NCBI GenBank assembly: GCA_002269645.1
Contig: NIVC01001811.1
Location: 186,001-250,000, forward strand
DNA length: 64,000 bases
Source: Macrostomum lignano
Lineage: Eukaryota
Direction: 5' to 3'
The notes below the pieces were generated by a model. That model was not told the DNA's origin, ran no database searches, and saw only the letters and a list, made by a program, of their open reading frames with translations. The position numbers were made by a program, and so were the translations under genes. Shown piece by piece: positions 1-64,000 of this stretch (position 1 is its first letter; every line of letters starts with the position of its first letter).

Positions 1-3000
1 GAGAGTTCAGGTTTAAACCCGGCAGCTGAAGATGCCGAAGATTCTGGGAACTTGATCGTTCAGCTGGGCGCCAATCGGCACAGCGTTGCCCAACGAATCG
101 AAGCTAATTTGAATAAACGCGGCAGTGCCGCCGCACAAGCTCTGCTCGATGATGTACAGGTGAGGTAATTTTTTATTAGTTCCCTAATAGCCAAAATTTC
201 CTTGGTACTGTACTTGCAGTAGGAATAGCAGAATATTGCATGTTTAAAATTATAATTAAAATTCTTTGACAAACTACTGATAGTAGGAAAAAGGCAAAAT
301 ATTTTAAATATAAAAATGCCAATAAATTCGTATTCAATAGTACTTCTGATTTATAATTCATAATTAATAATTATTTGCAAAAACAGACGGCCACGGAGTC
401 CGAGCGCAATCTCTACGCTATGCTCACCCCTGCCGAGCTCCTGTCCTGCGGCAGTTCGAATTCAGCTGCTGGGCCAGCCGATGTGGTGTCGGACTTTGGC
501 CTGCCTGTGTCCCTGATGCGCTGCCTGCTGGAGGTGCCGCCTCTGCAGGCTGGACTGGCTGAGATGCTGGCGGAGCTGCTGGTGGCCATCGATAAGAGTG
601 ACTACCCTGTGTGCCTGCAGGTGAGCGGACTGCCGGCCTCCCAGGTCCTCAGCTGCTGGGCCACCAGCCTCCCAGGTCCTCAGCTGCTGGGCCACCAGCC
701 TCCCAGATCCTCAGTTGCTGGGCCACCAGCCTCCCAGATCCTCAGTTGCTGGGCCACCAGCCTCCCAGATCCTCAGTTGCTGGGCCACCAGCCTCCCAGA
801 TCCTCAGTTGCTGGGCCACCAGCCTCCCAGATCCTCAGTTGCTGGGCCAGCCTCCCAGATGCTCAGTTGCTGGGCCAGCCTCCCAGATCCTCAGTTGCTG
901 GGCCAGCCTCCCAGATCCCCAGTTGCTATGGCACAACAACCTAAAGAATAACCCTTCATCCGGCAGGTGAACTACACCAAGCTCATACTCAGCCAGTTCC
1001 GCTACCTGCCCCTTGCCCGCGAGGCAGCCTCCCGAATCGAGGCCATTCTATTCGACATCATCGAGGCTTCATCCTTGGACGCCAAACGCGATACGATCGC
1101 CCTGCTGCCCGAGCTGTTCACCCAGGCCACCGATAGCCTGTGCGAGAAGCTCAGAAGTCTGCTAGTATCTGCTACAGAACTAGACGACACTAGCGGTAGC
1201 CATGGCAACGCGAGTTCAACGCCGCTAACACCGGCCCTATTCGATTGTCTCACCTTGTTGCCATTAAGCGAATCGCAATTGGGCGAATTTCGCCGGCTCG
1301 CCATGCAACTGCTGGCATCCGTCCGCAGCTGCCTATCAATCCCCGTGCTGCTGCGCTTCCTGCTGGACAACCCGCCATCCGAACCGGACGCTGTCATCGA
1401 GTTCCTGATGGAGATTCGATCTCGGCTAGACATGTTTGCCGTGCCCGTGTTGGAGCAGCAAAAGCAGCAGACTCAGGTGCAACAGGTGCAAATTAAACAG
1501 CAGCCGAAATGGCTGACCAGCACGCAACAGCCGGGAGACACGGGCGGCAGCTGGGCCAGCTTAAATATCAGCGGCATCCAGCCGATGGCGCCGAATGCTG
1601 CTTCATCTGCAGCTAACTTGGCCGCTTCTGCGGCGGCTACTGAAACTGCCGAGACTCTGGTCTGCGAGTTGGTGCAACGGAAATTAGCAGCGAAGTGAGT
1701 AGCTAGTTAAGTGTAAGATAATGTATGAGATGATAGTTATGTCCACTGTACATTGCGTCCCCTCTCTCCCTGCAGCCAATCAGGCATTGCGTCCCCTCTC
1801 TTCCTGCAGCCAATCAGACATTGTGTCCCCTCTCTCCCTGCCAGCCAATCAGACATTGCGTCCCCTCTCTCCCTGCCAGCCAATCAGACATTGCGTCCCC
1901 TCTCTCCCTGCCAGCCAATCAGGCATTGCGTCCCCTCTCTCCCTGCAGCCAATCAGACATTGCGTCCCCTCTCTCCCTGCCAGCCAATCAGACATTGCGT
2001 CCCCTCTCTCCCTGCCAGCCAATCAGGCATTGCGTCCACTCTCTCCCTGCAGCCAATCAGCTTCGGTCTATAGCACTAGCAATTTAATGGCCTGGACTAA
2101 TAAAATCGATTAATGCATCCTTAGAGCAGCATGTGAGACACAAAATAGTGTGATTAGAACTTTCTCTGACACTGTTAAGAGACCCAATCACTGTTTTAGT
2201 GTTAAAAATCGTGAAATTTCCTATCTCCGTAGTGTATTTTTCCGGTGAAACCTGCCTTTAAAACTATAACACCCATATATAGAAACAGTTTTGTTAGTTT
2301 CTGCCAAATTGGCCTTGAAAGGAGTTGTCGCCAGTCACAGCCATGAGAGCCAGCCCCTAAGGGTGCACAGAGATTGTACATGTGAATCTCAGTAATTACA
2401 AAGTCATTGATAATTCAAATAAAATATAAGTTGACAAAAAATTTCGGAAAGATTTTTTTGTTTTTCTTAATAAAAAGCGCTTTAAATTCTATTTTCTTTA
2501 CTGACAGTAGTCTAATTACGATATGATTATAAAATATTTATTGCAGTCCTCAACTAGCCGATTGTTGGCTTCGTGCTATCGAGGCATTCCCAACTTCGAC
2601 AACAACAGCAGCAACAACAACAGCTGTTACGGAACAGCAGCAGCAGCGTCAGAGTTCTGTCGACAGTCTTCATCTAGTCGATCTGCTTGTCCTCGCCGCT
2701 GCTTTTAGCGCCGCTCGCAGAAGCGGCGGCGGCGGCAGCTCTCGAAACTCCCGACGCCGTCGGCAAGCCGTGCTCCGCCTGTGCCGGTCGCTGATTCGCA
2801 ACCGCCGCCTGCCGGCCAGGTGCGGCGCCGACCTTCGCTGTCATCACCCGGTGCTGGCCAGGCGGATGGCTGAACAGCTTGTCGACTTACTCGACGGTCT
2901 GGCAGCTAACAGCGCCGCCGCTGACTCATCGTCACTGGCAGCTGGGCAGAGCTGGGCTCGGGCAGTCAGCTCCGACATGTTTGGCTGCCTGTCTCCGCAC

Positions 3001-6000
3001 TGGCAGCAGAGCCTGGTCGCCTGCCTGCTGAGCCGTCTTGGCTCCGAGCCAGATCACGCGCTGCAATGCCTCGTTGATGTGGCCGACGCTTGGCCAACTG
3101 AGCTAGCCAGTTTCGCCGCTCTGCTACGTGCGGCGCTGGACGTGCTGCACCAGCTGGGCCCGGGTCAGGCCAGACTGCTGTACTCCGCATTGGCCAGGCT
3201 GGCTTACAGAGGCTGCGGTGGCGGTAGGCAGGCTCTGCAGGATGATCTGTGCATTCTGGTTAGGAAACAGCTGTGGCACAGTAGGCCAATGTATCAGGTG
3301 AGGCTGTTTTGATAGGATTATTAGAGATGAGAATTTGGGGCTGAGGTGAGATGTAGAGTGAAGATGAGAGTTAAATATAGAGATGAGACGTAGGGGTAGA
3401 GATGAGAGGTATGGGGTAGAGATGAGAGGTAAGGGGTAGAAATGAGAGGTATGGGGTAGACATAAGAGGTATGGGGTAGAGATGAGAGGTATGGGGTAGA
3501 GATGAGAGGTATGGGGTAGAGATGAGAGGTATGGGGTAGAGATGAGAGGTATGGGGTAGAGATGAGAGGTATGGGGTAGAGATGAGAGGTATGGGGTAGA
3601 GATGAGAGGTATGGGGTAGAGATGAGAGGTATGGGGTAGAGATGAGAGGTAGGTAGTAGAGATAGGAGGTATGGGATGGAAAATAAGAGGTAGGTTCAGA
3701 GCCAGGGTGAAGATCCCTGCCCAAGCCCCTTCATTCTCTCAATCGCGCAACCCGCAGTCCTACGGAGTCCTGGGCGTCTTGGCCATGCTGCAGTGCATCA
3801 CACCGTCAGAGGAGCTTCAACAGCGCCACCTTCTACTGTCCCAACAACTCGGCTCCCAGCAGGTGGCCGCCTGCGAATCTACCGAGGACGTTAAAAGCGC
3901 CGTCAGTCTGGTTAACCTGGTGCGCAAAGCGTGCACCCAGGCGCCGCACGTGTCGCTTCTGTTCCTAGACGAGCTGGCCTCGCTGCTAGAGGCCGGCAAG
4001 CTCAACGCTAAGCTGGCCGCCTGGCTGGCAGAGGTTGCTAAAAAAGATTTCTTCGACAATTATACGGCCCCGTCTAGTGTAGTGGTTGATGAGGCGGCTG
4101 CTAGCGATACTACTAGGCAGCCTCGGCTGGGGCTGGCCCAGTCTGCCGCTCAGATGGCTGTGGCCATAGACAGCGTGCCCGCCAGGCGGCTGCCCTGCCT
4201 GCCCGCCCACCTCCGCCTGCTGGCAGCCTGCGTGCCCGCCAGGGGTATCGCCGGATTGGCGCTCTGCCCTCTGATCATGCCGCATCCGCAGCTGTGCTCA
4301 CCGCCTGTGCTGCTGGCTGCCGCCAACTGGTGCACCCAGGTGAGGGCCTGTCTGGCTATCACTCACTCACTCACTCACTCACTCACTCACTCACTCATTC
4401 ACTCATTCACTCACTCATTCACTCACTCATTCACTCATTCACTCACTCATTCACTCATTCACTCACTCACTAACTCACTCACTCATTCACTCACTCATTC
4501 ACTCACTCATTTACTCACTCACTCACTTACTCACTCATTCACTCACTCACTCACTCACTCACTCACTCACTCACTCACTCACTCACTCACTCATTACTCA
4601 CTCACTCACTCATTCACTCACTCATTCACCCACACTCACTCACTCACTCATTCACTCACTCACTCACTCATTCACTCACTCATTTACTCATTCACTCACT
4701 CACACACTCACTCACTCACTCACTCACTCATTCACTCACTCATTTACTCATTCACTCACTCACTCACACACTCACTCACTCACTCATTCACTCACTCACT
4801 CACTCACTCATTTCACTCCTCGCCACCCGTCCCCCAAAGGTCGCCAACTCGTTCGCCAGCTCGCCAGAATTCGAATCCGCCGTACTCGATCGTCTTCGTC
4901 GCAGTGTCGAACTTCGAGCCGAATTCGAATTGTCGATCTGTCGTCCAAACTCTTCAGCCGCCGCAGCAGCCGCCGCAGATGCTGCTAACAGTAGCGAGGC
5001 GGGCGTGAGCGGAGGCGGAATCCGTAGCACTCGCTGGGAGCAGCCGCTGCCTCTGGCCCAACTTGACGGCACCGCCGTCACACACGTCACCCTGCGCTGG
5101 CAGAACACTCAGCAGCCTTCAAAACCGAAAAAGAGCAACAGCCGACCGGCGAAGAAGCGCCGACGAGGACGGCGAGCCACTGATGACGGCGATGACGACG
5201 ACGAGGAAGAGCAGCTTGAAGACAACGACAGCGTCGGCTTGGGCTTCGGCCATTTCGACGCCAACGATTCGGTGGCTGCGGCGGCGGCCGCCGTTGTATC
5301 GTCCGTGGTTGAAGATCTGGCGACGGTTGCCAAAGATGGGCAGAATCAGATGAAGCGGCAGTCCGGCGCTGGGGTCGCTGTTAACAAACTGGTCAGCGCT
5401 GAGCAGCTGGGCCCCTGCTATCGACTGCTGACTGACAGCGTCTTTCTGCTGATGGCCAAGTGGACAGATGAGCAGGTGGGCGCAAGTGAGAGGAGTACTA
5501 TTGTAGTTCAAGATGTACTATTGTAGTTCAAATGTACTATTGTAGCTCAAATCTACTATTGTAGTTTAATATGTACGAGTACTATTGTAGTTCAATATGT
5601 ACTATTGTAGTTCAAGACGTACTATTGCAGTTCAATATGTACTATTGTAGTTCAAGGTGTACTATTGTAGTTCAGTATGTACTATTGTACGAGCGTAGTT
5701 CAAATGTACTATTGTAGTTCAAATGTACTATTGTAGCTCAAATCTACTATTGTAGTTCAAGATGAACTATTGTAGTACAAGACGTACTATTGTAGTGTTC
5801 AAGATGTATTTTTAGTTCAAAGAGTTCTTTGTGTACTTTGTGTAGGAATATACAGAAGACTAGTGTTATTAAACATCAATTTGTTACATCGGTCTCTCTT
5901 TTGAACGCATGTAAAATTAACAGATGGGCGAGCCACTGATTCTGCACCTACTTGAAGATCTGCATCGTCGGGCCGTCTGTCTACTCGGCAGTCACTCTGG

Positions 6001-9000
6001 CAACCGAGGACGATTCGGTAGAAGTTGTTCCTCAGCGCCCGCAGATCCTGATGCCGTTAATGAATTTCTGGCCACTGTCAGCCAGCTCAGTGCCAGGCTG
6101 GTCGGCCTGCTGCTCAAGGCCGCAGACCCTTCGTCGTCAAGGACCCCGGCGCCATTGAATAATCGAAACAACGAGAGTCGCAACAGCGACGCAATCTCTG
6201 AAGATGAAGCTGATCATCCAGCTTCCAAGAGCGTCCTTGACAGCAGCTGTAGCGGTCGAATAGTCCAGCTAATTGTGAGCATACTCAGCCTGACTGTTAG
6301 TCGAATGTCGAATGATAAATCGGGACTATTGCTGGCGACTTTGATGCCGTTAGCTAAGCCTGATTTAGCGCCCGACGCTGACCTAGCAACGGTTGCTAAG
6401 CAAGCGGCAGCCTGCGTTGGCCGTTTGATTCCGTCCGCCTGTCCGACTTTAGAAACGGCACTGGACGCCCTGACTCTGTGTCGGTGCATTCTGGGCGCTC
6501 CGAATGACGACATGCTGGTGTGGAGTGGCGAAGTTCTCGTTCGGCGATGGGATATTAAGAAGCGGGACCAGCTGGCCAGGGTTTACCGGCTGCTTGTCGA
6601 GGCGGCCAGGTGAGGCAATCGCTTTTGTTAACGTGTTAGCCGATATGTATCGAAAAATAAGGAATTTTAGTATTGCTTTGTCACGATGCCCTGTCTGTTT
6701 AAGTTTCCCGATATGTATCGATAGATAGGAAATTTTGATTGCCCTAATAAATTATGTTCAACTAGAGCCGATATGTATCGATAGATAGGAAATTTTGATT
6801 GCCCTAATAAAATATGTTTAACTAGAGCCGATATGTATCGATAGATAGGAAATTTTGATTGTTCTAATAAATTAATTATGTTTAACTAGAGCCGATATGT
6901 ATCGATAGATAGGAAACTTTGATTGCCCTAATAAATTAATTATGTTCAACTAGAGCCGATATGTATCGATAGATAGGAAATTTTGATTGCCCTAATAAAT
7001 TATGTTCAACTAGAGCCGATATGTATCGATAGATAGGAAATTTTGATTGCCCTAATAAATTATGTTCAACTAGAGCCGATATGTATCGATAGATAGGAAA
7101 TTTAGATTGTCCTATAAATAATGTCCAACTAGAGCCGATATGTATCGATAGATAGGAAATTTTGATTGCCCTAATAAATTATGTTCAACTAGAGCCGATA
7201 TGTATCGATAGATAGGAAATTTTGATTGCCCTAATAAATTATGTTTAACTAGAGCCGATATGTATCGATAGATAGGAAATTTTGATTGCCCTAATAAATT
7301 ATGTTTAACTAGAGCCGATATGTATCGATAGATAGGAAATTTTGATTGTCCTAATAAATTATGTTTAACTAGAGCCGATATGTATCGATAGATAGGAAAT
7401 TTTGATTGTCCTAATAAATTATGTTCAACTAGAGCCGATATGTATCGATAGATAGGAAATTTTGATTGCCCTAATAAATTATGTTCAACTAGAGCCGATT
7501 TGTATCGATAGATAGGAAATTTAGATTATCCTATAAATGATGTCCAACTAGAGACGATATGTATCGATGAATAGGAAATTTAGATTTTCCTATAAATAAT
7601 GGCCAACTAGAGCCGATATGTATCGATAAATTGGAAGTTTAGATTCTCCTATAAATAATGTCCAACTAGAGCCGATATGTATTTAAATGTTAGTTAGACA
7701 GCAAGTTTGTTTTGAAACTCAATGCTAAATTTGTTCAAAATTTTAACCTAACTATTCTCGTGTTTTGTATCCACTAACAACTTTGCCGATATGTATCGAA
7801 AGCTGTAGTAAGTCGTTTTTCACCAATTTCACCAATTTTACTAGCCCCGCGAAACGGCCCGCTCTGATTGGCCGCCTGCTAGCCAATCACATCCAGCCTG
7901 TGGCTGCCGGCGTCTCCACCTCAATCGAATCGGCCGACGATCCCGACGCCGTCTGTCCGAGCCTGACCAGGCCGGGAGTGCCAGACGCTTTCGCCCAGTT
8001 GTTAGGCGATTTGGCTAGGCACTGCCAGTCCAATTGCGGCATACTACTGCCGCAGGCTAGTAGTAACAATAGCGTCGCTAGCGACGAATCCGATCAGCAG
8101 CTGCTGATGCGCGGGTGGCCAGACAGCCTGGCTGCTCTGCACGTCGGGCTCGATGTTGTGCGAGCCTGGCCCGAGTGCGTGCGACTGCAGGTGCGTGCAC
8201 TCTTGGCGATATGTATCGAAATGATGAATAGTCGACGCTAATAATATCAGATAACTCTTGATAGCATTGTCTACTCTACTTCGTAAATATTTTAAGCATT
8301 GTTTTTTATATACTTTGAGACGATATGTATTGACATTAACAGGTTTTTTATTATTTAACAGTCGCCGATATGTATCGAAAATACGGAAAATTATAGCTCT
8401 GTTTAAATTACTTGCCGTTGAGGTTTTGAAATTAAAATTTTTGTGTGAGATTTTTATCTACAGATTGTTTGAACTGTGAAGCCGATATGTATCGAAAAAT
8501 AAAATCCAATTTTTATCCAGACTGGAGCTTTTTTATTTAATAATTTAATAGCCGATATGTATCGAAAATTACATAACTTACCAACTTTTTTCACATGCGC
8601 TCAGGCCATCGCTCTCCGCCATGGTCGGGCCCTAGTCGAGTCCTTCATGCGTCACGGCCTGCCCCTTCTCGGCCGTCAGTTTCGCTGTCGCAGCGAGCCG
8701 GCTGTCCGCCTACTCAAGCAGATCCAGCTGTCCACCCGTCAGCTGCAGGCCGTGGCCAACACCTGCAAAGATCGGAACGACGGGCCAACTTCAGCGCTGG
8801 TGCCGCCGCTCCGGCGCACCCTGGAGACTTTCATCTACCGGGTTCGCGCCCTGGTGGCCCGACACGACTGCGCCGCCGCCTTCGAGCCCGGCCAGCTCAA
8901 ATTGAAGAACATCCAGGGCGAAGAGATGGACGAGATTCGCCGGCCGGAGGACTACGATGTTTCGTCGACATCGGATGAAGATGAAGCCGTTGGTGAGGAC

Positions 9001-9081
9001 GGCGATGAGGAGGCGGCCTACGGCGATAGCGACGCTGCTGCCGACGATTGCGGCGACGATGATGGCGAGGAAGAAGCTTGA
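1..9081 (+). CDS. FANCD2: Fanconi anemia group D2 protein, 9 visible exons, 5' end outside window
   Basis: Exons 1-159, 387-620, 967-1694, 2547-3297, 3758-4339, 4840-5475, 5924-6609, 7845-8190 and 8605-9081 join in phase at GT-AG sites (~1530 codons). DDLCILVRKQL...YQ|SYGVLGVLAM matches the human K561 region (DDMHLVIRKQL). The last exon (HGRALVESFMRHGLPLL...LRRTLETFIYRVRAL...GQLKLKNIQGEE) matches the FANCD2 C-terminus. Confidence 0.93.
640..925. repeat. GC-rich ~28-31 bp minisatellite in FANCD2 intron
   Basis: Tandem gctgggccaccagcctcccagatcctcagtt starting ~20 bp after the GTGAGC donor at 621. Confidence 0.9.
1750..2060. repeat. ~35-bp intronic minisatellite
   Basis: Tandem cattgcgtcccctctctccctgc(c)agccaatcag(a/g). 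Confidence 0.9.
3380..3665. repeat. 20-bp intronic minisatellite
   Basis: Tandem gagaggtatggggtagagat. Confidence 0.92.
4358..4812. repeat. (ACTC)n/(ATTC)n microsatellite in FANCD2 intron
   Basis: Direct reading; it produces the spurious THSL-repeat ORF tail. Confidence 0.95.
5495..5810. repeat. ~19-20 bp intronic minisatellite
   Basis: Tandem gtactattgtagttcaa(a/g/t)at. Confidence 0.88.
6705..7680. repeat. ~60-bp intronic satellite carrying GCCGATATGTATCGATA
   Basis: About 16 tandem units of actagagccgatatgtatcgatagataggaaattttgattgccctaataaattatgttca. Confidence 0.95.
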
Positions 9082-9133
9082 CCAGGGTGACACAGTAAAT
9101 TAGTAAGCGCGCTTGGACAGTTGGATATCTAGT

Positions 9134-9208
9134 GCGGCCTGTGGCGTAGTGGTTAGAGCGTCCGCTGTTAAACCGCTCTGCCGGGGTTCGAACCTCGATT
9201 TGGTCGCG
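9134..9208 (+). pseudogene. tRNA-Asn(GTT)-like element (tRNA pseudogene or SINE head)
   Basis: A box TGGCGTAGTGG, B box GGTTCGAACC, acceptor pairing GCGGCC/GGTCGC and a CTGTTAA loop; the anticodon stem does not pair. Confidence 0.5.
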
Positions 9209-9995
9209 TTAATATTAAATTAAACAGCCTGAAAGTTAATTCAAAATTAAATTAAAATTTATCTGTTGCTACTGCTTAATTCAGTAGTACTTAAAAGTTT
9301 TACGCAAATTAAACCGATATTTATCGAAAGCCTTTAAATAATTACTTCTCTCAGTCATACGTTGATACAAAACAGTATCTCATAGGCCTACTAATTCAAC
9401 CATCGTTTCGTCTAGCCGATATGTATCGAAAAAGTTATTATAAATTTTCAAACTTTCATAGTCCTATTAAACAGCTTTCTACAATATTTTTGTAAGCGTT
9501 TTTTGTTCTACTTTAACAAATCTTGGCATTTGATTTGCAAGCATATATTTTGCTATTTGTTTCTTGGCTTACTTTAAAAGCCCTCTCTCCTAAGTTTAGC
9601 TGTTTGTTCTTGCTAAATAAACTGAATATTATTTTTTCCGGTCCTGTGTTTTTTTCATATATTAATTCTGGGTTAGATATTATTTGTGGTAAAGTCTATC
9701 AAAATATAGCCTAGCCTTTGCGTATAAAGCTTCTACTATAAATAATATGATTTGTATAAATCTAAATAACGATCAGATAGCCGATATGTATCGAAATACT
9801 AGTGTAAAAAAATATTATAGCCGATATGTATCGAAATGTTTTAATTGAATCTGTGGTAGCAGATATGTATCGAATAGCTAGATCTATCGAAGTATCTAAA
9901 AGTTAAAGACTTGATTAGCCGATATGTATTGATATATTTAAAACCAATATCAATTTACGCCTTCCCACCTTCCAGCCAGCCGGCTACTACTAGTC

Positions 9996-11079
9996 ATGCT
10001 GTCCAATCAGAGCACGCGCCTTATAGCCGACCTGAAGCGCGGCCTGTCCACCGGCCTGCCAGCGTTCGAAGAGGACCGAGTCCGCCATCTGCTAGCCGAA
10101 ATCGACGCCCTGTTCCAGCAGAATCGCGAAGCCATCGGCGAAGCCCTCGCCGATTCGAACAACGCCGCCCTGACCGCGCAGGAGAAGGAGCTGAGAGCCG
10201 GCCGGTCGCACAACAGCATCCAGCTGCGTCAGGCGGTGATGGAGCGGAATAAGCGCTGTCTGCTGGCCTATCTGTACCATAGACTGGTGCAGCTGCGCCG
10301 CATGCGCTGGGAGCTCGGCCCGATCCTGCCAGCCAATGTGCAGCTAAATGCGCGCGACGAAGAGATCAACTGGTTCTCCGGCTACAACCGGATGCTGGCC
10401 CACTACATGCAGGTTGTGCACGGTTGGAGTGTCAGGGGTTGCTCAGGGGTCAGCAGATTGGGCATCCAGCTTGTTTAGCTCTGTGTGCTAACCGCGGCCA
10501 ACTCAGCTTAACCTGCACAATGGCGTAGCCACTGGGGAGGTCAAGGGGGTCCCAAGTCCTCAATAGACTGGTAAAATTGATGGCGTTCACTGCCCCCTAT
10601 GAGGCTGGCGCCCTTGGTGCTGGCGCCCCTTGGGTGCTGGCACTACTTGGGTGCTGGCGCCCCTTGGGTGCTGGCGCCCCTTGGGTGCTGGCGCCCCTTG
10701 GGTGCTGGCGCCCCTTGGGTGCTGGCGCCCCTTGGGTGCTGGCACTACTTGGGTGCTGGCGCCCCTTGGGTGCTGGCGCCCTCTGTTGCGCTAATTTTAC
10801 AGCATCTCTCGCTGATTTTACAAAGATTTCGTATACATAAATTTCTTAAATTATCCCTAATATTAATCGCAGACTACAGGATTCGATCTCACCGTGAACC
10901 GCCAGCCGCCAAAGAGTCTATTCGTTGAAGTGCGCTGCCTTCAGGACTATGGCCAGCTGGAGACCGAGGACGGCTGTCTGGTGAACTTGAAGAAGGGCAG
11001 CCATCACTACCTGCTGCACAGCGACACGGAGCTGCTAGTGCGGCAGGGTGTGCTGGAGCACGTGGGTAGCAACCACTAA
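9996..11079 (+). CDS. GINS1: GINS complex subunit 1 (Psf1), 2 exons, 207 aa
   Basis: Exons 9996-10412 and 10873-11079, phase 0. Motifs LPAFEED, RNKRCLLAYLYHRL, RWELGPILP, PPKSLFVEVRCLQDYG and LLVRQGVLEH match Psf1. Confidence 0.95.
10605..10782. repeat. ~20-bp GC-rich minisatellite in the GINS1 intron
   Basis: Tandem ctggcgccccttgggtg variants. Confidence 0.9.
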
Positions 11080-11458
11080 CTTCATATTAATCATTTGTTT
11101 CCTTATTTACCTATCGGGTTTTAAACTACTATTAGTAGCTGTATTTTACAGCATTTCACAAAGTCTTCACTAAAATTCATAATTTTATTGAATTTATCAC
11201 TTTCGCGCATTTACAAGTATTTTTTGTCGTCTGTACTATTTCTAGGTTTTATATCCATTTATAAGCTTCTACATGTTCTATATATTACTATACGGTGAAT
11301 TTATAATTTGTTACGGCAAATATCAAATAATATGCGTCCGCAAGCTTTTGTCTTTATTAACTGATAAAGCAATTAAAATCTTTGACTTCAATGTTTAATT
11401 CAATTTATACACTGTGAGTGCGTGTGTTGATGTTGTTTAGGTCTGATTGACCGAATAA

Positions 11459-12619
11459 CTACTCGTTGCACACCTGTTGCAGCCGCAGAAACTCTGTTTT
11501 ATTGAGAAGTTTCGTGCTCAGCGCAAAGCACAGCATGCTACCTTTTAGACAGGTTGCATCGCTTGATGACGAGCCGAGTCGCAGGCACTGAAACACCACG
11601 TTTGATCGATCAAGAGGGGCATTTGAAGTTCGTGAAACTCCGACCAGCGATCCGTTTTGGTACACGCGCTGGTGTCCGTTCCGGTCGAAGGTAACCCCAG
11701 CAGAGAACAGGTGCTCAGCTCCGTCAACCGGCAGAAAATAGCTCGAATAGCCGTATATCTTCTCACCAACAGTACCGTCAGCGGACAGCCAGGCATAGCC
11801 GTAAAAGTAATCATCATTCTTGATGAGCGAGCAACCAATGCCACTGCCCGAGCACGCCTGGAACCTGCTGTAGTACTGTCTCCTGCAGTGATAGCATTCT
11901 CATGGTCAAGCACTACGAAATGCATGTACGAGCTAATCTATCTGCTCAAGTCTAGCGAAAACGACTCACCCGCTAGTAAAAACGTGCCGAACCTGAGCAA
12001 AAGTCGAGTAGGTGGAACCGACTCCCAGAAACTTCTCAAAACCGGGAGTCTCAGTGCTCAGATAGGAGCCCGTGTTGCCCTTGAAGTGAGCACCAGCTGC
12101 ATCAACTGTTACATCGTGAGCCTTGAGACAGGACATTCTCGGGTTGACCTCATTCTTCAGACCGCTCCGAGAGAACTTGTAGAACAGCTTCAGCTTGAAC
12201 TGTTTCACCAAGGGCTCAGAAGACTCTGCAGTGATAAATTTATAATCAGTTTAAACAAAGTAAATGATTTCATTGGAGAGACGCAGAGCTGTCAAGACAG
12301 CAGCCGCTGAGCCGCTCACCGCAGTCTCCGCACAGCACATCGGTGTACTTGTAAGAGTCGCGCAGTCGCCGTCAGTCCATTGCTCGAGTTGAGAACACGC
12401 GTCTCCATGGTAACACAGGCGGGTGGTGATGTCGAAGTGGAATGCGTTGCAGGTGAGCAGGCGGGAGCAGGCGGCGGCGCACTGCAGCTTGCTGGCCAGG
12501 CGGTGCGGCAGCGGAGAGGCGGCCGCGGTGGGGCAGCGTCGGGTCTTCTCGAATGACAGCTCAGCAGCAGCAAGTCTGAAAGAGACCAGTAAAAGAAGCA
12601 GAGCTAAAAAATAATTCAT
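11459..12619 (-). pseudogene. PAN/Apple-LamG family copy A, frameshifted in exon 1
   Basis: Exons 12619-12320, 12225-11970 and 11882-11459. A 2-nt insertion near 12360 (GACTGCGCGACT versus GACTGCGACT in the other copies) shifts the frame. Exon 3 is open: QYYSRFQ...AGVTFD...RVYQNGSLVG...FQCLRLG...LKGSMLCFALSTKLLN. Confidence 0.8.
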
Positions 12620-13552
12620 CCTAGCTTGGAGTTTACTCAGCTTCGTCAGGGCTTAGTTTCAATCGATGCCTGCTGATTCACTCAATTGCTCTCTATTTTA
12701 CCTTTATAGGAAAATCTGACTCGTGCTGGCTTATTTGATCACCTCTGCCTTCTAGCTGGTTGCAAATTCAGAAAAGTTGAGTTTCTCTTTGTTTTGTACT
12801 CAGCAAGTATCGATGCTTTTATCAAAAGCATGGATGTCAGGCCTGACAGCAGCATGCAGAATGTCAAACAATATGAAGCATTTTTGTTTGAACAGCGACT
12901 GTATCCTTGCATGTATTTTTAAAAAGCTAACTGGAATTGAAGCGACCCGAATCAAACGCAAATCCGACAATTCTGAAGGCGGGACGCGCAGTTTTGCTTG
13001 CATCAGGCAAGGTGGAAATCGGAACAAGTAAGAGTTATACATTCCTCTGCAGTCGGGATGCATGATAGCTATTGGGTAAAACATCCCACGCCTGCCTCCG
13101 ATTCGGCACCGTCAGCCAATTTTTATCAAGTTCCCAATAGGTTTTAGGATATTCCAATACATTCGTTCGAAGTTCGAAGTCGGTAGTAAACCAGAGATTA
13201 ATTTTGAGATGCAAAAAATGCGACATTTATTCGAATAGACGCCATGGTCACTGCTCCAGTATATGAAATTTCGATTTCACAATTAGAACTCTGAATACTA
13301 AGTTTGCGCGTACCTATTCAAAGGGATTCTGTAAACATTCCATTTGAGAATTGTGGCAATTGTCTGAGGCGTGAGAACTGTGCGTGTTTTAAACAATGGA
13401 CAAATATATGTAGGTGCTTGAAGGACACTCAGCAATGAAGTTTTTACACAGCTAACAAATTCACATTTATAAATGTAGGATGGGTTGCCTTTTGAACCAT
13501 TTTAATTTTGGAGCAGTTAGTTTGATTTGAAAAGTGTCTGCTCATACAGGAA

Positions 13553-14735
13553 ATGAAAAGGATTCGACTGTCGACTCTGCCCTGCCTCCTGCTGCTCAGC
13601 TGCCTGCTGGCGGCGACTTCAAGCGCCAAGGTGCTGTCGAACTTCGCCGCGGTCAAGACCCGACGCTGCCCCACCGCAGCCGCCTCTCCGCTGCCGCACC
13701 GCCTGGCCAGCAAGCTGCAGTGCGCCGCCGCCTGCTCCCGACTGCCCACCTGCAACGCATTCCACTTCGACATCGCCACCCGCCTGTGTTACCATGGAGA
13801 CGCGTGTTCCCAACTCGAACAATGGACTGACGGCGACTGCGACTCTTACAAGTACACCGATGTGCTGTGCGGAGACTGCGGTGAGCGGCTCAGTGGCTGC
13901 TGTCTTGTCAATTAATCTGTATCGCTCCAATGAAGTCATTTGCTTTGTTTAAATAGATTATGCATTTATCACTGCAGAGTCTTCTGAGCCCTTGGTGAAA
14001 CAGCTCAAGCTGAAGCTGTTCTACAAGTTCTCTCGGAGCGGTCTGAAGAATGAGGTCAACCGGAGACTGTCCTGTCTCAGGGCTCACGACGTGACAATTG
14101 ATGCAGCTGGTGCTCACTTCAAGGGCAACACGAGCTCCTACTTGAGCACTGAGACTCCCGGTTTTGAGAAGCTTCTGGGAGTCGGTTCCACCTACTCGAC
14201 TTTTGCGCAGGTTCGGCACGCCATGACTAAGGATGAGTGAGTTGAAACTGTCTGTGATGCTTTGAAACCGCTGCTCACCTTCTAGCCGCGCCTCTACCGC
14301 TGCACAAGCAGGTATCAGTACTACAGCCGGTTCCAAGAGTGCTCAGGAACCAACATCGGCAGCTCTCTGATCAAGCGCTCAGAGTATTTCTACGGTTTCG
14401 CCTGGCTGTCCAGCGGCGGCGGGAGTGTCGGCGAGAGAATTTTCGGATTTTCGTCTTTTTTTCTACCGACTGATGGCTCGGTGCGTCTCCTGTCGGCTGG
14501 AGTCACCTTCAACGGGCTGGAGCAGAAGCACATGTATCAGAACGGCACGCTGGTTGCGACGTCTTCGTTTAGTAAAAGTTCTTTGAATTCTTCAGCGGCG
14601 TCCTTTCAGTGCCTGCGACTCGGATTCGGGCCCGCAAGTGACAGATGTCTGAGCGGCACAATGAGTTGCTTTGCACTGAGCAGTGAGATGCTCAACGAGT
14701 CTGAGTTTCGGCTGCTCCAGCAGCTCTGCTACTGA
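13553..14735 (+). CDS. Secreted PAN/Apple + LamG(ConA-like) protein, copy B, 336 aa
   Basis: Exons 13553-13880, 13978-14236 and 14312-14735 (phases 1 and 2, GTGAG donors, CAG acceptors). Hydrophobic leader; PAN pattern CAAACSRLPTCNAFHFDIATRLC; LamG-like pattern LFYKF...HFKGNTSSY...STFAQV...AGVTFN...HMYQNG...LRLG...LSGTMSCF...ML.ESEF..L. Confidence 0.85.
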
Positions 14736-15003
14736 TTGTGATACAATGATAGCAAACAGGTTTCGAAAAACAATTGAAACTGAAATGTGACGAAATTCGA
14801 CACTTATAGTACTTCAAATTAGTTAGGCAACAGGCATTGAAGGATTTTAACAAATAAAACATTGAGTATATTTGTTCCTCAATTGTGTGCTCTGCTAGAT
14901 TCTTTTTACACAAGTGCGACTTCATTTCCGTGCCAATATAAAATTTGAGCATTTAGTAAACACTGGTGCATGGGACTACATGTATAGTAGACTGTCTCCT
15001 CTA

Positions 15004-15735
15004 CAGGTGTTGGCGAACTGCGGCCCTCAGATCCTCTCCCCTCTCTCTTCTCCCCTTTTCTCTCATCTTTTCTCTTATATCTCTTCTCTCATCCCATCTC
15101 TCGCCTCTCCTTTCCCCTCTCTCTCTCATTTAGCCCGCAGCCATGAGCTGGATTCTTTATCTATTCCTTAAGATCACAATGTTTGAAAAAGTTCTTTTAA
15201 TATGCGTTATTCAGATTAATAATTTATTAATACGTGTTTGAAATTAATATTGCGTTGAATTTTTCATAGATAACCCAATTGTTAACGTTTCCCACAAAAA
15301 GGAAGAACAAAACAAAATAAAAATTGATAGTAGCAACTGTCATTTGAGTCGGTAAATAAAGTGGTGAATAGGGCCGCTATCGCTGTCTATCACCATCCTA
15401 GAGGCGCCATCGCTAAGTTTGATAATTGGTGAGAGTGTAAACCAGCAGTAGGAAAACTTTTCTTCCTTAAGGTGCAGGCCAGATAAAGAATCGATCTCAT
15501 GGCTGCGGGCCAGATGAGATAGGAAAGGAGAGATATTGGATGAGAGAAGAGATATGAGGAGAGAAAAGGGCAGAGAAAAGAGCCAGGAATAGAGGAGAGT
15601 AGAGAAGAGAAAGACACCTGAGAAGAGGCACAAACCTACAATGAGCGGGCCAGATTGCTATATAGTGTGAAGTTTCAAAACAGCCGAGGGCCGGATAGAG
15701 AGGCTTCCACGGACCGGGAGTTTGCCGACCCCTTG
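15004..15735. mobile_element. Non-autonomous hAT(Charlie)-like element with long imperfect inverted arms
   Basis: Left end CAGGTGTTGGCGAACTGCGGCCC; right end reverse-complements to CAAGGGGTCGGCAAACT...CGGCCCTC. Internal arms ~15040-15165 and ~15480-15610 are inverted copies. No matching 8-bp TSD seen. Confidence 0.5.
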
Positions 15736-15780
15736 TTGGTGTAAAAGAACCTCTACGATCCTAGCTTTCAACAGCCATTT

Positions 15781-16143
15781 TTTTATTAGAGGCAGGGGGG
15801 CTGTGTGCACCCTGGCGCAATTTAAGCGTCATTGGCACACAACCGGCGAGATGCATTACTGCCCATTCCGCCGACTCCCCTGAGCAGGCATACAAGCGCG
15901 CGGATACGTACGCAGGCACACACTCACACAGGAGTGTACAGCGGCCCTAACTTTATCAATTGTTAGGCATGTACACTTCACTGCGCCTTGGTGGGGGGGG
16001 GGTTGGCTCTCAAGGCCGTTAATTACACAAGCGAGCCAAGCCAAGATTCCAATCCAGCCCCAAATTAATGTGGCTGCACTTGGAATCGAGCCTGGGTCGC
16101 TGGCACACCAGAGCAGCTGCGCTACCGCTGGGCTACGGCCCCC
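15781..16143 (-). mobile_element. tRNA-derived SINE (family 1) with 12-bp TSD
   Basis: Head with A box TAGCCCAGCGG and B box GGCTCGATTCC; A-rich tail; caacagccattt duplicated at 15769-15780 and 16144-16155; second copy at ~48376-48628. Confidence 0.8.
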
Positions 16144-16187
16144 CAACAGCCATTTACAACTGCAGTAGAACGCTACGCTCGAAGTTG

Positions 16188-16426
16188 TTAGAAATGAACT
16201 GAAGACCGGTATGAAGAAATGTATAATCCATAGAAATAAAGGCTTTCCGTGACAATATTTGCGTTCTCCGGGATTTTATTTGCCAATATTCAATAATGTC
16301 CCGTAAAATCTTTTTGACTATATGAGATAAGGCATGCCTTTTTCGGCAGCTATTTTATAAATCCCTCGTGCCTTCAGCCCTCGTGATTTACGCATTCGTT
16401 CATACCGGTCTTCAGTTCATTTCTAA
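16188..16426. mobile_element. MITE with perfect 28-bp terminal inverted repeats
   Basis: ttagaaatgaactgaagaccggtatgaa at 16188-16215 and its exact reverse complement at 16399-16426. Confidence 0.75.
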
Positions 16427-16789
16427 GAAACTCATATTTCAACCATAGGTTGAAAAAACGATTTATTGAGAGCATAATAAATAATGGTATATTCTTCTGC
16501 AGTCGGGATGCTTGATATTGTATTATCAAGCACACAATATCACTCTTGTCTCACTCTTGTCCATACATGCGCAACCCCCAAAATTTTGTCGGCCATGCGA
16601 CTTAGTTTTAACAAAAATGCGACTGACATGTAAAAAACCCTAAAGCAAAATTGACGAAACTTTGGATAAACGGCAGAAGTAACTATAACTGTCTTATTAA
16701 GTCAAAATGCCAGGAATTTCAATTGGGGGGGGGGGCCCGGGGGCGGGTTGGCCTGGCTGGCCATGCCTTATGTCATTGCCACTTTTGGC

Positions 16790-17155
16790 GCCTCAGGCAC
16801 TCATTTTAGCGCCGCAGGCACTCATTTTAGCGCCGCAGGCACTCATTTTGGCGTCGCAGGCACTCATTTTGGCGCCCCAGGCACTCATTTTAGCGCCGCA
16901 GGCACTCATTTTAATGCCGCAGGCACTCATTTTGGCGCCGCAGGCACTCATATTAATGCCCCAGGCACTCATTTTAGCGCCGCAGGCACACATATTAATG
17001 CCGCAAGCACTCATTTTAGCGCCGCAGGCACTCATTTTAGCGCCACAGGCACTCATTTTGGCGCCGCAGGCACGCATTTTAGCGCCGCAGGCACTCATTT
17101 TAGCGCCGCAGGCACATTTTGGCGCCGCAGGCACTCATTTTGGCGCCGCAGGCAC
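16790..17155. repeat. 21-bp minisatellite
   Basis: Tandem ggcactcattttagcgccgca; the ORFs over it are repeat artefacts. Confidence 0.93.
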
Positions 17156-17736
17156 GCAATTGCCTACAGGTTTTTGGTATCCGCCGCGCCCAACCCCACC
17201 CCCAGGCGATTAAGGGGTTGACTACGCCACTGGGGTGTACAGTGCACAGGGAATCACCAACGGAAGTTGAAACTATAGTCTAACCAATCTAATCTCTCCC
17301 CATGAACTGTGCTTGCGCAATGCTAAAAGCACCAGTAATTGACGCGGCAGCGAATTCCTGATTCCATTAACTCTTGGCAGTGCAATAATAAAAAGCAAAG
17401 TCTTCATTTTCTTGCTTCGCACTACTCACTTGAAGCTTTCGTGCTTTGAATAATATTGGTCGTAATTAATCGGTCCATTCAGTCGTATTCATTTTTTTCG
17501 AGACTTGGCGGTCAGAAATCGTTTAACAGGCACATGTCAGTAAATTCCCAAATTTCTAATTGACATCAAGAAGTAGTTTCTTATTTGGAACAGGTTGTAC
17601 TGCAACTCGTGCTGATGGTTATGTTGAATCAGTAGCAGAGCTGCTTACTTACTTACTTACTACTGACGGGGGGCGCAGGCGCCGCGAATAGGCCGCGAGG
17701 CCCCTATCGCAACCCCAAGGTAAAAGAGCACAAGGA

Positions 17737-23635
<5,899 letters not shown>

Positions 23636-24788
23636 TTTTCCGGAATTTCTCCAACAAACAGCTAGTCCTTGACTCGGCTGCTGCTTTGAGCCAGCAATTA
23701 AATAGACCTACGAGTATCTGTGGCACTGCTTCGACAATGAATCAATTTGTGCTTCATAATTCAAATTCAATCAGTTAATTGTCTAGGCAACAACAACCCC
23801 GGCGCAACTCCAATCATGCTAAGTGCTCAGAATTTAGTTTTTGGTAGGTTTGGTCTTTTCCGTAATTCCTCTTTGTCCTTATTCTGATGGTCCCAATTCG
23901 TGCAATCGAAAATCGGTAACTGCTCAAGCCTGCTCAACTTTGCTTTGTTTTGCTCGAGCCCTTGGCGCTGTTTTTGAGCCTTTGAGCAGCTGCTTTAATT
24001 CATTAAATAACGCCAATCAAACGACAAACTTCCTGAGCGACAGAAGGGGCACCGCTCCTCACTTACCTGGCCCTGAAGGAGAGCAGCCATGCCCAGAGAG
24101 GGCCATGCTGACTGCTCTGAGGTCCTCAGACGGCAGCACGAGTCGAGCCATCCACAGAAAAGTTCAAAAGTTGGTCAGAGGTTTTCAGTGCAGCTGCTGC
24201 AGCGACGTTTCTGTAGTAGTGCGATAAGGCTTAAATAGATTTTGAAAACTGCAACGCAAAGCGTCAGAGAAAACGCTCGAATTGATTTCGCTTGGTCAGA
24301 CAACCAATTTGCTGTTTTTTAAACAAGCAATCAGCGTACCGAGCAGTGCAGATGAACCCGCATCGTCTGTCTAATTATTGCATCGACACTTCACCTAGGT
24401 TGATGAAACAATGAGAGAATGGGACAGCAACTGGTAAGTGTCAATCCAAAACGATTTGCGTGTAAAATTGGCACCCTGAAGAGAACACCCACGAGCCACC
24501 GACATCAGTTATAGAGGATTTGAAGCGCATGGTCTGCCCCTCCCCTTGAATTAAAGAAGACAGCATACAAATATCCAAATACTCGTACAAAATTCTATTC
24601 TCAAAACCTGCGCGTCAAGCACAATAAACACTCAAGAATGAAGCATCGCCCATTTCTGAAAAGGAATAGCTATATGGAACAGGAACCAAATTTTAAGTTA
24701 AGATAAACCAACCCGTGTCTAAAATACACTAGCTACAGGTTTTAACAAGAGAGCCGCCTTACAATTAGCTAAGGCAAACTCCATCCGA

Positions 24789-25960
24789 ATGTCAGTGCTC
24801 TGCCTCCTGCTGCTCAGCTGCCTGCTGGCGGCGACTTCAAGCGCCAAGGTGCTGTCAAACTTTGCAGCAACAAAGACCCCACGCTGCCCCACCGCGGCCG
24901 CCTCTCCGCTGCCGCACCGCCTGGCCAGCAAGCTGCAGTGCGCCACCGCCTGCTCCCGACTGCCCACCTGCAACGCATTCCACTTCGACATCGCCACCCG
25001 CCTGTGTTACCATGGAGACGCGTGTTCCCAACTCGAGCAATGGACTGACGGCGACTGCGACTCTTACAAGTACACCGATGTGCTGTGCGGAGACTGCGGT
25101 GAGCGGCTCAGCGGCTGCTGTCTTGACAATTCTGTATCGCTCCAATGAAGTCATTTGCTTTGTTTAAATAGATTATGAATTTATCACTGCAGAGTCTTCT
25201 GAGCCCCTGGTGAAACAGCTCAAGCTGAAGCTGTTCTACAAGTTCTCTCGGAGCGGTCTGAAGAATGAGGTCAACCCGAGACTGTCCTGTCTCAAGGCTC
25301 ACGACGTGACAATTGATGCAGCAGGTGCTCACTTCAAGGGCAACACGGGCTCCTACTTGAGCACTGAGACCCCCGGTTTTGAGAAGCTTCTGGACTATGG
25401 AAAGAACTACTCCTTCTTTTTGAAGTTCGCTGATGCCATGGAAGGCGTGTGAGTTGTTATAAAGAACAATTCAATAAGGTAGATTCTGATTAGTAAGGCA
25501 TTTTAAACACCTCTCTCTGCGCCACAGCAACACAATCTACCATCGCTACCAGCTATGCAAAGACGACACGAGCACTCCGGCGAACACATTCGGCCGCAGT
25601 CTCGGTGGCATCTACAACTACGCGGCCTGGACCGTTCGCTTCGATGGCGCCGGGTACCTTCGGGCGTCATCCTCAGAGCTGCTTGACACCACCGATGCTT
25701 TGCGCAGACTGTCGATTGGCGTTGTCTTCTCAGCTAAGAAACAGATGCACTTCTACTTCAACGGCGCACTGTCAATGATTGATGCGTTAAGCGGCGGGTT
25801 TTCTCCGGTGCCACGTGAGGAGTTTCACTGCCTTCGGCTGGGCTACCACAGCTTCCAGGAGAAATGCCTGAAGGGCAGCATGACCTGCTACGGTCTGACT
25901 GCAAAAGCCTTCGGATTAGCTGACTTTGCTGCGGTTGAGCGGCTGTGTGAAACCGATTGA
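24789..25960 (+). CDS. PAN/Apple-LamG family copy D, 332 aa
   Basis: Exons 24789-25098, 25193-25448 and 25528-25960, in phase with no internal stops. Confidence 0.85.
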
Positions 25961-28035
25961 GACTTGATTTAAGTTACCCAAAGCCGGTTTTCCATGGATT
26001 TCTAAGGATCTGAGGCTTAAGGCTCGTTCACTCCTCGATTAAATAAACAACGATATCAAACGTTTAATATAACAATTGTGGCCCAACAAAATTTTGCACT
26101 TTGGGTTTTGGGTGATCAGGCGCTTACAATAGGCAAGGAACGGAACCATGGGAACATCAAAAAGGATTCGGCTGGCGTCGAGATTCGGCTGTACGCATAG
26201 TAGAGGCATCTGATATGATGTGCAAGTGATGTGCAGACCTGTGCAACGAAGTGTGTAGGTTAAAAATACGTTAAAAATTAAAGTTTAAATATTTCCGGAA
26301 ACAATTAACTCTCATCGACTTTTTGCCCAGGCACAAGGGCACAGAGCTAGTCCATATACTAACTGCAGGCTGTTAGAATGCATTTGCACTCGTATTGGGC
26401 TATCCGTTAAGTAAACTCTCTCAGCAAAAACCTTCAATATTTACTGACAATTTCGCCACCAACTCTGCAGCAGTGTAAATTCGTAAAAAAACACATTTTT
26501 TACCTAATGATAATACTTTGTGCATTGTAGAGTCGCTATTAATATTGTTCACTAACTGCCATCATTAGGGCTAACGGGTTTTAAAAATTCACCAGCTCTC
26601 GAGTCCAGCATTATCTATGTGTTCAACGGCCAAAAGGACGAAACAAATCAGTCAAATCGACTTTTTTACTTTGATTTTGTACGATATACAAAGTCAATAT
26701 AGTTTTGGAATCATTCAAACCAAAGATCACTAGTTGTGGATGTATAAAGTTGATTAGTACTAACAAATTTCCGACTTTTGCTGCGAAATTTCTTGGTGAG
26801 ATAGAGAGTCCAAGGACCACCTAGAAGTTATTATTGTATCAGGACGTAACACTCATAAATATTGCTAAATTATTGGAAGTTAACCTACAGAAAGTGCATT
26901 TCTCGCTTCTTTCCCAGTCTCATCCTTTTCCCGAGAAACAACAACTTCTATGGTAATTTATCGGTTGTAGGAGGACTTAGAACTATTTATCAGTCCCCAA
27001 ACGAGGCCTGAGAAATGGTATATAGTTCTCAGTCCTGCTATAGTTCTATGTAACAAATGTACGCTCGTAGACTAAAAAACCGCAATTGCTCACGTGTATT
27101 AAGCGATGCTTGCTTTCGAAAATGCATTCTATTCGACAGATTTAGAGTTATGAGCATTTAAAGTTTAGCTGCAATGCAAACAAGCGGGACTTCAAAAGTT
27201 ACATCCGGAAACAACGAATAACTTCTAGTGGTCTTTGAGAGAGTTTATAAGAATTCAAAAGTTCACAATAGCTATTCTAATCTTTTAAACATCCGAGTAC
27301 GCGTTTTGTTTAAAGCTCGGAGTTATCTAGATCCACTACGAGCGTTGTTTGTCTGCTGCAAGTAGTATCCCTCAGGTCCTTTGACCTGTCGCTTGTTTTC
27401 CTAATACTTTTTTCCAGTCGGCCATTTATTCGTGTTTGAAAGTGTTCCAAAATGTCTGAAACTTTCTGACAAAACAGCGCTTTTTCAGACCAAGTCTTCC
27501 CCACAATCACGGAAAAGGACCAGACTCTCAATGTTTGTAAGACAGACAGCGCGTGCGTGTGTTTGCATGCGGAAATCAGAGAGCGGTGATGGAGAAAAGT
27601 GACAACACATCCGATGCCATGGGGAGCCGCAACTCCAACAGCTACATTTATGTGGCTGGGAAAGGTTTTAAGGTAAACCTGAAAATTCTGGAGCCTAGTC
27701 ATACAGTCATGTGATGCTTTTACCACCCCTTGCATAGAAAAGCGACCCTGATGCGTCCATTGTCTTCGCAACAGTGACGACTGTCTGAATGCTTGCTTTG
27801 CAAATGTTCCAGACCTGATCAACTGCCGATGTCTCTTTCAAATCAAACAAAATGGATGTAAAGAAAGCTCACTCGCTGAAAGTCGAGACTTGAGCTGACA
27901 ATCATTGCATACGGACGTTTTTCTTCACCAAACCAGATCGATATCTTTCTGACAGCTTAAAAGCATCAGTTGTGAGCCGAATTTCGCATCGCGATCAGAG
28001 TTCTCACAATGCATTGGTACAGAGTCTCGAGTTGC

Positions 28036-29254
28036 ATGGCGGTTCTGATGCTGCTATTTTTGTTGCCCTGCCTGGGCCCGGCTGCTGGCAGCCAGCTCGT
28101 GTCCTTCGTGACTGTTAAAAAGTGTCCCACCGCAGACGCCTCTCCGCTGCGGCACCGCCTGGCCAGTAAGCTGCAGTGCGCCGCCGCCTGCTCCCGACTG
28201 CCCACCTGCAACGCATTCCACTTCAACATCACCACCCGCCTGTGTTACCATGGAGACGCGTGTTCCCAACTCGAGCAATGGACTGACGGTGACTGCGACT
28301 CTTACAAGTACACCGATGTGCTGTGCGGAGACTGCGGTGAGCGGCTCAGCGGCTGCAGCTGTCTTGACAATTCTACGAGCGTATTGCTCCAATGAAGTCA
28401 TTTACTTTGTAGGAAAATTGATTATGCATTTATCACTGCAGAGTCTTCTGAGCCGCTGGTGAAACAGCTCAAGCTGAAGCTGTTCTACAAGTTCTCTCGG
28501 AGCGGTCTGAAGAATGAGGTCAACCCGAGACTGTCCTGTCTCAAGGCTCACGATGTGACAATTGATGCAGCTGGTGCTCACTTCAAGGGCAACACGAGCT
28601 CCTACTTGAGCACTGAGACTCCCGGTTTTGAGAAGCTTCTGGGCTCTGCTTCTGAGTACTCCATGTTTTTTCAAGTAAAGCACGTTTTTGATTCTAGTGG
28701 GTAAGTTTAACTGTTTAAATACTTCAAAGCATTATACTTTAGTTCTAACTTTTTTTTTTTTAAATTTTTAAAATTTTTAATTTTTAAAAAAAGCCATTGT
28801 TACATTTTAACTATGAATCATCTGCAGGCAAATTTACTACCATCGTTTCCTGCGCTGCGGGACCCAGGTGTATGCCGGAAACTTGCTTTACAAGTGGAAC
28901 AATAAATTAACTTTGCAAACAACGCATTTATTAAGCAACGGCACTGTTCTCGGTTCCTATTATTCGTCACCCTCTGTCTTGCCCACTGACGGCCTGCAGC
29001 ACCAAATGTCAACAGGATTTGCTTTTGGCGGCCTCTCTAACCAGGGATTTTTCTTGAATGACTCTGTGACTGCTGCTGACCCAATTTCATCTGACGGCCA
29101 ATATTCTCCAAGCAACTTCGGGTGTCTGCATCTTGGCCAAGGTAAGATGGATTCCAAAAGTCTTAGCGGCAGCATGAGCTGCTACGGAATGAGCACCAAG
29201 ATGCTCAGCCTGATCGAATTTGAGCAAATCCGGAAGCTGTGCGATTCGGACTAA
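28036..29254 (+). CDS. PAN/Apple-LamG family copy E, ~328 aa
   Basis: Exons 28036 (or 28009)-28336, 28442-28700 and 28828-29254, in phase. Confidence 0.85.
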
Positions 29255-29414
29255 AATGGTTTGTTACCTGGGCAAAAACGGCTCGTTGGACGTTGAATTG
29301 AACAGCTAGCAAACGCTGATGGAATTCATGAACTTAAATTTGTTCTAACGATTGCTGAGACAATGTTTTCGGGAAGAACTTCAACAAGCAGACAAATATT
29401 CACTGTTCATTATT

Positions 29415-29512
29415 TGAATATTTACTATTCACTACTCAAATATTCACTATTCAAATATTCACCACTCAAATATTCACTACTCAAATATTCGCCACTCAAA
29501 TATTCGCTATTC
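29415..29512. repeat. 15-bp minisatellite tattcactactcaaa (short allele)
   Basis: About 6 units here versus about 14 at ~35460-35675. Confidence 0.88.
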
Positions 29513-31179
29513 GAGTCTGTTGTACCAATATCAACTCTTGTAGAACCTCGTGCTTGTCCCAGCTTATAATAGCTAGATTATTCTTAAAATTGTTTTGAAA
29601 TATTTTAGTGAGTAGAAGGAATGGCGCTTTACAATTTGATTTTATGTTGAAAAAACGCAATTTTTTTAACGAAATATTTCAAACTACCGTTAAAGAGTTT
29701 CATTTATTTTCATATACCGAATTATTTATTTATTTGTTTTTCATAATTAATTGGTCAATCACTCTAAAATATACGCTCTTATTTAAACAATTATTTATCC
29801 ATAATAAGTGAGCTAACTAAGCATATTTACTAAAACAACAAACAGAGAATGTAATCTCTTTGTCAAGGCTCTCTTTGTCTTTGCAACCGTCTTTCTTATA
29901 CTTCCAAGCATCTATGAGCGTAATTATCACAATGTACACAAATCTGGCGTGACTCTGTATTGCGTAATTTTCATACGCAAGCAATCTCACGCGACTATCT
30001 AATGTCAGTTACAATGTTTTCATGGAGTACGTCTCTCGGGTTTTAATGGAAGACTACCTAGGTAAGGCCGTCCCTCGATAACATATATTTTTTATCGGCA
30101 AATACACGCATTTTTCAATACAAGTATTTTTCTCCCATTCAATTGTTTATATCTCGGAGCGCCTATCTGACTAGCTATAAACAATAACTTTAAACTGTAA
30201 ACGATCTACATATTTTGCTAAGCGGATCATGGCTTAATTATAATAATACTGGTTATACGCGTTTTTTTCTGGAGCCTTTGAGTTGGTGTTCTCACTTTCT
30301 TAAGATAGATGTCTAGCGGTCTAAGGTTCGTAAAGCTCTAATTTCTCTCATCAGGCCGTCAGAGAAAACCGTATAAACTGACGGGATCTCCTAGTATCTA
30401 AGCTGAGTTTGACTCTTTCTCGGATTTGCTCTGCGTGACAATTAAGACAAATAACTGTATTGAAGACTTAGATTTGTGCCAACTGGATAATCCAGAGGCC
30501 AATTCAAAGGGAGCAATTCGAGATCGAAAACTGCGCAAGAAAAACGAAGCGCCGCTCTAGTTTGAGATGAGCGTCTATTTATACCAATTAGCATTTTTGA
30601 CCTCCCCCGCCGCCGGTGGGGTGTCTTCGCGTGGTTAGCAACGGCGGGGGGTTTTAAGCAATAAAAATCTGGGACTCAGTCCCCTAGTTGTACATGAATT
30701 CAGTTAGTTCTAGTAGGTTGCTAAGTGTGAGGGTTAGAGATTACTCGGGGTTTCGCAAATCTATGTGTTGAGTTAGATAAAATTTGGGATAGAAAGATTA
30801 TAGAAAAAGAGCTTAATTTTCCGTCTCTTAACTCTGTCCATGAATGATTAAACAGTCCTCTGTTTCTCTCGGTTGTCAGGCAGCTTGGGGTTGATCTCGC
30901 CTTCTTGGGCAGCTTCGGGTTGAATAGGAGTCTGTAGGTGGGCCTCACGTTTTCTCCCTCAGGGTGCGCCAGAAGATGCCGCGTGCCGCGTTGTTCTCTA
31001 AGCTGGCCGCTGCTCAGTTTGCTTTTCCCAGCCGGTTTAGTCGCCATTGTGCCTGCGGCGGGGTGTCGCTACTGACTGGAATGAAAAGGGGCTTTATTAG
31101 ATTCGGCTATTCAAATTGACTTGACAGTTGAATAATTATCTTAAAGCTGCTTCTGTTCGCCTATCTAATAGCTTTCCAG

Positions 31180-31580
31180 GGGTTCCATTGTGCTCTTTTG
31201 CCTCGCCCTTCGAGGTTTCGGGGCTTGGAAAACCGAATCATCGATTACTGGACTAATCGGCCACTCGGCCGCAGTTTTGCCTACCGATGGGAGGCGAGCG
31301 ACCATCACAGCTGGATATGCTTTAACGTGTTGCACCATCGCACTTTTATTCAAAAGGCTCAACTGCATTTGTGGACCATGTTCAAGCGATGACATCAGGA
31401 AATGATTTGTCCATGTACTCTCGTTTCTTCGAATGTCTAACTCTGGGCAAGGCTGGATCTGGTAGCCAGAACCTCAACGGCACGATGCACTGCTTCGGGT
31501 TCAGCGATAAAGCGCTGAGCCTGAGCGAGTTTCAGCATCTGGATCAGCTCTGCACTAACTACTGGCTCAGCAGTAGCTAA
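31180..31580 (+). pseudogene. Orphan LamG terminal exon (exon-3 paralog) with two 1-nt deletions
   Basis: tttccag|G acceptor in phase 2; LPTDG...AGYA(F)N...FIQ(x)GS...FFECLTLG...LNGTMHCFGFSDKALSLSEF..LDQLC. No exon 1 or 2 directly upstream. Confidence 0.7.
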
Positions 31581-34072
31581 ATCACAGATGAAGCACCACG
31601 GTTAACTCAAGTGAAACGAATCTTTTTATTACATTTTAACATCCAACTACCATTAGAAATATTTCTTCGTAGTACTCAGGTAGAAGTTAATATCTCTGCT
31701 TTTCTAAAAATTATTTTAACTATAATCTGTCGTTGCACTACGACTATATTTTGTTAAACCATGCAGAGTCGATAATGCCTGCTTACACCCATTTTTCTTA
31801 TCTAATTAAATATCTGAATCCATTTATTATGATTAAAACACTAAAATATTTTTTGTATATCAGCCAGGAAAAATTAACAATCAAAAGTACTATAAGCACT
31901 TGCACTCTCCTAGCAACCTTTCTAAAACTCACAATTTTAACTTGAGCAGCATGGGATATTTTAAACAATTAATTTTACCAATAAAAAAGTTTACGATTTT
32001 GTTCAAATTAGATATGAATCTAAGCAATGAAACTGATTTTTCTAACCGTCTCTCGGTCTCGAACCAGACGCTGCTAACAGTCGACGATGAGTCCATGGCG
32101 AGCAGTGATATGACGTGACTATAATCTTGATATTATTTTAATTGCATATGCATTTTGACGCGTTTTGTTTTATCTATGGACTAAATGAAGCTGCAAAACA
32201 GGCTTGGGTTAAAAGCCCGCTGTGAGAATGTTAAATAAAGAGAAATAAGAGCAAGGCTAAGAACCTTGGAGCAGCGTAAAAGTCTGCTATGATATCAGCA
32301 CTAATAACTAACGTCTTAAGCATACTGAAGTAACCTGAAAACATAACAAGCAGGTTTTTCAGAGTATGGTCACCAGCTGAGACTTGCCCACGGTCGAGGC
32401 TTGATCATCAGCAAAACTAAAAAAATTCGCAACAGGTTGTCCATAATCAGCATAATCACCAGAAGGCGGAGTGGGCAACGAGCTGATGAAATTTTGAGGC
32501 TCGGCAGTGCTGATTCTGTTGAATACTTAAATGCTCAAGGAAAAATTCGACTTTTTGGCAAAATCGTTGAATATCTCGACAGTCCGGAAGGCTGGCGACT
32601 TGATTCTTGTTTGAGGTGTGCAACAAAAATTAGCCTGTCTTCTTGACAGTTGTGTGCGCGTTGCCGCGTTCGGGCGCATAAAAAGATGCCTGTGGAAATC
32701 ATCCCTTTTTCGACAGGCGGATTTTGGCTTGGCGTTACTTGGAATCAGATTTGCGCTCTTCTCCACTTCCCAAACCATGCTGTCCATCGACGGTCTTTTG
32801 TAAGATTCTTGTATCAAACTTTCAGTGTATTTGCAAGTAAGTTAGTAAGATTCGCGAGTCAATATTAACATTTTTCTCTTTACATTGTGATTAATGCGTA
32901 GAAAATTGACATTTAGACAGAACCACTGAAGTGTTCTGTGGACAGAAACAAGGACACAGGACACAAGGTGCTAAATCCTTGCGAACTCTGTATTGCGTCA
33001 TGTTTATATGGAAGCACCACACCTAACTATTTAATATAGGTTAAAATGTTTCCATGGATCGAGTGTCTATCAAATGGAAGATTCAAACTTGCATACAAAG
33101 TAAGTCAGGGACCGCGGTTTCTAACTCCGACTGCTTTTAGCCGGTCTTAACCGCAAGAGCAAGCTATACAGTCCTCACTTTCATACACGTAGACTTTTGA
33201 AATGATCCGCTCCAACATCCGTTTCCCGAAACTGCAGAAGCTTTACTTTGTATTCTTTTTTCGCCAGCTACTAGTTAGTAGCCGCGATCTAGCTTACATA
33301 AAGCAAGTCTTGAATCGTCGATCGATTTAAACGATAAAAATCATTGGCAATCGGTTTGATTGGGGTCCGCTGTCGCCACTAGTGAGTTGTAACGTCTCAT
33401 AATTGTATTTGTCGAATTTTCTGCAACAGAACCACAGCATGGGACTGAAAAGCATTTGAAAAATTGAATGATTTTAACAAACGACCGTGAACAATCAGTC
33501 TGTGCAAAGTTTTCCATCATAAACTTTCAGCCAAATTCCGTTAATTTTACGAGTTGCTCTGTGCTCAGAACTTCAGAGTGATGCAGTGACGGCCGCAACA
33601 CTAGCGGGATATTGTCCGACTCAAACGTTGTCACTCGTCAGTCAATCTTCTATAGGGGCTATTGTGGATTGTTTGAGTAAGCGAAAATAGCTAGAACAAA
33701 CGCTAGAAGCCGTTCATGGCTTCAACATATGCGAGAAATGCATCAGTAAAAAGTTTCTTCTTTCGCAACAAAAGCGGAAAAGCAAAAACTCTACTGGAGA
33801 TTTCTTTACTTCAAATTGTCTGCTCCTTCCTGAGCTGGTCTGAGGTTGCTGGTGAGTTTCCTGCCAGAATATGCATGGGGACTTTGATCGGCCCAGTCAA
33901 CCCCAAGTTTTTTAAAGCTACAAGGCTATTACCATCACAGAGACAACCGGATACAAGCATAATGAAAGAAGAAAATTTCTTTTTTTTGCATTCATCGCGG
34001 GATGCATAAAATGCATTAAGAAAGCTGCAGAAGTCTTCTGTGGTAGATTTGGAATTAGCGTCTCAATTAAAA

Positions 34073-35299
34073 ATGAAGCTTTTTGCATGTAAGTTTCGCT
34101 TGAGTCTTTCTGAGCTGCGAGCTCCACTTCTCTTGCTGCTCTGCCTGAGTGACATGGCCTGCTGTGTCTCGGCCACCGATGTGCTGGCATTCGAGAAGAC
34201 CCGACGCTGCCCCACCGCGGCCGCCTCTCCGCTGCCGCACCGCCTGGCCAGCAAGCTGCAGTGCGCCGCCGCCTGCTCCCGACTGCCCACCTGCAACGCA
34301 TTCCACTTCGACATCGCCACCCGCCTGTTACCATGGAGACGCGTGTTCCCAACTCGAGCAATGGACTGACGGCGACTGCGACTCTTACAAGTACACCGAT
34401 GTGCTGTGCGGAGACTGCGGTGAGCGGCTCGGTGGCTGCTGTCTTGACAGCTCTGCGTCTCTCCAATAAAATCATTTTTTTGTTTAAACTCATTATAAAT
34501 TTATCACTGCAGAGTCTTCTGAGCCGCTGGTGAAACAGCTCAAGCTGAAGCTGTTCTACAAGTTCTCTCGGAGCGGTCTGAAGAATGAGGTCAACCCGAG
34601 ACTGTCCTGTCTCAAGGCTCACGACGTGACAATTGATGCAGCAGGTGCTCACTTCAAGGGCAACAGGAGCTCCTACCTGAGCACTGAGACTCCCGGTTTT
34701 GAGAAGCTTCTGGACTCTGCTACTGAATACTCCATCTATTTTCAAGTAAAGCACATTTTTGATGCTGGGTAAGTTTAACTGTTTAAATACCCCAATGAAA
34801 GCATGGTAAAATAGTTCCAATTATTTTCTAAAAAAACATTATCATATTCTGACCATCAATTATGATCTGCAGGTGGGTTTACTACCATCGTTTCCTGCGC
34901 TGCGGGACCCAGGTGTATGCCGGAAACTCGCTTTACAAGTGGAACAATAAATTAACTTTGCAAACAACGCATTTATTAAGCAACGGTTCTGTTCTCGGTT
35001 TCTATTATTCGTCACCCTCTGCTTTGCCCACTGACGGTCTGCAGCACCAAATGTCAACAGGATTCGCTTTTGGCGGCCTCTCTAACCAGGGATTTTTCTT
35101 GAATGACTCTGTGACTGCTGCTGACCCAAGTTCATCTGGTGGCTTATATTCTCCAAGCGATTTCGGATGTCTGCATCTTGGCCAAGGTACGAGCGATTCC
35201 AACAGTCTTAGCGGCAGCATGAGCTGCTACGGAATGAGCACCAAGATGCTCAGCCTGAACGAGTTTGAGCAAATCCGGAAGCTGTGCGATTCGGACTAA
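34073..35299 (+). pseudogene. PAN/Apple-LamG family copy F, frameshifted in exon 1
   Basis: Exons 34073-34419, 34513-34768 and 34873-35299. A 2-nt deletion near 34327 (CGCCTGTTAC versus CGCCTGTGTTAC) gives a stop at 34369. Confidence 0.8.
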
Positions 35300-35459
35300 A
35301 ATGGTTTGTTACCTGGGCAAAAACGGTTTTCTGGACGTTGAATTGAACAGCTAGCAAACGCTGATGGAATTCATGAACTTTAATTTGTTCTAACGATTGC
35401 TGAGACAATGTTTTCGGAAAGAACTTCAACAAGCAGACAAATATTCACTGTTCATTATT

Positions 35460-35675
35460 TGAATATTTACTATTCACTACTCAAATATTCACTACTCAAA
35501 AATTCACTACTCAAATATTCACTACTCAAATATTCACTACTCAAATATTCACTACTCAAATATTCACTACTCAAATATTCACTACTCAAATATTCACTAC
35601 TCAAATATTCACTACTCAAATATTCACTACTCAAAAATTCACTACTCAAATATTCACCACTCAAATATTCGCTAT
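35460..35675. repeat. 15-bp minisatellite tattcactactcaaa (long allele)
   Basis: Direct reading. Confidence 0.9.
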
Positions 35676-37360
35676 TCGAGTCTGTTGTACCAATACCAAC
35701 TCTTGTAGAACCTCGTGCTTGTCCCAGCTTATAATAGCTAGATTATTCTTAAAATTGTTTTGAAATATTTTAGTGAGTAGAAGGAATGGCGCTTTACAAT
35801 TTGATATTATGTTGAGAAAATCGCAATTTTTTAACGAAATATTTCAAACTACCGTTTAAGAGTGTCACTTATTTTCATATACCGAATTATTTATTTCTCT
35901 GTTTTTCATAATTATTTGGTCAATCACTCTAAAATATACGCTCTTATATAAACAATTATTTATCCATAATAACTGAGCCAACTGAGCATCTTGAACATTT
36001 ACTAAAAACAACAAACAGAGAAAGTTATCTCTTTGTCAAGGCTCTCGTTATTTATGCAACCGTCTTTCTTATACTTCCAAGCAAAAGAGTTCATCTATGA
36101 GCGTAATTATAACAATGTACACAAGTCTGGCGTAACTCTGTATTGCGTAATTTTCCTACGCAAGCAATCTCACGTGACTATCTAATGTAAGTTACAATGT
36201 TTTCATGGAGTACGTCTCTCGGGTTTTAATGGAAGACTACCTAGGTAAGGCCGTCCCTCGATATCATATATTTTTTATCGGCAAATACACGCATTTTTCA
36301 ATACAAGTATTTTTCTCCCATTCAATTGTTTATATCTCGGAGCGCCTATCTGACTAGCTATAAACAATAACTTTAAACTGTAAACGATCTACATATTTTG
36401 CTAAGCGGATCATGGCTTAATTATAATAATACTGGTTATACGCGTTTTTTTCTGGAGCCTTTGAGTTGGTGTTCTCACTTTCTTAAGATAGATGTCTAGC
36501 GGTCTAAGGTTCGTAAAGCTCTAATTTCTCTCATCAGGCCGTCAGAGAAAACCGTATAAACTGACGGGATCTCCTAGTATCTAAGCTGAGTTTGACTCTT
36601 TCTCGGATTTGCTCTGCGTGACAATTAAGACAAATAACTGTATTGAAGACTTAGATTTGTGCCAACTGGATAATCCAGAGGCCAATTCAAAGGGAGCAAT
36701 TCGAGATCGAAAACTGCGCAAGAAAAACGAAGCGCCGCTCTAGTTTGAGATGAGCGTCTATTTATACCAATTAGCATTTTTGACCTCCCCGCCGCCGGTG
36801 GGGTGTCTTCGCGTGGATAGCAACGGCGGGGGTTTTAAGTAATAAAAATCTGGGACTCAGTCCCCTAGTTGTACATGAATTCAGTTAGTTCTAGTAGGTT
36901 GCTAAGTGTGAGGGTTAGAGATTACTCGGGGTTTCGCAAATCTATGTGTTGAGTTAGATAAAATTTGGGATAGAAAGATTATAGAAAAAGAGCTTAATTT
37001 TCCGTCTCTTAACTCTGTCCATGAATGATTAAACAGTCCTCTGTTTCTCTCGGTTGTCAGGCAGCTTGGGGTTGATCTCGCCTTCTTGGGCAGCTTCGGG
37101 TTGAATAGGAGTCTGTAGGTGGGCCTCACGTTTTCTCCCTCAGGGTGCGCCAGAAGATGCCGCGTGCCGCGTTGTTCTCTAAGCTGGCCGCTGCTCAGTT
37201 TGCTTTTCCCAGCCGGTTTAGTCGCCATTGTGCCTGCGGCGGGGTGTCGCTACTGACTGGAATGAAAAGGGGCTTTATTAGATTCGGCTATTCAAATTGA
37301 CTTGACAGTTGAATAATTATCTTAAAGCTGCTTCTGTTCGCCTATCTAATAGCTTTCCAG

Positions 37361-37761
37361 GGGTTCCATTGTGCTCTTTTGCCTCGCCCTTCGAGGTTTC
37401 GGGGCTTGGAAAACCGAATCATCGATTACTGGACTAATCGGCCACTCGGCCGCAGTTTTGCCTACCGATGGGAGGCGAGCGACCATCACAGCTGGATATG
37501 CTTTAACGTGTTGCACCATCGCACTTTTATTCAAAAGGCTCAACTGCATTTGTGGACCATGTTCAAGCGATGACATCAGGAAATGATTTGTCCATGTACT
37601 CTCGTTTCTTCGAATGTCTAACTCTGGGCAAGGCTGGATCTGGTAGCCAGAACCTCAACGGCACGATGCACTGCTTCGGGTTCAGCGATAAAGCGCTGAA
37701 CCTGAGCGAGTTTCAGCATCTGGATCAGCTCTGCACTGACTACTGGCTCAGCAGTAGCTAA
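37361..37761 (+). pseudogene. Second orphan LamG terminal exon (duplicate of 31180-31580)
   Basis: Near-identical to the first orphan and carries the same two indels. Confidence 0.7.
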
Positions 37762-38994
37762 ATCACAGATGAAGCACCACGGTTAACTCAAGTGAAACGA
37801 ATCTTTTTATTACATTTTAACATCCAACTACCATTAGAAATATTTCTTCGTAGTACTCAGGTAGAAGTTAATATCTCTGCTTTTCTAAAAATTATTTTAA
37901 CTATAATCTGTCGTTGCACTACGACTATATTTTGTTAAACCATGCAGAGTCGATAATGCCTGCTTACACCCATTTTTCTTATCTAATTAAATATCTGAAT
38001 CCATTTATTATGATTAAAACACTAAAATATTTTTTGTATATCAGCCAGGAAAAATTAACAATCAAAAGTACTATAAGCACTTGCACTCTCCTAGCAACCT
38101 TTCTAAAACTCACAATTTTAACTTGAGCAGCATGGGATATTTTAAACAATTAATTTTACCAATAAAAAAGTTTACGATTTTGTTCAAATTAGATATGAAT
38201 CTAAGCAATGAAACTGATTTTTCTAACCGTCTCTCGGTCTCGAACCAGACGCTGCTGACGGTCGACGATAAGTCCATGGTGAGCAAGATTTTCAGAGGAT
38301 GACCACCAGTTGAGGTTTGCCCACTGTGGAGGCTTGATCAACGAAACTATAGAGAAACTCGCAACAGGTTGTCCATAGTCACCTGGTGCCGCACCTGTTA
38401 AAGGTCCAGAAGCTCTACCTGGTTGAGGGCCAGTGACCAATAAAGTCAGAGCTGATGCAGGCTGCACATTCGGTTGACATGATGATGAAGTTAGGAGGCT
38501 GGGGACTTGATTCTTGGTTGAGCAACAAGTTTGCGCATCAAAGAGTAGCACGCGTCTTCTTAAATTTCGTGCGCTTGCGATACTCTGTTCCGACGCAGAC
38601 AAAAAATTGTCAGGGTGAATCTCTCCTCCCCCTTAATTGCCGGTAAAAATCTCTAGTCTAAAGCACAGGCTCAGGTTTCGTTTCTTGTTCAAGACTCACT
38701 TCATGGTACATGTAAGAATCAATCAATGTCAAAGTCACACTGAATACATGAATGCACATTAAAACTCAGTCAAGCACGTGACAAAAACAATTCAGACGAA
38801 TAGCTGGTGCGCTCAGTTAATCTTAAACGAAGCCTTTGAGATTCTCTTGGCTGACTGGACAACCAATAAAAGCAGGGCCAGCTAAATAAATAATTGCTAA
38901 ATTCAAATCGATACAACTTATCTTGACTAAACTTATAAACCGCATGGTTAATACTTTGGACTGGCACAAACTGAGCAGGAAGCCACAGACTCAA

Positions 38995-40147
38995 ATGAGA
39001 GTGCTCTGCCTCCTGCTGCTCAGCTGCCTGCTGGCGGTGACTTCAAGCGCCGAGGTGCTGCCGAAATTCGCAGCGACAAAGACCCGACGCTGCCCCACCG
39101 CGGCCGCCTCTCCGCTGCCGCACCGTCTGGCCAGCAAGCTGCAGTGCGCCGCCGCCTGCTCCCGACTGCCCACCTGCAACGCATTCCACTTCGACATCGC
39201 CACCCGCCTGTGTTACCATGGAGACGCGTGTTCCCAAATCGAGCAATGGACTGACGGCGACTGCGACTCTTACAAGTACACCGATGTGCTGTGCAGAGAC
39301 TGCGGTAAGCGGCTCAGTGGCTGCTGTCTTGACAGCTCTGCGTCTCTCCAATGAAATCATTTACTTTGTTTAAATTGATTATGCATTTATCACTGCAGAG
39401 TCTTCTGAGCCGCTGGTGAAACAGCTCAAGCTGAAGCTGTTCTACAAGTTCTCTCGGAGCGGTCTGAAGAATGAGGTCAACCCGAGACTGTCCTGTCTCA
39501 AGGTTCACGATGTGACTATTGATGCAGCTGGTGCCCACTTTGCTGGTGAAACAAGCTCCTACCTGAGCACCGAGACTCCCGGGTTCTGGAACTTTTTATC
39601 GATGAACCGAGAATTCTCAGCGTTTACTAGAGTCAGACACCCTTTTGGCATTGGGTACCACATTTTTTTCAAAATAATTTTTTCAATGTCAAAGTCGTCT
39701 GTAACTCTGTAACTCGACACTTATCATTATTTCAGCTATCAGTTCTACCACAGATTCCAGCAGTGCAACGGAAACACGGGAAACACTTTTGCTAAAAACA
39801 ACGACTACATCTACAACGGAGCTGTACTCAGCAACAATGCTGTGCTGTTCTCATTGTCGCCATCATTTCTACCCTCCGGTGGCATGCAAAAAGAGATTTC
39901 AGTTGGTTTCACATTCAACAGAACTGCACATCAGCAATTCTTCTTCAACGGCTCCATCGCTCCGGTTTTCTACGCCTACTCAGAGGCGAACTCTTATTCG
40001 ACAAGTCTGTTCGAGTGCCTTCGCCTGGGCCAATCGCTGGTTGATGCCAACTGTCTCAACGGTGTCATGGTATGCTACGGATTCAGCGCAAAAGTACTGA
40101 GTGCCAGCGAGTTTGAGCAGCTCCAGCAGCTCTGCGACTCCGATTGA
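38995..40147 (+). CDS. PAN/Apple-LamG family copy G, 325 aa
   Basis: Exons 38995-39304, 39399-39654 (weak GTACCA donor, but the same 256-nt length as most paralogs) and 39736-40147. Confidence 0.8.
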
Positions 40148-43100
40148 ACAGTTGGAAAGCGAATTTTGCTAACGGAAATTAAATAGAAAGTCTGGAAACT
40201 GCGTGTAAAACTGACACTAACGTGTCGCGTTATTGAGAGAAAACAATTTAATTAAACCGCGGGTAATGCTGAGAAACAATGGCACGACAAAAACTGATTG
40301 TCGAATTCGTGACAAAAATTCAAATCTGACTTGGGAGAAATTTCTGAGAAAAGCACGATTCTTGTTAAAATAAAGTTTTATTAAACATCTTCTTAAGCTT
40401 TGATACTCAGCAGTTGAGGCTTGATTAGGGACATCAGAGACTTCCGGGAGGGGGGTTAGCCTTCATAAGCTCGAAAACGACCTCCTCCAGACGGAATCGA
40501 ACCCTCGGGGTCGTGGCGCAACTAGAAATGTGTTCACTAAAGACAATCTTTTTAAACAAATACATGTACTTTCCTGATGGAATTACATTGGAGATATAAT
40601 GGATGATACTGCACCCATTGTGACTGCATGAACCCATATGGATCAGCGTGGCACCATCTATATTGGCTACCAGAAAAAGTTTTGCAGACGCTACCCTTGG
40701 TGCTGTGGGCACGAAGGATATTAATATCCTGATTCAAAAGTACATTTATAAAGACAAAACTACATATTTTATGGCTATTACGAGCTAGAGTAAGCTAAAG
40801 CAGTTTAGTCAAAATGACTTTCGCAGCAGGAAAGTCAGTTGACCAACTATTAAAACTACCAGATGGGCGAAGTCTGCAACCGTCGCGGCATCATTGTAGT
40901 CTGGGCAGTAGGGACATTCAAACGAGCCGCACACCTTGCAGATGTCGGCGCTATGAAGCGAATGCGCTCTGTAGTACCTACAAAGTTCCCGTTGTCTGAA
41001 ACAATATTTAAGCGATAGAATTCTTAAAATGGCAAACACAAAACAAAAAATTTGGACGCTGTTCGGGGTAGCTTTTAACGCTTAGAATGAGTCGAATGGT
41101 TGAAATGACGCTTAATTAATAAAACAAATAAATTGTAAACAAATAAAAAATAATATTAATTTACAGTTGTTGTTAAAATTTTCATGCAAAAAACTTAATG
41201 AGAATATTTTTGTTTGGATTGGTGATTAAAAACTCTATGCCGGTCTAACTATAAGCTACTCAGAATACGCGCCCTATGCGTAGGCACAAAAGCATGCATG
41301 CTACCATTTCGAAATAGTCGTAGACTTGACAGTACTGTTCCACCGTGGCGTTTGCGACCGGATGCCATCTCGGATAGTTCAACGTAATGCAGGTTTTCTC
41401 CGTTGATGTAAACTGGAATCGGATGATATTAGAATATTAATTGTCGTTGTGAAATAGCCTATTGAACCTTTAGATGCTACTAACATAATGGACCACTAAA
41501 GTCTCGTAGAAAGAAAGCTACAATAGAAAATAGTGTGATAGTTAACCTCTAAGCACCCAAAGCACACTGAATTATTCTCAAAATTAGTCAGCATAAGACG
41601 AAAAAGTTGGTACGTGGTGAAAATCACGCAATTTACGAGTCCCTCCAAGAATTACTCCTACTCTGACGCTCACATTAGTAAAAAACATGCTGACAGTCTG
41701 GCCGCTTTCCCAAATGTGCCGCAGGCCTCTAATTCGGAGTTCTGCACAAGATTGCGCAGGTCGTAGTTGGTCAGCTTGTAGCCGCTGGGCAGGGCGTAGG
41801 ACAAGATGGCCATGCCGCTGGTCTCCGATTCTGCAGTCCAGGTCCATCTGGCAGTAAAAGTTTATCCAGGATTTCCGGCCAATGTTTAATAAACAGTCAT
41901 ATATAATAATAACAGACAATATTGAAAGTGTGACTAGTCTGGCATTGATGCTTTGTAATTTTTAATAAGGTTTTCAATTACAATGTCTGTACTTTCTCTA
42001 TTTGTCGAGAAAGTGACGTCACTCACCGAGCACAAGTTGTCATAGTGAATATGCTGGCATTCCGACCAGAGTAGGAGGGCAGGCAGGTCAAATCGAAGGT
42101 CTGCAAAGAGCCCTGCGGATGAATTGGATCCGCAGCGTTCTTGATCTGAAAGTCGTGCTCGGCACTCTTTTTAGTAAATAGTTGCAGCACCGCGCACCCG
42201 CTGCCGGACGCTCGCACGGTGACCTCGCCCCAGGTGTCGTCATTATCCAAGTTAAACACTCGCGGCAGGGTCAGGTTTTCACTGTCGAGTACGAATGTTT
42301 CAGCTTTAGCAATATTCGAGCTCGGCACAATGTCGATTTGCAGCTTATAGACGGGACGGTTTAAATCCAGCGTGGCCATTTCGCGCAGCGCCTTCACTGC
42401 AAACACAGTGTCCTGCGTGGAGACCCAGCCGTTAGTCATGTTCTTAGTCTCTGTGATAAAGTTCAGCATCTCTGTTAGGTTAGCCTGAAGCTCTTGATCA
42501 GCATTCGGGATCGCGTCCTGATCAGAGCCATCAGGGCGAATGAGGTGCCTGGACAGCTGTGCCATCGTTGGGCCACTCAATCCTCGGCTTGATCACGATT
42601 TTTCCCGCTGAGTCAGGCTCTCGAATCAGAGGTCTCACGATGCTATTAGCCCAATAAAGATAATTGTCAGCTCGCACTGTGCTCATCAGCATCTCTCGAG
42701 CGATGAATTTTGACTGCAAAGTATCGTCGTCAAAGGTGAGGGCGTACGCCGTCATGGCCAGGCAGAGGGCGTAGCGGTTCATTATGGATAGGTGACGGCG
42801 CAGATAGTCGATGGCGGCATTGCTGACCTCCTCCGGCCAACTGGCTAAGCGGCTTGGGAGTATTCGGATGCTTTTTTGCCAGCACAGCTAGTGCGGTGAT
42901 GGGCGTTCGCTCCAAGTAGATCTTCGTATCGTTGCTGAACAGTTTCTCAGTCATGTAGGGGCACATGTGCTTGATGTCCCACTTCGTCTTGTCATTGAAC
43001 GATCCATATAGATCGCCAGTTCTAACCTGGGTTGCGTTTAAATACACCAAATACCGCTGAAACACATCGAAACTGATGAACACCGTTTGGTCCCACTCGG

Positions 43101-44169
43101 AGAAGGCCGTCTCAGCCAAGGTGAACAGTCCGAATGCGGTCAGGAACGCGCTGGTCTCGCCCAAGAATCTCTCTGGAAAGTTGGAGACTCCGCCGCTGAC
43201 TGGATCCATGTAGAAGGACAGTCGGGTGTACTGCGTGTTGATGTATTTCAGCGAAGCGGCTAACGTCGCCGGTTCCAACTGCTTTGTCATTCGCAAGTAG
43301 TGCAGCATCTGCACATTCCTGTTGATGTTGAAGAGGACGCTCTCGGCCGAGCCGACGGGCTTCCACGCCGAGCAGGAGGCGTCGCAAAATGGCTCGGCAG
43401 GGCCAAGTGTCGGCCCGACGATGTCGCCCGCCACCGTCAGCACCGCGGCCTTGGAGCGGGGCACGAACCGACGCCAGCGCTGATCCGGCTCGACAAACGA
43501 CTGCTCGGGGATGAGGTAGAGATTCTGTGCCATCAGCTCCGAGTTGTCAACCAGATCGAGCAGGATCGGCGTGCTGTACGAGTTAGAGATGCCGTTGATC
43601 TGAAACAAAAGTTGTTCATTGGATAAGGGAGCGTTAGAAATATGTTTATTGCACCTTTTAAACTGTGCCCTTCCTGTGTTATGTTTGGTACAAAAAGATA
43701 GAATAATAGCGCCAAGTCAATTAGAGAAGTCAACAGTGAGATGCTACTTTCACAGTCTTCCCCGTTGAACACATTTGAAAGACCGACTTTGCAATCAGAC
43801 GCTCTCTCTTTCTCCTGCAGTAGCCAGATTGTAAGCAACTCAGCTTTGTACACAATCTGGCCTGTTGCGGCTCTCAGATAGACCATAGTGTGAATGGTGG
43901 CGTTGGATTTTAGTGCGGGACTGTAACTGTTCACCTGGCCTTTCCAGCCAACGGATACAAAATCGCAGTCAGTATTTTGCTTCATCTCGACTAGAACCTG
44001 AAATTTAGTCGTTTTATTATGCGCTCTACATAATCAAGCTACAAATATAGGTGTTCTTTCTGCTTCAGCTGCCATGACCTGTACAACCATGTAATCTACG
44101 CGACTAAGAAGTCGCTAGAAGTCGCTAAACGGCTTATGCAAACAGTATGTTATTCAATAATAAATAATA

Positions 44170-44412
44170 ACAATTGATTACATCTGCCTCAATGGCGCAT
44201 CTGAAGGCTGCATACGGCTGTTCAGTCCAAGGACTGGGTCGCCACACACCCTCAATTACCCCAGCTAATGCCTGGTACCCATTTACAGCTGGGTGAACTG
44301 AAGCAATGCAAAGTTAAGTGTCTTGCTTAAGGACACAAATTGTTCAGAGTAAGATCGGGAATCGAACCCCAGACCTTTAAATCGAGAGTCCAACGCTCTG
44401 ACCACTAGGCTA
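44170..44412 (-). mobile_element. tRNA-derived SINE with CORE-like domain (family 2)
   Basis: The minus strand reads TAGCCTAGTGG...GGTTCGATTCC then GTGTCCTTAAGCAAGACACTTAAC...CTTCAGTTCACCCAGCTGTAAATGGG, resembling the MIR CORE consensus. Second copy at ~63010-63262. Confidence 0.7.
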
Positions 44413-45352
44413 CAACCACTAGGCTACAACAACCACTAGGCTACAACCACTAGGCTACAACAACCACTAAGCTACAACCAATAGGCTACAACCACTAGGC
44501 TACAACCAATTAATAGGCTACAACCATGCACTAGGCTACAACCACTAGGCTACAACAACCAATAGGCTACAACCACTAGGCTACAACCACTAGGCTACAA
44601 CAACCACTAGGCTACAACCACTAGGCTACAACCACTAGGCTACAACCACTAGGCTACAACAACCAATAGGCTACAACCACTAGGCTACAACTACTAGGCT
44701 ACAACCACTAGGCTACAACCACTAGGCTACAACTACTAGGCTACAACCACTAGGCTACAACCACTAGGCTACAACAACCACTAGGCTACAACCACTAGGC
44801 TACAACCACTAGGCTACAACCACTAGGCTACAACCACTAGGCTACAACAACCACTAGGCTACAACCACTAGGCTACAACCACTAGGCTACAACCACTAGG
44901 CTACAACCACTAGGCTACAACCACTAGGCTACAACAACCACTAGGCTACAACCACTAGGCTACAACCACTAGGCTACAACCACTAGGCTACAACCACTAG
45001 GCTACAACCACTAGGCTACAACCACTAGGCTACAACCACTAGGCTACAACCACTAGGCTACAACCACTAGGCTACAACCACTAGGCTACAACAACCACTA
45101 GGCTACAACCACTAGGCTACAACCACTAGGCTACAACAACCACTAGGCTACAACCACTAGGCTACAACCACTAGGCTACAACCACTAGGCTACAACCACT
45201 AGGCTACAACCACTAGGCTACAACCACTAGGCTACAACAACCACTAGGCTACAACCACTAGGCTACAACCACTAGGCTACAACCACTAGGCTACAACAAC
45301 CACTAGGCTACAACCACTAGGCTACAACCACTAGGCTACAACAACCACTAGG
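44400..45352. repeat. 14/17-bp minisatellite accactaggctaca(aca)
   Basis: Roughly 60 units, continuous with the SINE 5' end. Confidence 0.95.
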
Positions 45353-45497
45353 CTTGAACCGTGGCGCAAGCAGTCTTATTCAATCAATCACCGTACTAAT
45401 CGCGACAAACTCGGCTTAGCTATTCATACTGAAAGTATTAAAAAGTTTTCGACTTGAATAAAACACGCACAAGCATTCCTAGAATCCTCGAGCCCGG

Positions 45498-48031
45498 TGT
45501 TAGGGTTTCTGCTCTCCGGAGTTAAGGATCTCCGGCCCGACGATCCAACCAAAAAAATTACGCGATTTTACAATCGCCCTCACGGATATCAGGAACCATG
45601 ACATAAGATAAGGTTACAGATCGCCGCCATGCTAGACTCTCCGGAGTATTATTATCTTAGAAAATTGGAAGATAAGAGATAAATTACATTTCTCTGATTC
45701 TAGAAAGCCCAGCTCGTGAGCAGCCTATAGCTTGCGCAACTTTTTCGATGAGTTCATCCATCTAGTACATCGTACATTTGCATGCGCCCTGTGAGGGCTA
45801 AATTTAGGGCTGGCCAGACTTGCGCATCATTTTTCGTCTCTGTGCATTTGTCGAGGGATTTGATTGTCATATATAAGCAGTGAAATAAAACTTATTGTGA
45901 GTAATTGTCTGTTTGCGGTTATCTTTACTTTCTACTTGTCAAATGGCTACTTTGAATCAAATATTCTTTTATGTACTGAACAACGACTGCGCACAAATTC
46001 CTGTCGACTTGAACTCGAGAGAGAAAAGCAATTTGAAGAGGCGCATCAGGGAAAAGAGCAGAAATTTTAGCATTCACGATGGAGCATTGTATTACATGGT
46101 GAAAAATAAAGATGGCAGTAAGCGCATGCGGCCCAAAGACAGACGCAAGGTGCTGTTTACCGAGCAAGAAGTGCAAGAAAAGGTTTTGAGCCTTCATTCT
46201 CAAGGGAGCCATGTTGGCGTGAACAGCACCGTGAGTCTTTTCACGGCAAGGTACTATGCCGATATACCTGTAACACCGATTGCCAAAGCTGTGGTTCAGG
46301 CGTGTGCGAGGTGCGAAATGGTCAACAAGAAGTTTTCTTCAGCGCAGAAGGAGCTGCATCCGATTGAAGTTCACAGGAATGCAGAGCGCCTCTTCGGCTT
46401 TTTGTGCATGGACTGCATCACAATGCCGACTACCACATCAAACGCTTCGAAGTATATCCTGACTGTATGCTGCAAGTTTACAAAATTTGCCATTTTTCGG
46501 GCGTTGCCGAACATCAAAGCGCTGACTATCGCAGCCGAGTTAAAAAGCATCTTCGCGCTTTTTGGCTGGCCATTGGTCATTCTCAGCGATCAAGGACGCG
46601 AGTTCTGCAACTCTGTCTTGGACGCCCTGCTGCAGTCCGGAGGAACGCAAAGAAGAGTGACCAGTGCTTACCACCCACAGGTAACCTTAACAGTAATGTT
46701 TTATGCTTCTGATATTATGTAGTAGTGGTGCATCATTTTTTAAGTACGAGTAGATCACTAATTTTCTCCAGACAAACGGTCAAACTGAGCGCCTCAACCA
46801 AACGTGCATTAATCTACTGAGAAAGCGGTGTGATTCTGAGGAACCAACTAACTGGGATTCCATGCTGAATGATGTTCAACTCGCATACAACAGCCGCCGA
46901 CATTCGGTGACAGGCTTCTCGCCGTGCAGGTAAAATATGAAAGTAATAAAGTTTATAGAGAATCAAGTATATTTTATAAAGCATATTTCTATACTGTAGC
47001 AGACAATGTTAGTTCATATGCCTCCATTTATCTTTAGAGCCGCCTTTGGCTTTGAGCCATTGCTAGGCGATCATGCCGCAGCACTGGCTTCGGTTCCGGA
47101 GCCGATGGAAATCAACAGGCAATTGCTTGCCAACAAGGACAAGAAGCGAGCCGCAGCGCGAAAACTAATTGCGCGTAGAATCAAGATCGCTCAAGAAAAG
47201 ATGCGACAGCGTCACTTGGTTTCGGCTGCTGGAGCTCAAGAGCTAAAGCGAGGAGACAGAGTTCGGCTTCGAAATCTGCGGAGGGATGATCGAAAGGGTG
47301 GCAAGATGCGATACACCTGGAGTCAGCAGGTCTACATCGTGACGAGGTGCCTCGGTCGCAACGTATATCGATTAGGAGGACTCACTAGACGTGTCAATGG
47401 CAGGCATCTCAAGAAGTGCTTTCTACAAGTACAATGGTTGAGCGAATCTCCAGTTTTTTATTAGAATCGTATGCGGGACTCTGAACTGACAGCACTCGTA
47501 CGAGTATTTATCAAAGGTTTCTAGCTCGTAATTTTGCCCTGGTATGGTGCATGACAGCTGCAAAATATACTGGCTACAGTGAAACGTTAAACTACGATCG
47601 TACAAAATGTAAAATGTCTTGAAATGGAAAAAATGACTGACATTGTTAGCGATTTTTACTACCTTTTATGCATGCTTCGATGAAAATTGTTAAACGGTTA
47701 AGAGAAGGAAACTACAACAACACTCGTTGCACGATTACGATTTCGGACTTTATAAAAATGGGGAGATCGGTAACCGGAGATCCTAAACCAAACCTTTTTT
47801 GCACTCGTGACGGAGATCGGCAAACGGTGTAGAATCTCCGAGGGGATAACAGAATCTGGTTTTGGATCTCCGGATAGGGAGACCTGACCATGCCCCGGAG
47901 ATCCCACAACGGTTACGGATCTTTTAGACCCAAACCCTTTAAGATCTCCGGTCGGAGATCCCAGCCCGTTTGCAGTCTCCGGATCGGCGACCCAAAACTG
48001 ACCAGAGCCCCGGAGTTTCTAAACCGTAATA
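45498..48031 (+). mobile_element. Ginger-type DNA transposon (Gypsy-integrase-like transposase)
   Basis: Ends TGTTAGGG... and ...CCGTAATA with imperfect TIRs (16/24 match); flanks CCGG/CCTG; repeated CGGAGATC subterminal motifs. Removing the element restores the Mcr reading frame (LSPGSRILGML|GT). Confidence 0.78.
45943..47464 (+). CDS. Spliced DDE integrase/transposase, 3 exons, 440 aa
   Basis: Exons 45943-46680, 46772-46929 and 47038-47464. HHCC finger (LHSQGSHVG...CARC), MDC, SDQGREF, YHPQ|TNGQTERLN, and a GPY/F-like C-terminus (GDRVRL...KM...W...YRL...VNGRHLK). Confidence 0.88.
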
Positions 48032-48375
48032 CCTGGCTTAGAAATGTCTCTTCGGCGAACGCCAGCTCAGACTCTGAAGAAGCGGCACCTCTTGACGAAC
48101 CCATCTTGATGGATGGTTGATGCCGCACAGAGAAGCGAAACGTGAGGCTGGAGTAGAGTAGGCGGTACACGGCTACACAAAGCTGCAGCTTCTGCTCCGG
48201 GCGAAACGTTTTTGGCGCCAGAATTCGGTAGGTCCTGTCGCGGTCGAATTTGTGTTTTTTTATATGCATCGAAATCGCTAAATTTTAAACAGCCGCGATG
48301 TGAACAGCTGGCGGTTACATCGCCCGTACTATATAGAAGCCTCGAAGTGGGTAACAACGGGTATCTGAGTGGGTA

Positions 48376-48628
48376 GTGCCCATTCCGCAGACTCCCCTGA
48401 TACGTACGCAGTCATCCGCACAGGCACACACTCACACAGGAGTGTACAGCAGCCCTAACTTTATTTATCGTTAGGCATGTACCTAGGCTTGAGGGTTGGC
48501 CCTAAAGACCATTAATTGCACGACTGACCTAAGCCGGGATTCCAATTCAACCCCAAATTAATGAGCCTGCACTTGGAACCAAGCTTTAGTATGCTACGAG
48601 CTATAATAAGACCACTCGGCTACGGCAA
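48376..48628 (-). mobile_element. SINE family 1, second copy
   Basis: Aligns by eye to 15855-16143 (cccattccgc.gactcccctga...cacacaggagtgtacagc...ccccaaattaatg..ctgcacttggaa). Confidence 0.75.
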
Positions 48629-49409
48629 CTCATCTGGGTGAGTAACAAACAGGTAATTGTGGTAGGTAACTTGAACGGGTATCCGAGGTGATCACACAGC
48701 GGATATTGGGGTGAACCAATGGTTATCCACAGTTAGATGGGGCAAGCAGCTATATTGTCTGGGGTGAGTAACTATGGAATGGGTATTAAAGTACAAATAC
48801 TGGCACTGAAGCAAGAGAACCTGTTCTCTCCTAGAAGCTTAGGTAAGCAACTGAACTGTCAAAGGCAGTCACAGCTGTTAAAAACTTCAAACCTGCAACC
48901 TTGATAGATTTTAAGCTAACAGAAACTCAGTCAGTTCAATCAAATCTTACGGCGCTTGCACCAGTTCAAGGCTAGTCGACGTCACAGCATCGACGCCATT
49001 GACAGTCGAGAAGTTGCCGCACATGAGGCGCGCCAGCAGCAGCAACAGGAGCTCTGTAGCATCACTGCTGTTGCAGATGTTCATTCTATTTCTAGGTAAT
49101 AGAAGACAAGCAACGATTGCCGAAAAAATTTATATACACGTAACACAACTACAGGAAGTTAATAATGTAACTAATGCTCTACCAGCAAGGGGTTTTTGGC
49201 CAGCAATTAGTTCTGACACAAATTAAGCGCTAAATTGTTTCTTACTTAGGTAAGAATGCCGGGCCCTTTTAAGTGCTTTCCCACGGAATCAGAAAATTAT
49301 TAACCAGGTAGTCAGAATTCCGACTCCACAGTTTTGTCGGCATTTGCAGTGTCTAGTAGTAATAGGAAGCAGCTTAACTGGGAAACCTGTATGAAATACA
49401 TTTGTGTAG

Positions 49410-50410
49410 CTCAGTCAGTGAGTCAGTGAGTCAGTGAGTCAGTGAGTCAGTCAGTGAGTCAGTGAGTCAGTGAGTTAGTCAGTGAGTCAGTGAGTCAGTG
49501 AGTGAGTGAGTGAGTGAGTGAGTGAGTCAGTCAGTCAGTCAGTCAGTGAGTCAGTCAGTCAGTGAGTCAGTGAGTCAGTGAGTTAGTCAGTGAGTCAGTG
49601 AGTGAGTGAGTGAGTGAGTGAGTGAGTCAGTCAGTCAGTCAGTCAGTGAGTCAGTCAGTCAGTGAGTCAGTGAGTCAGTGAGTGAGTGAGTGAGTGAGTG
49701 AGTGAGTGAGTCAGTCAGTCAGTCAGTCAGTCAGTCAGTCAGTCAGTCAGTCAGTCAGTCAGTGAGTCAGTCAGTCAGTGAGTCAGTGAGTCAGTGAGTG
49801 AGTGAGTGAGTGAGTGAGTGAGTGAGTCAGTCAGTCAGTCAGTCAGTCAGTCAGTCAGTCAGTCAGTGAGTCAGTGAGTGAGTGAGTGAGTGAGTGAGTG
49901 AGTGAGTGAGTGAGTCAGTCAGTGAGTGAGTCAGTCAGTCAGTCAGTCAGTCAGTCAGTGAGTCAGTGAGTGAGTGAGTGAGTGAGTGAGTGAGTGAGTG
50001 AGTGAGTGAGTGAGTGAGTGAGTGAGTGAGTCAGTCAGTCAGTCAGTCAGTGAGTGAGTCAGTGAGTGAGTGAGTGAGTGAGTGAGTGAGTGAGTGAGTG
50101 AGTGAGTGAGTGAGTCAGTCAGTCAGTCAGTCAGTCAGTCAGTCAGTGAGTCAGTGAGTCAGTGAGTCAGTGAGTGAGTGAGTGAGTGAGTGAGTGAGTG
50201 AGTCAGTCAGTCAGTCAGTCAGTCAGTCAGTCAGTCAGTCAGTGAGTCAGTGAGTGAGTGAGTGAGTGAGTGAGTGAGTGAGTGAGTGAGTGAGAGAGTG
50301 AGTGAGTGAGTGAGTGAGTGAGTGAGTGAGTGAGTGAGTGAGTGAGTGAGTGAGTGAGTGAGTGAGTGAGTGAGTGAGTCAGTCAGTCAGTCAGTCAGTC
50401 AGTCAGCCAG
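49410..50410. repeat. ~1-kb compound (GAGT)n/(CAGT)n microsatellite
   Basis: Direct reading. Confidence 0.97.
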
Positions 50411-50626
50411 CAGTGAGCAAGTGAAGTGAAAATCCTGAAAGCAGTAAATTACAATTTGCAGTGAAAACACGGAACAATAGAAGCTGAAGGTCATTTCGAG
50501 TAGTTTATTTGGTTACAAAAAATTGCAACTTTTACAAAAAATTTCATTAGAGAATGAAGACAAAAAAACGACAGAAAACAGAATAGCTAAGTCAAATACT
50601 GTCACACGCCTAGCTAGTGACGGGGG

Positions 50627-52060
50627 TCAATCAGCCCTGTGCATATCACACGGTCTCAGCACCAGTTGACCTTCAACCCCACCGTCATCAGAGGGATCCT
50701 TCAGCAGGGTGACAACCACAGCGGCGTCCCGGCCTTGGAACAGCATCTCGCCTGGGAAGTCCACCAGGCCGTGCTTCCTGGCCCGCAGCAGGACGCCCAC
50801 CACCTTGTTGGAGATTCGCTCGTACACGGAGAACAACTCGCCGAATGTGGTCTGCCACGTCTGCGGTGAGTTTGGGACTGATTAGTAAGGCGATGAGTGG
50901 CGCTACCTGACTACTGAGAATAGCTGTGCATTTGGCTCTTATTCTAATATTGTTTCTTAGCCTATATTTTGATCCCCATTTTCCCTAATCCCAACTTCTC
51001 CCCAATTACCAGTCTTCCCTGATCCCCCATCCTTATTCTTCCCTAATCCGCCAATCCATATTTTCCCCAATCCCCATTCTTTCCTAATCCCCATTCTTCC
51101 CTGATCCCCTTGCTTTCCTAATCCTTATTCTTCCCCAATCCCCAATCTTCCCCAATCCCTATTCTTCCCTAATCCCCATTCTTCCCCAATCCCTATTCTT
51201 CCCCAATCCCTATTCTTCCCCAATCCCTATTCTTCCCAAACCCCCTTCTTCCCTGATCCGCTTGCTTTCCTAATCCCCATTCATCCCCAATCCCCATTCT
51301 TCCCTAATCCCCATTCTTCCCTGATCCCCTTGCTTTCCTAATCCTTATTCTTCCCCAATCCCCAATCTTCCCCAATCCCTATTCTTCCCTAATCCCCATT
51401 CTTCCCCAATCCCTATTCTTCCCCAATCCCTATTCTTCCCCAATCCCTATTCTTCCCCAATCCCTATTCTTCCCAAACCCCCTTCTTCCCTGATCCGCTT
51501 GCTTTCCTAATCCCCATTCATCCCCAATCCCTATTCTTCCCTAATCCCCATTCTTCCCTGATCCCCTTGCTTTCCTAATCCCCATTCTTCCCTTCCCCAA
51601 TCCCCATTGTTGCTAATCTGCCAATCTCCCAAAACTCCTTCCCCTCGCCAATCATCCCTTATTCAATTTCGATTCTTAATTTAAATTGCAATACCATATT
51701 GAAATCCTAAGGCGAAATTAACGCCCTATAAAATGTCACCTGTGTCCCATCGCTGAGCACAACCCGCCGGCCAATCTGTTTGATCAATTCGCACAGTTCG
51801 GTAATCTCGGCGCTAATCCTATCGTGCGCAGCAAATCCCCTGGCCTCTGTTCGAGATCCTTCCGGTGGCTTCCCGTAGCCGGGATCTCGCCGTCGTCCCG
51901 CGGCTGACGAAGAGCTTTCGATGGCAGCGAATCGCGAGGAGAACGGATTGCGCGCCTGCTCGGCAAAGGCCGCATGGCAGCGGCCGTTCCAGACCGACAC
52001 GCGATCTGCGATTGCGGGGCTCGAGTCCGGGACCGATTCCTCACCGGTGCTGGGATCTGC
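50627..52060 (-). CDS. ABRA: Actin-binding Rho-activating protein (STARS, Costars domain); first exon not located
   Basis: Exons 52060-51740 and 50860-50627. NPFS...GYGKPPEGSRT...EITELC...TFGELFSVYERISNKVVGVLLRARKHGLVDFPGEMLFQGRD matches the ABRA C-terminus. Confidence 0.85.
50975..51660. repeat. C/T-rich ~19-20 bp minisatellite (ccccaatccctattctt) in the ABRA intron
   Basis: Direct reading; contains CCCTAA variants. Confidence 0.88.
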
Positions 52061-52124
52061 CTAAGTATATTAGAGCAAAATGAGGATTTTTTGGGTGCAA
52101 ATTCCACACTTAACTGATTCTTTG

Positions 52125-53370
52125 TATGTGGGAATCCGACACCTAATTAGGGATTCTTTTAAGATGGAAATCCCAAACCTAATTAGGGATCCTGTTAGCA
52201 GGGAATCCCAAACATATTTAAGGATTCTTTTAACATGAAAATCCCACACCTAATTAAGGATTCTTTTAACACGGAAATCCTAAACCTTATTGGGGATTCC
52301 GTTAGCAGGGAAATCCCACACCTAATTAGGGATTCTTTTAAACAAGGAAATCCCACACCTAATTAGGGACTCTTTTAACACGGAAATCCCACACCTAATT
52401 AGGGATTCTTTTAACACGGAAATCCCACACCTAATTAGGGACTCTTTTAACACGGAAATCCCACACCTAATTAGGGATTCTTTTAAGATGGAAATCCCAA
52501 GCCTTATTAGGGATTCCGTTAGCAGGGAAATCCCAAACCTATTTGGGGACTCTTTAAACAAGGAAATCCCACACCTAATTAGGGATTCTTTTAACACGGA
52601 AATCCCACACTTAATTAGGGATTCTTTTAACACGGAAATCCCACACTTAATTAGGGATTCTTTTAACACGGAAATCCCACACCTAATTAGGGATTCTTTT
52701 AACACGGAAATCCCACACCTAATTAGGGATTCTTTTAACACGGAAATCCCACACCTAATTAGGGACTCTTTTAACACGGAAATCCAACACCTAATTAGGG
52801 ACTCTTTTAACACGGAAATCCCACACCTAATTAGGGATTCTTTTAACACGGAAATCCAACACCTAATTAGGGATTCTTTTAACACGGAAATCCCACACTT
52901 AATTAGGGATTCTTTTAACACGGAAATCCCACACCTAATTAGGGATTCTTTTAACACGGAAATCCCACACTTAATTAGGGATTCTTTTAACACGGAAATC
53001 CCACACTTAATTAGGGATTCTTTTAACACGGAAATCCCACACCTAATTAGGGATTCTTTTAACACGGAAATCCAACACCTAATTAGGGACTCTTTTAACA
53101 AGGAAATCCCACACCTAATTAGGGACTCTTTTAACAAGGAAATCCCACACCTAATTAGGGATTCTTTTAACATGGAAATCCCACACCTAATTAGGGACTC
53201 TTTTAACAAGGAAATCCCACACCTAATTAGGGATTCTTTTAACATGGAAATCCCACACCTAATTAGGGACTCTTTTAACAAGGAAATCCCACACCTAATT
53301 AGGGACTCTTTTAACAAGGAAATCCCACACCTAATTAGGGATTATTTTAACATGGAAATCCCACACCTAT
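52125..53370. repeat. 36-bp satellite
   Basis: Tandem ttttaacacggaaatcccacacctaattagggattc with no spacers. Confidence 0.96.
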
Positions 53371-53784
53371 CTGATTCTGTTTAAATGAATAAAAAATCAT
53401 ACAAATCTAGGCATATGTGACAGATTTTATCGGCATAACTATATTTTCTGTCTAGAAGCAACAAAATAAAAGCAACGAATAACAGATCAGTGAACTTTTT
53501 GCTTCATATATGAAGAAAATTTTATTTTTCAATGCATATTTTATGTAATATTCACTTCACCAAGGCTCAATGCAATGTATTTTTTCGGCTGTTATAGTAA
53601 TAGATTTCATATTCGCTCATTGTTGTTGTTGTGCATGTTTTACAATGTAGAGTGCAAAATGTTGCCTGAAAGTAATCATTAGGCATGGAGAAAAATAATG
53701 GAGCCTAAAAAGCGCCTTGCCACCCATAATTCTTTATTTTCATTTTTCAGGTAAGTTTTAAATAGACTAAGGGAGATTTTCAGG

Positions 53785-54330
53785 TAGGTTTTATGGTAGA
53801 ATTACTGAGAACAATTTCAGGTAGGGTTTATGGTAGAGTGAGTGGCGATTTTCAGGTAGGGTTTATGGTAGAGTGAGTGGCGATTTTCAGGTAGGGTTTT
53901 TGGTAGAGTGAGTGGCGATTTTCAGGTAGGGTTTATGGTAGAGTGAGTGGCGATTTTCAGGTAGGGTTTATGGTAGAGTGAGTGGCGATTTTCAGGTAGG
54001 GTTTATGGTAGAGTGAGTGGCGATTTTCAGGTAGGGTTTATGGTAGAGTGAGTGGCGATTTTCAGGTAGGGTTTATGGTAGAGTGAGTGGCGATTTTCAG
54101 GTAGGGTTTATGGTAGAGTGAGTAGCGATTTTCAGGTAGGTTTTATGGTAGAATTACTGAGAACAATTTCAGGTAGGGTTTATGGTAGAGTGAGTGGCGA
54201 TTTTCAGGTAGGGTTTATGGTAGAGTGAGTGGCGATTTTCAGGTAGGGTTTATGGTAGAGTGAGTGGCGATTTTCAGGTAGGGTTTATGGTAGAGTGAGT
54301 GGCGATTTTCAGGTAGGGTTTATGGTAGTC
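53785..54330. repeat. 35-bp satellite just 3' of the LTN1 stop
   Basis: Tandem ttttcaggtagggtttatggtagagtgagtggcga. Confidence 0.94.
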
Positions 54331-54377
54331 TGAGGGTAGGCTTATTGATTTGTCTGATAGGCGATTCCGCCCAGGCC

Positions 54378-54854
54378 TCAAGACCTGTTACTAGTAATAA
54401 AATCGAAGGTGTTCCGACACAGCGGACAAGTGGGATTCTGCGAGGTCTCGAACCATTGCCGCATGCAGGCCCGGTGGAACCGCTTGCGGCACACCCGGCA
54501 CTGCAGATCCGGCAGTCTGTAGTTGGAGCCGTGCAGAATACTGTAGCAGATCATGCAGTCTTCAACGCCTTCGAACTTTTTATCAACATTTCGTTTCCAC
54601 AGCTCGATGCCGTCCAATAGGGAGCCATTCTGACTGCGCAGGAAGGCGGCCATCTGCAGTTGCCAACGACGCCAATCGTTGCTAGGGATGCCGACTCGCT
54701 TGCTGATCTCTACGCTGGGATGGCCGAGTGGATAATCCGCTGGTAAAGTGATTAGCAACTCGGCCGAGTGCTCGTCCGTCACCTTGGGTGGAAGCAGTGT
54801 CCATTGGTAGGGTGTCATTAGCTGATAGTTATTGTCTGTCTGCCTTGGAGCCTG

Positions 54855-54887
<33 letters not shown>

Positions 54888-54898
54888 TAGTGTCTTAG

Positions 54899-54975
<77 letters not shown>

Positions 54976-57900
54976 TAGTGTGTCTGTCTGTCTGTCTGTC
55001 TGTCTGTCCTCACCTGATAGGACGCCACAATCTCCCGAGCGGCAGGCCTGGCTTTCACTGTTAATTCGCGCGCCTCAGCCGCTCCGTCGGCTGCCGACGA
55101 ACCGAAGGCGGTGGCGGCGGCAGACTGCACCAGCCGCAGCTCGTGCTGGCACAGGACGGGCGACACCCACTTCCTGACGTACTTGTCAATAGCGCCTGCC
55201 AATCGCCTGTCAGTCAGTCCGGTGCGCCAATCGCGAAACATGGCGGGCACGTGGCGCAGAGTGAGCACCAACAGGTCCAAGGCCAGGCTAGACGGATCTA
55301 AACCATCGTTGCCATAGCAACAACGCCAGCCAATAGAAGAGCCGCAGTCAGCGCCCAGCGGCTGCAGCATGGCAGGCGCAGCGGGATTGGCCGGGAGTAG
55401 CGGGCAGGCAATCAGCAGCAGCTGATTAAAATAGCCGCTGCTGCTCAGCCACTCGGCCAGGCGAGCCCGCAGCTCGGCTGGCCGGGCCAGCCGGACAAGA
55501 TGTAGAAGCGTCAAGCCGTTCAACAGCTGGCTGGCCGCGCGGCGGGATTCGCCGGGCGAAGTCATCCAGGAAGCGCCGCTGACGGGCTCAGCAGAGAGCA
55601 GCCTGGAGTAGAGCGGGTCCGGGACGGGCACTGCGAATTGGCTGAGGCGCTCGTGAATGCAGTAGGGCACGGGGGCGGAGGCGGCCGCGGCGTCGGAGGC
55701 GGAGTCCTGCGCGTAGGATGTGGATTGATGTACTTTTTGCACACTTGTTTGTACTTTTATCAAAGTAATTGTTAATATGCTTTGAGGTAATTTAGGCAAG
55801 CGTGTTATTTTTATTTTAAGTATACGCGCACTTTGATTTTAAGTACACGCGCACTTTGATTTAAGTACACGAGCACTTTGATTCAAGTACACGCGCAACT
55901 TAATTAAGTACATGCGCACTTTGCTCAAGGACACGCGCACTTTGATTCAAGTACACGCGCACTTTGAGTCAAGTACACGCACACTTTGATTCAAGTACAC
56001 ACGCACTTTAATTTTAAGTCGAATTTTTAAGTAAAATGAGCACTGTTGGAAAAGTTCGCTATGAACTCGATAGACAGTAGATAACCTTACCTGTCCGAAC
56101 TCGCCAGCAGACGAGAAGGCTGCGCCGGCTGCGGTAGCGACTCCCTCAGCGACAGTGGGCAGAGAGGCGACAATCAGCTGGGCGAAGGCTGCCGACACGG
56201 GGGCTGGCTGCAGCGGATCGAAGGCCAACCGGCTGGCCCGATTCAGCAGAGTCTGCAGCGCCGGGGTCAGGCCGCTGGCCAGCAGGGCGGCGTCGTCCGC
56301 ACGAAGCTCCGGCGGAAATCGATGCGCCAGCAGCACCGGCGGCGGGCAGGAGGACAGGGCGAGGCACAGCCGGGCTAACAGGCTGTCTCTGCGGAGTTTG
56401 GTTGGTTTCAGTAGGGATTTGGGATGCTAAACAATTCAATAGATTCAAAATTGCCCGCAGAATTTTTCTGAGTCTGGTTTAAAGCTCTCAGTTCTAGAAT
56501 TTAAACTTTCACAAACTCTGAATACTATGTAACTCACCAGTCTATTCATGCCTATCAGCTACTCAATACCAAATACCTTTTATATCTCTCGATCTATAGA
56601 AGATCTATAAAAAAGGAAAAAAAAACTATATGAACTCCAAACTACCTAATTTACAGAACTCTTTAATTCCGAAACTCCATAATCCACAAAACCTCCTTAA
56701 TCCTCGAACCTCCTCAATCCTCAAACCTCCCTAATCCTCAAGACTCTCTAATCCCCAAACCTCCCTAATCCTCAAGACTCTCTAATCCCCAAACCTCCCT
56801 AATCCTCAAGACTCTCTAATCCCCAAACCTCCCTAATCCTCAAGACTCTCTAATCCCCAAACCTCCCTAATCCTCAAGACTCTCTAATCCCCAAACCTCC
56901 CTAATCCTCAAGACTCTCTAATCCCCAAACCTCCCTAATCCTCAAGACTCTCTAATCCCCAAACCTCCCTAATCCTCGAACCTCCCCAATCCCCTAAACC
57001 TCCCTAATCCTCAAGAATTTCAAATCCCCAACCGTCTCTTTTATCCCCAAAACTCCATAAATCTCAAAGTTGCTTTTCTCCCAAGCCTACTTAATCTAAA
57101 AGTTTTTCAAACTCCCAAATCCCCCAATTCCTAGAATCCTAACAACTCCCAGCCGCACCTGGCGCAGCCATCCAAATCGACAGTCAAATCAAACAGAGCC
57201 AGCTGACTCTCCAGCAGATGCGGGGCAAAGAACTCCAGCCATTCGGATCTGACGCTGCTCAAAGCTGAGCCGGACCCGCCGGAACCCGGTGTCAAACGGT
57301 CGGCCGCCACAGCGGCAACCTGACAGGCTCGGCACAGCAGCCGCCAGGCCGGATGCCTCGCCGACAGCCGAGTCAGCTGATCCACGGACAGCGAAGCGGC
57401 CGCGGCCAGCCAAGCTGTCAGCGAGCACAAAGCGAAATCCCATTGGGATTTTGATAGATCAGATCTAGACACGGCCGACTGCAGACAGGCTAATACGGTG
57501 GCATTGTCAGCTATGCGTTCGATCTGATCGCAGTCAACCAGAGCCTCGCCAGTGTCCAGTAGGAATTCCGCATCGACACTGATCTGAGCTTCAATAGCCG
57601 AATGCACTACCGGCCACTCGTGACTGTAGCGCTCGCTACTCAGCACTGCGGAGGCCAGGCGAAGCCTGCGACCGAATATTGGTCGGGCTTCACTGCCAGT
57701 TGCCGACAAGCCAGCTAGAAGTCGACAGACTGTGTCGTCGGCTAGGCGGTGGTCGGTGGAGTCTCCGGCAGCCAGGGTGTCCAGGACTGAGGGCGTACAG
57801 ACCACCTGGAGTTTGCAAGATAAGTAGCTGACGACTAATCGCAAATCAAGGTAAGTGGAAAGACTAGTAGACTAGGGAGAATGGGGATTAAATGGAAAAA

Positions 57901-60900
57901 GAGGAAGAGACAAGTGAGAGGATTAGCAGCCAAGATGAAAGGATTAGGGGCCAAGTGAGGGGATTAGCAGCCAAAATGAAAGGATTAGCAGCCAAGATGA
58001 AAGGATTAGGGGCCAAGTGAGGGGATTAGCAGCCAAGATGAAAAGATTAGGGGCCAAGTGAGGGGATCAGCAGCCAAGATGAAAGGATTAGGGGCCAAGT
58101 GAGGGGATCAGCAGCCAAGATGAAAGGATTAGGGACCAAGTGAGGGGATTAGCAGCCAAGATGAAAGGATTAGGGGCAAAGTGAGGGGATTAGCAGCTAA
58201 GATGAAAGGATTAGGGGCCAAGTGAGGGGATTAGCAGCCAAGATGAAAGGATTAGGGGCCAAGTGAGGGGATCAGCAGCCAAGATGAAAGGATTAGGGGC
58301 CAAGTGAGGGGATTAGCAGCCAAGATGAAAGGATTAGGGGCCAAGTGAGGGGATCAGCAGCCAAGATGAAAGGATTAGGGGCCAAGTAAGGGGATCAGCA
58401 GCCAAGATGAAAGGATTAGGGGCCAAGTGAGGGGATTAGCAGCCAAAATGAAAGGATTAGCAGCCAAAATGAAAGGATTAGGGGCCAAGTGAGGGGATCA
58501 GCAGCCAAGATGAAAGGATTAGGGGCCAAGTGAGGGGATTAGCAGCCAAATGAAAGGATTAGCAGCCAAAATGAAAGGATTAGCAGCCAAGATGAAAGGA
58601 TTAGGGGCCAAGTGAGGGGATCATCAGGCAAGATGAAAGGATTAGGGGCCAAGTGAGGGGATTAGCAGCCAAAATGAAAGGATTAGGGGCCAAGTGAGAG
58701 GATCAGCAGCCAAGATGAAAGGATTAAGCAAACATTGTATCGATGGCCTGAAGAAGTGAAGAGCACAACTCACCAGAGCTTCGAACTCGCGACCTCCGAC
58801 ATGAAGCAACCGATCAATCTCAGCCACTGAGCAAGCCACAAAACTAAGAAATCTTTCGCGCAGTTTATCGCCAAATTCACCGCGTTTATTGCCAAACGCA
58901 ACATCAACAAAAGCTGCCAAATGAAGCTGGACAACCGCATCGCCTTCTCCTCCATCATCACTATTGGTTGTATCCTCATTCTCATCAGACTGCTGTTGCA
59001 GCCAACGATTAAACAAGCTGAAAATATCGGCATAAATAATTTCATTATTAGGAATTCTCTGATTAACCAGATTAGCAAACGATTGCGACAGCCAACAGGC
59101 GCAGATCAGGCAGAGTCGCAGCTCGTCAATGTGTCCGGTTTGACCAGCTAAGGCGATAAGTTTAGAACTAAGAGTGCAAGAAGCCAGCGATAGCAGCCGG
59201 TTAAAAGATTTACTAGTTGCAACCAGTCGATCGGCAGGCAAAGTGAACTCTGGCGGACCGAAGCTTACCAACCAGCGCTTGTAGTCTGTCCAACATGACG
59301 GCAACAATGCCCCAACCGCATCGGGGCGCCAATCGCTAGGCCAGACTCCATCTGCCAGGTCAATGAACTGATCAGCTAATGGAGACAGGAGAATAGCGGC
59401 ACTTTCACTGCCAGCGGAAATATTGGCTAAGGCTTCAACTGCGGAGATAGCGACAGGCTTGTAGGAGGCGCCGGAGTTGAAACACTTCGGCCAGGGTGCT
59501 GTACCGCCGGAGTCCATACTCAAGTCGCTAGCTAAACAGTTGACAATCAATTGAGCAATGCTGCATTGCAATTGGAGCAGCTCATGCCCTAACTCAGTAC
59601 CTTTAGCCAGTAAATTGTCAAGCAAATCAGCTAAATCCGCTAATCTCTGAGCTAGACAGCTGCTAGTTGTAGAGTTGGACAATTTCGAGTCCGAATATTT
59701 ATTCAGTTCAAATTCGCACCGTTTAAATAACAACTGGAGCAGTAGAGGACGCAGAGAGTTCCTAGCGGGAAATTGTCGATCCGATGACTGATTACTACTG
59801 ATTAAATGTAAAGCTGGTCGAATTCTAGTCAGACCGTCAGCTGACGAGAACAATGACTCTACTAGGCTGGATAGCCAAGTGTCCAATCGTTGAGTAAGCT
59901 GAGTTAAAAGTGCATTAGCAGCCGGGTGCTTGTTGGCAGCTCTGCTAGACAGAGGCTCTAGCCAGTAGGTTAGGGCCATAGACAGCTGTTCGGGAGACAG
60001 CTGATTGGCCAAGCTGGTTAATTCCGATGGCTCCATAGTCAAAGTGGCACTGAGCATTGGACCAGCCAACACCGGAGACATGTCAGTCAGCCAGGCTGAT
60101 AGGAATTCATCCAACCCAATCGAACTGGTCAGACCAAAGCCTATGCTGGCCAACGGTGATAAGCTGCAATAAAACTGACCAATCTGATCTACTAACTCGC
60201 TTGGCAGCCATTCGGCAGAGTTGGGCGGCCAATCAAAATCGAATTCTGTTGTTGCAGTGTTGTTCAGACTAATACCACTGCTACTACTATTGACACTATC
60301 AATAGAGAGTAGCAATCTTAATTGAGAATCGATTTCAGCTCTGCCAAGACTCATAGTTGATCGCAGTTGTTTTGCGGCCAGTGCGCAGTGAAGTGGCTGG
60401 CCAAGTTGGAGGCTTCTACTAAGAGATTCCAGTAGAGCTTGGACTGGCAGGTTGGAGTTGCTGCAACTGCTTGTCAGACTGATTAATTGCAGCCAATTAA
60501 GACAAGCGCAAGGCACCAAACTGGACAGGTTTGAGTCCGTCAGGATCTGTGGGGTTGTTGGTTAATAGTTTGATTATAGAGTACTTTTAACATCCGATAC
60601 TTATAGACTACTAATATCAGTCACTTATTTAGGAATTTCAACCGTGATTTGTTAAGATTCTCAGATAGACTCAGCGATTGATTATCAGATAGACTCAGCG
60701 ATTGATTATCAGATAGACTCAGCGATTGATTATCAGATAGACTCGGCGATTGATTATCAGATAGACTCAGCGATTGATTATCAGATAGACTCAGCGATTG
60801 ATTATCAGATAGACTCAGCGATTGATTATCAGATAGACTCAGCGATTGATTCTCAGATAGACTCAGCGATATATTATCAGATAGACTCAGTGATTGATTA

Positions 60901-62081
60901 TCAGATAGACTCAGCGATTGATTATCAGATAGACTCAGCGATTGATTATCAGATAGACTCAGCGATTGATTATCAGATAGACTCAGCTATTGATTATCAG
61001 ATAGACTCAGCGATTGATTATCAGATAGACTCAGCGATTGATTATCAGATAGACTCAGCGATTGATTATCAGATAGACTCAGCGATTGATTATCAGATAG
61101 ACTCAGCGATTGATTATCAGATAGACTCAGCGATTGATTATCAGATAGACTCAGCGATTGATTATCAGATAGACTCAACACAGTAGTAGAATTGTATAGA
61201 CAAATACGAACCTTGGCGCAGGCACTGCACAGAAGTGTAACCAACCGCTCCGCATGCCCCTGAATAATAGGTCCAGAAGCAGACGAGCTGCCAGCAGCAC
61301 CAGCAGAAGCAGTCAGCGAGCATTTAATCAAATATCGGGCGCATTCTATAAAAGCAGCAGAAGGCAACAGCAACTGCTGGTTGGCTGCTGCACTTTCATT
61401 ATTCAAAATGGTCGCTTCCGCAAGCAATTGCAACAGATTAACCAGCTCTTCAAGCTCTTTGTCAACGCTCGGGCTCAATGGTAGAATGCTGAACAATGGA
61501 AGCAGACTGGGATACAACAGGCGGCCGAGAGCTGCCGGACTGGGTGTGCTTAGGAAAGTTTTCAATCGTGGCAGAAATTTTTTACGAAACGCGTGCTGAT
61601 TCCAGCACAGCTGCGGTCGGGCCCCAGCTAGACTGAGCGTGGCGTCAAGGCCGCACTGAGCCAAGCTGGGCTGCTCTGACCATAGACAGGTCATGGCTAG
61701 ATCTGCGTTGCCCTTGGCAACACGGTCAACTAACTGGCGACAACTGGCTTCCTCCTCTTCGATATTAGAATCTGCCTCAGCAACTGATGATCGATCATGG
61801 AATGTTGAACAGACGGCGGTTGCTAAGCGGAGATGAGCAGCCGATAATGGCGTGGACTGTTGGCACAGGGCGGAGTAGCGCCAAACCGATTGACCCGACA
61901 GGGCCGTTACCATAGCAACCCGATGACGCGACTCCGAACCTAAAGAAATGCTATTTAACAAGTATTGCAGGCAGCCCAGTGCTGAGCAGACCAAACGGGT
62001 GAAATCGCAATTGGTCGAGTCGAGCAGACTGGGGTCGCTTGGCTTTAAAGGTGCCGATGTGTCGAGTGTCTCCATGGCAAC
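54378..62081 (-). CDS. LTN1: E3 ubiquitin ligase listerin; N-terminal exons beyond the window
   Basis: Exons 62081-~61210, ~60443-58774, 57805-57159, 56388-56091, 55706-55014 and 54782-54378. RWD (ELLITLPADYPLG...WRRWQLQM) and RING (FEGVEDCMICYSILH...LP...C..CRKRFH..C...WF..S....CPLCR) domains. One splice junction (~61210/60443) could not be fixed exactly. Confidence 0.92.
54853..55008. repeat. (TGTC)n microsatellite in the last LTN1 intron
   Basis: Direct reading. Confidence 0.95.
55815..56012. repeat. 22-bp minisatellite aagtacacgcgcactttgatt(t/c)
   Basis: Direct reading; LTN1 intron. Confidence 0.88.
56695..57015. repeat. 34-bp minisatellite aaacctccctaatcctcaagactctctaatcccc
   Basis: Direct reading; LTN1 intron. 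Confidence 0.92.
57915..58728. repeat. 41-bp minisatellite gatgaaaggattaggggccaagtgaggggattagcagccaa
   Basis: Direct reading; LTN1 intron. Confidence 0.93.
60660..61178. repeat. 24-bp minisatellite tcagatagactcagcgattgatta
   Basis: Direct reading; LTN1 intron. Confidence 0.95.
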
Positions 62082-63009
62082 CTGGTGAGCAGTGTTAGGA
62101 TTAGTAGGGCGATATTAACAGGCTTTTAATAGCAATTTTACAGGACACTTTGAATATGCCATGAAGGGGGTGCGCGAGAACTGTAGGAAGAGCCTCATAA
62201 TTGCGCTTTGATTGCTCATAACTTTAGGTGTGTTTCATTTTATATTATAAAATTTCAATGTGGCATTTTGAATGGATTATATTGCTCATTACAATTATTA
62301 ACTAGCTGTGAAAAACCAAGTAACAAATTTTCAATACTTTAGCTTTTTCTGCTGTAAAAATTTAAACTCGGGAAGTTCGGCAGGTGAGTTGGAAGGGAAG
62401 GTGTTGCTGTATCAAGCCTACAGACCAGATATTTTTACTAAGATTATTATTATATATTTTTATCCCTAGCAAACTTTTTTGGCTAACAAAGCATTTCTCT
62501 AATGAATGGTTATCTATGGCACATATACTTCGCAAAACAGCTTTCTACTTTCAGTTCAGTAGCAAAGAAGAATACATAAGCTATTTTATAAGGATAAAGG
62601 CAACTGAGAATGAGATGGATTTGAAAAATGATAAGTTTAGAAGCCCCAAGCTTGCAGACGTAAACAACTTGCTAATTGGTTCAGCAGTAATGTACTGTAT
62701 TAGCCACTGAATTGTACAAGGCAGATTTAGGCTGAAACAACCGAGGAAGGCTATAAAAATTGGGTAGCGGGGCAGGGGTAGAGGTTCTATGTGGAGTTTG
62801 AGGGTTTAAGCTTGGGGGGGGGGAAGAGCCAATAAAAAAGCCTTGTCTTTAAAAATACATTAAAATGCTTCAGTTTAACTTACTACTGAACTTCAAGTAG
62901 CTTGCACATAAATGTGCTGAGACAGCTGAGTGGCCTATCTATTTATTCTAGTATCTGTGGCTTGGAGCGGCTTGTAACTGCTTGGGAGTAATAATAATAA
63001 TAATACTTA

Positions 63010-63262
63010 ATTACACCTGCCCCAATTGGGCCAGATGTGCAACCGACAGCTCAGCCGCAGCTATTGCGCGGCGCATCTGAAGGCTGCGTACGGCTGTTCA
63101 GTCCAGGGATTGGTGGGTCGCCACACAAACCCTCACCCCAGCTAATGCTGGCACCCATTTTACAGCTGGACGAACTGAAGCAAAACAGTGTTAAGTGTCT
63201 TGCTCAAAAGACACAAATAGTTTCGAGTGGGTGAAGAATCGAACCCCTGACCTTCATTTCGG
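63010..63262 (-). mobile_element. SINE family 2, second copy (head incomplete)
   Basis: Shares ggcgcatctgaaggctgc.tacggctgttcagtcca...ccccagctaatgc...gttaagtgtcttgct with 44170-44412. Confidence 0.7.
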
Positions 63263-63287
63263 TTGTTCGTTTGCAGGCTGTTGTTAT

Positions 63288-64000
63288 AAACAAAACAACA
63301 GATAGCATAAACAATCACCTGCAAAGTCCGATCAAAACAACAGATAGCATAAACAATCACCTGCAAAGTCCGAACAAAACAACAGATAGCATAAACAATC
63401 ACCTGCAAAGTTCGATCAAAACAACAGATAGCATAAACAATCACCTGCAAAGTCCGAACAAAACAACAGATAGCATAAACAATCACCTGCAAAGTTCGAT
63501 CAAAACAACAGATAGCATAAACAATCACCTGCAAAGTTCGATCAAAACAACAGATAGCATAAACAATCACCTGCAAAGTTCGATCAAAACAACAGATAGC
63601 ATAAACAATCACCTGCAAAGTTCGATCAAAACAACAGATAACATAAACAATCACCTGCAAAGTCCGATCAAAACAACAGATAGCATAAACAATCACCTGC
63701 AAAGTCCGATCAAAACAACAGATAGCATAAACAATCACCTGCAAAGTTCGATCAAAACAACAGATAGCATAAACAATCACCTGCAAAGTTCGATCAAAAC
63801 AACAGATAGCATAAACAATCACCTGCAAAGTTCGATCAAAACAACAGATAACATAAACAATCACCTGCAAAGTCCGAACAAAACAACAGATAGCATAAAC
63901 AATCACCTGCAAAGTCCGATCAAAACAACAGATAGCATAAACAATCACCTGCAAAGTCCGATCAAAACAACAGATAGCATAAACAATCACCTGCAAAGTC
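63288..64000. repeat. 42-bp satellite running off the window edge
   Basis: Tandem aaaacaacagatagcataaacaatcacctgcaaagt(t/c)cgatc. Confidence 0.96.

What the first reader, a model, noticed from the sequence alone, without database searches (positions are those of the whole stretch)
34073..35299. Copy F is a chimera: A-like 5' end on an E-like 3' end
Seen: F exon 3 and downstream DNA are the tandem duplicate of E. Yet F shares CATTCGAGAAGACC (FEKTRRCP) and the intron-1 haplotype gacagctctgcgtctctccaat...aaact.attataaatt with copy A, 22 kb away on the opposite strand. E instead carries the B/C/D-type intron (gacaattct...tccaatgaagtc) and a different leader. G intron 1 looks A/F-like in its first half and B/E-like in its second. 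Inference: the constant block acts as a recombination hub that reassorts promoters and leaders with variable C-terminal halves.
Basis: seen in the sequence. Interest (0 to 1): 0.75.

Follow-up and report, generated by a model that had tools for sequence, protein, structure and literature searches.

The report
Mosaic pseudogene in flatworm lectin-like cluster
Copy F of a seven-gene flatworm family really is a patchwork: its back half duplicates neighbour E and one intron matches distant copy A, which is the ordinary result of gene conversion between tandem paralogs, and F itself looks broken.

Summary
The window, which is Macrostomum lignano or a very close relative, carries seven paralogs (A-G). 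Each is a 3-exon gene for a secreted PAN/apple plus ConA-like jelly-roll protein.

All seven share a ~520-bp block at 92-96% identity. It covers most of exon 1, intron 1 and most of exon 2. Leaders, promoters and exon 3 differ.

Synonymous divergence is 0.02-0.18 in the block. It is saturated in exon 3 for every pair except E-F (0.11). So the block is homogenised by recombination, not only conserved.

Segment trees conflict:
- Intron 1 groups A+F (87%) and A+F+G (95%).
- The 3' part groups E+F (100%) and A+B+C (99%).

The switch in F lies between 34498 and 34526.

"A-like 5' end" is overstated. F's promoter and signal peptide resemble no other copy, and its exon 1 is consensus-like. Only a 14-30-nt junction and the intron-1 haplotype are A-like.

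F has a 2-bp deletion that gives a stop at codon 99, and A has a 2-bp insertion. Both are probable pseudogenes, or else assembly indels.

The best reading is repeated ectopic gene conversion plus one ~4-kb E/F exchange that ends inside the block. Promoter reassortment is not shown. This is a known kind of family evolution, of moderate interest.

The parts
34073..34419 (+). Copy F exon 1. It has a unique signal-peptide leader, then the junction FEKTRRCP and the PAN/apple domain. Two bases are missing (TG of CTGTGTT, context 34319-34336), which gives a premature TGA at 34367-34369.
34188..34201 (+). The 14-mer CATTCGAGAAGACC, shared only with copy A (12542-12555, minus strand).
   Evidence: A and F match over only about 30 nt here
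34420..34512 (+). F intron 1. The A/G-type haplotype covers at least 34450-34498 and at most 34434-34525. Five F-private changes are interleaved with it.
34498..34526 (+). Interval that holds the switch from A-like to E-like sequence in F.
   Evidence: max-chi-square breakpoint, permutation p < 0.0005; Fisher p = 0.01 on informative sites only
34513..34768 (+). F exon 2. The constant part runs to about 34713 and is closest to E (4 differences) and D (5). The variable tail is E-type.
34873..35299 (+). F exon 3, which encodes the rest of the ConA-like jelly-roll. It is a duplicate of E exon 3. Over the variable part (exon 2 tail plus exon 3), E-F dS is 0.11 and dN/dS 0.56, and the frame is open.
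34208..38285 (+). F side of the young E/F duplicated segment.
28123..32104 (+). E side of the young E/F duplicated segment. Identity is about 94% through the gene and the first 0.7 kb of flank, then 99.8-100% over 30062-32104.
28036..29254 (+). Copy E, intact. Exons are 28036-28336, 28442-28700 and 28828-29254. The leader junction is private (SFVTVKKCP) and intron 1 carries private indels.
11459..12619 (-). Copy A. Exons are 12619-12320, 12225-11970 and 11882-11459. It has FEKTRRCP, the F/G-type intron 1 and a B/C-type exon 3. Two extra bases in exon 1 (context 12351-12370) shift the frame.
13553..14735 (+). Copy B, intact, head-to-head with A.
22384..23635 (-). Copy C. It is intact but has lost its stop codon and runs 22 codons into sequence next to a LINE.
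24789..25960 (+). Copy D, intact, head-to-head with C, with its own exon-3 type.
38995..40147 (+). Copy G, intact. It has the B/C/D-type leader. Intron 1 is A-like and then E-like. Its constant block ends earlier, about 60 nt before the others. The intron 2 donor is weak (GTACCA).
31226..31553 (+). Relic exon-3 fragment of a further family member, lying in the E spacer.
   Evidence: tblastn; sequence read
37407..37734 (+). The same relic exon-3 fragment, lying in the F spacer.

Best explanation
**What the genes are.** The region is a 29-kb cluster of seven paralogs, plus two relic fragments, of a family seen so far only in Macrostomum. Each gene encodes a secreted protein with a signal peptide, a PAN/apple domain and a ConA-like lectin jelly-roll.

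**How the cluster evolves.**
- A ~520-bp 5' block covers most of exon 1, intron 1 and most of exon 2. Ectopic, non-reciprocal recombination (gene conversion) between the copies keeps it nearly identical.
- Exon 3, which encodes most of the jelly-roll, has diverged too far to take part.
- The block is the only long stretch of homology between subfamilies, so recombination events start or end in it.

**What F is.** F is one product of this process.
- (i) It has its own promoter and signal peptide.
- (ii) It has a junction-to-intron-1 stretch of the type found in A (and partly in G, and in a paralog elsewhere, P0001).
- (iii) From the start of exon 2 it is a copy of E that continues about 3 kb past the gene.

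That ~4-kb E/F exchange is either a long conversion tract or an unequal crossover. It is about as old as the A-F similarity, at roughly 5-6% divergence.

F then lost 2 bp in exon 1 and is now most likely a pseudogene, as is A.

**Shown:** the mosaic structure, the homogenised block, the location of the E/F homology boundary, and the frameshifts as they stand in this assembly.

**Inferred:** the mechanism (conversion versus crossover), the direction of transfer, and that the frameshifts are real.
For: - **Homogenisation.** dS in the constant coding block is 0.02-0.18 for all 21 pairs. dS in the variable part is 0.8 to saturated for every pair except E-F (0.11). Intron 1 aligns among all seven copies, whereas intron 2 aligns only between E and F.
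- **Mosaicism.** 56% of informative site pairs are incompatible and PHI p is 0.009-0.03. Bootstrapped segment trees conflict. Per-segment distances differ.
- **Timing.** F-D synonymous differences in the block are 3, where about 10.5 are expected from the E-F age (Poisson p = 0.007). So the block exchanged after the E/F duplication.
- **E/F boundary.** No alignable DNA lies upstream of 28123/34208, and identity is 94-100% for the next 4 kb.
- **Older array.** Weak collinear homology of 66-80% between the F and G upstream regions points to an older E-F-G tandem array under a younger overlay.
- **F-private changes.** They are interleaved with the A-like intron sites, so this is a distinct locus and not a copy-paste of A.
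- **Frameshifts.**
- **Family and fold.** Pfam gives sub-threshold PAN and Laminin_G_3 hits. A profile search against PDB sequences hits PAN domains at E = 5e-5 to 1e-3. An AlphaFold model has pLDDT 85.8, and its fold matches are jelly-rolls. All relatives found are from M. lignano.
Against: - Only 21 informative sites exist in the block. Several exon sites are CpG transitions that could be homoplasies. Exon 1 and exon 2 are unresolved on their own.
- The direction of transfer, and whether E or F is the recombinant, cannot be told.
- Heterogeneous E/F identity (94%, 82%, then 100%) needs more than one event.
- No reads, no second assembly and no orthologous cluster were available. The frameshifts and single-site mosaics could therefore be consensus errors. 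If the window comes from Mlig_3_7, that assembly was built from PacBio reads with Canu and polished by Pilon with short reads.
- GC3 is only modestly higher in the block (0.72-0.76 against 0.53-0.67). That is weak support for long-term biased conversion.
Confidence: 0.7

Rival explanations
1. The constant block is a functional recombination hub. It repeatedly swaps whole 5' modules (promoter plus leader) onto different variable C-terminal halves, creating new expressed combinations as an adaptive diversity generator.
For: - Leader type and exon-3 type are strongly incongruent.
- The E/F exchange ends in the block.
- P0003 pairs an E-type leader with a D-type exon 3.
- A/F and several other pairs lie in inverted orientation, so crossovers in the block would swap 5' modules without leaving duplicates.
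Against: - No two copies share promoter DNA.
- F's leader is not A's.
- The one clear chimera (F) and its partner (A) are frameshifted.
- dN/dS in the variable part is 0.2-0.56, with no sign of positive selection.
- P0003 is an unverified gene model from another assembly. It uses a cryptic splice site and skips the PAN domain.
Confidence: 0.12
2. Assembly or polishing artefact. F's join, or the single-site mosaics and the 2-bp indels, arose from mis-joined reads or from short reads of other paralogs mis-mapped during consensus polishing.
For: - The public Mlig_3_7 assembly is Canu PacBio polished by Pilon with Illumina and RNA-seq reads, and it holds much redundant, at least 95% identical sequence.
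- The block is 92-96% identical among seven copies.
- A 2-kb stretch at 99.8-100% identity sits beside sequence at 94%.
- Both frameshifts are 2-bp slips in dinucleotide repeats, while the downstream frames stay open.
Against: - The shared block of ~520 bp is far shorter than long reads.
- F's 5' flank of about 2 kb and its 3' part each differ from every other copy: the 5' flank is unique, and the 3' part is 6% from E.
- The A-like intron sites are interleaved with five F-private changes within 60 nt. Mis-mapped A reads could not produce that.
- It is not known which assembly the window comes from.
Confidence: 0.1
3. No recombination. The block is simply under strong purifying selection, on the protein or on an embedded DNA/RNA element, and the shared variants are parallel mutations.
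For: - Exons are more uniform than intron 1.
- dN in the block is very low, 0.007-0.045.
- Some shared exon variants are at CpG sites.
Against: - Synonymous sites and the intron are conserved 10- to 50-fold more than in the rest of the same genes.
- Six linked intron sites within 60 nt support A+F or A+F+G against the E+F grouping of exon 3.
- No Rfam family matches the region.
- The E/F homology boundary inside the block cannot be produced by selection.
Confidence: 0.03

Closest known systems
Partial concerted evolution of tandem gene families by ectopic gene conversion. Textbook examples recalled from memory, not tested here: globin, opsin, MHC/KIR and plant NLR clusters.
   Same: - A segment including non-coding DNA is kept near-identical among paralogs while the rest diverges.
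- Copies are mosaic, segment trees are incongruent, and pseudogene copies take part.
   Different: - The homogenised segment is the 5' half.
- Its 3' edge lies inside exon 2 and inside a protein domain, not at an exon or domain border.
- The family is uncharacterised and known only from Macrostomum.
SmPoMuc polymorphic mucins of the flatworm Schistosoma mansoni (PMC2576457, read).
   Same: - It is a flatworm multigene family specific to its lineage.
- It has a constant region and frequent recombination that produces mosaic genes.
- Pseudogenes contribute segments, and repeats are homogenised by gene conversion.
   Different: - SmPoMuc variability lies in 5' tandem-repeat exons, and the 3' part is constant. 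Here the polarity is reversed.
- The proteins are unrelated: mucins there, PAN plus jelly-roll here.
- No host-parasite context is known for Macrostomum.
Lepore / anti-Lepore-type hybrid genes formed by unequal crossover between tandem paralogs (recalled from memory).
   Same: - F has the 3' part and the 3' flank of a neighbouring paralog (E).
- The switch lies inside a shared homologous block.
   Different: - The 5' flank of F matches no other copy in the window. Only part of the intergenic spacer is duplicated, and at uneven identity. A single unequal crossover therefore does not fit.
- The A-like tract is short.
ConA-like lectin / Laminin-G-like jelly-roll domains preceded by a PAN/apple module.
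   Same: - The predicted fold and the cysteine pattern agree.
- Profile hits to PAN domains of MIC4, HGF and a fungal oxidase.
- Jelly-roll fold matches.
   Different: - Single sequences stay below Pfam's curated cut-offs.
- Identity to any solved structure is about 10%.
- The ligand and the function are unknown.
- The top fold matches are a structural sub-domain of bacterial neurotoxin binding regions. This indicates a shared fold only and does not suggest toxicity.

Membership tests
PAN/apple domain proteins (Pfam PF00024 / PF14295) | Match to the PAN profile above the curated threshold | tested here: inconclusive
   Single sequences score 16-18.8 bits against cut-offs of 21.4 and 27. A family profile hits PAN domains in the PDB (6ryw, MIC4, HGF N domain) at E = 5e-5 to 1e-3. 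UniProt names the relatives 'Apple domain-containing'.
PAN/apple domain proteins | Conserved cysteine framework and a helix-on-sheet fold | tested here: met
   Cysteines C30, C48, C52, C58, C70, C76, C87, C97 and C100 are invariant in alignment A1. The model shows a helix at 45-54 packed on strands, with pLDDT 82-92 in this region.
ConA-like lectin / Laminin_G_3 jelly-roll (PF13385 clan) | Jelly-roll beta-sandwich fold | tested here: met
   The AlphaFold model has pLDDT 85.8 and about 16 strands. Foldseek returns 173 PDB matches with E <= 1e-3, and the best are lectin-like jelly-rolls. The profile matches the same sub-domain at E of about 2.5e-4.
ConA-like lectin / Laminin_G_3 | Pfam profile match above threshold | tested here: not met
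   Only copy B matches, at 17.4 bits against a cut-off of 27.6. So this is a fold-level assignment, not sequence-family membership.
Gene family under concerted evolution by gene conversion | A segment far less diverged at silent and non-coding sites than the rest of the same paralogs | tested here: met
   dS is 0.02-0.18 in the block and saturated in the variable part. Intron 1 aligns among all seven copies and intron 2 does not.
Gene family under concerted evolution by gene conversion | Mosaic copies: phylogenetic incongruence between adjacent segments and a positive recombination test | tested here: met
   PHI p is 0.009-0.03, and AF 87% / AFG 95% conflict with EF 100%.
Gene family under concerted evolution by gene conversion | Paralogs within a species closer to each other than to their orthologs in a sister species | not testable with these tools
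   No other Macrostomum genome or homeologous contig could be reached.
Hybrid gene formed by a single unequal crossover (Lepore type) | The 5' flank comes from one parent and the 3' flank from the other, with the whole intergenic spacer duplicated at uniform identity | tested here: not met
   The 3' flank is E's. The 5' flank matches no copy. The spacer is duplicated only to 32104/38285, and identity ranges from 82 to 100%.
Programmed diversity generators (cassette conversion as in VSG, chicken Ig and VLR) | Somatic or programmed transfer from silent donors into an expression site | not testable with these tools
   Only one germline assembly sequence is available. Nothing in it, such as recombination signal sequences or a single expression site, suggests this.

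The most novel reading that the evidence does not exclude
The cluster would be a flatworm counterpart of diversified recognition-protein families.
- A homogenised 'constant' module (signal peptide, PAN domain and first jelly-roll strands) is kept apart from a fast-diverging 'variable' ligand-binding module by a sharp recombination boundary inside exon 2.
- Frameshifted copies (A, F) and relic fragments serve as sequence reservoirs.
- Exchanges in the block create new leader/C-terminus combinations that are expressed, as the E-leader/D-tail model P0003 hints. This might serve immunity or reproduction. A thioester-protein-like ORF lies 2.5 kb from G.
Probability: 0.1. Interest if true: 0.7.

Novelty: new member of a known kind. 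Interest (0 to 1): 0.35.

Why it matters
- The cluster documents a clear case of segment-restricted concerted evolution in Macrostomum lignano. This is a regeneration model whose neopolyploid, highly duplicated genome makes paralog histories hard to read.
- It also defines a previously undescribed family of secreted PAN plus jelly-roll proteins, known only from this lineage.
- For annotation, two of the seven copies appear frameshifted, so F and A should not be called as intact genes without read support.
- Short-read mapping or polishing in the 520-bp block will be unreliable.
- If the variable halves prove to bind different ligands, the cluster would be a tractable system for studying how recombination boundaries shape constant/variable architectures.

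Tried and rejected
- **Independent copy of the locus.** I looked for a second assembled copy to check the F join and the frameshifts. Exact look-ups of P0003, P0001 and the LINE ORF2 found no contig. A protein search with the neighbouring TED-domain ORF found nothing at E <= 1e-20. Only a distant family member's contig (L001, NCBI NIVC01002407.1) could be fetched, and it does not bear on F.
- **First structure prediction.** A 7-sequence alignment gave pLDDT 45.9 and was discarded. An 18-sequence alignment gave a usable model.
- **Raw triplet test.** The test of F against A and E gives an extreme p-value. I discounted it, because about half of the 'A-like' sites are merely E-private and half of the 'E-like' sites are A-private. 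The informative-site count was used instead.
- **Transposon hypothesis.** I asked whether the 2-kb near-identical block is a transposon. Only weak, short inverted or direct repeats lie near its ends, so this is unresolved.
- **Antisense ORFs.** ORFs overlap F (33918-34820) and A (11657-12310), but the other copies lack them. I treated them as by-products of GC-rich codons.
- **Rfam.** No RNA family was found in or near the block.
- **Literature.** Searches found nothing on this family in Macrostomum.

Full report
**What is there**

The window holds seven copies of a three-exon gene.
- A search with a 29-mer from exon 2 finds seven sites and none in shuffled sequence.
- BLAST of the F region against the window gives the same seven loci.
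- Splice-aware models are A 12619..12320 / 12225..11970 / 11882..11459 (-) and B 13553..13880 / 13978..14236 / 14312..14735 (+).
- They continue with C 23635..23305 / 23210..22955 / 22864..22384 (-) and D 24789..25098 / 25193..25448 / 25528..25960 (+).
- The last three are E 28036..28336 / 28442..28700 / 28828..29254 (+), F 34073..34419 / 34513..34768 / 34873..35299 (+) and G 38995..39304 / 39399..39654 / 39736..40147 (+).
- A/B and C/D lie head to head. E, F and G are in tandem.

**Organism and family**

The only close proteins in 5.8 billion sequences are three Macrostomum lignano entries.
- One of them, P0003, has a leader 100% identical to E's. So the window is M. lignano or a very close relative.
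- A full HMMER scan of 1.84 billion representatives found 23 relatives. All ten that I looked up are from M. lignano.

The domain assignment rests on several results.
- Single sequences give sub-threshold Pfam hits to PAN_1 / PAN_4 and, for B only, to Laminin_G_3.
- A family profile hits PAN domains in the PDB.
- An AlphaFold model built from an 18-sequence alignment has pLDDT 85.8. It matches lectin-like jelly-roll domains at about 10% identity.
- The top matches are a structural sub-domain of clostridial neurotoxin binding regions. I take this as a shared ConA-like fold only, and I did not fetch or align those chains.

The proteins are therefore secreted PAN/apple plus ConA-like jelly-roll proteins of unknown ligand. 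No paper on them was found.

**The constant block**

In the seven-way alignment, all copies are 92-96% identical over about 520 bp. The stretch runs from AAGACCCGACGCTGCCCC in exon 1, through the whole of intron 1, to GAGAAGCTTCTGG in exon 2.
- In B, C, D and G the similarity extends 5' to about the ATG.
- In G it stops about 60 nt earlier at the 3' side.
- Upstream DNA does not align between copies.
- Exon 3 falls into the types A/B/C, D, E/F and G.

Nei-Gojobori estimates give dS of 0.02-0.18 in the constant coding part for all 21 pairs. In the variable part dS is 0.8 to saturated for every pair except E-F, where it is 0.11.

Silent sites and an intron are conserved 10- to 50-fold more than the rest of the same genes. 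That means homogenisation by recombination, not just protein constraint.

The 3' edge of the block lies inside exon 2 and inside the jelly-roll domain, about residue 165 in a domain that starts near residue 105. It is therefore a recombination boundary, not an exon or domain boundary. GC3 is somewhat higher in the block, 0.72-0.76 against 0.53-0.67.

**Check of the finding**

- The 14-mer is unique to A and F.
- F's intron 1 is 6 events from A and 9 from G, but 15-17 from B, C and D and 20 from E.
- F's exon 3 and about 3 kb downstream duplicate E: 28123-32104 matches 34208-38285.
- G's intron equals A's up to TTTAAA and equals E's afterwards. This is correct but rests on 3-4 sites.

- Leader plus junction: BCDG|AEF 100%.
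- Constant exon 1 and constant exon 2: unresolved.
- Intron 1: AFG 95%, AF 87%, BCD 92%.
- Exon 2 tail to exon 3: EF 100%, BC 100%, ABC 99%.

The trees are incongruent. In the block, 118 of 210 informative site pairs fail the compatibility test, and PHI permutation p is 0.009-0.03.

For the triplet of F against A and E, the best single breakpoint lies between 34498 and 34526. Many of those sites are only E-private or A-private, so I recounted. Using only sites shared with a subset of copies, F is A-like 7:0 in the intron and 1:4 in exon 2 (Fisher p = 0.01).

- "A-like 5' end" holds only for the last ~30 nt before the block, including FEKTRRCP, and for intron 1.
- F's promoter, 5' UTR and signal peptide match neither A nor any other copy.
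- In constant exon 1, F is 2-3 differences from D, B and C, and 6 from A. Four of those six are A-private.
- FEKTRRCP is not an A/F speciality, because the paralog P0001, encoded outside this window, has TFEKTRRCP.
- E's intron is an intermediate haplotype with private indels. It is not plainly B/C/D-type.
- F is not special either. A has an A-type 5' part on an A/B/C-type exon 3, and G and E are also mosaic.

**Frameshifts**

- F lacks TG in CTGTGTT (context 34319-34336). Its reading frame ends at TGA 34367-34369, after 98 codons.
- A has an extra GC (context 12351-12370, minus strand) and also runs into a stop.
- In both copies exons 2 and 3 stay open. E-F dN/dS is 0.56, against 0.2-0.4 for the other pairs.

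The inactivation is therefore either recent or a set of consensus errors. I could not decide which without reads.

**History of F**

The E/F similarity starts inside the block and is not uniform.
- It is about 94% through the gene and the first 0.7 kb of flank.
- It drops to about 82% near 29.8-29.96 kb.
- It is 99.8-100% over 30062-32104, matching 36245-38285.

That last stretch holds a relic exon-3 fragment of yet another family member, at 31226-31553 and 37407-37734.

Beyond 32104/38285, the F-upstream and G-upstream regions keep weak collinear similarity of 80% and then 66%. This suggests an old E-F-G tandem array on which a younger ~4-kb E/F exchange was laid, followed by a still younger exchange in the spacer.

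- F-D synonymous differences in the block are 3, against about 10.5 expected from the E-F age (p = 0.007). So the block has exchanged since then.
- The A-F intron divergence (6 of 94) is similar to the E-F flank divergence of 5-6%.
- A single unequal crossover does not fit. F's 5' flank is unique, and the spacer duplication is partial and uneven.

**Artefact rival**

If the window comes from Mlig_3_7, that assembly is Canu PacBio polished by Pilon with short reads, and it holds much redundancy at 95% identity or above (PMC5730564). Single-site mosaics and 2-bp indels in a seven-copy block could be polishing errors.

The join itself is unlikely to be an error.
- The shared block is far shorter than long reads.
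- F's flanks differ from all other copies.
- Five F-private changes are interleaved with the A-like intron sites.

I could not reach reads or a second assembled copy.

**Comparison with known systems**

- The pattern is segment-restricted concerted evolution by ectopic gene conversion, with mosaic and pseudogene copies. This is a well-known mode of multigene-family evolution.
- Among flatworms, the SmPoMuc mucins of Schistosoma mansoni show the same ingredients: a constant region, frequent recombination, mosaic genes and pseudogene donors (PMC2576457). Their polarity is the reverse of this cluster, and the proteins are unrelated.
- The family itself and its constant/variable layout in Macrostomum appear undescribed.

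**Verdict**

Recombination in the block is real, and at least one larger exchange ends there.
- Reassortment of promoters is not shown, F's leader is not A's, and F looks non-functional.
- This is a new member of a known kind, of moderate interest.

Noticed in passing
window 34319-34369 and 12351-12370: F has a 2-bp deletion and A has a 2-bp insertion in exon 1. Each sits in a short dinucleotide repeat and each shifts the frame. Exons 2 and 3 stay open in both. These are the two copies that carry FEKTRRCP.
   Followed up: partly
window 30062-32104 and 36245-38285: A 2-kb block is 99.8-100% identical between the E and F spacers, although the adjoining genes are only about 94% identical. It ends exactly where the E/F homology ends. 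The cause could be a recent conversion, a mobile unit or consensus collapse, and this is unresolved.
   Followed up: partly
window 31226-31553 and 37407-37734: Relic exon-3 fragments of a further family member, with an internal frameshift and no exons 1-2. Among the proteins compared they best match P0001 (46-48% identity) and copy G (43-45%).
   Followed up: partly
window 28159-28176 (GT at 28166): An E-private C-to-T change creates GTAAGC inside exon 1. The UniProt model A0A1I8HM75 (P0003) splices exactly there, skips the PAN domain and continues into a D-type exon 3.
   Followed up: partly
window 17737-22453: A non-LTR retrotransposon lies on the minus strand. ORF1 is 21555-22394. ORF2 is 17737-21555 and carries endonuclease, RT and RNase H domains. 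It abuts the 3' end of copy C. B/C homology stops at 22453, C has lost its stop codon, and C reads 22 codons further.
   Followed up: partly
window 29411-29527 and 35471-35674: The 15-nt minisatellite TATTCACTACTCAAA has about 6 copies after E and 13.6 copies after F.
   Followed up: no
window 42730-43608 (-): An ORF with an alpha-2-macroglobulin / thioester-protein TED domain lies 2.5 kb from G. No close protein was found in the large protein collection.
   Followed up: partly
window 44347-45342: A tRNA-Glu(CTC) gene on the minus strand overlaps the start of a 940-bp array of the 14-nt unit ACCACTAGGCTACA.
   Followed up: no
window 4359-4810 and 49413-50403: A (TCAC)n array and an (AGTG)n array lie in inverted orientation 45 kb apart. 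The window as a whole is rich in 15- to 60-nt tandem arrays (27 TRF rows).
   Followed up: no
window 3671-5008 (+), 45913-46722 (+): An ORF with a FancD2 segment lies left of the cluster. An integrase-core ORF lies right of it.
   Followed up: no
window 39655: The intron 2 donor of copy G is GTACCA, a weak splice site. Its model is therefore the least certain of the intact copies.
   Followed up: no
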